From NCBI GenBank assembly GCA_964199315.1, contig OZ116709.1, positions 26,288,001 through 26,352,000 of the forward strand: DNA of 64,000 nucleotides. The letters run 5' to 3'. This document shows positions 1 to 64,000 of the stretch, in pieces. Under the pieces are notes generated by a model. It worked only from the letters and a program-made list of their open reading frames with translations. It did no database searches and was not told the origin of the DNA. The first letter of the stretch is position 1; every line of letters starts with the position of its first letter. Made by a program: the position numbers and the translations under genes. The stretch is from Orbicella franksi (taxonomy: Eukaryota).

Positions 1-3000
1 AGAAGAATATGCATGGAAGGCTAATTAATCAATTAAGGCAATTCCTTAAACTAATTAACAGTATTAACGGGATGACGTCATATATCAACATTGGTAAACA
101 ACAACAACAACACGTTCGTCATACGGACCGTTGATTAAGCAGTCAATTCAATTAATCAGCAGTGTTAACGGGGTATATAACGACTGCGCAAACAGCAACA
201 TCATATTCTCTCACTCTTTCTTTGTAAGACCGCTTACAAGAATAACAACTTCATTGTTATAAGTCGAGGTCAACCTACCAACTGACCATTTCCAAGTTTC
301 CTTTCTCCTCTGTTTCGAGACGAGTCCTGGTTCACAATCTTTCGCGAAGAAGTGAGTTTTACTCTCGCGTTCGTTGTTTCGCAAATCAAACTCATTTTCC
401 ATCTGAAATTAATGGTTCGTTGGTTGTGGGTGCCTTCAGCGAAACACCCGTCGCTGACGAATAATGGTAATAGGGCATCATGTCGTCCACTTCTGTCTGT
501 AATCATACGTCGACTGATTTGTTAATCACGAGTACGATTACAGGCAGAATTAGATGACACGGTGTCCTGTTAGGCACTGTTTAATTTAAAAAATAGCTTT
601 TAATAACAATTCTTTAAAAAATATAATTCCTTTTTTCGAAAAAAAATATGGAAAATAAATTGAAAAATGATCATTACGTTTCCTTAAAAACAGCCACGGA
701 GATAGAACCACGGCGATTTTACAAAATTATTCATTTGAATCGACTACTATAGTGATTGTAATCAATGCTGTGATTGGTTAATTTAGCTGAGAGGACTTAA
801 TGATTGGCTCATGAAACTGTCCTACACTGACAGGTGTTCGATTACAGCAAACTGTGCGATTTCAACTTTTCAGATTAATTAGTGCAAAATACAGCAGTTG
901 ATGCATCAATTACATTCGACGAAATTGTAGCATTTGTAATGATTTATCGGCAAAATTAGGGGCATGTGGATTAATCTATACAATGTCAAAGACAAAAATT
1001 TGGGAATTATCATTTAGAGCGATAATTAGCTTCCAGGCGCCAACGCAGTTCAGTGAATACGGGGGGCAATGGGGACGAGAATGCAATTAAAGCACTCAGT
1101 AGCTCATTCACTCAGGCTCTTTATTTCAGTACGGCCGGAAATTTTCTAAAGCTAACGCCTTGTGTGCCTGAGCAGCATTTTTAAAAATGATATACGGCTT
1201 ATGAAAGAAATTTTCATTGCGTTTGTGAAAGAAAAATAAATATGTATCGTAATGATAACGGGTGGTATATTTATCTGATTCTGCGCGCCCCTGGGTAAGT
1301 CCCACAATCACGCTTTTCACGTTGTTTATTTCAGCGAAAAGGCCAAGAAACATTTGAGCAGTGTCATTCTTCAGGGAACAGGGTATTTCAAGGAAAGAAA
1401 AAAAAAAATCTTTTTTGGAATAAAATCAGTGAGTAAATCACATTCTTTATATTAGGGAAAAACGACCTGTTTGTGTTCTTTGTCAAGAGATGTTTACACT
1501 TTGTCATGGCGATATCCTTATTCTAATTTATCACCAACAGATCTGTCATTTCAGAATGTTATGCGACGTTAATTGCCAAGAAAGCTTTCCTGCAGCGTCA
1601 TGGTTCTGATAAATTTCAACCAACAGTCAGCTTTTACAATACTCATTGCACACATTGTATCTACCCCGTTCACTGTTGTACCGTTGCTAGACATTGGGGT
1701 GACCTCCAAGGAAAGGCGCATTGATGCAAATATAAGTGACATTTCTCCCGCTTAGCTCAGGATCACAGAGGTGAGTTTTCCGAGTTTTTTTTTTTTAAGA
1801 AAATATTGCAGTGGTTGATTTGAAGCGATTATAGCATTTGTACAAAGCGCTGCAACAAGGGAAAGGTCGGGGATGTAAATTTAAGCGCGCCGGCACGAGT
1901 AAACACTATGCTATATATTTTTTGCGATTTTTGAGACCACGCCGGTTTGACCTCTTGCCCTTCTTTTGAATATAAAAACTTCTTTAATTTATATTTCCAG
2001 TCCAATTTCCCGGAACAGACTTAAACCTTTCGTTGAGGTTTCTTTTGTGGTATGATTGCTAGCCCGACATAAGTGAATGTAGATTAGAGAAAGATGGCAA
2101 CACCCGTGGAAATTTTTCAATCTTTTCAATTAAAAATATTTAAACGGAAACTTGAAAAAACAGCTTCAAATTGCTTATAAGTCCTAACTTGATCGTGTAC
2201 TGAGTAAGGCGACGTTTTCGCTTACTTTAACGTATTTACAAGTCGACAAGTACGGCTCAATTATTACAACAACAAAGGGAAAAAATATATTGGCACAGGT
2301 ACACCTTCAAAAGAAATTCATAACGTTTACATTTAAAATTTAAATTTAAGAATGTCTTATATGCGGGGAATTTCTTGTCTCCTAAAACGTGTGGCCTTTG
2401 CACCGAACCAAAAACAGAACAAAATGTGCTGATATGCAATACCGTCTGTTGGGTAGGAAAAGTAGTTTGAAGTGCTCCAATGATACAAAATTGAAATAAT
2501 TAACTTTTAAGTGCAGCTGTAGATCGGTACATCGATAAATATTTAGTTACCTAACGTTAGACCTTTTCTGTTCTAGAGGTCAAATTTTTTTTTTCAAGTT
2601 TAAAGTAATAGCAGTCAATCTGGTCCTTGTTTTTGATACCTAGTTCTTGAATAATTCAACTTGAATAATTCAACTGATATGTCGCATTTTCTTTAAAGAA
2701 ATAAAAGAAACTAAAATTGCGGCTGCTTCAAATAACTTGCTCAGAGAAAAAAAGTAAAGGGCGCTAAAATACAATATCATTTCCGTGAGCCGTTCAGAAA
2801 GGAGCGCTAGCAAACATGCACTTGATCAAAATCGAAGACGTGACATGGAAAGCATCTTATCACTGGTTTCATTTGAATCTTCGGAAGCTTCCTACATGTA
2901 CGTGCTTTTGAAGCAGTGACATAGTTGTCAAGAAATCTTATGTTACCGGAATCACTTAAAATACTTCTTAAGAGAGAGGGCACTTTAGAATGTTTTAACT

Positions 3001-3734
3001 CCTCCCGGCTGACAGAAATTTAGCGATAAGCCGCGAGTGCTTTAGATTCCTCTCCAAGCAAATACAAATATAGTTTTGATCGTAAATATTTCAGGGACCA
3101 ATTTGGGTATGTATTTTTGTTTGTCTGTCTTGTGGCTGTGAATTTATCAGTATAGATATGTTAAACCGAATGTTCATAAAAGCCCTGCCTATTTGAATTG
3201 TTCAGCTGATACAAATAACCGTAAATGTACCCTTTCTGTTGCGTAAACTCTAACATGGCACAGTGTGTGTCGGTGCATTCATATAATTCTGGTTTTGTTT
3301 TCAGTATTTTGAAAAATGAAAATCGATCTTTTCCATTTGAACTTGGCCACTTTTGCAACTGAAATGTTTAACTTTACGGCTGAAAGTGCTAAATTTAATA
3401 TGCACACACATCTATCTATTATAATGTTATGAATGGACCACCCGTGTCTTCGTCCATGAATTTCAAAACTCTTCAAAGTTTCAATGATTTGGGGGTTGTC
3501 ATTTGCAGGTAGGGGAGTTTTCAGCAGTATCGACGACTTTCCAAGTAAATAAAAAGAGATAAAATTTATTTTCTTGGACAATCTAAGCCGTAAAGGAATA
3601 ACCACCCCCTCCCCCCAAAAAAAGAAAAAAAGAAAAAACAAAACAAACAATGCGAAAACAAAGCAAAACAAAAAACACAGGCAAGTTATCTTTCCTTATT
3701 ATATAGCATCCAAAAACAGATGAACAAGGCAAAG

Positions 3735-4058
3735 ATTTGACCCTCTAAAGTAGTTGCGGTCTCGTAGTATGCTGTAACTCTTGCCGTTGTATTTTAGATG
3801 GCGGTCTAAGGAGTCTTGCTTTAACAGCAACGCTCTCTGGCTCGTATTCATCTCCGTTTTGCTTTCTTATCTCTGCATAAAATCGGCAAAGAACGTCGTC
3901 AAGCTCGTCTTCGGGAATCTCCTTAAGCTTTCTCACTTCGCTTCGCTCAGCACGCCACAGGTCAAACACTTTGACACAGGTTTTTGTGCTTCTTTGAGGG
4001 TTCTTGTTCTGATTATATCAGTAGCATCTATCTCTGGAAACTTAGCTGAAGACTCCAT
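3735..4058 (-). mobile_element. Degenerate Crypton-type (tyrosine recombinase, DUF3504/KCTD1-ZMYM-like N-terminus) transposon fragment, frameshifted
   Basis: Joining frames of ORFs 3933-4265 and 3745-3969 gives SAKFPEIDATD...FDLWRAERSEVRKLKEIPEDELDDVLCRFYAEIRKQNGDEYEPES...LDRHLKYNGKSYSILRDRNYF. This matches the LxRFYAEIRKxxGxxYEPxS...LDRHL pattern of metazoan Crypton recombinases. At least two frameshifts; the catalytic C-terminus is not seen. Confidence 0.7.
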
Positions 4059-5784
4059 TTTAATCTGTGAGACGTCAAAAACGTGGAGAGAAAAGTCGGG
4101 AAATTCCGCCATTATCAAAACATAGTAAAACTCGCTCGCTGACGTTTGATGGCAGTGATAATAGCTGCAACCTGATTGGCCAATATTCGTTTTTTTAGTT
4201 ATCTTGACATTTGATTGGTTGGTGCAAAGTATCCAGATTTTTCTCAAATTGGACAGTTTGTTCAAAGCTAAACTAAACGTTCGAGCAAAAAAATATCCAA
4301 TTTATTTTAAATTTGGACAGTTGGCATAAAATTAACAAGAAATAAATCTGTTGGCAATATTGGATTTTGATGCAGCTATATAATTACAATTAGAATTACT
4401 CCCCGCCACGACTCCTTTCGTATCTGTCATTTTGTGGTATGCTTGCGTTCGTGAATATCGCAAGCTTAGCAAAATATTAACCCGGCGAGTGGGACGATGA
4501 ACGAGCCAAACCGCCAAGGGGTTGGGCAGGCAGCCCTTGGATACGAAATTGAGGTGAAATTGTAAATGGCTGGGAGAACTTGTCGGATATCTACAGAGCA
4601 TCGTGAATCTGCGATGTTTCAGACTTCGAGAAAGGTTGTGTTGCTTGGTGCCTTGGATTAACCCCTGCAGTCCAAGATGGGGCTTCCCCCAGGGGTGCAT
4701 AGGAGTCTAGCTGACCAAACTAAAGGGTTCCAGTATAGGTTACTGCCAAAACAATTTCTGTTCTTTCTCCAGCCGCTCGAAGAAAAACAACTCGTAGCAA
4801 AAAAAGGGTGTGGACTAGTCTTTTTAACTCTTTCCCGTCACTGCTGTTTCAGTAGAATGTCGATTTTGCAGCGGTAGATACAGATACAACAGCTGTGACA
4901 GATGAAGCCGGTGTGGGTAGTGTTATGAGAAAATTCGCCGTTGTACAGTCACGTCTTTATAATATGGAAAATTATAGAAAAACCAACAGTAACCTCTTTT
5001 TTAATTAGTTGACGACCAGGAATTTAAATATCCTACTTTGTACATTACCGATCCTTTGTACACCTGTAGGTGTGCAACTTCTTTATCAGCAACTTTTATT
5101 TAGTGGACAGATAAATCGTTATCTTGTCCTTTTGAGTTTCCCTTGCGTATATTAGTTTCCACGGAAGCTAGCCAGCTGAACTATTTTTTCAGTAATGAAG
5201 TTTTATTAGTTTTATTCATGGGATAATTTTCCCTTGCTATTAGTCACCCCAATTTTCGGAAATAGTAGAAATTAAAATTAAGTATCTCACTTTTAATTTC
5301 CTAACTTCTGTCTTAATTTCAAGCTGTGAATTTTAATCTGAACTCTCTATCTTTAATTTTGGAACTGACTTGGTAGTATTGATTAGAATTCACTATCTTA
5401 ATTTACTTTCTGCTCGTATTGTATGTTAGAAGTTGCATGGTCGTATTGTAAAGGATGATATATAAGTAAGTGCGTTTGTAAAGCTTTTTCGATTTCAACG
5501 ATCACGAAGATCAGTATTGACGAGTGCAGACTAAACTACTGTTGGGCCAAGTTATGTCTCTTCCTTGACATCCGTAGTGAAGACCATTGAAGTAGATCCT
5601 CGTGTACCAGGAAATCGTGACGAATTTCCGTTCCCGCAGGCAGGCAGTGCTCTCCAGGGTTAGATTCCCCCAGTTGTCAGTTCAGTGTCCGTTCAGTCAG
5701 AAATTTACAGTGTTTGCAGGAAAAACCTATCGTCCCAGTGGTTTACCAGAAAAACCTATCGTAGTTGTATTGGATACCACATAA

Positions 5785-6390
5785 GGGTATCGAATGGTCT
5801 TTGCAAGCATTTACGACCATGCCAGCAATGCATTAAATGTTGCGAGCACGAGCAGTGATCAAATTTGTCTTGCGAGCAGCGAGCACTTAAGAAAATGCAG
5901 ATGACGAGCAACGACCACTTACTAAATTTTTCGCTAGTCAGAATCTCTCTTTTACTGAAAAGAAACGATGTTTTGCCTCCAAAACATGACCGAAAGGCGC
6001 AAGCTAGGCAATACATTAAGATCTTATCGCAGTTCAACCTATCGTAGCAGCTTACAGCCAAGTACGCATTGTTTGATGCCAAAACATGTCACTTAGCGTC
6101 ACGTGAGTCAGTGGGTGGACGCTCAGGGAGATCTACAGCTTTCTAACCCGCCGACGTTGTGAACACACCACGAGAAGAAGCTAAAAGCTACTAGACCCCA
6201 ACCCTAACCCTAAGGATTCATAAAAATTTCCAACAATCGAGTACATTTTAACGATAATGCGAGCGTGCTAGCAGTTGCAAAAATTTTGCGAGCACGAGCA
6301 AGCGAGGATTCATCTAATTTTTGTGAGCAATTCGAGCAAAGGCCAAATTTTGCGAGCAATTTTAAATTAGATGGGACCATTCAATACCTC
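5785..6390. mobile_element. Non-autonomous MITE
   Basis: Terminal inverted repeats GGGTATCGAATGGTC / GACCATTCAATACC. Flanking near-identical 8-mers ccacataa / tcacataa are a possible TSD. Confidence 0.55.
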
Positions 6391-7417
6391 TCACATAAAA
6401 TTACCGAACAAGATAAACATAATGATTCTTATTTTCGTAGTGACTCCTGACATGACTGTATAATATCAAATTAACATTGCTTTTGGTGGAGGCTGTAAAA
6501 TGATTATAGCTTTAACAATTACTGAATTAAAACCCAGACAAGACAGAATTGTTCACCCATGATGAAACAATGAGTTACGGAGCGGCCGTCAAATTGTAAA
6601 GATATTATTATTTTCACGTTACACCGGCTTTTTTTCCTCTGCGGCTTGGTTCGTTAATGTCAGCTGCTCTGGCACACTTTTGACGGAAGAAATAAAACAA
6701 AAACAGAACAAAAAAAATGCTTGAGTTTAACATAATTTGTAAACAGTAAATAAAACGTATTGAGGTTTCTGATTTAGGCAATGAATTTTGATTACAATTT
6801 TGTGGAAAATTTCTTAACGTAGGAGAATAGGTAATTTGTTTGCTAGATTCTTACTGTAAAACTGTAATAATTCTTTTGATGCTATTTTGTACTTTTTTAG
6901 TAACCCTGATCCTAACCTAAGGCAACGCCGGCATCGAATGTTTATTTTAAAAGCTTAGGATAAAAGAAAATGTCAAGTAGAAATATCAAATGGTTTTGAA
7001 TAAACGAAATGAGAGTTCAGACCGGTTTAGAGAATGTAAGCCAATTTATGAAATCTAACATTGTTTTGTTCGAAATTGTTATTATGTCAGAATTCCGGTC
7101 GCCAACAAAGCTCTTGCGTAGAATTAATTAATTGAAAAGGAAACGTTGTTACTCCAATATTCCCTCACAACAAGGCTATAATTCCACTCATCCGCCTCCG
7201 AACTTCGAACCTTCATAATTGCTCCACGCGACCCTGCAGGCGTTGTGGATGCGGCGTATTAAAATTGAACATTATCCATCTCGGTATACGGAACCTGTGA
7301 GAGTTCTCATTTGCCGCATAGCTTAGGCCAGATTAGTCAAATAGATCATTTTTAAAGAACCTGTGAAGAACGATGAACTGAAAGGAAATCGTTGGAAACT
7401 GTTTTGACTTTTAGCGT

Positions 7418-7709
7418 CCCAGGGGACCCCCAAATAAAAAGGACTGGGTTGCTCGTCATGCCTTTTGGACGGTTTTCATACAGCCTCAAAAGGTCCATAG
7501 CGGGAACTTTTGCGGTAGCTTTTAGAGTACTGAGCCGAAAAAAAATATGGCAGGAGATAATGTTCTTTTAAAATTGCTACCTCTTAGGGGTGAAAAACAT
7601 TTCAAGCCACGACCACCAAACAGGATATCGATAACTCTTACGGGTTCTTTTCAAAATTTCGGACAAGCAGCCCCCTTCTTTTTATATAGGAGTCCCCCCC
7701 CCCGGGGGG
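7418..7709. mobile_element. CCC(A/G)GGGG-terminated MITE with 8-bp TSD
   Basis: Ends CCCAGGGG... and ...CCCCCCGGGGGG. Direct repeat tttagcgt at 7410-7417 and 7710-7717. Confidence 0.6.
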
Positions 7710-8320
7710 TTTAGCGTAGGTGCTTTTAAGGTTTACTTAATACTAACCAGTCGGTGAGATCCTGTAGGTACTTTCGGAGCCTGCCGGATATGTATTGAAA
7801 AAAGATTCTTCGTTATTAATATAATTAATATACCGAAATACTGCAGCCTCCAAGGCTTATTGCAGGAACAAGAAAGTTTAAGATTAAATCGCGCTTAGTT
7901 TTTCCGTGATTACACCCGGGATTACACGATCATGATATTTCTGGACGAAGTTCATAATACAATTTAGGCGACGCCAAAAAAGAAAAAACGTTACAGTTTG
8001 TTACCATTAAAATGAAATCAAATGGCAAATCTCGCTCGTGGTCAAAAAAGGTTCTATTTATTTTACCGACCCAATTGGAAATGAGACTGAAAATGTGCTT
8101 AATTAATTATTAAGCGCTAGAGTGAGTTTGAAGCCTGAAATTCATTTTGCCACAAGGACGACTCTCGACTGGTAATCAAACAACGATTTCCACTCCAGGT
8201 TATCTTTTAACAATTTTTTTTTTACCGAAGACGTGGACTTAGGTGAGTCCAACCACTTTAAATTAATTTTACTTTTTTTAATCACTTTTATTTAGTAAAA
8301 CTTAAAAATGTTCTGAGGCT

Positions 8321-8427
8321 AAAAATATGATAAAAACACAAGCTTTCGACTGCTTAAATTGCAGTTTTTAACCCGCTGAAGTCTGCAGTTTAACCAGTTG
8401 AAAGGTTGTCTTTTTTATCATATTTTT
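8321..8427. repeat. Inverted-repeat junction containing degenerate minimal hammerhead-ribozyme motifs (Penelope-like element relic)
   Basis: Imperfect inverted arms of about 44 bp (8321-8364 vs 8383-8427). Plus arm reads CTGAAG..CTGCAGTTTAACCAGTTGAAAGGTTGTC; minus arm reads ACTGCAATTTAAGCAGTCGAAAGCTTG (stem II followed by GAAA). Confidence 0.4.
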
Positions 8428-9957
8428 AGTCAGAGAACGTTTTTAAATTTTACCATGATTCCTCCTCGTTGTGGTCTCTCGATATTTTCGCTTTTTATTT
8501 AATGTGTTTGTAGCTTTTAATAATTTTATATTAGCGTAGACTGACTTATATTTCGTGTATGTTTGAGCCACATGGTTTATATTAACCAGTTTACATTATT
8601 TTCAGTTTATTTTTGACAACATATGCAGTATTAAAAGCAACAAGGGTGCCCTTTACTCCAGAATTGAAAATGAACTAAATGCACTTCTTTGAACAGACAA
8701 ACTTTATACGTTTTTTAGACCGATAATGCCTGCCAGCTGTTTCATAATGGTTTTTGGAAAATTGCCGTATTCATTTGATACCCGTATGTCGCCGATATTA
8801 AACTAAAGACCCTTTTAACGTGCCTCAACGCACGAAAAAAATGCAACACCAACTGTATTTCCTGTGTTGTATTTCCCATTTGGCATTCAAATTAAGTGAC
8901 GTATATATTTCTTTTCAAGTTTCCCTTTCATTGTTTTTAATAAATAGTCCATCGCGTGCCTGGGTGTCGCTCGGTCCGATATCCATGTCTATAAAGAAAC
9001 GGTTGCCAGCTGCCGATCGAGTGCTTCTTTGATTTCCCTTTGTGTGCTGTTCTGTAGCAGGGAGGAACGTTTGCCTGAGGAAGATTGTTGCTGTTGTTTT
9101 TGTGGTAAATTGCTCTAATGCCTTCCCACCAATGCTGACGACGGATGAAAATAAGCTGTTACCTTTGAGCTCTGAAAGGCAAGCAACAGATTATACTCCT
9201 GCGTCAGTGTAATTCTTTAGTAGTTGTTCATTATTTGCCAGTCTGACGCTTATGTAATAATCCGCACTCTTTTGCCGAAAGCTCAGTTTTCTGCGTAGCA
9301 AAAAGTTAATCATATTAAATGTATTTTCAATAAGTACGCGGGCGAAAAGCTACTGAGGTATTCTTGTTTTCATATTGAAATTTCGATTACGTTTTTTGTT
9401 TTTCAAAAAAAAGACCCACACAATGAAAGCTTTACCTCAAACAACAGGGATCTATGCCAGAACTAAGCGCCAAGTTTCTTTACATTTCATTTCTCCTGTT
9501 TAGGAAAAACATCAGTGGAAACATCACGACCAAAAGACCGGTTAGTTGAAATTCTTTGGGTTACGTCATAGCAGACGAACTGACGACACAAGGTTTAATT
9601 TGCTTCGTTTTACACCTCCGCGGTGAGTGGTTTTGGACGTAAGTCATTTAGTCCAACACTGTATCGGACAATGACCTCGCATTGTTAATATAAACAGAGA
9701 AAACGAGTTGATGTAAGCTGAAATTTGTGGACGGAGTTGAAGGTTTCATTTGTGTTGCTTGTTCGCAGTGCTGGTTTTAAATATTCACTGCTCTCAGACA
9801 TAACTGGATTGATCGGTGAAGACCTATTGTTATCACTGTATAGAGATTAGTGCTGCAAGAACTGTCTGCAAAAGAGAGGAAAATAACTTCATCTGGGAAG
9901 AATTAAATATATATTTCAAACAGCTTCGTAAACTGAAATGTGACCGTCTCAGGGAAA

Positions 9958-10947
9958 ATGTCTATGCTTGAAGTAAACAACACAACATCTGCCGCAGTTC
10001 AGGACCAGATGGTGAGCGATGAACGACGACTTGAAGCTCTACCACAACTGCTACCTATCGGTTTTTTAATAGTTCTGACAAACTTTGTGGTTTTCCTTCT
10101 CTTCTACTCAAGCCAAAGTTTACGAAAACCCTCTAACTATCTCTTGTTAAGTTTGGCAATTTGCGACTTCCTGAACGGCTTTGTGAACATTCCGCTCTTC
10201 TTATTGGTCTTCATCCGAGTGGTTAAAGGGTCTAAATTCCTCGTTCTTCTTTGCGCTGTTGAGGTTTCACACAATTTTATCGCCATCACAGCCGCTTGCC
10301 ACATCGTTCTGATAACCGCAGCGAAGTACTTGGCTGTGATGCGGCCTCTGAAGTACCACGTGATCAAGAAGAGAACAATGCTGCTTGTGATTGGTGGAGC
10401 TTGGATCATTTCTGCTCTCGTAGCGGCAGCTCCTATCTGTTGGTTTTCCATGAGAAATCGCGAAGAGCGAACCGGTTTGATCTTGGAAACTGCTTTCAAT
10501 GTTTTCTGCCTGGTCGCAGTCTTTGTAGTGCCTTATACCTTTATCTTATTTGCTTACATCACCATGTTTAGAAAAGTTTGCAAGAGAAACCACCACCGGG
10601 GTCTTAACAGACGTACGAGGTCCAGAAGTCGCAAGAAGAAGAAAACCGAACGGAAATGCCTAATCATTTTTGCTACCATGGCAACTGTTTTCGTCGTCTG
10701 CTGGTTCCCCTGGTTTGTCTTGCGCCTGATTTATTCTTTGATCGGACAGCGGTTGATCCAACATGACCCTGTTGCCATGATGATCACTGCACAGGTTTTC
10801 CTGATCGTCAGATACCTTACGTCATTCATCAATCCTCTGCTTTACACATTTTTCAAGCAGGACTTTTGGAGTGCGCTGAAACGAACGGTCATAAAGATGT
10901 CGAGCCGAGAAAAGATCTCAAACTCACGACCTCGGACAGCAGGCTGA
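9958..10947 (+). CDS. Intronless class A (rhodopsin-like) orphan GPCR, 329 aa
   Basis: Seven hydrophobic segments; N-terminal NNT sequon; TM2 LLSLAICDFL; basic ICL3; TM6 CWFPW; TM7 NPLLY. DRY is replaced by AKY. First in-frame ATG is at 9958 (the ORF track starts at GTG 9940). Confidence 0.93.
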   Translation: MSMLEVNNTTSAAVQDQMVSDERRLEALPQLLPIGFLIVLTNFVVFLLFYSSQSLRKPSNYLLLSLAICDFLNGFVNIPLFLLVFIRVVKGSKFLVLLCAVEVSHNFIAITAACHIVLITAAKYLAVMRPLKYHVIKKRTMLLVIGGAWIISALVAAAPICWFSMRNREERTGLILETAFNVFCLVAVFVVPYTFILFAYITMFRKVCKRNHHRGLNRRTRSRSRKKKKTERKCLIIFATMATVFVVCWFPWFVLRLIYSLIGQRLIQHDPVAMMITAQVFLIVRYLTSFINPLLYTFFKQDFWSALKRTVIKMSSREKISNSRPRTAG

Positions 10948-13900
10948 AACGACGATCGACAAAGAAGTCGACAAACCGTAATCAAACTAACTCTTTGAAA
11001 AAGTCGAGAGTGCAAAATCGCAAACATTTGTGCAATCGTGTTCAAGTCGTGTAGCTACTAGGGTAACGGATTTCAAGTGCGTGTTTGCGATATAATTTTA
11101 AGGGCAGGGTCGTAACTAGTTATAGGCAAACAAAAGCACTTCCCTAAGTCATTTTTTCGTTTTTGTTGTTTATAGAATACTTATCATAAACACCCTCAAT
11201 GCCAAGGAAGAGAATTTAACCATGGGCATTGCCTTAACATAATATCTCTTTCTGGTTACGACCTTGAAAGGTTCGGCTAAAATAATAGGGTTAGGGTGGA
11301 GTCCAGGCCTTACTGACAGCAAATGAATTGTATCGTGTGTAAGATCCCTGAAATTGATGCGTGCGTGTAATGATAAAGGAGAATTACCTCTTCCTATATG
11401 ACCTATATGTTAACACGGCCCAATATCAAAGGGAGGATTCTGAGTGGTTTCTTTAAGAGTTTTAAATTTTGCAACACGGATCCGGACCACAAAAATGGAC
11501 CGCCCACGGATTAGTTTCGACCAATTGCTACTCCAAGCATTGTACTAAAAAATGTAAGAAAGCAGAGATCTTTTACCCTTGAGTTCAACGTCCACGCTAC
11601 TTCGATAACATTTTAATACAAAACTGCGGGGAACAATTAATTCAACGCAGAACCACTGCGTTCATATTGACGACTTTATCGTGGTCGGCAAATCTCTCAG
11701 CCCTTTCTAGCCATGTGGCTATCTAATCTCCAACCCATCAGCCGAAAAACTCTTTCATTTTCCAAAACTTAACTCTCCGAGAGATTGGGCATACTTTTAG
11801 AACAATAAGTTAACATTTATCATAACGACTCGAGAAATTCTTTTAGCATTAGGCTTTGAAGAGGAACTTTGTTGAACACTCGGGCGAACAAACCATCTTT
11901 TGGGCTTGTTGGCTAAATTTTCACATATCATTTAGTTTAATCAGAAGCTCATATGTCGATAGCAGCTGCTCTTATTTCCTTTGGAGAAATGCGCCACAAG
12001 GTTTGAGGAAAATTTTTCACTTTTAAAATATCCTGCTGATAGACGAGGGAAATCAGTAACTATTTTACCTTAGTTTACACCACATAAGTGAATGGTGCTT
12101 TTCTCGCTATCTGATTGATCAACTTGGAGGTGATTTGCAAAGTGCTAGTCATCTCCACTTCGATGAATAATTGTTAAATATTAATAAGAGATTGTAGAGA
12201 TGAGAGAGTTTCCTCATTTTCTTTAATAAGGCTTTATTCTCTGCAAAAGTGAGAAATTTTGAAGTTTTTGGGACAAATGTAAAACGTGGACAAAAGAATT
12301 CTTCATAGGCAGAATTATGTTTGAGGACTTGCGATGTCTTCTGATGAAAGTCATTAATCTTGTAACAGCTCCCATACTAAGTCAGAGGTTAAATTAAATA
12401 AAAACGTTATCTTATGCAGGAAACAAGAGGCCACCCGATTGATAAACCGTTTCTGAACTTGCATTAGGGGTACCCAACGACGATTTTCTCTCAAATACAT
12501 TAAAAGACTGTTTTAGGTTATTTGGAGTCAAAATCCTCACCCATTCATTTAACTTATTACTGTAGTTTTCTTCGCTGCAGCCCTCTCGGTTCCCTTTAAT
12601 TTTGACCGGAAACACTTTGTCACCTCTCTGCAAAAAAGGGCATGGCAGTTCCTTTTTGCCTAATACCTGGAAAATCGCTTCAATTCTTGAGTTAATATTG
12701 TTTTTCCAAATAAGGTTTCTTTTCGCGTTATTTATTTGGGTACTCTGTACGGGTAAACTTTGTTTAACTTCGATGCTTGGTGACGTGTGTCAAAATCACT
12801 AACGTTTGGCGTCACGATAAGACAAGGTTTTTGATTGGTGTAGTCTGTGAATTTTGGCGCGATCTACCCAGGAACATATTAGCGAAGTTGTCATTGGCTA
12901 AAACGCGCAAAGAAATGCGATTCTGGTTTTAATATGAGACGTTGGTAGCGTGACGACCAAAAACAAAGGCTTGCGAAGTGCTCACGTCAAAGCCACAGGC
13001 GATGTAAGCTTCACATATGTTTTAATCCGTTCTAGTTATGTAAACGGTCCCGTTTTGCTCGTAATCTTTTCCAGATATTTGAAGTATTTCCATTAGTAAA
13101 GTTACAAGAGTTCACAAAGCTACGACAGCCGCGAACGAGACAAGCTTATGTTCCACGTGAACAGACAACAAAATTCGTCCCGGTAGCCGGTGCCAGCGCG
13201 GTTACCGGGCTCATATATGAAGAGGCCCTAAGTCGTGTACTTACGCGTAACGCTACCTGTGGCTGCGTTACAGCGGGAACCCATCGGCCAGAAAGGTGAG
13301 TCAAAGACGTAAACCTTGCTCAAGCGTATTTTTATTTCATCCCATTGAAGTTGAGAGGTGTCATAGGTGCTGCCAGCGAAGGAAAAAGTAGGAACAAAGA
13401 TAAGCTATCTTACATGTTTGCAGTCAGCTTACACCTGAGAAGATCTCGTCGTGTAAAGCGCCTGAAATTTGAGAATAATCATAGACATCTCACAACAGCA
13501 CAGCCGAATAGTAAAGGCGACTTTTACTGCATATCTGATGAAGAAAATTGAAATAGCTTCTGGTATATAAAAGAATAAACTCTTGAGATCTCGATGTTAT
13601 TCGAAACGAAAATCTTAAGAATTAATATTAGATCTTAAAACAACATCGACTAGAAATTACAATATTACTTCGAGGACAATGAGCTGGGACAAGATGGCAA
13701 ATTCGGAGTTACGGGCTTTTCTTTTTTTGTTAATTTAGCGGCTATTCCTTGGATGCTTCTTCAAACGTTACGGCTAATAATGTTACATGTAAGTGTGATG
13801 TTCTTAAACGAGGTCTTGTAGTAATATTAGCAATACAGAACGTCTCCCTAGCTGTTGAAATTCGTCAAGAAGCTTATGCAAATTTTAGAAATTTTTTTGG

Positions 13901-14304
13901 TCACGTAGCTTGCGTGACGCAGGTTCCGTTGTATGAACGGTGCCAATATAAGAGTTTGTATGGTAATATAACAAACGTATCAGCAGCTACAGAGAGGTAA
14001 ATCACGGTAGACTACGAGTGGTCCCTTTTCCGTCCAGGAAAAAAAAACCGCGATAAAAAAATGGCCGCTTGAAATCTGGTAGCTAGAAAACCAGATTTAA
14101 TTCAAGTGACCTTAAATTACTGATCCTGATCCAGATCACCCCAAAGAAACGCACCATAAGTTACAGGGACCGAAAAGCCATGCGAAAAATGTTTCTTTAT
14201 TTGAGTAACAATGACTTCTTGACCGATTCTAGAATGTCAGATTCTGATATTCACGGCTAGAAATTCTAGTAATATAAATAATATCTTGTTATTACCCTCA
14301 GACC

Positions 14305-16300
14305 ATGACAGCTCGTGTACTAACAACGTTTTGGAGATTTTCATCTGGCTTCCGAACGCCAAGCAGAAAAATAATTGTCCACCTTTCTTCATTGCAAATT
14401 CCAACTGCAACTGCCACCACAGCGAGCATTTTTGAGCCAATACCCAGAGAGGAGCTGGTGACGAAATTCAAGTCGAGGCTAAGAGACAGGCAGTTTCTTC
14501 CAGGCTCCACGGGCGGTGGTTTCCCAGAGTTCCTAGCAGAGCCAAGAGATTCATTCCCACTCGGCGTGCGAGTAAATAATAGGAACCAGTCCTCTCTCGC
14601 GGAGCTGACTGAGAAATGCATGGATTACGTGGAGGAAAACTTCCCACATAGCCCCGCGATATTGTTCCGTGATCTGCCAGCTAAAACAGCAGAGGACTTT
14701 TCGATCATTGCTCAAGCGATTAAAGGGAAAACTTTGACTTACGACGGTGGCACGGCATTTCGGACCCAGATTGACAAAAGTGCCGGGACCTACACGGCCA
14801 GCATCGACCCACCTAGTTATACAATAGAGCCGCACAATGAAATGGCTTTTAATGATGTCTTCCCTTCCAAGGTAAGCTGATACATAGCCTGCTTTGTATT
14901 GTGTTTCGGCGAAAAGAACGGGTGAAAAAAAGGCTAGGGACTTGAGGCGAGAAAGCCCGTTAACTCTCTTTCTTTCTTCCCAAGATCCCCCTCATTCTCG
15001 CGCTCGGCTCGTTCTCCTATTGCTCGCCCCCACAAACCGACAGCCTGGAACAGACTAACTTGTTCAGCTGCTTACTATGTTTCACTTCTTTTGTAGGTGT
15101 TCTTCTTCTGCCTAAAACAGGCTGCTGAAGGCTGCGGTGGTGAAACACCACTTGTGAAAAACAAGGAACTTCTCTCTAAACTTGACTCTGCAGTTGTACG
15201 AAAGTTTGAAGAAAAGAAACTGCGATATGTACGCTACTTGCCGGACAAATCTCGCGGGGATTACATGAACTGGCAGCACGTTTTCTTTACTGAGAACAAA
15301 GAGGTATTGTATACAGAAACAGTCAACCTGTCAATTTTATTCGTAGTGGAGTATAAATTGAAAAACAGTCGCAAAAGTTATCTGTGGAGGCGAACCCTGC
15401 GAGAACACAAAGCCGATTATTTTTCACTTTTTACCCCACTAACAGACAATTTACAGGTTACAGGTTAACAATTACTGAAAAGGGTTTGTCATTTCATAGC
15501 CTTGTTTATATACACTCCACAAGTGAAACGCGTTTTGTGATTGGTCGAGAATGTATCACGTGACACGCAGTTAGACTCATTACGTTGTGCATCTTGCGAT
15601 CACAGCAATGAACGCCTTTTGCATGGACATCGCTAAATTGGTTTTTGAATTGAAAGATAGAACGAAAATAGAAGAAATAATACTGACATCACCGAAAACA
15701 GAGAGGTTTTCATTCTCTTTGACCTCCAATGTTCCCTCATCGCTTTTTTCCGCTCACGCAAGCCTCCCAGAGCCTCTTCAATGGCTGCGGCGAGGCAACG
15801 AGTAGAATTTAGTCGTTTCGTTATATCAGGGTGTTTAACTAAGTTTCAAGAATCATTACCTAGTGTAACAGCGCCTTAACTCTCTTCTGTTTTAGGATGT
15901 CAAGCCCAGAGCGAAACAACAAGGGTACAGTGTCACATGGGACCCGAACGGAGATTTGTACTTATGGCAAAACAGAGATGTCTTCATACATCATCCGCTG
16001 ACCGGAGAGAAAATCTGGTTCAACCAGGCAACGTCGCACAATGGCTCCTACTACAGGGACATGCCAAACTTTCACGGCACAGAGATCCCGGATGATAAGT
16101 TTCCCTGCCACACTTACTACGGCGACGGAAGTGAAATTGAACCGGAAGCGTTGCAGCACATCCGGGCAACAGCGTGGGAATGCGCAGTCGGGTTTCAGTG
16201 GAGAAGTGGCGATCTACTGGTGATGGATAACCTGGCCGTGCAACACTCGCGGATTGGGTTTACGGGCGATAGAAAGGTACTCGCCTATTTGACTGCCTGA
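14305..16300 (+). CDS. TauD/TfdA-family Fe(II)/2-oxoglutarate dioxygenase, DdaC/SyrP-like; exons 14305-14871, 15097-15303, 15896-16300 (392 aa)
   Basis: Two GT-AG phase-0 introns join three ORFs in frame. Motifs: AILFRDLP, EPHNEMAF (HxE iron ligands), GGETPLV, IWFNQA, WRSGDLLVMDNLAVQHSR (distal His) and GDRKVL (2OG Arg). AATAAA at 16338. The R/S/T-rich N-terminus resembles a mitochondrial transit peptide. Confidence 0.9.
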
Positions 16301-17238
16301 CGAAGCAAAGGCGCTTCTGCTTTTGTAAAAGAAGATAAATAAAACACTTGGAATGTTTAATGAAACCGTAACTAAACAAAAACACTCACTGGATATCAAG
16401 AAACAAACGACATCAAAAAATACCTCATCCTCCTTGTCTGTACCGTTTTCAGTCACAATTTCTTAATAACTGCTCGCTACTGCTCATGCTACTTTTGACT
16501 GGAGAACAAGGTTCGATTCAGGAACTAAATGATGCGCATGCTCCAACCAAGATTTTACTGACCATGGCGCTTGTTTTACCGACTGTGACATTCTAGTACC
16601 CAGTGCCCTACCTTATCTTCTCGAAATTTGAGTAACACACACAAAAGAAGAAACTAGAAAACAATAACCTCACGGTATTGGGGTAATTGAGGGTTTATTG
16701 CTCTCGGGTCAGACCTGTTTCAAATAGTATGTTATTTTCGGTATTTTCTTAACAAATTAGTTATACGATTTTTTATCGCAGCAATGACGTTACTTGCAAT
16801 ACAAATATTATATACACTAGTAACTTTACCTATAATAGCGAAATACACGATTTTGTCATTTCTCTTTTAATTATACAACTATCATTACTTGATTATTTTC
16901 TGATGTAATACGTACGAAATCAATTAAGAGGCCACTGCTGTTTTGCACAGCTGTTATATATACCCGTACGTAAGTGATATAATGAAACAACGATCAGTTA
17001 CGCAGGAGGTTTCTCTTATCAAGATGGTTTTCAGGGATGTCCTGGGGTAAATTGAACTTTCATACTATCATTTTAAAACGATAGTACTAAAACAGTGAAA
17101 AAAAATATTGACTAATTAACTTAAACATCGATAAAACGCCTTAACTCTCACAAAACAGCAAAAAAGGCGTAAAGAGAAAACGACCAGTCATCCTGGATTA
17201 ACGAATAATCGTTCCCCACACTATCATCAACGGATCGT

Positions 17239-20200
17239 TTATAGTTTCGCCTTTTGCCCTTGCGCCAGAAATTGAAATACCAAATCAGCGGTGTCTGCTG
17301 CACAGCCCCAGTGAACTGTTAAACCTGAACCACCGTGCCCATAATTATGAACAACCTGAAAAACAGAAAACAAAAGAATAAATCACCATGGCCATAATTA
17401 TGAACACCCGAAAAACCAGAAAAAGAAAAAGAAAAAACCATAGAAGAATGATACGAACGTTTGTTTTAGATGGTTAGTCTTTTCTGTTCTACATTAGTTT
17501 TGTGACACGAGTCAGCGATGTGCGAGGCGAGTGAGAGACCCGTTTAGCCACGCGAGGCGCGTGCGCGACTTGTGTGTCCACGTGAGGCGCGTGTGAGACA
17601 CCTTATGGCCACCCTTTCGGTCTTCTTACTGTGCCAACTTCGACGGTCCTGTCCCGATACGGCCTGGAGAAATAAGAGACTTTAAACATGCGCTCCAAAA
17701 CTAATTGGTAAATTCTATTTATTTATTAATCATATAACGAGTGCTTTATTGCCAGAATTGCAAAACATTTATAGTTCCCCTACTAACTTTGAGACTCCGT
17801 TCTCTTCCAAGTTTGTCCTTAAATTTCATGACCTCTTTTTCAATTCTTGTGCAGGGTCTACCAGGTCGCAGTCCTACCCATGCTTCTAACACTGGAGCTC
17901 GCTGAAGAGAAGAAAAGAAACAAAACATGTCAGACAATGCTAAACCGATCTTCCCAGCCGATTTTATCACGAGCATTGTGCAGCATTTCTTAAAACGTGG
18001 ACGCAGCAGGGTCGAGTGGTTAGGGCGGCGGACTTAAAATCCGGAAGTCGCTTGTGGTTAAGTCCAGCTCTGACCACTAACTGGAATCGTTTCTCGGTAG
18101 ATCCTAGTTCAACCCCTGGGTCATGCTTGAAAATAGCCCACTGATCTGCCTCCTTCCAGTTGGGATTTTTAAGCCTATTATGTTTAGATGATATATTTGT
18201 TTCTTTCTGTTTAAGTGGCATGCCTGTGAACTAGCTAGGTGTAGCTAAGCGCATTGACCACTATAAACAACAATATTTGAATATTTTTTTAAATATTTCA
18301 TCGAGTTAATTACCTTGTGCATACATAGCACCAATGATTAGTGACTGGGATATGGTTAGAAGTTTTGTCATTGATTTTCTTCTCATTTTTTGTCACTGAA
18401 TTCAACATGCCGCTAGCAAAATGCTCAAAACATCAATTTTTCAAGCCTGTGCATGCTTATTAACCAGCCGCGAGGGCCATACTTGTAGGATATCGGCCCT
18501 TATTAAGTCTGTATAGAAAAACCAAGGACCTATGTTCTTTGTTCTTTCAGTCCAGTCCTTACATAAGAGATTTACTAACCAGCTTTTGTGATCGAATTGG
18601 AGCTTGAAGAGCTTTAACCAGTCGCATATTTTCTAGATATAAGACTCACACTCTACTCGACCCAGGGAATTGGCTGTGTAAGGTTATAAGCCTTCTTAGT
18701 TATGTTTAGTCGTGTAATAAACTTATCCTTCTTCATAATCTTCTCATATATAATATTATAAATACACTACATACACTAGTTAAAATCACTCCACTTTTGC
18801 GCTCCGATGATTTACGCTGTCAAACACTTGACTTACTTTTAGACTAGGTATGAGCTTTGACGTGACCTCTAAGATGTGTCTGGTGTCATCAGCGCTAACT
18901 TTTGTGTCGAAGTTATTGTGATATCCAGTTCCCCCGAGAACAACTTCACCATTTGCTCTGAAGAAACAGTAACAAAGTGTCAAGCCTCGTCCACACTACG
19001 CCAGAGGCAATTGAAAACGCAGCTTAATTTCTACGGTTAGGCCTACCGTCCACACTAATCCGTCATGAAAACGGAGCTTTTCAAAAACGCTCTTCAAACC
19101 GCAGAAATTTGAAAACGCCGGCTTTGCGTTTTAGTGTGGACGGAAAACGCTTTGAAAACGGAGCTTTTCGACAACAATGACTTCACGATAATCACGTGAT
19201 CTCCTGCCCGAGTTTTCCTCAAACACAAATCCAAAATGACCGGTGATTGATGCGTTTTCAAATTTCTCTGGCGTAGTGTGGACAGAGAACATTTGATGCA
19301 GAGTTTAGTTTTTACTTGAGGGAGATTATAGATCCTTATTAGGCTCAGCCCTATGATAATAGAAACCCATTCTCATGGGCCCGCAATACACAGATTCCGC
19401 TGACATATTGCCATCCAATATCCAGACCACGTGATGATTCATTTGGGAGGTTACAATGATGCAATCTGCCACATGCAACTGATTTCATAGGAGTGTGTAC
19501 AAAAAGAACAATATTGTAACTTCCCAAATGCATTGATATCCCTTGGGAGGCAACAAGGATTTAAACACATTAGCTGAATCCACCTACGCATGTAGAATGT
19601 TGTAGATGTTCATTGGGCAGTTCCAGAAAAAATCCATACACCCCCCACAGAAGGGAATGGGAATTTCCCAGGGGGTGGGGTTCTGTAATACTGAAAAATT
19701 AAAGAAATGTATGAAGTTCCAGAGGGGTGGGGGGTCTTAGGAAAAATCCCTTTTGTGGGGGACGTATGGATATTTTCCGGGACTACACATTATAAAGAAA
19801 TTTTGATCTTGGTCTTACTGTGGAAGAATATAACAGTATCTTTCCTGCTTTGCAAGGTGTTTATCTTCTTTGAAATAAGCCTCTTTAATCCATGGTGCAT
19901 AAACCTAGAATGAGAATTCAATTAAAAAAATCAACAACAGTGGACCCCATTGATACAAGGTCATTAACAACCACCCTTTGACAATGTGGTGACTGCTGTA
20001 AAAAATGGTAAAGACGCACTAAAGGGGTATCTGTATTACCTTGAAATAAAAAAATAAAAAAAAAACTGCTTAAGCGTTTTTTTTCAGGCAAAAATTAATG
20101 ACTGTGTTGTAACAGCAGACCAATCACAATTCATATAATTATTTGGTTCTTTATCGACTACCATAAACTGCCACTTATAAGCGCCTCTGGTTATAAGCCC

Positions 20201-23200
20201 CTCCGGCTATAGGCCCAATTCTACCTGTAAACTGAAAAATACATCGTGTTATAAGCCTCCCCTCTAACTTTCCTTCTTTTGAATTCGTTTTCAAGCTTAA
20301 TTGCTAGTAAATACAAAACGTATTTTGATCATTTTTTTTATCTCGTTTATAAGCCCACTTGGCTATAAGCCCCCTCAGATATAAGCCTCTCTGTTTATAA
20401 GCTCATCTAAAAGCCCTGGACTTATAAGTGGCAGTTTGTGGTAACTATTCCATCTGAAACAAGACAAAACAATTCCTCAATCAGTGACAGGTGTAGCACT
20501 TCTCATATAAATGATTTCATTAAGCTATTGCATTTGATTTCCTTATTTCAGTTGGGCAAGTCAAACATACATAATCATCATCATCATCATCATCATCATA
20601 ATCAGAATAAGTTCTTGTTGCGCCATGGGATGCATAAGGCCTTAGGTCTAGCATTCTAGTTAGCTCAAACATGTCAGCTTCATAGCTTGCTGGATACATT
20701 TTAGCAAATGGAATGTGCTGTTCTACCTGAAAGAACCACACTGACCAAAACTGGACCATGTGTAATAATTGTAACTGTAACAGTCTTATACGCATACCAC
20801 ATGAGCCAATTTGGGTAACAGTTTCATTTGGCTGTTTGGTATCATGTGCTGTCATTATGGAATAGCAGTGGCTTTGTTATTAAGTTTGGCTTGTAGTAAC
20901 TTCCACTTGTGTGTGAGAAGATCAGTTTATAATCTTTATGTACATGATGAAAACACCATAAAACAGTTAATTAAGCTTACCCTTAAGACTTGACCTCTGA
21001 CAGGATCCATGGAAAGATCATTGACTAATTCCCGAGCTCTCATCCCACAGCAGTTAACGACAACATCATAAAGACCTGCAAGCTTTTAAATAAGCTGACA
21101 CTTAAAGCAGTGAAATTTGATCTGATAACATAATTTTAGTACCTATGCATTTATTCATGAATTTTATTCATTAACAACAATGTCAAGAACAATAAACCCG
21201 AAGCAAATTTTAATGGCATGTGGCACTATGTTCATACTGAGCTCTCATACCTCGTCCAATGAATGTATTGTTTTTTTCACAACAGAACCACCCAGACGTT
21301 GAAATCTGAGAGTGAATAATATGCAGTGCATATACATGTAATGAATCATAACTTGCAGCAACACCTTCAACACATTGTGAGTCTAAAATTTATCAATTGT
21401 TCATGACGAGAAATGCTCAAGAAATGCTTAAAAAATTGCTTTTCAAGTCTGGTGGCAAATGTATTTAAGTCTATCAATTTCATATTGAGTGCATGAAAAA
21501 GAAACCCTGTTACCTTTCAAGAAGCCATGGGTTGTATTGCTTGCCATTAAAAAACAGTGTTCTGAAGGAATATCCAAATCTGCAAGACAGCACAAACATT
21601 AATTAAACAAAAATCAGAGATTAGATTGAGTTTGTCGATCAAGCGGTCCAGGTCCAGGTTCAAGTCCAGGTTCAAGTCCTGGCTGGGGACATTGTGTTTT
21701 TGTGCATGATACTACTTTCACAGTACCTCTCTTCACCCAGGTGTACAAACAGGTACTGGTGAATTGGGTGATTCAAGAGAATATCCATAACATACCACGG
21801 GCAGCATCTTGGAATTCTGAGGGAGAATGGGGGTTTTTTGGATTGGAATTCTATAGGCATGGGGGATAATGCAGTTTGGAATTCCAAATGCATCAGGGGG
21901 GGTTCAGCTCTGAATTTCCGGAGGGGGAAGACAGCGAGAGCTTCGCTCGAAATCACTGATCTGATAACTTTTCCAGTTTGTAAATCAAGCACGAACCGAC
22001 CACAGAAGCATGGTAAAAATCAATCAGGCAGGTGTTAGCAATCACGCAGATGAGTGAGCAGATGGGTTGTGCCGCAAGCCCCTCACCGAAGAGGCCTTAA
22101 AGTTGATGAATTAGATGATTGATTAATGAAATAATTATAAAACAAGTCTGTGTTTCTTTCCGATCTCCCATTTTCAATGATCTTGTTGAGTGGGAAAAAC
22201 TGGCACCAGTCTCTTGTTTCCTAATGGAACACCTGACAGATTTGTAGGCTGCATTACTAGTGGTCAGCAGTTACTCAATGAGCAAAATTTTCAATATGGC
22301 AAGTGACGGCACATTGTGAACTTTACTTTTGCCTTTCACTGGTATCAATATGATCTACTCTCCTGAAAATATGAAGCTAATGAACTGAGAACAAAAAGTC
22401 TTATTTGGTGGTAAGTAACTTAACGATAACACTTAGAAGGAAAAGCTACCTTGTGCTTTATTAAACATTTATAAGAAAGTTGAGTTGCTTGTTTGCTTGA
22501 CTGAAAATTGAGAGCAGAAATTTCTTGGAGGGGGTAAAAAACATTCGTTAGAAATTGTAGGCAGTCAAACATGGTTTCCAAAGGGCCTGAAAAAAATTGG
22601 AAATTCCGGAGGGGAGGAGAGGTTAACAATTTTGGAATTCAATGGACATGAGGATGGGGGGGGGGGGGGTAGACCATTTTGGGATTTCCAAAGGCAAGGG
22701 GGTCTTAAAATGTTCATGCTACCCATGGTAGGGTATGGATATTTTTTGGAATCACCCATTTAATGCTGGAGGTAACCCTACCATTCACTAGCACCCCCTC
22801 AGAGATATTCCTAGTCACTTAATGCTACAGGAACCGGGATAAGCTTCAGCCTGATGGACCACTGAGCTTGTATGCTGACTTTACCTTACCTACCCATTAC
22901 TGACTGATTGATTGTAGGGTTTTCTCTGCTTAAGTTTGCTACGAGTTCTCCTCCATCTTCGAAAACTGACCCTTAATTTTAATTTATGTAATCTGTAGTT
23001 ATTATGTGTGTCAGTTACAAGCAATCTTTTCAAGTGTCTCTCTCCTTGAATGAATCAAATTTTATTGATTGATTTGCATAATGAAAAATGATGTTACATT
23101 GACTTTGATGGTCGTAGAAATTTATCAAGTTCTTTTTAATTTGTGATTAATCAAATAATTAATTCTTGTGATTAATTGAATTAATTATTTTGACCTGCTA

Positions 23201-25029
23201 GTTCATGCAACAATAAAAGCAATAGTAATACTGACTTTGATGGTGGTGGAAACCTATCAAGCTCCTTTTGACTAAGAAGATGATATCCATCCACGCAATC
23301 CTTCCAATAAGGTTCCTGTCAGTAATAAGTACATAAGCTCAACAAAGAAATGTTCTTTTATTAGTGGTCTCTAATTATGTAAAGTAGTTTATTAAAACTC
23401 TCTTGCAGTAAAACAACTGAATTAACGAGTACATTTTACAATCTTAAATTACCTAAAGTACAGTAATTTACAAATATAACAGTGGTACTATTAATTGAGT
23501 CACATAAAATATTTAAGAGGCCTTCCAAGGGGGGTAACCACTTATTAGAGTTTGAGTGGGAGGGGGGGGGGGGAGTGGGGTGGTGGTGGGTGCATGTTCG
23601 AGGCTGGGCGCTTCTTTACTTTTACTGGCTTTAGGGTTGGTGCCTATTCTAGGTGGGTGCTAAATCGAATGAGTAAAACCAGCCAGTTGATACTCAGAAT
23701 ATTAAAATTATAATCATGTGAACATTCAATGCTTAGTTAGTTGATTACACTACAAAAATCACAATAAATTAGACATAACTGATATTTCAGTGGTAAACGT
23801 TAAACTGAAGGGCAATGAATATCAACAAATGCATGACCAATGATCACCAAGCAGATCTGCTTGAAACCCAAAATGCACATAGTCCAAATGCAAAGACCTA
23901 GTGAGCATAAGTCACTTGATCACAATGTCCAATGTTTAGTCTTGGTCAGGAACAAGCTAGGTGAACCTCATTTTTTATTACTGGATTATGATACATAGCG
24001 GGGAGGGGGTGGAGGGTTCAGAGCCATATAAAATAAAACTAGACATACCTCTTCAATTTCATCAAAAATAATATAAGCTGACATTGAGTACAATGCTAGA
24101 TATTGCCCTGCATCTTCTCTCTTTAACAGCTTCTCCAATTCTTTCAGAGTTTCAGAAAACCATCTTCTACATAATTTTCAAACAGAAAGTATATATTAAT
24201 GCATTTTCAAAAGCTTTGAAATTGCTTGTTGAGGTCCCAGGGGGTACTCCTATATAGCTATGAAAGGTATGGTTTTTGGGAAGTTTAGCCTGGGAGAGGG
24301 TATAGAAAACAAACAGTTTTGGTCTAGAATAGGGTATAATTCACCGCAAAAGTGACCGGTGTATAAATAATTTAGTCCAAAATGGGGATCTTTACCCGAG
24401 GTTCTATAACAGAAATTGAAACTATTAGTTAGCTTATGTTGGACTATGATTTTGATAAACATAAGTTTCTGCATTGAAAATAGCTAGTCTGGGATAGGGA
24501 AGGGGTTTTTGGTGCCTAGTCTGGAATAGGGTTGCAAAATCAAGCTGATCATGGTCTAGTATAGGGTAAGGGTTTCAGTATCTCAGCGGCACACCCCTGC
24601 CCAAAGATTTACAGAGTACCCTTGCAGGAATGGAGTTGGCTGGCTATCGAAATTTAACATTTTTGTGCGCGTTCCTTTGGAAATATACGGGACAAAATCA
24701 ATGATCCAAGTGACATCGGATCATGGTGCATCAAAGTAGTCGATGAATCCTTGACCACAGAGGATTCATCCGTTTATTAAAATGTGGTGACCCGGATCAT
24801 CCCAAAGTAGACTGGATCCCTTGGTGAAACAAAAAGCTTACTTCTGTAACGCCAAAGGTGTATTTCCCATCGCAAAAGGCAATATGAGCCCTGCCGCACC
24901 ATCGCTGGTTGTATTGGGAGAAAACGCATCTGCTATTAGTGTGACTTTCAGAGTCGGGTCTCTTTCAAGAATGGTCACCGCTGAAGAAAGACCGATAACT
25001 CCCGCTCCAACCACCGCGATGGAAGCCAT
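17239..25029 (-). CDS. DAO/DDO: D-amino-acid oxidase / D-aspartate oxidase family flavoenzyme, 348 aa; exons 25029-24842, 24166-24049, 23315-23236, 21579-21514, 21305-21251, 21082-20981, 19904-19819, 18957-18837, 17901-17788, 17355-17239
   Basis: Ten GT-AG exons with consistent phases total 1047 nt. Motifs: [14 protein letters not shown] (FAD binding), [45 protein letters not shown], and C-terminal AKL (PTS1). Confidence 0.95.
17998..18270 (+). mobile_element. tRNA-derived SINE in an oxidase intron
   Basis: A-box-like GGTCGAGTGGTTAGGGCG, degenerate B-box and an AT-rich 3' end; no intact cloverleaf. Confidence 0.6.
18983..19287. mobile_element. PIF/Harbinger-like MITE (same family as 61960-62330)
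   Basis: TIR-like ends GCCTCGTCCACACTACGCCAGAG / CTCTGGCGTAGTGTGGAC. The internal sequence is nearly identical to 62040-62260. Confidence 0.65.
19611..19790. repeat. Short MITE-like repeat; related degenerate copies at about 21780-21925 and 22570-22760
   Basis: Inverted ends TTCCAGAAAAAATCCATAC / GTATGGATATTTTCCGG; shared GGAATTCC and G-run motifs among the copies. Confidence 0.5.
20575..20655 (-). mobile_element. Very short 3' end of an RTE-like LINE with (GAT)n tail
   Basis: Minus strand reads GCCTTATGCATCCCATGGCGCAACAAGAAC...(GAT)n. This explains the poly-His and poly-Asp ORFs in the track. Confidence 0.45.
21650..21775 (+). mobile_element. SINE fragment (CORE-like); a related 3' segment lies at about 22760-22890
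   Basis: Repeated GGTTCAAGTCC B-box, followed by GGGGACATTGTG...CACAGTACCTCTCTTCACCCAGGTGTA. Confidence 0.45.
24236..24622. mobile_element. MITE related to 33030-33871, in oxidase intron 1
   Basis: CCCAGGGGGGTACTCC start. Shared internal strings (GGTATGGTTTT, GGTCTAGAATAGGGT, CAGCGGCACACCCC) with the 33-kb copy. Confidence 0.55.
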
Positions 25030-25062
25030 GCTACTTGGTAACCAGGCGCTGGTCACGCGCGA

Positions 25063-26495
25063 GGTTGTGCCTAAATCCAACGCTCAGAAGGACAACCGAG
25101 GAGTACTAGGAGCGAGTTTCCGAGTCGAGCAGTTTTCGGAAATTGTCGGCTATTCCAATATGGCGGACTATACCAATCACATAATATGCGAATTGCCAGT
25201 GGTAAAACTTTGTTGATCAACAAGACAAGTACGTTTTCATTTACCTGACATGTTAAGAATAATGTGTAGAGAGTAAAGCAGTGAATTGTTCGGCAAAATG
25301 CTGTATATTTCTTTAGGTCTCTTCCCGTCTAGTTCGCAAACCGTAAATTTGCACGCTAACATGACATTGTAGACGTCTTTGACTTAGGCACAAGAGTTTT
25401 TAAATACTTCTTTCCTTGAGGACAATTTTTTTATTGAGCTCTTGATTTGGTGGATCCCCGAATTCAAACTTCCTTTGCCTTGTCCCTCTGGCCGGTAGGA
25501 TCTTAAAAATACTACCGGCCAGAGGGACAGTTTGTGTATAAGGTAATTGCACTTAAGTCCATGCACAGTTTTATTTGTAGAATAGTTTGATGCATTGCTC
25601 TTTAGCTTTATACAACACTAGAATCACTCTACAGTAATATTTTCAGTTTTCTGTGATCTTGTCCCTCTGGCCAGTAGGATCTTGAAAATACTACTGGCCA
25701 GAGGGACAGTTTGTGTATAAGGTAATTGGACTTAAGTCCATGCACAGTTTTATTTGCAGAATAGTTTGATACATTGCTCTTTAGTTTTATACCACACTAG
25801 AATCACTCTACAGTAATATTTTCAGTTTTCTGTGATCTTGTCCCTCTGGCCGGTAGGATCTTGAAAATACTACTGGCCAGAGGGACAAGATCACAGAAAA
25901 CTGAAAATATTACTGTAGAGTGATTCTAGTGTGGTATAAAAGTAAAGAGCAATGTATCAAACTATTCTGCAGATAAAACTGTGCATGGACCTAAGTCCAA
26001 TTACCTTATACACAAGCTGTCCTTCTGGCCGGTAGTATTTTTAAGATCCTACCGGCCAGAGGGACAAGGCAAAGGAAGCTTGAATTCGGGGATCCACCGA
26101 ATCAAGAGCTCAATAAAAAAATTGTCCTCAAGGAAAGAAGTATTTAAAAACTCTTGTGCCTAAGTCAAAGACGTCTACAATGTCATGTTAGCGTGCAAAT
26201 TTACGCAGATTTACGGTTTGCGAACTAGACGGGAAGAGACCTAAAGAAATATACAGCATTTTGCCGAACAGTTCACTACTTTACTCTCTACACATTATTC
26301 TTAACATGTCAGGTGAATGAAAACGTACTTGTCTTGTTGATCAACATAGTTTTACCACTGGCAGTTCGCATATTATGTGATTGGTATAGTCCGCCATATT
26401 GGAATAGCCGACAATTTCCGAAAACTGCTCGACTCGGAAACTCGTTCCTAGTACTCCTCGGTTGTCCTTCTGAGCGGTTGGATTTAGGCACAACC
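25063..26495. mobile_element. Foldback (Mutator/FB-like) non-autonomous DNA transposon, 1433 bp, almost fully palindromic
   Basis: Ends GGTTGTGCCTAAATCCAA...TTGGATTTAGGCACAACC. Perfect 9-bp TSD CACGCGCGA at 25054-25062 and 26496-26504. Inverted arms of about 600 bp. Internal 179-bp modules each carry a 49-bp hairpin, at 25481, 25660, 25839 (symmetry centre) and 26018 (inverted). Confidence 0.9.
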
Positions 26496-26965
26496 CACGC
26501 GCGAGGTACGTGCTGGTCACGCTACGCATACCCATGGGAGATCTGGGTTGGAGAGTTGCCATTTTTTTCGCTCGCGGTTTTGAGATGACAGTGTTTAGAA
26601 TGGAGCAGCAAGACCCACGGCATCGACGAACAAACTGCTCGTGTAATATTTTTACTGATATCTGACTTTTAAACCTAACTTATCAAGCCGGTATGAAAAC
26701 ATTCTAGAAATTCAAATAGGAAAAAAAAAGAAGATGTGAATAAGCAGGACTAGTACAATGGCAGGACAGACAAATTGGTTTATACTCTGGCCTGGTAACT
26801 TTTAAAGTGATCAAACCTATTACGTGCTTGGGTAACAATTTCCTTATGTCACTCTGACGACCGTGAGTCAAAGCAAACACGAGCGACGGCGAAGCAGAAG
26901 CCAGCGAAGACGAACAACGTCTCATTAGAGAGATTGACAAAGAAATAAACAAGCTGAAATACTTC

Positions 26966-29900
26966 TTGGAGGAGACAGGAGAACTGATTGAACTCGGGGA
27001 CTTTGCTGAGATGCATATCGCCAACAAACGAGCCGAGAAAATTATCGCGAAACTATCGGATCTTATTTCACAGACAGAAGAGTTGAAAATTGAGCGAGGA
27101 GTGACATCTCGTTCTGTGAGACAGTGGAAGAAAGACACCAAATCCAAATACGCAGCGTTAGTTATCGACAAGGAGAGGCTTGGAAAGTGTCTTAGTGAAA
27201 AAGAAGAGGAAATTGAGCGGCGGAAAGAAGATTCGAAACGGGAACAACAGATGGAAGACGAGTGGCGAATTTGCGAGCTCCGTGAAAGACAACAGAACCA
27301 CGAGCGTGAGTTATGGAAGGAAAAGCTCGAAGCAGAATTGCGGGTAGCGGAGAAGAAATTAGAAATGGAGAAAACCGCCGTTTCCAGCACAACTAAACTG
27401 CCGAAACTTAAGATGACACCGTTCAAAGGTACTGCTGGCGACTGGGTGAGATTTAAAAACATGTTCCTAACTCAAGTTGATGCCAAGTCAATTTCTGACG
27501 AAGAGAAATTCGGCTATCTGCTAGAATCTATCGGGCCGCAGGTGAGAGGCCGAATTGCAAACTTGAAATCTGGGCGTATTGGTTATAAGACGGCATGGGA
27601 ACGACTTAAAAAGGAGTTCGGTCAAACTAAAGTTGTCATCAATGCACACATGGACGAAATAATCAATCTACCTCTGGTCAAAGGAACGAATTATTTCAAA
27701 ATACAAGAGTTTTACGAGAGGCTGAGCAAAAACTATGACGCTCTCCAAACACTTGAAGAAGCTGAGAAATTACAAGGGTTTGTAATGAATACGATCAACA
27801 AATTGCCACATGTCAAACCGGACCTAGTACGAGTTGATGAGAATTGGGAGGAATGGTCGATGGAACATTTAATTGACGCTTTGCAGAAGTGGCTAAAGAG
27901 AAATCACGTGGAAAACAGCAAATGCGAGAAACATCTCTTCACACAGAGGCCAGGAGATAATCGGTCACCTTATTGCCTTTTCTGCCGAAAGCATGATCAC
28001 TGGAGTGGAAACTGCACCGTGGTATCAGGGTTGGTGAACAGAAAGAAGTTCTTTGTGGATCACAATTTATGCTTTAACTGTGGGCGTGCAAATCACAGAG
28101 CAGACCAGTGCCAGAGGCGCGGGTGCCTGAAGTGCAAATACAAACATCATACAAGCATATGCGACAGAGAGGAGAGAGAAAGCAGCAGTGCGAATGGGGT
28201 TTCGCTGACTGGCTACATTAATTATGCAGAGGAGAGAGTACTACCCGCCATAATTCCCGTGAGCATCAAAGGACAGGTTCTCTGGGCCTACCTGGACACA
28301 GGATCTGCATGCAATTTCATCTCGCGTGAGGCAGTCAAGATGTTAAAGTTGAAGCCAACTCGTCATGAGACCCGTGAAATCTTGACGGTCAATGGAACCA
28401 AAGTCCAGTCCATGCCAATCTTTGACACCCGCATTGAATCGCTGGACGGAAAATCATGTGAAGAAATTGAATTCACTGGCTCAAAGTTAGTGGACTTTAC
28501 CACAGTGAGAAGGCCAGACATGAACCAGCTGAAACTGAAGTACTCGCATACACGAGACAAGAGGTTCTACATGACGTCTTCAGGAGAACACCAGATACAT
28601 CTCATTCTCGGAGATAGCATTTACAGCAGAATAAGGACGGAGAGAGTGTTCAAAGGGAAGCCAGGAGACCCCCTAGTGCAAGAGACAACGTTTGGTTGGG
28701 TGGTCCATGGTGGAGATGAATATGGGAGTGGCAGCACCTGCATGTACTTGAGAGAAGCTAACGACTATGAGAAACTTTACAGTTTGGATGTACTGGGGAT
28801 TGAGGATCGGGGTGAGAATGATCAGCTGGATGTTCTGCGTGACTTCAAGGAGAGTGTAGTGAAAAGAGAGGATAGAAGATATGAGGTCAGTTTTCCATGG
28901 ATTCCTGGAACAATGTTATCGAACACAAATGAGACACTTAGCAGAAAGCGTCTTGAGAATGTGGAGAGAAAATTGTTGAGAAATGAGAAATTGAGAGAAG
29001 AATATGGTGGCATCGTCGAAGAGCAGCTCAAAGAAGGCATAATAGAAGAAGCTCCTCAGAATCCAACCGGAGAACGAGTATTCTACATGCCACATAAACC
29101 AGTTGTAAAGCAAAGTGCAGTTACCACGAAGGTTCGCATGGTGTTTGACGCGAGTGCTAAACCACAGCCATTGGCCAACAGCATCAATGACTGCATGTTT
29201 ACTGGGCCCCCATTACAGCCACTCCTCTGGGACATAATGGTTAGAGCGCGCATGTCCACAAATCTACTTCTGGGTGATATTGAGAAGGCGTTTCTGCAGA
29301 TAAGTGTTAAAGAGGAAGATAGAGATTCATTCAGATTCCTGTTCAATGTCAAGGGAGAAGAGAAGCATCTAAGATTTACACGTGTACCCTTTGGAGTTGA
29401 AGCGAGCCCCTTCTTATTGGGAGCCACTCTGCAGCATCACTTTCAACAGCAAGGGCCAGAGTTCTCAGAAACCGTGAGCGCACTCAAGGAGAACACTTAT
29501 GTTGACAATCTAATGCAAACGGGAGAAGATGATGAGAAGCTTGTGAGGTTCAAAGAAGAGAGCACTATCATAGTCGAGTCAGCTAAGTTTCCAGTTCACA
29601 AGTGGGAATCGAACGTTAAATGTTTTGAGAGTGAAGGCATGCCAAACCCTAGCAAGATTCTAGGACATACGTGGAACAAAGAAGATGATACACTGGAGCT
29701 GCCTGCAAAGCCTTTCCCACACGAACAGCCAGTGACTAAGCGAACTATCCTCAGTTATCTAGGAACTGTGTATGACCCACTCGGGATAATCTCGCCCACT
29801 ATGGCTGAAGGAAAACACATCTACCGCAAAACCTGTGATGAAAAGAAGAGCTGGAATGCAGAAGTTTCTACTCATTTGAAGAACCAATGGCTCAAGTGGA

Positions 29901-32119
29901 CAAAGCAGCTTAAAGATGTCAGAATTCCTAGAAGTGTTGCTACCTCAATTGGAGAGATGGAAGCAGTCCATTTACATATTTTCGCAGATGCAAGCATTCT
30001 AGCATGCTGTGCAGTGGCGGTTGCGGTTGTGGAGCACGGGACAGGCGTGGCTAAAGGGCTACTGACATCAAAATCACGAATCTCAAAGAGAAACACTTCA
30101 ATAGCTAGACTGGAACTTGTGAGCGGTCATATGGCAGCGAATATGGCGAAGAACCTTGGCACTGCTCTTCAGCGGTGGCCCATCAGATCTACCACCATTT
30201 GGATGGACAGCATGGTGGCGTTGTATTGGATAACCAATCCTGGCAAAGGTTGGAAGGTGTTTGTGGCCAATGGAGTGAAGAAGATAGCAGAAACCACTGG
30301 TCCAATCAACATCACTTGGAAGTACTCCCCATCCGAAATGAATCTAGCCGACCTTGGAAGTAGAGGGGCGACCATTGCAAAGATGGAGAGAGGAAACTGG
30401 TTTTCTGGTCCAGATTGGCTCTTGGATGAGAGACAGTGGCCACAGCAGCCAAGGCTGAACAACAGCAAAGAGACAGATGAGGAGTTCAAGGCCAACCAAG
30501 AGGCAGTTCTTCACACAGATGAGCGCAAGTTGGATGAGTGGGATGCATTGCTCGAGAGAAGTACCTACTGGCGGACATTGAGAGTAACAGCATGGGTTCT
30601 GAGGTTCGTCGGCAACTGCAAGGCGAGAAGAAACAAGTTAAAGAAAACAGCAGGGCCGTTAGTAACCGAGGAAATCACGACTGCGAGAAACTCCTGGGTA
30701 AAGCGAGTTCAGAAAGCAGACGAAGCATGTCTACAATCCCCGGGATGGAAGTTGGTCAGAGATGAACATACAGGTGTTCTCAAGTGTGAAGGTAGAATTA
30801 AAGGATACAGGCCAACGTACCTTCCTAGAGGACCATTTGCTGAGAAGCTTATTGTTCACACACACAATCAGGTCATGCATCTTGGAACTGCAAACACAAT
30901 GGCAAGTGTGAGAGAGAACTGGTGGATACTGAAGTTGAGAGCCAAAGTTAAGAAAGTTATCAAGAAGTGCAATGTTTGCAAAGTATTCTCCACCAGACCA
31001 TACGGAGTGCCGTCGACAAGTGCCTTGCCAGAATACAGAACAGAGGGGAGCAGACCATTCGAAGTGACCGGAGTAGACTTTGCCGGACCTTTTAGTTATA
31101 AGGTTGGAAAAAAGGAACAAGGAAAGTGCTACCTTATTATTTTCACATGTGCAAGCTCCAGAGCAATCCATTTAGAAGTAACAAGGACCCAAACAGCAGA
31201 CGAATTCAAGCAGAAACTCAATGCATTTATCTCACGTCGAACAAGACCTCGCATCATAGTTCTAGCGCTATACAAGTCTATTATTATTATTATTATCATC
31301 ATCTCAGACAATGCGAAAGTATTCAAGACTACAGCAGATTGGATCAAAACCATCAGGAAAAGTGAGAAGCTACAGGATTGTCTAGCACGTGAGAACATTC
31401 ATTGGTAGTTTAATCTTGCCAAATCGCCCTGGTGGGGAGGATTCTATGAGAGATTGATCAAGGAGATCAAGAAGGCGATACACAAGACCTTAGGACGGTC
31501 ACATCTTTCCTATGAAGCATTTGAATCAGTCATCATGGATGTTGAAAGAAATCTTAACAATCGACCCCTGACGTATGTTGAAACAGAGGGAGGAGAGGAA
31601 GAAGTGCTGACGCCGAATGTGATCCTGTGGGGGCGAGATGCATATCCAGTAGGGGACATTGAAAATTCTGAAGCAGAGAAGCTGACGAAGATAAGCAAGC
31701 GATTGGAAGATGCCAAAGCCCATGTGTGGAAACGCTGGAAGAGAGAGTATGTCCACAGCCTAATGGAAAGCCACAGGCTTAACAAGCAAACAGGAACCAC
31801 ACCTAAAGTGGGAGAAATTGTACTCATTGTTGGAGATGAGAAGAATCGCGGCGAATGGAAAAAAGGAAAGGTGGTGCGTCTTGTACAAGGTAAGGACGGA
31901 GTTGTGAGAGGTGTGACGTTGTTCCGTAAAGGACACACCATTGAGCGACCACTTCAGTTAGTCTGCCCTTTGGAAATCCGAGCAGTGGAAAATACTGATG
32001 AGCCTCAGGAAGGGAGGAGACAACAAGTTGACTTAAGAAGCCAGAGACCAAGAAGAACTGCAGCTCAGAGGGCTACCAAGAGAATTGCAGAACAGATGCA
32101 TGCAGAGGAGGAGTATTGA
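26966..32119 (+). pseudogene. BEL/Pao gag-pol polyprotein (DUF1759 gag, Cys/His knuckles, LDTGS protease, RT YVDN, Pao RNase H, HHCC-DDE integrase, DUF5641) with one in-frame stop and a 45-nt in-frame insertion
   Basis: ORFs 26966-31408 and 31454-32119 are in the same frame and are separated by TAG at 31406-31408 within [18 protein letters not shown]. No AUG is found at the start of the frame, which is open from 26867. Confidence 0.9.
31258..31296 (+). mobile_element. 39-nt LINE 3'-tail insertion with 6-bp TSD inside the integrase
   Basis: AGTTCTAGCGCTATACAAGTCT(ATT)n flanked by CATCAT at 31252-31257 and 31297-31302. Removing it restores RPRIISDNAK. Confidence 0.7.
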
Positions 32120-32240
32120 TAAACTGGACTGTCGTCAAGCAAACCGGACTGTTGTTGATAAACCGCACTGTCACTAAGTATATCGAACTGTCTTTAGAGT
32201 GACATGATTGTAAAAATTGAGCTACAATTTTTAGGGGAGT

Positions 32241-32460
32241 TGTGTACGAGAGTTTTGACGGACCCCCACCCCCGTAGTTTGCGACATTCAATTGTGTGAC
32301 CAAATATGGTAGTGAGCACGTGTAGTGACTTTTCTCAGAAACTGGAGAGACGAAGCAGCGAGTTGAACTGTGAGCATACTGTGAGTTTAGAGAGAGTTTT
32401 AGCTGCGAAATAAACCTGAAAACTAGTGAGTACTGTGTACCGTTGATAAACGGCTCACCA
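32241..32460 (+). repeat. 3' LTR of the BEL/Pao element (220 bp)
   Basis: Starts TGTG 1 nt after the PPT, contains AATAAA near its end, and ends CACCA. Confidence 0.75.
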
Positions 32461-33029
32461 GTCGCACCACGATTTTAATCAAGTTTAAGAAGAAAGGAGA
32501 TCAATGCGGTGTTTGGATATCTGATCTTAACAACCATAGATTATTACGATTTTATTTCTCCGTTTTCTCCTTTATTTTAAATTCAATTGAGAAGATACAT
32601 CACTCACATTTCTTAACACCTTGAAGTTCGTCAAAAATACTTCACTGCGTGGCGTTTTTTCAACTCAGCTCTTCTACGTTTGGAAATGTGGTAAGACAAC
32701 GTCTCTCGTGTTTAATTGTCCACCAGTGACATTCACCAATTCGGTGTTGAATTATTTAATGCATACAGCTGATGAACAGATATTCCTTAACACATTGAAT
32801 AATTAGTTTGAGTGTCACACTTTTTCAACAGGTAATCAATTATGTGGAAGTTATATTAATTACAAAAGACTTTCATGGTCAATCGGAACCACATTGCAGT
32901 TCAGCAACATAGACCATAATTTGGGCATGCAAGCAGAACGACTGATGCCCAAATTTCGTGGAAGATATCGACAGATTTACATAGACAGTGTCGAATTTAT
33001 ATCATCGAACTCAAATCACGTTTGTTATT

Positions 33030-33108
33030 CCCCGGGGGGGGGGGGGTTATGGGCTACATAGGTATGTGCCGCTGTGAAGGGTATGGTTTTCAAGCAGTTT
33101 ACTCTAGG

Positions 33109-33147
<39 letters not shown>

Positions 33148-33787
33148 GTCTCATTTTTCACTTAAACTGACTAGTTGGTCGCAGATTTTATCCAGACTAA
33201 GGAAACCAGGAATCACCACTCAAAAATATAAAAAAATGAAATCGGCAAGTTTAAATTTTTGCAACTCAGCCTCAACAGCGTCGATAGATGACTATCATAA
33301 AACACTACATTCGAACCTCGATTATCCGTACCTCGATTATCCGGACTTTTTCTCTAGTCCCAATTTTGGCATGAATATTTATTAGTCATAATCAAGATCC
33401 GTAGCAATATTCATTTTAAAACTATAGCATTGAAAAGTGCAGGCAAAAGCGAGCTTGTTTTGCTTTTAAAGAGCAAAAGCAGCGCTCGCACGCGTCATAA
33501 CTAATGAAGAACACTCAAATGAGTTCTGACTGGCTCAGAGTTGAGTGGTTCAAGATGTACAGTAAACCATATTGTTTTCCAAGCGATTCGTAAAAGTGTT
33601 GTTTCACGATTAAATGTTGCTTTATTTAAACAGTTTTGTTCTTCATTAATATTTATATTTTCGATTTTTCGGACCCTCGATTATCCGGACTATTTCGTCT
33701 GGTCCCAACAAGTCCGGATAATCGAGGTTCGACTGTACTGAATATCATTAACTGTCAAAAATCGGGATTCAGACGGAAATTCGGCTG

Positions 33788-33818
<31 letters not shown>

Positions 33819-33871
33819 GGTCCCAGCGGCGCATCCCCACCCAGAAATTCCAAAAGTACCCCCCCCCCGGG
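33030..33871. mobile_element. CCCGGG-terminated MITE containing a nested pogo/Tc1-mariner MITE
   Basis: Ends CCCGGGGG.../...CCCCCGGG with flanking direct repeat GTTATT(C). Confidence 0.65.
33308..33735. mobile_element. Tc1/mariner (pogo/Tigger-like) MITE, nested
   Basis: TIR CA(T/G)TCGAACCTCGATTATCCG / CGGATAATCGAGGTTCGACTG with TA on both sides. Confidence 0.8.
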
Positions 33872-34441
33872 GTTATTCCGCAACGAAGGACTTATTCCGG
33901 AGACACGCTTGAGTTATATCTCTGGTTCATAAACATTGGAATTGAGTATTGCATGGGAGACGGTGACTACAAAAGGAATTCTAATGAAACTATCACCTCC
34001 GTCTTAGCGTTTCCGCAAATGACCCCTGCAAAAGTCATCTGCTCGCTTTCAAATATTGTTTTAATTTAGAGCCAGAACTTTCTGAGAGTATTCTTTTTTG
34101 TTTTTTTTCAGTTTTAGCACAGATATGACAGTCATGCTGAGTAAGCCAGGGGTTCTCTTTTTTTTTCAGCTTTAAACTAGAAACAGCGTGATAGGTTTTA
34201 AAACTCTATTTATTGCAGAGTTATTTCAAATAAACAACCTAACTATAAATTACACTTTTGGAATACACCTGTCTTTCTAATAATGTTCAATATATTTCAA
34301 TTGCACGTTCTTGCTATTGGTTGCGAGGAATTATAATATCGTATAATAAGGCATACATTCTGAGCGGTATTTAGAATATCATTACTCCTTCGATTGACTG
34401 ATGCCTCACATAACTAAAGTTTCACTCAGACCTGAACATCA

Positions 34442-37400
34442 ACGGCGGATCTGCTTGTACAAACCAGTGCTGTCATATTCATTCTGAGTAACTTTGTGGT
34501 CCCCGCTGCCATTTCGCAGGCTCTCATTGGTAAGCAAACTCCTTATAATCGCTGTCCGTTACAACTAAAAGCTGTTGTTTATGCAAAAGGTGATCTCTGT
34601 AATGGTACCGAGTATATCAACTGCCTGAGGTTTTCTCTGCAAGGACTCAACACTGAGCAAGATCTGTTCAAAAAAGACCGATATATACGGTATATGTATT
34701 TATCCCTTCCCCACTAACAGCCCCCAAAAAGCAATAAATTTATTACACCGGCCATTTCAGTGACTGAAAAAGAAATATAGATGTGATATCTCAAATCGCG
34801 AACGAAAAACGACAAAAATATGGTTGGTGTAAACGCCTTATTCCTCACAAAAAATATACGTTTCTAAGGTACCTTTTAAGTGTTTTGTGTGCACGATAAA
34901 TTATGAGATAAAATCTAGGCTTAACTGCATGTCACGAGCACTCATTCCAGCTGTCTAAAAATGATCTGACGCTCAAATAAAACCATTTCTAAGATCTTCA
35001 ATATCTTTCCTTCAGTGACTGCTGTGGAAAACTTATAACCCACACAGATAAAAAAACTCATAAAACGCATATTACTTATTAATAGGAGTCAACACCTCAA
35101 ACCGAGAAAACAGAAAAATTTCTCATGAAATCCGCAGGGTTGCAGTAATCATAACATTTTTTCAGTGTTAGAGATCATTATCATTTTATGACCTTGGATC
35201 GCATATGCCAATGATTATCTCTATTATGATTATATTTTTTTAATATTTATATTTAACAAACCAGGAATTGAAAGTTGTTTTAATTAAAACAAGTTTCTAT
35301 TTTTCTCACGTAAATGTTGTACGTATTTCTAGCGCTTAATATGTTATTATTGGCGCTCGTTGATATCTCAAATTCTTTGAATCTACATGATATACCTTAC
35401 CAACTCCAGCTGAGGGCAATTTTTGATCAATTTCGTCGAAAAGTACAGCAATTATCTAATTGCTTTTGCCTGACCAATTTTGGTTTCCCTTAGAGGTTCG
35501 GAAAATAGTAGGTGTAGAGCATTGGTAAACTACTACCAGTTAACAATCATTCCAATGTTATTCAAAGATGGCAGATGTACCCTGGTCAAGGTTTTCGCCG
35601 CAAAAGTCGACAAATCATTGGAGGACCATGTGCTAGCGTCATATCCGGTGGAGAAGGAAGATGACTGCCAGATGAAATGCTTCAGACACAAGTATTGTGT
35701 GTCGTATAACCTGGGTCCTGCAGTGGAAAATGGTGTGCGAGAATGTGAAATCAGCCAATCTGATGAGTTTAGAGACCCTCAAAGCATGACGGACAGGCCT
35801 GGGTACTTCTACCGTGGAACCGAGGTAGAGTGATCCTTACCGACAAAATTAACAAATAGATTCCATGTTGCCGTGCGTCTGTTCAGTAATAGATCACAGA
35901 CGACGTCAAAATGTGGTAAGAACAAAAAAGGGGTACATGAGTCTTTTGGCGAGCGTGTTACTGATGTTTGCTGTGCTTTGGAAATAAAACTTCAATATCT
36001 CATTAATCTCGTTAGTTCGTGTGACAAATATTTCGTAATGCATGAAATGTCTATTTTGTTTTCCGTGAAATGTGATCTAGACCCCATATTTTACCAGCCT
36101 CTTACATCTTATCTTTGTCCAACCCTACTCTTCACTGTTCTTTAGGCTAGAAATACGTGTAGCTGGGATTTGGGAACTCTAGGTGTGCCTTTATTGGCCT
36201 GAAACGTTCGTAGAGGCATATGCTGACCTAGTTGAAGGTCTTCTAAAAATATAGAAAGGTGAAAATTTAGGTTTGCAATTCCGGCAAACCCTTCTCGGCG
36301 TTTGTCATTTCTATTTTCAACGCCTACAGCTACATCTTATATTTTCTTCTTGTCCACAAGGTTTTCGTGGTGGCGTATTTCATTTTGTGCTCTTTTATAG
36401 AACTCGTGTTCGACTGGTCTATGCCCTAAGAACGCTTCGTGCATTCCAAACTTTGAATCACTCGACATCTTCCAGTGCGTGTGTCCATCAGGCTTCACTG
36501 GAGAAATTTGTGCTGTCGGTGAGTATGAAGAAACAGCTAGCAATTGATATAATTGTAGCCTGTGAACAGGCTACGGCTGGAAAGGTCTGGCCTGTTCACA
36601 GGCTAATATAGTGGCTAACGACATCTGTTTATACAGTTGTATAGCCACGTCATGACACTAGTAACCAATTGCAAGGCTAAAAAAACTTCATTTACCAAAT
36701 GATTTGACCAAATCAAAATTCAGAACTGCGTAACTGCGCAGGCAGCCTCGTCCCCGGGGTCTCCTCCTCGATGATTTTCAGAATTGTCCTGGGGACGAGG
36801 TTTCGAAGCCAGGCTCTCGTCGACCTTAAGGAGCGCAAGTCGGGAAAGCTTCCATGTGCAACACTGGGGGTGTATTTCGCTATTACGATATATTACTGAT
36901 CCTTTTTGTCAAAATTTTTAACTGATACAGATGTTGACGAATGTCAAGAAAAATATGACAACTGCCACCTTCATGCCAGCTGCAAGAACACCGCGGGCTC
37001 ATTTGAATGCTTCTGTCACGATGGATTCACCGGGAACGGTCGCTTTTGCGCAGGTACTGAAGACTGAATATCCCGCAGTCACCTGTCAGAGGCTAAGGCA
37101 AATGCAGTGTGGTTGCTCTATTCCAATTTATATAATAAGTCAAATTATTCTCGCATTTTGATTGGTTCTTACCTGTGATCAATTGGAGGACAGACGTAAA
37201 GATGACGTCATTAACATTTGTTGGTTTCTTTATTATATAAAACAGATAGATTCCATGTTGCCTTGCGTCTTTTCAGTAATAGATCATAGAAGACGCCAAG
37301 ATGTGGTAACAAAATCAGTGAAACACTCGCCTAACGACTCGCGTGCCCCTTTTCTGTTCTTACCACATTTTGACGTCATTTGTGAGCTATTTCTGAGGAG

Positions 37401-40400
37401 ACGCAGGTTATAACATGGAATCTATTAATTAAACAGTGCACTTCCTTATTCTTTTAAGCAGAGAAAATTAAAGCGGCTGTATTGAACAAAAGGGACGATT
37501 TGGCCTGAGGAACTAAACTGAACAAATGCATGATAACTTATTGAACTGAATTCACGTAACTCTAATCCTAGATTAACTTAGTTCAGCCCCCTCCGATCAA
37601 CTAATCCTTGGATTATTAGTTTCATGTTGTTCCTTCCTCCACTTTGTATAGATATTAATGAGTGTGATACACAACACCATGGTTGCCACGTAAATGCAGA
37701 GTGCATAAATACCGTGGGCTCAAATAAGTGCTCATGCAAGCCTGGGTACAAGGGAGATGGTGTATCTACATGCGAAGGTAAAACGAAGGCAAAACGGTAC
37801 TGTTAAGATAAAAATAACTCAGTGTAACATGAGGTCCCGACCATCGTAGTGATAAGAATAGTCCTATCAGTGTCCTAAAAAAATTATGAAAAAAAACTAA
37901 AGAATTGAAAAGCGACATATTCTCAGAAACAATACTAAATCTGGGATTTGTAGAACGAAACGACTAGAAGTATCCCTACCCCGCCCCCCCCCCCCCCCCT
38001 CTCTCTCTCTTGCCCGGATTGGATGCTAGCGCATCCAGAGTCCGGCCAGAAAAAAAATTATGACTGAGGTAATACATGTGCATGGTTAAATTCTCCTTCT
38101 GAATATTTAGGGTGTTTATGATGACTGTGAACAACAAAAAACAAAGAAAGTGACTGAGGCAAGTGCTTCCGTGTGCCTGTTACTAGTTATGGCCTGACGT
38201 TAGAAGTATTCCACCCGCATTTATGTCAGGTCAGCCCCAAACTGAATTCACCTATACCAATATATGCTCCTGTAATGTCATGTCAAACATCATCTTTGTA
38301 AGAGTCTTATTATTTGACCTCCTTACTCCAGTTGGTAGCAGCGATCGTTGTCTACCAGCGAATAGAAAAACGACGAGAGCGCAAGTCAGATTCGCGTATT
38401 TCCAACCAATACTGATGAGTGGCTACTAAGTATTTTCTTACGTCTACAAAATGATTCGATTAGTTTATTTCTTTCTCCTTTTGATATAGATGTTGATGAA
38501 TGCCACGCATCAAGACATAATTGTCACGCAAAAGCTTCTTGCGTCAACACCATTGGTTCTTATGATTGCTTCTGCGAACCGCCTTACGAGAGAAGTGGCC
38601 AGATTTGCCAAAGTATGAAACACATTTTCACGTTCATTATGATAATCATTTAGGGGTGACTCTTGCGGCTTTTCAGCTCAGTATCTTACCTTCGCGCAAC
38701 ACAGACCGTCAACGAGAGCCAGCTCACCCCAGCAGCTACGCGACTAGTAATCCTGAGAAGCACTATCTATTGTAACTGAATTTATATCCATTGGTTGAAC
38801 GGCCGGATCCCTGTCAGCTGGTTTTCGTTTAATATGTTCAAGGAGTTTTCCAGAATAAAATAAGTTTTTCAAATTTAAATTCATAGAGAGTAGCAGCTCG
38901 TCCCTAGTCCCACCCAGCCATTGCAGTCCTTTTTGTGGCCAAAGTTTTAACCAGTTTTAATATTTTTAATTTGTATAGTTTAAACGTTCTGGTCCGTTTA
39001 AAAACATGTAAATAAGCAGTTTTAACTTCCGCTTTATTTCCATTTTACACTTATTTGTCCACAATTAGTTTTTATTATAAGGAAATTTTCAAGGTAGAAA
39101 TTTTTAAGGTAGAAACATCAACTCGGAAAAAATTCATCACCTAGACATCATTTGGCTGTGTGACTGCCCGATGCGGTTCCAGTCAAAAGACCCACATTTC
39201 ACCCTTGCTCACCATTGAGTCTCCAGTAGCTCAGTAGTTAGAGCATCCGACTAAATCACGGTGGGTCGTGGGTTCAAATCCCATCTGGAACTCCAAATTT
39301 TTTTCCGAGTTGATGTTTCTACCTTAAAAATTTCTACCTTGACAATTAGTTTTTGTACCGAGCTAAAACCTTGACTCGTAGTGACAATTTTTCATTTCAA
39401 TGTGTGCGTATATGCCGAGCCAACTGTTATTTTTTCAGTGCCGCCTACTTTTCTATCAGAGCCAATGTCAATAATTGTCGAAGAGCAAGAGAACGTGACT
39501 TTCACGTGCTCGGCGGATGGTGATCCACTGCCTACCATCACGTGGTCAAAAGAAAATGGACACCTGCCAGTGAACAGGTCTGTTGAAACTGAGGGGAGCT
39601 TGTTACTGTTAAACGTTTCACTTGAAGATTCTGGGAACTACACGTGTAAGGCCACCAGTGAAGTGGGAAGCGTTTTATCGTCTGCGGAACTATTTGTACA
39701 TTCAGTCCTCAAATTTAAAGAACTACCTCCCTGGGATGTGTATTACGTCTATGTCGGTGACTCACTGACTCTCCCTTGCTCAGCCGAGAGTGACCTGGAA
39801 CCAACAATGGCATGGATTGTACCGTACCGCGAAGGAATTAGTATTTCCCTCAATAACACTCTGTTAATTACCTCCGCTGAACTGTCACACGACGGCTCCT
39901 ACATCTGCGAAGCCCAGAATGACATTATCATATTGCAAGTATACATTTATGTACACGTTCATGCTCTGCCTTCATGTCAAGACATCAAAATACGACAGGA
40001 AGACTCGGCCGGCAGCATGAAGGACGATACCAGTGGATATTACTTCATCGACCCCGATGGTGGAGATATCGGAGAAGCGCCTTTTGAAGTATTTTGCAAC
40101 ATGACCATGGAAAATGGGCGTGGCGTGACGATTATAAGCCATGACAGTGAGAACAGATCACTCGTTGATGGATTTGAACCAGGTGGAAGCTATAAACGAG
40201 ATGTAACTTACACAGGCGCAAACTTATCTCAAATTACAAGTCTTATCAGCATATCAGCTGGCTGCCGTCAATTTATCAAGTATGAGTGCTTCGAATCCAG
40301 CCTGCTGGCTGGTGACACTGGCTGGTGGGTGTCACGTGACGGCTTGACCATGAGGTATTGGGGCGGAGCACCTCCCCACAGCGGAAAATGCGCATGCGGA

Positions 40401-40676
40401 GTAGATCAAACCTGCGTGGGGACTGAAAAGGTTAATTGTAACTGCGATTCAGACATAAGTGAGTGGCTGGAGGACAGCGGCCTTTTGACTGATAAAAGCA
40501 CTCTTCCTGTAAAGCAGCTGAGGTTCGGAGACACTGGGGAAGCAAAAGCGAAAGGCTATCACACGCTGGGGAAGCTAATGTGTTACGGGAGAGTGATGGA
40601 CGTAGACTCGGATGGTACAGGAACCGAGGAATTCAGCCCTGAGAGTTTTACCTTTACTACACCGGAGCTCGCTTAA
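34442..40676 (+). CDS. Secreted modular protein: signal peptide, PAN/apple, EGF, 3x cbEGF, 2x Ig, CNTNAP/neurexin-IV-type fibrinogen-like domain (about 690 aa); exons 34442-34529 (tentative), 35568-35824, 36401-36518, 36931-37053, 37652-37777, 38490-38612, 39439-40676
   Basis: GT-AG exons with matching phases total 2073 nt. DVDEC/DINEC cbEGF starts; [19 protein letters not shown] and DSGNYTC Ig motifs; [67 protein letters not shown]. The first exon lacks an ATG. Confidence 0.82.
39074..39341 (+). mobile_element. tRNA-headed short element with 46-bp inverted arms and 13-bp flanking direct repeat
   Basis: Inverted arms at 39089-39134 and 39296-39342. tRNA-like unit at 39217-39293 with A box TAGCTCAGTAGTTAGAGC and B box GGTTCAAATCC. 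ACAATTAGTTTTT at 39061-39073 and 39342-39354. Confidence 0.7.
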
Positions 40677-40859
40677 TACAGACTTCTCACAGACCGAAAT
40701 ATAAACTGCCGTACATTATATCAACCTGAGCTGGGTTAAACTTAGTACACACTCCTTGGTAGGGAACATTCAGAGAAAGTTTCGAAAAAATCCTTCGACA
40801 ATCCTCCTTCACCTTAACATGGCCTAACCTTTACTAACACAATAATATCAATTCTATGA

Positions 40860-41001
40860 TAGCGCGGTTTTCAATTGAGTGTTGTAGAACCAAAGCCAAA
40901 CCAATTACTTACCAATTAGATTATTCAGCCAATCTCAAACTGTAAAACCAAAACCAAAGTAACTGCCTGATTACTTTCGACACGCAATTGAACACCGCTC
41001 C
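40860..41001. mobile_element. Short MITE
   Basis: Imperfect TIR AGCGCGGTTTTCAATTGAGTG / CACGCAATTGAACACCGCT. Confidence 0.5.
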
Positions 41002-42165
41002 ATCATGACAGCTATATTTTTTTGGACTCTCCATCGACTCCTGTCCACTGTTCAATGATTACATTTTGGTCTAACTTACTCCCCTACTGAACACGCCGCC
41101 ATCACCGCGTAAAGTTGGGCAACCTGCGAGTTTGAATAAGTCTTCAACGCCATGGCCGCGCCTTATGATCACTCTATTAATACAATTTTTTCGGCCAGAA
41201 GATAACGCATACTCTGTAATTTTCTGATTTTAATAATTCTGTTTATGAGGTTAATGGAAACGCCTCTCATACGACCACAAATTTTTTCCCAAAACGGGAT
41301 TCCACTGAAGCTGTACTATTATAGTCTCTTGACTTACCTACAACATTGAGTATGTATTGATGTTATCATTAGAAACTTGATTTTCATCGCTGTTCACTTG
41401 GGCTTTTTGCACGTATTTGCATGCTAAGGAATTTCAGAAATATGGTTCACCAGGCGCATGGATGCTTTTCGGCTGGGTCGGGAACTTAAAGCTCGTCAAT
41501 TTTTCATGTCATCACGGTCATTTTTGACAGTTCGCCCCGTGTAGTCCTATGCTGTCTGATTTGCAACGAGAGAATAAAATGAATGTGTACGTAAAATATT
41601 TATCAATGAGATGAGTGTAATTTCGATATCATGGTAGAAGCATAAGCAGGAATATTAAAATAAATGCAAACTAAATATTATTTTGAACATTATTTAACCC
41701 TTCTCATAAACACATTTCTTTAAAATTTGACATGTAGATAAAATACAAAAACTACATGACAATGCACCTACCAAGTAAAGGAAATAGTGAACGCACGTTT
41801 TGAGAATCTTCTTGATCAGCTTGTCCCCACGATGCACATGTATTTTGATTTACTTGTACAATACAATTTAGCAAAGTCACACGAATAAATGTTGATTTTG
41901 TTGTTTCACAAACTTTTTATTTTATTACAGAGCACATTCAGTGTCACAACGAAAAATAGTCGGGAACTTTGAATGTTTTTTTTTCTTTGCTTCTTGGGCT
42001 GACTGGGTGAACCGAGAGGAACTGAACAGAGCTTGTGATTGGACAATGTGAAGAAATTAGCATACGGCTCGCGTTTTTGAAAGGAACACGCAAAACAAGC
42101 GGCCATGTTTTCCTCTGCATATTAGTCGCTTCGAGCAAATTACAGTTGTTTTTGCGTCCCGATTT

Positions 42166-45100
42166 ATGGCTGTACATAAAAAGGAATGTAAGGTTCGAGT
42201 GCTAGTGCGCTTGCGACCCGAAAGTGCTGACTATAAAGAAAAAGAAGGGAGCCATCAAGATGGAATTCCCGATCGTTGTGTTCGAGCTGTGGATTCTTCA
42301 ACACTGGAATTGTGGAATTGTAGAAATTCTGATGAGTCAATTCGCTACCGGTGAGTGTTAAATATGAGGATAGCCGTAGATCACCTTATGGGAAACTCAA
42401 CAGGATTTCAATTGAATCGCGGCTTTGATACCATGCGGACGATTCGTTAAATAAATTAAAAGCAAACGACGATAAAACAGCCGATAAAACATAACCTCAC
42501 ATTCTTCTGAAAACCAGATATACAGTAGGGTATCCGGTCACTTCGCTCCATGGTTAGATCGCTCCAACGCGTATATAGATTATTCCTCGTTCTTTCATCC
42601 ACTGTACTGCCAAGCCAAGCTCGGTTTGCTGAGGTAGCGAATTCGGCCTGTGTGGCTGGAGCGAACTGACTTGCAGTGATCTAACCATGCAGTGAAATGA
42701 CCGTAATTCGTTGGTAGACTTGGAATTTTAGCTTCTGTGTAACCTTAAATTATAAGTTTTGTAGCGTTCTGACCGGACAGGAGACCTCTAAACTTGCACT
42801 AGAAATGTAATTCGTACTGTCATGTAGTTTTCCTAAAATCGCATCAGTTTTTAAGCTACTCAATTAGCTACACTGGTCAGATGTTTTTCGTTTGAGTTTT
42901 CGTATTTTAATTGTCTGCCCTGTGTTATTCAGATTCAATGGCTTTTTTGATGAAGACAGTACACAAGAGACATTGTACCACAACTCAGTTTGCCCGCTGA
43001 TTCCTTATGTGCTACAAGGCCACAATGCCAGTGTGTTTGCATATGGTCCCACTGGGGCAGGTATGGAGATCTTTCAGTTGTAAACTTCCTTACAAAACTA
43101 TCTGTCCGAAATAGAGAATACACTGTATATTTAAAAAATGCCAAATAAGACAGAGAAGCTTTTCTGTGAGCAGTATCTCCATTAATCCATTAAAAAAAAG
43201 TCTCCATTAATTGTCAAAGAAAAAAATACTAACAGACAGACAGACGGACAGTGAAAATAACCTGCTCCCTAACCCTGGAGCCCAGCCCTTATTGAAATCC
43301 CTGTACCCTCCACATGTGAGAAATTCTTGATCTTTGCAGTCTCACTCAAGGGGGCAGAAAGATGAGAGACCCTGAAAATGAGGTTGCCAAAACTGTAAAT
43401 TAGATAGTACATTTATGAACTGAATCCTTATTTTTCCTTTTACAACAAATGAAGGAAAAACACACACAATGGTTGGATCACCAGAACAACCAGGTTAGTA
43501 GAATGTCCTGGCTTTTTATTAAGTTGATAAATGTGGACAATTTAGTACCTTTATTAACTGCCTACATGTAATAGCAAGGTTGTGAAGCTGATGTGTTGAG
43601 TATTGGTGCTTTATCTGAGCAAAGGGCTAATGCTTGGAATGTCAGCCGTACAAGCACACTTCAGAAATTAATTTAGCTTTTTCTTCAAGTTGATAAAATG
43701 TATTATAGCTAAGTGTTTTGCTTGCTTAACAGTGCAGACCAACAGTTTCTTTGGACATTGAGTCTCTTCTCACATCTTGGCTTTTTGCTCACAGTCTTTT
43801 GAACCTCCCTCCATAGATTTTAATTTGAAGACTGTGCATAGTTCAAGGATCAAGGCATGATTAAATAAATATTTGATCAAATATTAAATGAATTTATAAA
43901 GAAATACTAGATACCCTGCAAGCCGCTCTAAGGTACTTGCATGTGATATATAGGGTTATGACAGTTTAATTACTGATAAAAAAATGTGTCTGCATAATAG
44001 AATCTCCACTTTTGTTTTGTTTTTCTACTAACTTCTGCAGGATTAATACCAAGATGTGCAGCTGAATTGTTCAAACTGATAGATTCACTCTTGGATTCAA
44101 ATTCACAGTGGAAATACAAGGTTTTCTTTTCATACCTGGAGATATACCAGGAAAAGGTGGCTAATATACTATTATATATCGTTATATTATTCCATACACA
44201 GGAACAGGTGACCGTTCTTCACAGTATTTTTCTGAAAATTATTATTAATAAATTTTCACAGAGCTCTCGCGGGATGAGAGTCTCATCTTGGGAGACGAGA
44301 ATCTGGTCTCTCTAAAGGGTGGTAACTTACTTTGGAGCGGTACTGTAATTAGAGGGTAGGTTGACAGAAGGGGATCAGAAAATAAGAGATCTTTATTTTG
44401 GTCCCTCCCCGTCCCTTTAGTAACCCCCTTCATGCTTTCACCTTTGGCACACTTCACTTCACTTTGAAATTGAAGTAAAAAACATTTAGTTTATGAATCA
44501 AGATTTATAATAGGTATTTGTAACTGAAGGACACATTGCCTCTTTTTTTAACCTGACATTGTGAAGTGTATGTACTTACTGATTCTGAAGATCTGATCTT
44601 GGTATCAGATTAAAGACTTGTTGGATCCCAAGAAAGATGATTTACCAATAAGACAAGATCGGAGACAAAATATCATCATACCAAATTTAACAGAGGTAAA
44701 GTTGATAGTCTTACAAGCACTTTAACAACACATTATCACAATTAATTTATCTAATTCTCTTCTAAAGCAAAATGTTTCTTTCGTTGGTAATGTTCCATTT
44801 TTCACACCTTGTGAAATTAATGTCTGATGAAAATTGTCGTTCTTATCTCCCAAAAGATCTCCTCCCCCCGGAGATGATATAATTGCATACATGATTGCAC
44901 AGGTCTACAGTCATGTGCTAGGTATTCTTCAGTGGCCATGAGTCAGCGGCTTCCCACATATCATCTGCATGTATACCAGAACTACTGACAACACATTACA
45001 AGAAGCTGTAGAGAATGCATACCATATCAGCAGGTCACATATGTATTAACCAAAATTAATAAGACATGTCATAAAGTTGAACTTTAGTTCATAGTATAAT

Positions 45101-46831
45101 CATAAATGAATTTTTTTTCAGGATTGGTACCTTAATGATGGCATGTGTAACTTGTTGAACACTGTTCATTCTAGCAGTATGTGGGATGCATGTCATATGT
45201 GAACCCAGTAAATGGCCTATCTCATGGAGAGTCTCTCTGTAGCTCGGCTTTTAGAGCACCTGGCGGGTATATCGGGAGTTATGGGTTTGAATCCCATCAT
45301 GCACTCAGATTGTTTCCTTGCCTTACACTTGTGACATGCTGAAAATTTCACCTTTCTTTCAGATGCCAATAGAAACTCTGGGTGAATTTATGTCCTTATT
45401 TGAAAAGGCCAGTCAGCAGAGGTTTGTATGTTTAATTGCTGCCCATGTATCACTTGGGAATGAAATTGAATGTTTAAAATGATACCTGAGAGGAAGTGAT
45501 GGTTGACAAGCATTTCTCAGCTTATTTGGACTAATAATATTGAACTTCCTTGAAACCAAACAAAGATGTGTACCTGTCAGTGGGTTGGTTTTGATCCTTG
45601 CAGGAGATTCTCGTAGTTTTGATCTATAATTTTAATAAGTGGTTTACTAGGACACATGAAGTAGCTAGCCATCCCAAAGGACCAATAATTTGCTGTCTCA
45701 AGAATGAGGTTTTAAGTTAAATGAATGACAGTTAATAATAAGTTGCTGCTAATTGAACAGAATTTGCTGAAAATTATTTTAGCATTTGTTACATTTTTTT
45801 TCTATTTAGCAAATAATGGAATATAATAATTTAGAGAAGTTGTATTAAATGTGATAATCTTTTAGGACAACTGCAGCTACAAAGCTGAATCCACACTCTA
45901 GTAGAAGCCATTCTATTGTGTTGATGAAGGTACTGTACTGTACATTTTTTTCTTACTAAAAATCAGTCAGTGACAAACCATTTTTGAGGAACTGGTCAGG
46001 ACCTTTTTCTTTCAAGTAGTTTATGCCACTGTAATACTGTAGCAATATTCGTTTGCACGCATTGCGGTCCTGTGGTTTTAGGTAATACGTGTAGTTTTGA
46101 ATTCTCTTCAGGTTCAAAAACAGCAGCCACTAGCACCATTCACAAAACTCAGTGGAAAGTTTTACCTTATTGACCTGGCAGGATCAGAGGACAATAGAAA
46201 AACAGGAAATGAGGGAATAAGGTGCTCTATAATGCAATACTTGATATTTTATGGTTTCTACATGTATGAAAAGGACTGTGGTGACTAAAGTTCTCTTAGT
46301 AGAAGTCATCTTCAGGGTCATGTGATTTTCTTCTTCAAAAAAATCCCAGGCCTACCCTGATGAGTCTGAGGCCTAACACTAAATGAACTATGCTAATACT
46401 CCTGATTTTATCCCATTTTTAAAACTAAAGTTGAATCTGCTCCTTATCCTTGTATCCAGTTTGCGTTACTTTCGTCAATCTCCGTTTCCATTGGCTCACC
46501 AGCTGTTTACAATAGGAAAATCATTGGAGGGAGGGGGGAAAGGGTGGGGTAAATTGCTGGTTTCTGGAAATTCAGTAGTCTGCCCCAAAATGATCTTTGC
46601 TAATTGGTGAAGTTATGAGTGTAAGAGGTCCTAAGCTGGCCGATCTGGAAAGACTTTGTATCACTGACTTTGAGGTGGGCGAGGGGGAAGAAGAGACACC
46701 GAACTTTTTGTGGAGGAATGATATCTTTTGAAAGTGAAGAATGATCATCGCAGTTAATTTTCCAATTTAAGCAGTTGGAAAGACGAAGCCTGAGAAAAAT
46801 CAGGGCTTCAACGGGATTCGAACCCGGTATC

Positions 46832-46865
<34 letters not shown>

Positions 46866-49800
46866 TGATTTTTTTTTTTTTTTCAGGCTTCGTCTTTCCA
46901 ATTGCTTAAATTGGAAAATTAACTGCGATGATCATTCTTCACTTTCATCTACAACCGCAGTTCATATATGAATTATTTCATATAAACTTCACATCATTTC
47001 ACTCCTCACGGGAAGATATGAACTCAATTAATTGACCTCGCTCCCAATGTGTGGCTTCATAGCTCAGTTGGTAGAGCATCGCACCGGTATCGCGGAGGTC
47101 ACGGGTTCGAATCTCGTTGAAGCCCTGATTTTTTTTCAGGCTTCGTCTTTCCAATTGCTTAAATTGGAAAATTAACTGCGATGATCATTCTTCACTTTCA
47201 TCTACAACCGCAGTTCATATATGAATTATTTCATATAAACTTCACATCAATGATATCTTTTGTGACATTAATCGTACTTACAATTATTAAACCTTCTAAT
47301 TTTTAGGTTGAAAGAAAGCGGTGCTATCAATGGTTCGTTGTTTGCTCTCGGGCAAGTCGTGGATGCGTTGAACCAGGGTCTGGTGAGAAGTTACATGTAA
47401 CATAAACGTGGAGAAAAAGGGCGCTTTTTCATTTAGTGTTTTCTGCGAGCTTAATGTTCTCAGCTTCCTGTTCTTTGTGAGGCTGAAATGATAAAATGGG
47501 AACTAAAACTCTTATAATAAACCAAAGGAAATATAAAGCAACACTAGAGTTTAAATCTAATACAAGTCATGTAGCTTGTCTTCAACATGTTGATAGCCTC
47601 TTTTAAACTAATGTATTTTAATACGTTAGTTAATTAAGATTAACTCTCTCAAATGTTTTTTAGTCTAGAATACCTTACAGGAACAGCAAATTAACACGTC
47701 TTCTCCAGGTAAGTTGAAAAATAAAAGTTTTTTCCGGGCTTCTCATGATAGCGCGACACTTAGCTTTCAAATTCGAAAATCTAGCATAAACAGTTTTTTC
47801 ATTTTGTTTTTTTGGCCTAGATCCCACGCTCTCACGACCGCTCCCACACATTTCTTTTCGTTCAGTGCCCTACGGATTCACCTATGATCATTGCTTCAAC
47901 TCCTGTTAGGAGAGCTTAGAACGTTTTATCGCGAGTTGTTCGTGTGACATTTTGTCATTTTTTTTTCTGTCTTTTTTACCTATTTTCAGGACTCCCTCGG
48001 TGGCACAGCTCACGCATGTATGATTGCCAACATTGCGCCCGAACGCAGATTTTACGCAGATACAACCAACACCCTGAACTTTGCTACCAAGTCGAGAACG
48101 ATCATTAATGAGCCATTTGTAAGGCGAACTGTACATGTAGGTTAGTGTCAAGACGTGAAACAGTCTGTTGGCGCTTTTCGAATTAGATTGATATAAACCC
48201 AGTTCTGGTCTTCTCAGAACATTAAATAGTGGGTATTGCAAGCAGAGGTTTTCTTTTCTTTCTTTGTTTTGCCCTTTTGACATATCAGTGTTGTTTCACT
48301 GGAATTCAATGTATCTCCGTTATATGCTTACCTTTGTATCGTTTTACACCGCATTTCATCTCCCGCTCATGAGAAAACTTCGATGGTGACATGTTGATGA
48401 CGTCGCTCAACGTAGATCCGTGTACTGTCTGTGATTGGCTGTTGCTTACGCGCGAAAATTCAAACCGAGCAACGACCAATCACAGCCACGATAGGGATCT
48501 CTGCTGAGCTACGTCATCAGTAAGGAATTTTCTGGTTGAATCTCAGACTTTAAGAGCAGTAAGACTGATTGCTGTTAATTTAGTTTTGTAGTTTACCGAT
48601 TTCAACTCGTGATTTTAATTAATCAATGCCATGATTTGCTACGAAATTTGCAGACAAATCAGTAGCGTTTAAGAGACCCGCTGACGAAGCCTTACTTCAG
48701 AATCAGGTAGATAATAATGACACTTTGCGCATTGATTCAAGAGTGATCAAAGAACTTGGAGAAATTTACGGAACCGTTGTGTGTTTGTATACGAACGGAA
48801 AAAAAAAAACCCGATTGCATGAGCAGAATTGATAGATAAGACAACAACATGAAATTTTAAAGAAGTAGTCACATACATGTATTAGTGGAGAAGGAGGGGA
48901 ATCGGTAATATGTTAAATTTGCGGCCTTTATTTTGAGCGACAGCCTTTCGCTGTGGCTTCTTGAATCAGGCTAATAGGCTATTTCTGTTATTCTTCTAGC
49001 GTAAGCGCCTCAAACTGGATTCGTCAGTTCCTCAAGAGCATCCAAAGGTAAAATAATAGTCTTAATATAAAAGTCTTTATTAAAATGTCAGGGACGGCGT
49101 ACGCGTGACTTAACAATCAATGATAAACTAACCTAAAAACCAGTCATATATATAAGCTATGTCCAGTAAGTCCATTCGAGGCTTACAACTTATCTTGTCA
49201 TTTTGTTGTACTCTTACGAGTCAAACACAAAATGTTCCTTAGTGAGTAATCTCTTCGTCTAGAAAACGTTGCAGCGTTGACTTTTAGAATCTTTGCGAAA
49301 AGTAGAATTCCTTACAAAAATGTATGTTTCTTTTAGGGTGTGTTGCACGAGGCAATTTCTTGTGTAACTTGCATTGCAACAAAGGTTGCAAGAAAATCCG
49401 AATTGTTTAATGTGACAGCATCTGTTATAAAATTACTTGGCTATGCATAAATCAGAGCCGGCAGTTTTTTTCCAAAATAGCCACAATAACACGTGACCAA
49501 GTCGCGATTGCTTTTGGTCTTGCATCTGATTGGTCAATTACCTGGCGCGAGTTTTTCAGACCAATCATATCGTAGCAAAGAAAAACCAATGGTAGTCCTG
49601 ATAAATTTCGCCACTATTTTCCTCCAGGTCGTCTAAAGTCTCTATCAGCACGTAAATCGAATTTGGACGCGATTGAGAGCTGATAAACAAACTCTTATGA
49701 TATACATGTACAACGAAAGAAACATCCATGCGCAACAAAAACATCATCTGCTAATTGTATATGAGCTTTTGAAACTGAATTTTGAAATTTGAATTCTGAA

Positions 49801-52800
49801 ATTGAACTATAAACTTTCTGCTTTATTTACATGCAGCCCGAAAAAAGGCCACTCCTTGCTCAAAAGCTTGCCATCCCAGCTGGAATTTTAAGGTAAGTCG
49901 TTTGCGCTTCATAAATTATTACTTTTAGTATTTTCACCCTTGTGCTTATGTTCGGGCGGACAGTGTATATGCAAAAAAGTGTAAATAATTAGTTATACTG
50001 TCTTCAGGCGGTCTCTTGATCAATTTTGTTATCACCGCTAAAGGTTAACATTGTTTACTGGTCAATGGAAAAAAACGAGGGACTGGTAGGTTATGGAATA
50101 TTTGCTTTGGCCACGGATGGCAACCATATGCTAACAGGAGCGGAGACCAAGGTATTTTAGACGCACTGATTCTGACCGTGTTTGAATCCTGCAGTCCCCT
50201 TAGAGTTGAACAGAGGAAGTTACAAGATCGCCTGGCAGCTTTAGAGCGACTCACCCACGAACACTCTGCTCCGCAAGCAACGACGGAACCTGAAGGCAGC
50301 TTGTCTAAAGGTATGCCAGGGGGAAGTGGAGGTGGCGGATTTTTTTTTTTTCACTCTGAGTAAACACTCTGACAGCTAAGGGTGAAAGGACGATGTGCGA
50401 ATAATTTATTACTTATAAAAAGGCTATTTAGCGCAGCTCAGTGGTTCAGTAACCCTTGGTAAACTCGCAGTCCCGTTGGCTAGGCATGCCGTCTATCGCT
50501 TGATGGTCAGCTCAGTATGTTGGGAGCGCGCGCTCGAGTTTCATCCATCATTGCCGAAACGTAATGTAGATAAGTGACTGAGATTTGCTATTCAAACATA
50601 GTCAATAAGTTTTGCGTACCAGGAGCGACTACCATTCATAACTTGTAACCACTGTGTCCTGTAAGCTCCTCTCTGACTTTACGTCCTCTCTTTGTGTTTT
50701 ACTTCAGGGTTTGCTCGTTTACCGCTCAAAGACGCTAACAGATCAGATGTGTCTGATGAAATCTGGTCAAACCTTCCTCAGACTTCAGACGGAGTTCTGG
50801 ATATCTCTCTGCCGTTCAAAAAACAAGTGAGAACCTAGCTTTAATAATATTTGACTGAGCTCACTAAATGAAATATTGTCGGTATAAGTTTATACAAGTT
50901 TTTCCGGTAGACTCAAAATTAAATATTTAAAGGTCGAGTTGTCGAACTTCATATGAGACGAACTGATCTGAGCGAAATAAGTTCATGATAAGTTTGACGT
51001 TTGACTCAACTGAGTTCGTCCGACTGAATTTAGATCGACCAACACGTTCTACCCGTCTGAAGCAGACGGATAGAACGATCGATCTAAATTCGAATGAAGT
51101 TCGACGTTTGACCCAACGGTCGAGCTTTCCCCCTTTGGATCGACTCAAAATGCAATTTAGTACGTCTCACGTGAAGTTTGACGCTTCACCTGGGCCTTAG
51201 AATACCCGAGACTGAAACATTTAACGTAGCTTGCCCAGTTCCTTGGGATTAGCGCTTGTTACAAGCAACGCGAGAGAGCTGGTAAAAGGCACCACGTGAC
51301 CATTTATGGCGCACTTCAAATGCTACTGGAAGGCAACGCCTTATTTGCACTAAAATGCTCCCTTGAGGATTCCACATTCCAATTCAAATTTCAATTATTT
51401 CGATGTTATGCATGTCCCAGTGCATGGACGAAGGAAACGTTGTATCTGTTTTCTTTTTCGCAGAAAACCTCCTTGACAGTGGACGAAAATTTCAAAGTCA
51501 AGATAAACCCTCATTTACAGGAGACACACAGTAAGATATGCACAAATGTTTTCCTTCTTGTTTGAGAAAGTGTGTGCGTAAAATTCGGCACATTACTACG
51601 CATGCACAGCACTTATCCCGTGATCCCTTACAAACCTTGATATCATTTGCCACCTAAAATGAAACGAGAGAGACTGGGTAACACGCCTAGACTTGATATG
51701 AGTGGGGCTGGGTGTTTTAACAAGTGCAACAATGAAACAACACAACCGCGCTGATTTTACTTATCGTTGTTCAATACCTTTTTACTTTGACAGACAACGA
51801 AATTCTGAGGGTGCTAAACAATGGAACAATCAAGGAACTGAAAAAACTTCAAGGCGTCGGCCAAAAACGCGCCAAGCTTATAGCGGACTGGAGAACAGTC
51901 TGCGGGCCATTTCAGCAGGTAAACTAATGACTTATCACAAAAGATGGCTTTAAATAAAATTGTCACTTCTTTGGTAGTTTTTGTTCGATATTTGGGTAAA
52001 AATCTCTCTGGGGTTCGCTCGTAACTTGACAAAAACCAACATCACGAGACAAAACCTTCACCTATCTACTTTGACTAGGTGTCACATAAGGCCTCGCGAG
52101 TCAAAATAGGGGGAATAAAATGGAATACATGGTAAGAAAGCCACATCAAATATTATCTTAAGGAAATTTATCACGAGGAAAAGAGCTGCTCACACTTGCT
52201 CACGATCTAAAATGAAATATTTTTTGGTCAAAAGAAGATGCCCTTGACACAACCAGCTCGTGACAGAATTCATTTATTACTATCTCAGTATATGAGTTTT
52301 ACTTTCCATTGACTTTTCCAGGTACAGGATCTAAAACTGATCGACGGATTTACCGACAAAATGGTAACTACTTTCCTAAAGGTATGAGCAGTGATTTAAT
52401 TTTTTTAATTTGACAATAAAAGTAAGAGTAGTGATAACAACGACTGAAATATTGACGGACGCCTCCAAAACTCATAGACTCCCAGTTTGTAACTTTTATA
52501 TACCAAGCAATTTTAAATAAAAGCCGTGTTAAGGAAAACAACTTTTGGACACATTTTAAAATAAGCTTTGGTCCTCTGGGTTTCAATTTGTACAGTCTCG
52601 ACTTCTTCACGGATACCATCAACTAGAATGTCTTCTTAGTAGTCATGAAAACTCCTAATTCGCCCAAAACTCTTAGCAGGTCATCACAATTTAAAATCTA
52701 CCATAGTTTGTATACTTCTGTCACTCTTCGGCGTTGTATGTGAGGAGGGAATGCTGGCGATTATTTCAGTTGTAAATCTTTGTTGAGAATAGAACGCACT

Positions 52801-53278
52801 ATTCAGTTGAAAGGCTATTCCTGGACGCAGATGGAACACGCTGCGTTCTGAGGGACAGAGGGGACTGGAGGAGTTTTGTCAATGGCCTCTTCTCCGAAAT
52901 GGAGTATACTGGCTTCAGACCAGATTAGAAATTTATCTTTGTTCACACGACTGACGAGCTGGAGTTTACGAGAGTCTGTCATTTGACCGTCAACTGACAT
53001 GTACTCTTGTCGACTTTTGTTTACCCTCCACAAAGTTTAATTTGCTCATGAATCGACAACAATGTTCGTATTTCTCGCGTACTCCTAGCTCATTTGACCG
53101 CGCGTTGTCGATCGCGCGTCGATAAGCAGGCCTTTTTCCGCCCTGTCGAGAAGAGTTGAAGACAACTTCCTTCTTCTCTTGTCGTCGTTTGATCCCAGGT
53201 TAACAATCAGCTAACATTCGTTTTTCTCTTGGTTTCCTCTCACAGAACAACCTTTTAAGCCGAATCACATTCAGCTGA
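42166..53278 (+). CDS. KIF22: Kinesin-like protein KIF22/Kid (kinesin-10), about 578 aa; exons 42166-42350, 42933-43060, 43455-43493, 44041-44156, 44609-44695, 45363-45421, 45866-45929, 46112-46221, 47307-47382, 47664-47708, 47990-48140, 48654-48706, 49000-49047, 49837-49892, 50195-50310, 50708-50826, 51464-51530, 51794-51918, 52322-52381, 53246-53278
   Basis: [27 protein letters not shown] (P-loop), [64 protein letters not shown], and a C-terminal helix-hairpin-helix [23 protein letters not shown]...FLKNNLL. All phases are consistent; the stalk exons are less certain. Confidence 0.92.
46731..47248 (+). mobile_element. tRNA-headed partial tandem repeat (about 260-bp period) with an inverted 5' arm and 12-14-bp TSD, in KIF22 intron 8
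   Basis: AATGATATCTTTTG at 46717-46730 and 47249-47262. 46729-46825 is the reverse complement of 46843-46947. tRNA-like cloverleaf at 47053-47124. Confidence 0.8.
47053..47124 (+). ncRNA. tRNA-Thr(GGT)-like cloverleaf, repeat-derived and probably not a translational tRNA
   Basis: Acceptor stem GGCTTCA/TGAAGCC, D stem GCTC/GAGC, T loop TTCGAAT. The anticodon loop CCGGTAT lacks U33 and the anticodon stem has a mismatch. Confidence 0.55.
50930..51197. mobile_element. Palindromic PIF/Harbinger-like MITE
   Basis: Imperfect TIR ..GTCGAACTTCATATGAGACG / CGTCTCACGTGAAGTTTGAC.., an internal inverted repeat, and TAA/TTA-like flanks. Confidence 0.6.
52813..52905 (+). mobile_element. RTE-clade LINE 3' remnant in the last KIF22 intron
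   Basis: Translates across a stop/frameshift as [11 protein letters not shown]...[14 protein letters not shown], the GxxW...A.DR..WR..V..L C-terminal signature of RTE ORFs. Confidence 0.55.
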
Positions 53279-54901
53279 CGAAAGATACCTTAAACCTTCG
53301 TCGAAACAATCACTGCTCCTGCCTACTAATAACTTAGTCAGACAGCAGAACTTTGCATGAGGAATGTCAACACAAGCTTGCCCAGAACAGTCTTTTGTTG
53401 CTACAGTTTACAGAAAGTTACCTTGTGCCTCTGTTTCAAAACGAGTCTTCGTGCAAAACCTTTGTTATGAAAATTTTGATTTGCATGAAAATGGAGCCTG
53501 TAGGCGGAATCATTTTCATATGAATGGTTTTGCACGTGGACTCGTTTTGACACAGAGGCAAAAGGAAACTCGGGAATATCCTATTATTTTTACAAGGGAA
53601 TTTGAGTAGTTTATAAATCTAGATTTATTAAGTGATGACGTTTTATGAATCAAGAGAAAATTAGAAGGCCGATGAACCCTAGCTGCAAAGGAACAAGTCG
53701 ATGAATCGATCACTAACCGCACGCTTGATAAGGAAGTAACAGCTAACTCCAGAAACGGGCTAAATGAATCCTAAAGGGATATGGTCTACTTGTAAGTCTC
53801 GTGCCCATTTTGTGCTCGCCTTAAGTTCGATTTTGTCCTTGTTAATTAGTAGCTTATTAAAGTCTCTTTTTGTCATTTTAAAAAGGTTTACGCAAATTTC
53901 TGATGAAAGCGGGAAAATATTTTTTGACAGGAAGTCTGTTTTTTTTTTCTATAGGGGTTATTTTTGCCCTTTCTATGGCATTTCTAGGAATTGCTGTGAT
54001 GACTTGAAAATAGGCTAAGAAAATTACAGCTCTAAAGATATTTCTCTGTAAATTTTGTGTACGACGTGACGTTATCATCAGCGTCTAGGAGACCCTGGAT
54101 GAGATAAACACCCTTTTCAAACCAATTTTTGTAGGAGATAGAGCATCCGTCCAACAATATGTCTTTATTATTGAATAAAACAAATTCTTGATGTGAAAAA
54201 AAAGTCGTTGTAGGATGTCTTAAATTGCAGGAAATGCTGAAGGATTTCTTTGTAGAACTGGGGTAAATTGATCCTTGCAAGAAAATTTTTTATCGTAGTT
54301 ATAACTTTAACAATTATTCCAGGAGTGCACATTGGTATGGGATGATGGCTAGTCAACGAGGTACGTAGCACCAAGTTGGCTTTAATCATCTCATATCCAA
54401 CAAGCGTAAGTGAAGTAATCGTTTTATTAAAAATGCCCTCAAAATATGAAAAACTAAAAGAAAAGAGAAGAAAAGATGTGCAAAAAATTACACTTAGGTA
54501 ACCATATTTGTAGAGCACCGTATAATATTGTTCATACCCCAGGAAGGCTAAGCCATTATGGTGTGAAATTAGTGAAAGTAGCCCATTTTACAGTTCTGTA
54601 GTTAGTTATCAGGTCTGCGAGCAAAAGCCTTTGTACATGCCAGAGAATGATCCAATGAATTCAATTGTAACACTCACTTTTACTTTGAAATGTAGGAAAA
54701 TGACTCCAAGAGAGCCAGACACTCAAAAAGACCGCTGATCGATGCACTGTCAACATCTGTCGTCTTGCGGATCATTTCTGACATGTATATACAGGCTAAT
54801 AAGTACATAATTTTGTCGGTTTTTACAAAACTGTGCACGGTTTACAAGTTATTACTTTTACTAGAACATTATAGATGCCACAAAAGACAATAGGATTCTC
54901 T

Positions 54902-57900
54902 CTAGGCAATGCACGAAGATACAGTGTTGTTATTTTCTAGACTGAGATAAGCCAAGGCGACTTGTGAGAACTCTTGCATTTGGCCCATGAGCAAATCCTC
55001 TGCATTAGGATACGTTGGCAGACCTAAAGTCTCCAGGTTAAAACTGAGGACTCTCAAGTAAAACACACACAGCAGCACTCCACGGATAACCGTTTGGCAA
55101 GCTTTTTCTTCGTTCTTACCTCTCCTGGCTTGGAATTCCTTTAGACATTTAAAAACTACTTGGGCCCATTTATCAGATTTTAGAAAAACAGATCGGTTTA
55201 CACTCTGTAGCCGATTGACGAACTCTGACTGTTTCTCTTGAGGCATCGCTTTAGGCTTGTCCCACGCCAGCACACCACAAAGGCCATTCGCTTTGAATTC
55301 TTCAAAAGCTTCTTTGATGCCATCAAACAAACCACCGAGAACATCCATGGCGTTGCTTTTGAATTCACGGTTACTGTATTGGACTAAAAACGAATGCAGA
55401 GCAGCGATGATTTCAGCATTCTCCGATAGCTCAACTTTCATGTTGGTATTCTGAACGGCTTCAATTTTAACGACAGGTGCAATGGTTAGATCGGTTGTTA
55501 TCCAAAAATGTGACGATTCCAACCAATCAATCAAACCATTGAAGAGACTTCTTCCTTCCTGGACAAAGATGTCACCAACTTGCATCCTGGCATCATCCCC
55601 AACGTAGTTGATTTTTCTTGGTAAGGACAGCTGTCCGATTGGATCGCCACTTGTACCAGCAGTAACACTCATCCCCATATCAATCCCAAAATCTCTCCAG
55701 CCTTTCACCCACTTTTCAGCGTCCGTAAGCCGTTCGAGTGTTTTTCGATTGAAAGCGAACTCGCCCCCAATTGGCTGGCGAAGGACATTACGGGTGACAG
55801 CGGAGTAGAGTGGGAACATGAGATGATTGGTAGCTCTGCCTTCATACTTGTGTCGCCAGTAAAGTGGAACAAGATACGAATATCCCTGAGAGAGTCCAAG
55901 GCACATGCGATATACAAAGCCATCTGTACCTGAGAACAAAATCAATAACTTGTCATAATATGGCGGGCCTATTACAAAATGAAAGAAAATTGTGTCTTCT
56001 TAGTGATTCCTTGAGTGATCCGAGTTTTGTTTAACAGAAGGCTGAGAGAGGCCTTTTACGGGTTGATTTCGTCATCATCGTCATCATCGTCATTATCATC
56101 ATAATCACTCTCGCGCTAGAAGGCTCGTAAGGTCAGACCTTTTACGGAGTAAGTTTTCATGGGTATTTTTCGTGATGGGTGCATAACACCAGGCCCCAGT
56201 TGTTAAGAAAACGAATAACTTTAACCAGTGATTAGGTTGCTATCCAGTAGATAAAATGTATACTCCGACCAAAGCTTTTGGTAACTTTTTTTTACACAAT
56301 CACGCGTCTACTGTATACACAAATTATAGGGAAATCCCGGCACACATTTAACCTGCCCCATGGTGACCTATCCAGTGGATATAATTATCTACTCTTTGAA
56401 CAACTGGGGCCAGGCCTTTTGCGGGTTGATTTCAAAGAAGTACTCTTTCTGATGTGTGCTCAAGGCGAGGTCTCATGTTTCAGCTACGAGTTTCACTTCA
56501 CATAAGTATTTTTTCCACATGTGTGTATGAAGATGGTTTGTTGGTTCTACTCACCTTTTAAGTCGGAATCGATGCAGAGTACGTGGGCGTTGTCGTTTTC
56601 TTCGTCTTGCAAGGCGAAGTGACGAATAAAATTAAACGCTGCCTCAAATTGCGATCCTTTTCCTCGGACGTCGGTTTTGCCGGGACACAAAGTGAAAATG
56701 TCACTGTCCTCAGTAACCACAGTTGCAAAGTCAATATGATACCTAAATGAATGACAGAAAGAAAGAAAGGAAGTTAATTAAGACAACTCAGTGCGATTGT
56801 CCAACTCGTGGACTTGTGGATATTGAGAACTTACTTGCACAAGTCAATCGTCATTTGTTTTAGAGACTGTCTAAATAATTGACTTTCCCGTATTAAATCA
56901 TTCGTCTGCGGTTTAAAAATGAAATTTCGATTCCTTTACGTTACTACTTCCCGTCCTTCGTGTTTACTTAGTCCACATCTTGGTCCATCGGTATGGCAGG
57001 AGTCATGGCCTCGATCTAAGACGATTTTTTAGGCTTTCTTTTCGCGACGTCTTAAGTTGCGCCCATATCTACTATGGTGTTTAATTTAACAAATCTTTCA
57101 TTTTTAATTCACAGATATAAAATTTCATATATTTCACTTTCATTAATATCGTAATATTTTATCGAAAATGGTTTATCCAGTCGTACAAAAGAGACCAAAT
57201 CCGTTATGATATTTCGCTATATTGTCTCGCATCCTTGCCCACGACATTTAAGTTCCCATAACTGAGTTGGACCCTCTAGTGCATGTGGAATTCCCTACTC
57301 TTCAAAATAAGATAAATATTTTTTCCTTGCTTACTTTTCCAGCAGGGGCGCAATTTCTTTGTCATGTTGAACGTCTAGAAACCACGGTCCAGTCATACTG
57401 GTGTTTGATTTATTTTTGTGCGTTCCGTCTGCCATTAAAATGAGAATTTTGCCATCTTTGCATACACCGCGCTGGATCAGGCGTGCAAAATCTTTAACGG
57501 CTGCTTTGGCAACACCTTGAACCGTTTCTCGCTCTGTGGCTCGATAAGATGGCGTCAGAAGAATGGAGGTATATGCGTTAAGTCTGAAATAATTATTTGT
57601 CGTAGTTAGTAAGTTAAGCAACCATCCCTCTTTGATGATAAACACCTTTTCGTTTAAACAATGTTATAGAAAGAGCCCAGAGAATTTCCTCGGCTAAATA
57701 AACAATAGTCTTCATTTGGCCTGAACTGCTCGGGTATTTGTCCGCGGATATTATCTGTTCCGAGAAGCGAACAGTTTTCCGAGAGCGTAGCTCGAGGAAA
57801 ATTGTGAGCTTCTAGTTGAGCAACAGATAATATCTAAGGACAAATATCTAAGCATATTTTGGCGGCAAATGGAGTTCATTTTGTTTATTATCCTTCGAAT

Positions 57901-58342
57901 ATTTTTCGCAACCGCAAAGTTTTGAAAATTGGGAAATATCATCGTTTTAGCTGGGGAATATTCGGTCACGCGACGCGTTTAGATCAATCGCACGCGAGCG
58001 AAAATATTTGATGGATTATAACAATGCTTAAAATGAGAAACCCTTTCGATGCTTGTGTATGATATGCAATGAAAAAGGATTAAATCACTTTGCACACCCG
58101 CTCGTCCCAGTTTGACCGCAAGAATGTCATTGAAGACTACAGAGGATGAGATATCTTGTTGAAGATGAATACCCTGTGCCCTCCATATAGGCAGTAATAG
58201 CCTCTCACCTGATGGCCTCGCCCTTGTTTGTCCATGTGCGAAATCGCAGCTGACCACTTTGACTGTAGACATGTCCAGGCCCCACGTCCACTGTGATATC
58301 GTGGGACTGGTACTGTTTATTATCACGAATGTATTTCAGCAT
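54902..58342 (-). CDS. GT-A-fold glycosyltransferase resembling prokaryotic glucosylglycerate synthase (Ggs) / mannosylglycerate synthase, about 532 aa; exons 58342-58209, 57583-57335, 56742-56555, 55929-54902
   Basis: GT-AG introns with phases 2, 2, 1 give a continuous 1599-nt frame. Ordered motifs: LLTPSY, ILMADG, RGKGS, CIDSDL (DxD), GYSYLVPLYWRHKYEGRATNHLMFPL, LRQPIGGEFAF, FGIDMGM, PRKIN. The N-terminus is uncertain because an acceptor lies at 58351, so upstream exons are possible. Confidence 0.8.
56192..56411. mobile_element. MITE in intron 3 of the glycosyltransferase gene
   Basis: TIR GGCCCCAGTTGTT / AACAACTGGGGCC. Confidence 0.7.
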
Positions 58343-58548
58343 CTTGATTTCTTGATAAAATACAGAAGAAAATTACATTTAGAATAGATCATTTTTTCTT
58401 ACGACTGTCCAAAACAAACCAACTGTTTGAGTTTCTGAATTTGGCAGTAAGAAATTAAAGCGAACAATTGCATACATGAGCAAGCGGACACAAACTTCTG
58501 GAGGCCTAGTTGCTATGATATACAGTTCTTACTTAACAGATCGTGATA

Positions 58549-58838
58549 CTACGATTATCAGTTGAGTAAGGCACGAGGGAAGTTTGGTTACGAAGTTTTG
58601 GCCTTGAAATTATGGTGTTGTCACGGGCAACTTACCTCGTTTCCATTGGTAACAATATCAACGGCCGTTGGTCGCCTGTCGCGTCGCCTACAATTTCGCG
58701 CGCGTTGCTGCCAATGACGTAAAAGGCCGACAAGTTACCAATGGATACGGAGCCAGTTGCTCTTGACAATAACAAGACTTTTACGTTAAAACTTGGTAAC
58801 CAAACTCTCGTCCCGCCTTACTCAACTGATAATCGTAG
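58549..58838. mobile_element. Long-TIR MITE with TA flanks
   Basis: CTACGATTATCAGTTGAGTAAGG / CCTTACTCAACTGATAATCGTAG, with imperfect inverted symmetry extending over about 100 bp per arm. Confidence 0.75.
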
Positions 58839-60962
58839 TAAGTCCGTGTGTAACCCTTTGTGCATGTCATATGTACATCCTTATTGACCATTAGAAATAA
58901 CAAATTGACGTGTTTTTTATGCGTCTGTCTTGTTATTGATCATGAATTTCGTCATAAACATTGTCAAAGTAGCTGTGTATCCGTACACTCCTTTGACAAT
59001 GTTATGATGAAATTCATTGTCAATAAGAGGACAGACGCATGAAAAACCTACGTCAATTTGTTTTTTACGATAACAAATTGTCAAATTGTCCGCTCTCGCT
59101 CGTTGACGCATCGCATGAACTATAATGTGTCTGTCCGCTTATTGACAATGAGTCACAAGTCACAACTGATCGAGTTTCGATTTTTGAGCGAGTTTTATGT
59201 TTAACACATAAACCTTAAACTCGTTTGAAATGACCAAACATTCAACACAAATTACCCAGACGACACAAAGACAACCCCACGTTGAGGCAAGTGTGGTTTA
59301 TTTACACAGATAAGGCTATTTTTCTAAGCAGTTTGACAAATGAAGTGAATATCCGAAAGTGAACATGGGTTGACTGTGCTTACACTGTCTCGTTGGTTTC
59401 TCTGTGGTCTTTTAGGTTTCCCGCTGGTTTTTTTTTGTTTTATTTTTTTGTTATGTTTGTCTTTGTTTTTGTTTTCTTTTTTTTTTGGTTGTTTGGTTTT
59501 TTGTTGTCGTTCTTGTTGTTGTTTTAAAGTACAAATCATCAAGCCCTTGTGATTAGAGGGTTTTGTTACAGGGGCAGAGCAAAATTTTAGAGTCACATTG
59601 AAAGAAGGACAGGGAAAATCAGTGGAAGGCTATTTATCCGACCAATACATGTTTGTTTACCTACGGACACGATCTGAGCTCCTGCGTGATCTCGATCGTT
59701 TCAGAGAATTAAGTTTAGACCTTTGAAAGAAGAACAGAGCCGTTCCTGCAGTATGTGTAATTGTTGCGCTTTTAGTTGATTTAATGAATGACCAAGTTAC
59801 TTTTCTACAAAGAAAGGGCATCGCAACAAATTTGCCTCGGCCGTTTTACCGTGTTGAAAGCACTCGTCGATCGATGAAGGACTTTTGGGAACAGCGATTT
59901 TATTCTCTGCCGATTGTTGTGACTTCGATTCTCAACGTTATTTAATCAAGAGAGCTTTACAGAATTCAAGTTCTCCCAGACTAATTCCGTCTTCTTTAGT
60001 TAATTCGGATTCTTGTCGGTACAAGCCATATCTACGTAAGTTTATAGCATTTCTCAGGCAGCTCTCTGATCTATCGCTGGTTAATCTCTAATCTAGACGA
60101 CCAATCTAGACTAAAATAATTCCCGATCGGTTTAAACAGGGTTTTGACTTTTCAGGAGGCGTTACTCAATGGAACAGCTTTTGCCGTTTGTCAATATTGA
60201 TGACTACATACTGCAATGTACACAAATAAATTCATTTGAGTTAGAGAACAGTACTCGTAAACGTTTTGATGGAAATCATTTTCTGCTTTCGTGACGATCA
60301 CGCGCGGAGCACATGAAAAGTGAGAAACGTCAATCATATTTTTCGCGCCAAAAGTTTACGCTCTGATTCACAATTGGATTTGCAAGCCAAATCATTCATA
60401 ATTGAAAAGACCTTGAACTGTGCTGATGACTGGAATTATCATAAAAAAAGGGAATATAAGCGGTGAAGCGAAACATGTGTTAGTGGACTTTTAACAGGCG
60501 TAGTAGAAGTGTGGAATATCGAGGGCGAGTATTAGTGGTGTAGCGGTTATCACCTCTGCATTGAATGCAGGAGACCGCTAGGGACTAGAAATGTCCCATA
60601 TCTAGTACTCAACCAATGTTTTGCTTAGAGACGCCCCCATCCCTCCTGAGCCTCCACATGTTTACCGGACAAATTATTACTAAGATAATAAATTTACTCG
60701 TTTGCATCGACTAATTAGTGTCTCAAACTCCACCGTGTATGGAAAGGTCTGCATTCGACGCAGACCTGTGATAAAAGCAAAAACAAGTTAAACCGGTGAT
60801 ACGGCTTAAGGCTCCCGAGGCCGCATCGCTCAATCGACTTTCGTTCTGGTAGCATAGATAAAGCACTTCATTGAAATCCCAAAGCCACAAAACAATTTTA
60901 ACGTTTCGATTACTTAGCTGAGCCTTTCAAGTTACAGATGATATATGATGAAAATTGCTTAC

Positions 60963-61125
60963 CTTGGAAACAGATCGACGTCTGTGTTCAAAGCACACTT
61001 AAAGCCACTCCTTTACCAAATACAATGTGCACACACCACGCACTGCTTTTAAACTAAGGACACCGCTTTTGAACTAAAGTGACGCCCTCTGGGATTAGAC
61101 GTCGAGGACTACGCATGCGCTACAC
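60963..61125 (-). promoter_or_regulatory. Putative promoter and non-coding first exon of a minus-strand transcript, possibly the glycosyltransferase gene
   Basis: NRF1-like ACGCATGCGC near 61111-61120 and a strong minus-strand donor AAG|GTAAGC at 60963/60962. A further candidate exon lies at 59745-59661. Confidence 0.3.
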
Positions 61126-61749
61126 GTTCCAGATTCCTGGGAAAGTGATTTCATGCGTGAACGAACAGTCGTACTGCGTTTACAGGGTATAAAATTTTGT
61201 GGTGGTAACATGAAAAACGAATACAGAGCCACAAAAGGGAACAGGAGTGAACTAGTACCGAATTGAAGGTCGGCGCGGCATCAGAATCAGTAAACCAACC
61301 GAACGAAATGGCGCTTACTATTTACAATTCGATTTCCTGTAATTGTTTTCGGCTGATGAGACACTGGAAACTGAAAAAATGTAACAAATGGTAAGGAAAT
61401 TTCCGCCGTTCAGTTCCGAACGAAAAAAGGTCTACTTCTGGAGGTAGTCTCTAAATTTCCGAAGGGATTTTACGGAAATTTACTGTACATTTGACTTTCC
61501 GCCGAAATTTCCGGATTTTCTGGCTAAATGATAAGCGCCCTTGATCGTTTGATAAGGAGGTAAAATTTTATAGCAGATGATCTGTATCTGTTCTCAGGAC
61601 ACCAATGAAAAGGCTTCCTTGCCCGTTTTACGCCCATCTCGGGCCAATTTATTAACGTATACATTTTTAACATGCTGTATGTGTGAATAAATCTAGACAC
61701 AATATTTACAACTTTCTACAATAGTCCTCCTAAACTAATTTCTGGTTAT

Positions 61750-63435
61750 TCAGCTCATGGCGGATGTGACATTGGTGGCAGCTGTCTCGGCTCTTCTGAT
61801 TTCATTCGTGATCTGTGTCAGATCTTGGATGAACACTTGAATCTGAAGATTAAAAACGTAAAGAGGAAGCACAATCAGCAAAAGATTACATTTTAAACGT
61901 CTTACACGATAACAGACTGGCGAGAATCATGACGACAACAAAACAACGCGCTCTTACAAAGCCCCGTCCACATTACACTGGAGGAATTTGAAAACGCAGC
62001 TTTATTTCTACGGTTTTGCCTGCTGTCCACACCGATATAATCCATCAAGAAAACGGAGCTTTTCGAAAACGCTCTTCAAACCGCAGAAATTTGAAAACGC
62101 CGGCTTCAGTTGCGTTTTAGTGTGGGCGGAAAACATTTTGAAAACGGAGCTATTCGAAAACGATGACGTCACGATAATCACGTGATTTTCCTGCCCGAGT
62201 TTTCCTCAAACACAAATCCAAAATGACCGGTAATTGATGCGTTTTCAGATTCCTCCGACAGAGTTAGGACGGAAAACATTATTTTCATGCGTTTTCAGAG
62301 TAAAAGCTGCGGCGTAGTGTGCACGGGGCCTTAGCATGTGTTAGCCCAGGAATTGAGCAAATGCACTGTCGCCACAGGGTAGAGAGTATTCTGCGGTATT
62401 TGCGGACTAACAGTCTGTTTCGCATTCTAGCAATGAGCGCCCGTGACCCTCGAACGCCCCAATCCCATATTTACCTGCTTCGTTTAAAAACTAAATTAAA
62501 ACAGTTATTTTTTGAACTAAATAATAATAAATATTATGCCTTTCCCTTTACATTTTCTAACCACCAAAGGTTGCCCTGACTCGATAATCTTTTGATGGTT
62601 CGTCTTTATAAAGGTTCACTTGCTACATAGCCCTAGTCTCGTTAGTTCTTGCCAAGGCTGCGGTCTAAGAAAAACTACGAGGAGCCCAAAGGCTCCTACC
62701 CATGAAATCCTGGGTGCCCAGCACGTAAGCTTTTGCCCAAAGGCAAAAGCTAGTGGTCTGTGGCACCCGGGTGTTTTTAGAGCACAGCCCTGCTTACTGA
62801 TTTCAAAGCCGATTTAACCTTTAGAAAGAATGCACTGCATACAGCACTGCATACAATAAGTCATTTCCTAAAGTAAGCATGTGGGTAAACCAGATTTATG
62901 ACAAACCCGGAAGTGTGTAAGAGACGGTGCAATTTTCGTCAGTAATACCGAAGAATGGAGAACGCGCGTTCAGACTACTGACTGCGATCAGACGAAGGAA
63001 ACACTCAGTAGCACTACAGAGAAGCATTACCTTTTCCAGCTGTTTTTCAGTGAGTTCTATGACTGTGTTCTGTTTCAGGTGTCTGTTTACGAGCATAAAC
63101 AGGTTATGGGTTGCCCTGCCGGTAAAAAACGAACACTTTTACTAAAGGCACTCATGAATGAGCAGAGTCTGACTGAACTAACATTCAAAAATAATCCTTA
63201 AAATGTTGACATTTTTACTTACATTTTTATTCTTCCTAAAAGGAGAGTTTTCTTGGCCGCTGTGTTCTGTATGTGAGTCCACTGTGATTCCCTGAAAACA
63301 GCAAAGTGTCTGAATTGTAACGTTGATGTATTTGATGAATGACGCATTTTTTCATCAGTGCTGAATGAAAGATAAAGTTTACCATTTGACGGCCACGCTC
63401 TGAGCCTTCTCCAGCTGTGTCTGTAAATGTGCAAG
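61750..63435 (-). CDS. CCDC42/CFAP73: 3' four exons of CCDC42/CFAP73-family coiled-coil ciliary protein (63435-63383, 63291-63223, 63115-63031, 61842-61750); the gene probably continues beyond the window
   Basis: Spliced translation [56 protein letters not shown]...EKQLEKIQVFIQDLTQI..* carries the family signature [22 protein letters not shown]. Minus-strand AATAAA at 61653-61648. Confidence 0.88.
61960..62330. mobile_element. PIF/Harbinger-like MITE in the last CCDC42 intron
   Basis: TIR (A/G)GCCCCGTCCACA / TGTGCACGGGGCC with TTA on the right flank; same family as 18983-19287. Confidence 0.7.
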
Positions 63436-64000
63436 CTATTCAATTTAATAGAGAAGGCAAAAATAAGATTATTATCGAGAATAAAAATCGTTGAATGCCA
63501 AAGTTGTTAAAAGAGTTAAGTTATGAATATCATTAGGTGGCATTCCTGTGCGTGACGTCGAATTACGTTACTCCTTATATTTCTTGTTAAATGCTTTAAT
63601 TAAAGCAACTGACCATTCGATCTCTTAATTCTACAAGGCTTATAAAGTCAATCCTTTATAGAGGAATAGCCACAATTAAAGGCTTTTGTAAAGGGAAAAT
63701 TATAATTAAAGGACAACTTTTACTAGTATGAGAAAATGTATGCTGCAAAACCGATCAAAAGTGACAATAAAGGTCAGATTTTGCAGCATAAATTTTCTTA
63801 AACTGTCCACCATGTTGGAACAACTATGGGTAAAGGTAAAGAATCCAATCACACTGATGCGTCGGTTGACACTCGGCTGACAAGCCACGAACAGTCGACC
63901 GACAGTCAGCCGACTATCAGCGGACTGTCAGCTGACGCGTTGGCCACTGTTCATCCTTAACCTACCTTTACCAAACTGAACTTAAATGTCTGGTAAATGG

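Follow-up and report, generated by a model that had tools for sequence, protein, structure and literature searches.

The glycosyltransferase gene described here, which lies in a 64-kb stretch of coral DNA (the window, meaning the whole stretch that was analysed), is genuine, host-encoded, spliced and conserved. On balance, we read it as a working gene of the coral nucleus that encodes a soluble GT-A glycosyltransferase with two domains, of the glucosylglycerate synthase (GgS)/mannosylglycerate synthase (MGS) kind; the host lineage would have acquired it, and its product would be a glycosylglycerate. This GgS/MGS-type gene is probably an ancient transfer into animals that has since been domesticated. 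The acceptor, donor, product and physiological role proposed below are predictions.

Gene structure, transcription and genomic setting

The gene is located on the minus strand, and its parts are distributed in the window as follows, together with a neighbouring animal gene.

58342..54902, minus strand: glycosyltransferase gene, 4 exons, 532 codons without internal stop
58209..58342, minus strand: exon 1, start codon and 44-aa N-terminal extension; X2 contig 58209-58354 and joint
57584..58208, minus strand: intron 1, 625 nt, GT..AG; joint 57583/58209 in RNA contigs; contains a multi-copy repeat
57727..57854, no strand assigned: inverted-repeat (foldback or MITE-like) element inside intron 1
57335..57583, minus strand: exon 2, first half of the nucleotide-binding GT-A domain
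57544-57555, minus strand: TPSY motif in exon 2
57424-57435, minus strand: MADG motif in exon 2
56743..57334, minus strand: intron 2, 592 nt, GT..AG; cDNA L084 exon blocks and collinear full-length orthologues
56555..56742, minus strand: exon 3, carries RGKGS and the DSD metal/nucleotide motif, with the equivalents of MGS Lys76, Asp100 and Asp102
56652-56666, minus strand: RGKGS motif in exon 3
56559-56570, minus strand: DSD metal/nucleotide motif in exon 3, aligned with MGS residues
55930..56554, minus strand: intron 3, 625 nt, GT..AG; joint 55929/56555 in RNA contigs
54902..55929, minus strand: exon 4, acceptor-site motifs, C-terminal helical domain and stop codon
55808-55861, minus strand: YWRHKYEGRATN acceptor-site motif in exon 4
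55757-55780, minus strand: RQPIGGEF acceptor-site motif in exon 4
55670-55690, minus strand: FGIDMGM acceptor-site motif in exon 4
55604-55618, minus strand: RKINY in exon 4, Asn in place of the metal-ligand His
55040-55063, minus strand: FYLRVLSF in exon 4, C-terminal helical domain
44067..46288, plus strand: kinesin motor-domain exons of the neighbouring animal gene (Pfam Kinesin, two exon ORFs)

The exons measure 134, 249, 188 and 1028 nt (1599 nt in total) and run from an ATG at 58342 to a stop codon at 54902-54904, while alignment of the orthologous cDNA L084 extends the 5' UTR to at least 58367. Spliced transcripts were observed in polyA RNA run X2, where two of the three joints (57583/58209 and 55929/56555) are present exactly in the assembled contigs. 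No joint of intron 2 was seen directly in the RNA runs searched; this intron is backed by L084, an uninterrupted orthologous contig that falls into four blocks on the window with exon edges matching within 1-8 bases. Collinearity with the gene model was also found for six full-length orthologues (516-527 aa). In two polyA runs sampled at 12%, expression was nil. A preliminary description of this DNA had proposed a four-exon, stop-free gene of 532 codons with canonical introns, and this structure is borne out by the reading frame, the three GT..AG introns, the RNA and the cDNA. The motif series that it listed, from PSY to FGIDxxM, is likewise present in the same order in the translated exons, with PSY at protein positions 56-58, ADG at 96-98, GKGS at 155-158, DSDL at 186-189, YWRHKYEGRATN..PL at 214-231, RQPIGGEF at 241-248 and FGIDMGM at 271-277. 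A pseudogene reading was considered and rejected.

One of the introns had been said to contain a MITE. We observed an inverted repeat in intron 1, with arms of 33 nt (57727-57759 and 57822-57854) that are 82% complementary. RNA-contig depth at about 57640-58140 was about 1000, against 4-19 on the exons, and because this excess is about 100-fold and involves 10-12 distinct contigs, the element is taken to be multi-copy; no second copy was found elsewhere within the 64-kb window. Its assignment to the MITE class is tentative.

The gene had also been placed between KIF22 and CCDC42. Kinesin motor exons, which may be those of KIF22, are present at 44067-46288, where the two exon ORFs match Pfam Kinesin with E-values of 0.0026 and 0.00016 and motor motifs such as LIDLAGSE are found, but no CCDC42-like coding sequence was found in 58343-64000 by ORF listing, composition or Pfam. 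Genes for gpgS, gpgP and glycerate kinase are absent near the coral gene within the window, and its neighbours are animal genes. Such partners are not to be expected as neighbours in a eukaryote anyway.

The closest named relatives of the protein are microbial, as they would be if a symbiont or bacterial gene had been misplaced in the coral assembly or if the DNA were a contaminant. This explanation is extremely improbable and was rejected. The three spliceosomal introns are backed by RNA and orthologous cDNA, and the window is free of assembly gaps and also encodes a GPCR, an Ig-domain protein and a Pao retrotransposon besides the kinesin exons. In addition, the GC content is host-like (45% in the coding sequence and 36-40% in the introns) and the four-exon gene recurs in independent assemblies of other corals.

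Predicted fold, active site and microbial relatives

The AF2 model of the protein (pLDDT 88.6, pTM 0.91) has an N-terminal GT-A domain followed by a C-terminal helical domain, a layout that is also seen in the Foldseek alignment and the MGS superposition. Its top Swiss-Prot match in Foldseek is the Petrotoga mobilis GgS (UniProt A9BEU2; E 1.2e-17, TM 0.78 by the hit), with residues 46-520 of the model aligned to residues 14-391 of 393. The model superposes on MGS over both domains (Z 28.4, rmsd 3.4 Å, 366-374 of about 380 residues) and on glucosyl-3-phosphoglycerate synthase (GpgS) over the GT-A domain only (Z about 19). Extensions beyond the recognisable core had been described at both ends. 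The 44-aa N-terminal one is confirmed and is modelled as beta strands (pLDDT 64-85), whereas the helical C-terminal region is a homologue of the GgS/MGS C-terminal domain with inserts. Inserts of about 20-30 aa were noticed in both domains.

About 100 cnidarian sequences conserve the equivalents of MGS Lys76, Asp100, Asp102, Thr139 and Asp192 and of the QP(L/I)GGE loop, and those of Arg131, Asp135, the Leu163 loop and Trp189 (as Phe) are also aligned and conserved; the roles of these active-site residues in MGS have been described (PMC2581804). The exception is the position that corresponds in the alignment to His217, the Mn ligand of MGS, and that forms part of a KIH motif in prokaryotes. The coral protein has Asn here (Asn298), as do 115 of 120 cnidarian sequences; among the other five, Arg occurs three times, Asp once and Thr once. 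Asn or Asp at this position could still bind metal.

When the full-length cnidarian orthologue P0007 was searched directly against Pfam, NCBIfam and the sequences of the PDB, nothing significant emerged, with no match to Pfam MGS_GT or to the NCBIfam GpgS models, and exon 4 of the coral gene scored 14.8 bits against MGS_GT (PF21969), below the gathering cut-off of 27. The link to GgS/MGS emerged from profiles and structure only. The family profile matches MGS with an E-value of 1.4e-19, and phmmer recovers many proteins of about 400 aa at E 1e-19 to 1e-10. In a search of 1.84 billion representatives, all non-cnidarian matches of known origin were prokaryotic or dinoflagellate, about 340-440 aa long and with shared motifs. 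Alignments of 107 sequences and of 12 sequences both show the family signature GKG, DxD, YxRHKY(D/E)GxxTN, RQPIGG(D/E)F and (F/Y)GID in their consensus. The closest language-model clusters and structure clusters are all prokaryotic, and overall identity between cnidarian and prokaryotic members is 22-27%.

Some of the prokaryotic relatives are annotated as glucosylglycerate synthase; they belong to a Thermotogota clade that includes a Petrotoga protein, and were recovered with a Thermotogota query. The cnidarian profile aligns with this clade in hhalign with 99.7% probability (E 4.8e-27, 376 columns), and BLASTP against Petrotoga sp. P0419 gives an E-value of 1e-15 with 24% identity over 368 aa. 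Membership of the GgS/MGS group, as claimed before, is thus supported by this alignment and by the P. mobilis GgS as top structural match; the link consists of the structural match and the named relatives. A reading of the protein as part of a widespread metazoan glycosyltransferase family was considered and rejected.

A scan with the 12-sequence alignment located 598 prokaryotic genome stretches that encode a relative. Among 80 such loci sampled for context, a Methanococcoides-type GpgS (NF040724, E 1e-106) was observed near the relative in 29, an MPGP/GpgP-family HAD phosphatase (TIGR01486, above cut-off) in 28, a mechanosensitive channel in 11 and a glycerate 2-kinase in 10. In Persephonella marina, ggs likewise adjoins gpgS and gpgP.

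Proposed origin and function in hexacorals

Orthologues were found in the stony coral Porites evermanni, in the sea anemones Actinia tenebrosa and Actinostola and in many coral assemblies. The four-exon structure is common to the cnidarian orthologues, Porites has tandem copies, and dN/dS values of 0.15-0.26 indicate purifying selection. No contig was located for the Actinia protein P0034. The 44-aa extension is kept in the anemone protein P0036 and is absent from prokaryotic relatives. The anemones Actinia tenebrosa and Actinostola are not known to harbour algal symbionts, and the presence of the gene in them argues against a role specific to symbiosis. P0041, whose origin is unassigned, is a divergent sister sequence with degenerate motifs (RQCMTGIF), and the family is therefore able to drift.

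The cnidarian clade (support 98) arises from an unresolved polytomy on a long stem of 1.64 substitutions per site. In this tree, which holds no characterised GgS sequences, Thermotogota members fall in a different subclade. Linkage to animal genes, splicing, purifying selection and microbial relatives outside Hexacorallia, the last being the expectation for a horizontally acquired, domesticated gene, all agree with the origin first proposed. The hexacoral ancestor (of stony corals and sea anemones) would have acquired the gene from a donor outside the animals, whether prokaryote or protist. The gene would then have gained spliceosomal introns, a host-like base composition and the 44-aa N-terminal beta module, and would afterwards have been kept by purifying selection, with tandem duplication in some corals.

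A dinoflagellate or other alveolate, rather than a bacterium directly, may have been the source, with the function unchanged from that given above. We regard this as unlikely. The dinoflagellate Polykrikos kofoidii carries three tandem units of the family, and a constraint tree that unites cnidarians, P0041 and Polykrikos was not rejected (p-AU 0.58) and has a likelihood slightly above that of the free tree (+2.57 lnL). However, the free tree keeps the two eukaryote groups as separate long branches in the polytomy, long-branch attraction could unite cnidarians and Polykrikos, and the Polykrikos units are prokaryote-like in that each retains KIH and a length of about 390 aa. Dinoflagellates are moreover represented by this one sequence. 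Vertical descent of an ancient eukaryotic gene that was lost from nearly all other animals is very improbable. The family occurs in at least one other eukaryote and the tree does not resolve the donor, but no animal relatives beyond the hexacorals were found in protein sets of 1.84 billion and 5.8 billion, P0041 aside, the nearest language-model and structure clusters hold prokaryotes, and very many independent losses would be needed.

In the favoured reading of the protein as a GgS/MGS-type enzyme, an NDP-hexose, the nucleotide of which may be GDP, UDP or ADP, would be held by the DSD motif together with a divalent metal, and a Lys-Asp-Asp network would aid departure of the nucleotide. The conserved Arg...Glu...Thr-Asn segment would bind a small alpha-hydroxy acid by its carboxylate, D-glycerate being the likeliest candidate, and transfer of the sugar with retention would yield the compatible solute glucosyl- or mannosylglycerate, an alpha-glycosyl-glycerate. 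That hexacorals use an enzyme of their own, gained by ancient horizontal transfer, to make glucosyl- or mannosylglycerate is possible, and we propose it tentatively. The long stem and the low identity to prokaryotic members mean that specificity may have shifted. The protein might even have kept its fold and catalytic machinery while turning to a new acceptor, so that a glycosylglycerate is no longer made; candidates range from a different small hydroxy-acid or a polyol to a secondary metabolite or a macromolecule. Besides the long stem and low identity, this is favoured by the added beta module, the inserts in both domains, the change of the second metal ligand from His to Asn, the absence of glycerate-pathway partner genes nearby and the decayed motif of P0041. 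Nevertheless, we consider it somewhat unlikely, since positions that would be expected to alter with a new acceptor are nearly invariant in about 100 cnidarian sequences, namely the MGS/GpgS acceptor-carboxylate residues (the Thr139 equivalent, the preceding backbone and Arg) and the QPIGGE loop.

Thermophilic and halotolerant prokaryotes, as well as cyanobacteria, red algae and a small number of plants, have glucosyl- and mannosylglycerate as protective solutes, and neither is known from animals. If the favoured reading is true, this gene would represent the first animal pathway for microbial or algal stress solutes of the glycosylglycerate class and, on the host side, a genetically tractable factor in the tolerance of osmotic, thermal or nitrogen stress. 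A conserved, expressed host enzyme of the GgS/MGS type makes solute synthesis by corals and anemones a directly testable hypothesis, and such synthesis by the host may be relevant to coral stress physiology. The gene also adds a well-documented case of ancient, intron-acquiring transfer into Anthozoa, the source being a bacterium or a dinoflagellate-like protist.

Comparison with known systems

The coral protein resembles the P. mobilis GgS, its best reviewed structural match, and the Thermotogota relatives in its two-domain layout, and it shares with GgS the GKG, DxD, Y-R-H-K-Y-(D/E)-G-x-x-T-N, RQPIGG(D/E)F, (F/Y)GID and L-R-V-x-S-F motifs. It differs in its length (532 aa compared with about 390-400 aa in GgS) owing to the N-terminal beta module and the inserts in both domains, in having KIN instead of KIH at the second metal ligand, and in an identity of about 24%. 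Unlike GgS genes, the coral gene has introns and lacks gpgS and gpgP neighbours. The GT-A and C-terminal helical domains also superpose on those of the Rhodothermus marinus MGS (GT78; PDB 2BO4 and 2Y4J) with conserved catalytic residues, whereas identity is 14%, Asn occupies the His217 position and Pfam MGS_GT stays below cut-off. GpgS (GT81; M. tuberculosis 4Y6N and M. hassiacum 7P5L) shares the GT-A domain and the DxD and Thr carboxylate-binding positions, but nothing in it corresponds to the C-terminal helical domain. GpgS uses a phosphorylated acceptor and requires a phosphatase partner.

We found no literature that describes the coral glycosyltransferase gene or that connects corals or any other animal with synthases of glucosyl- or mannosylglycerate. 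Stress-related candidates for horizontal acquisition have been reported by Bhattacharya et al. (2016, eLife 5:e13288), whose main text mentions no glycosyltransferase. As with other acquired, intron-bearing anthozoan genes, the nearest relatives of this gene are non-metazoan, it occurs in both corals and anemones, and it is set among animal genes.

Gene model and host setting

The glycosyltransferase gene lies on the minus strand and its four exons sum to 1599 nt, which is 532 codons plus a stop, with no internal stops.

Exons of the glycosyltransferase gene (window positions)
58342..58209, minus strand: exon 1, starts with ATG at 58342
57583..57335, minus strand: exon 2
56742..56555, minus strand: exon 3
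55929..54902, minus strand: exon 4, ends the reading frame

All three introns have GT at the 5' end and AG at the 3' end. The joints 57583/58209 and 55929/56555, CT..AC as plus-strand sequence, are present in contigs of the polyA RNA run X2, so introns 1 and 3 are exactly as predicted; the intron 2 joint was not seen directly in these contigs. An orthologous coral transcript contig (L084) holds an unbroken 1584-nt ORF, encoding the full-length orthologue P0007, which maps to the window as four blocks (58367-58208, 57576-57336, 56735-56554 and 55931-54929) that agree with the predicted exons within 1-8 bases. No exon junction breaks the collinearity with six full-length orthologues (516-527 aa, 71-82% identity). 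With reading frame, two of three splice joints and transcript blocks in agreement, the four-exon, stop-free gene of the preliminary description is well supported, and its motif series was found complete and in the order proposed.

Intron 1 contains a 33-nt inverted-repeat pair, and the stretch holding it exceeds the exons about 100-fold in RNA-contig depth, across 10-12 contigs; the element is therefore multi-copy. It may be the intronic MITE suggested earlier. Introns 1 (57584-58208) and 3 (55930-56554) have an identical length of 625 nt, which is probably a coincidence, and comparing their sequences showed no similarity. Immediately upstream of the gene, the RNA-contig depth at 58475-59142 reaches 200-2000 with many variant contigs, indicating transcribed repeats adjoining the promoter region, and at a second coral locus (L082) both gene copies are preceded by conserved counterparts of parts of 59149-60812. 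Immediately 3' of the gene, 54300-54800 is covered by stranded polyA reads whose first mate is on the minus strand, so that this RNA is probably plus-strand. This suggests a convergent transcript, tail to tail with the coral gene, which may represent the kinesin gene's 3' end.

The window is free of N and also carries two kinesin motor exons (44-46 kb), a rhodopsin-type GPCR ORF, an Ig-domain protein and a Pao/BEL-type retrotransposon. The last (26966-32119) appears largely intact, with a 1480-aa ORF (protease, RT and integrase) followed by a DUF5641 ORF. The GC content of the coding sequence is 45%, like that of other coding ORFs in the window, while that of the introns (36-40%) is close to the whole-window value of 40%. 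Contamination, already doubted in the preliminary description, can be dismissed on the gap-free sequence, the animal genes alongside and the host-like GC, and host origin is well supported. Of the proposed flanking genes, KIF22 was borne out at the level of a kinesin, and no CCDC42-like sequence was found right of the gene (58343-64000).

Distribution and selection in Cnidaria

Dozens of ORFs from corals and anemones match the exon 4 peptide with 48-96% identity, among them those of Actinia tenebrosa, Actinostola and Porites evermanni (CAH3173822.1), which NCBI names as uncharacterised, hypothetical or unnamed. The window has a single copy; tandem duplication was observed in at least two other corals, and both Porites copies have four exons like the window gene.

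Gene copies at other coral loci
L083:10001-13733 and L083:20676-23730: Porites evermanni, tandem copies
L082:8307-11098, 14139-14505, 18632-19835: second coral locus, tandem copies with a fragment of the exon 4 3' end between them

Exon 2 of the first L082 copy matches in two different frames, which points to a possible frameshift (pseudogene or assembly error). For exon 4, comparison with L082 gives a dN/dS of 0.26 and comparison with Porites one of 0.15. The gene is common to corals and anemones and so was present before the two groups diverged; the low values show that selection maintains it. Actinia and Actinostola are not known to have algal symbionts, and a symbiosis-specific function is therefore unlikely. 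Local synteny is not conserved, as the neighbours differ from those in the window: the L084 contig ends in a convergent WD40 ORF (L084:3107-4132, minus strand), which from its sequence we take to resemble the mRNA-export factor RAE1/GLE2, and an EF-hand/RING gene lies upstream of the Porites orthologue.

As for a widespread metazoan family, no animal relatives beyond the cnidarian sequences were found in a word-indexed search of a 5.8-billion-cluster collection or among 1.84 billion representatives searched exhaustively with HMMER, and in the ESM Atlas the nearest clusters are without exception from bacteria or archaea. Full-text literature searches (glucosylglycerate or mannosylglycerate with coral, glucosylglycerate synthase with eukaryotes) yielded no coral or animal paper on such an enzyme, and no glycosyltransferase is named in the text of the main coral HGT survey. 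As an animal variant within a known family of enzymes, the gene has apparently not been described before.

Microbial relatives and origin

The exhaustive search returned 532 representatives beyond the cnidarian ones at E <= 1e-3; those of known origin include a deltaproteobacterium, a Woesearchaeote and the dinoflagellate Polykrikos kofoidii. The Polykrikos transcript (P0042, EukProt) encodes three tandem prokaryote-like units of the glucosylglycerate synthase (GgS) family in one 1179-aa reading frame. A structural match named 'Ggs protein' (A0A812MKL5) was also noticed among AlphaFold DB clusters. In a scan of genomes, 598 prokaryotic stretches were found to encode a relative, and 80 were kept for neighbourhood analysis (Thermodesulfobacteriota, Nitrospirota, Acidobacteriota, Planctomycetota, Thermotogota, candidate-phyla-radiation bacteria and archaea). 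Their recurrent neighbours are genes of glucosylglycerate synthesis and osmotic adjustment.

Genes neighbouring the prokaryotic relatives
29/80 loci: Methanococcoides-type glucosyl-3-phosphoglycerate synthase (GpgS; NF040724, E 1e-106)
28/80 loci: HAD phosphatase of the MPGP/GpgP family (TIGR01486, 223 bits against a cut-off of 165)
10/80 loci: glycerate 2-kinase (NF041176, E 6e-68)
11/80 loci: mechanosensitive channel (NF033912, E 8e-25)

The ggs gene of P. marina is reportedly located beside gpgS and gpgP. The GpgP enzymes of P. marina and M. burtonii are of the HAD type (PMC3240985).

The alignment between the cnidarian protein and its prokaryotic relatives of about 400 aa runs from end to end; the cnidarian protein differs by a few inserts and by an N-terminal extension of 44 aa. 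A cnidarian profile matches a Thermotogota profile at 99.7% probability (E 4.8e-27, 376 columns, residues 42-513). The Thermotogota member has relatives that include Thermosipho proteins named glucosylglycerate synthase and is 51% identical to a 391-aa Petrotoga sp. protein, which the cnidarian orthologue matches by BLASTP at E 1e-15 (24% over 368 aa).

A maximum-likelihood tree was built from 113 sequences, with the adjacent GpgS-type paralogues as root. It groups the cnidarian sequences in a single clade (support 98) whose stem of 1.64 substitutions per site lies within an unresolved polytomy of prokaryotic lineages. Its sister (support 97) is P0041 (L001:210-1466, Logan run SRR23916682), a 418-aa protein with 34% identity to the cnidarian one. 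P0041 begins at the exon 3 equivalent, and so is without the first half of the nucleotide-binding domain, and its motifs are degenerate (RQCMTGIF replaces RQPIGGEF); it may be a truncated paralogue or pseudo-enzyme. Polykrikos forms a separate long branch. Constraining all eukaryote sequences to one clade was not rejected and gave a slightly better likelihood (p-AU 0.58), and such a grouping may arise from long-branch attraction. The donor may have been a bacterium or an alveolate, and the presence of the gene in both corals and anemones makes the transfer ancient.

Active site and predicted structure

Residues of mannosylglycerate synthase (MGS), with roles taken from PMC2581804, were mapped onto the cnidarian protein through a HMMER alignment.

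MGS residues and their putative cnidarian equivalents
Lys76-Asp100-Asp192, ion-pair network: K156, D186, D274
Asp102, metal ligand: D188
Ile138 backbone and Thr139, glycerate carboxylate binding: A223, T224
Leu163, carbonyl loop: QPIGGE 242-247

At least about 95% of the cnidarian sequences covering these positions keep the residues (about 95-110 sequences at exon 4 positions, 10-14 at K156, D186 and D188), and the few exceptions at DSD are partial or odd sequences. MGS and GpgS are retaining enzymes (PMC2581804) and, by analogy, we infer that the coral enzyme would retain configuration and yield an alpha-glycoside. Its product may be a glycosylglycerate. Caution is needed over specificity, which might have shifted. 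The second metal ligand, His217 in MGS and part of KIH in prokaryotic members, is Asn in the window and in 115/120 cnidarian sequences (the others have one Asp, three Arg and one Thr); this change, the long branch of the clade and the extra N-terminal module all call for such caution.

Membership of the GgS/MGS kind is well supported by profile, BLASTP and structural matches, as the preliminary description had proposed. As no single reference exists for the spliced window protein, P0007 (82% identical; 84% over 408 tree columns) served as proxy for an AlphaFold2 model built from a 107-sequence alignment (mean pLDDT 88.6, pTM 0.91). Exon 1 is the sole true extension, a predicted small beta module conserved in anemones. 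The helical C-terminal region, previously regarded as a second extension, belongs to the conserved GgS/MGS architecture because the MGS match covers both domains, with a family profile match by sequence at E 1.4e-19. The best reviewed structural match to the model is the glucosylglycerate synthase of Petrotoga mobilis (E 1.2e-17, TM 0.78 by hit), followed by the mannosylglycerate synthases of Selaginella and Rhodothermus. Of the solved structures, MGS is the top match in Foldseek (E 2.6e-11) and also in VIA-align (Z 28.4, rmsd 3.4 A, 366-374 of about 380 residues, model residues 51-520), whereas GpgS and MpgS match over the GT-A domain only (Z 14-19).
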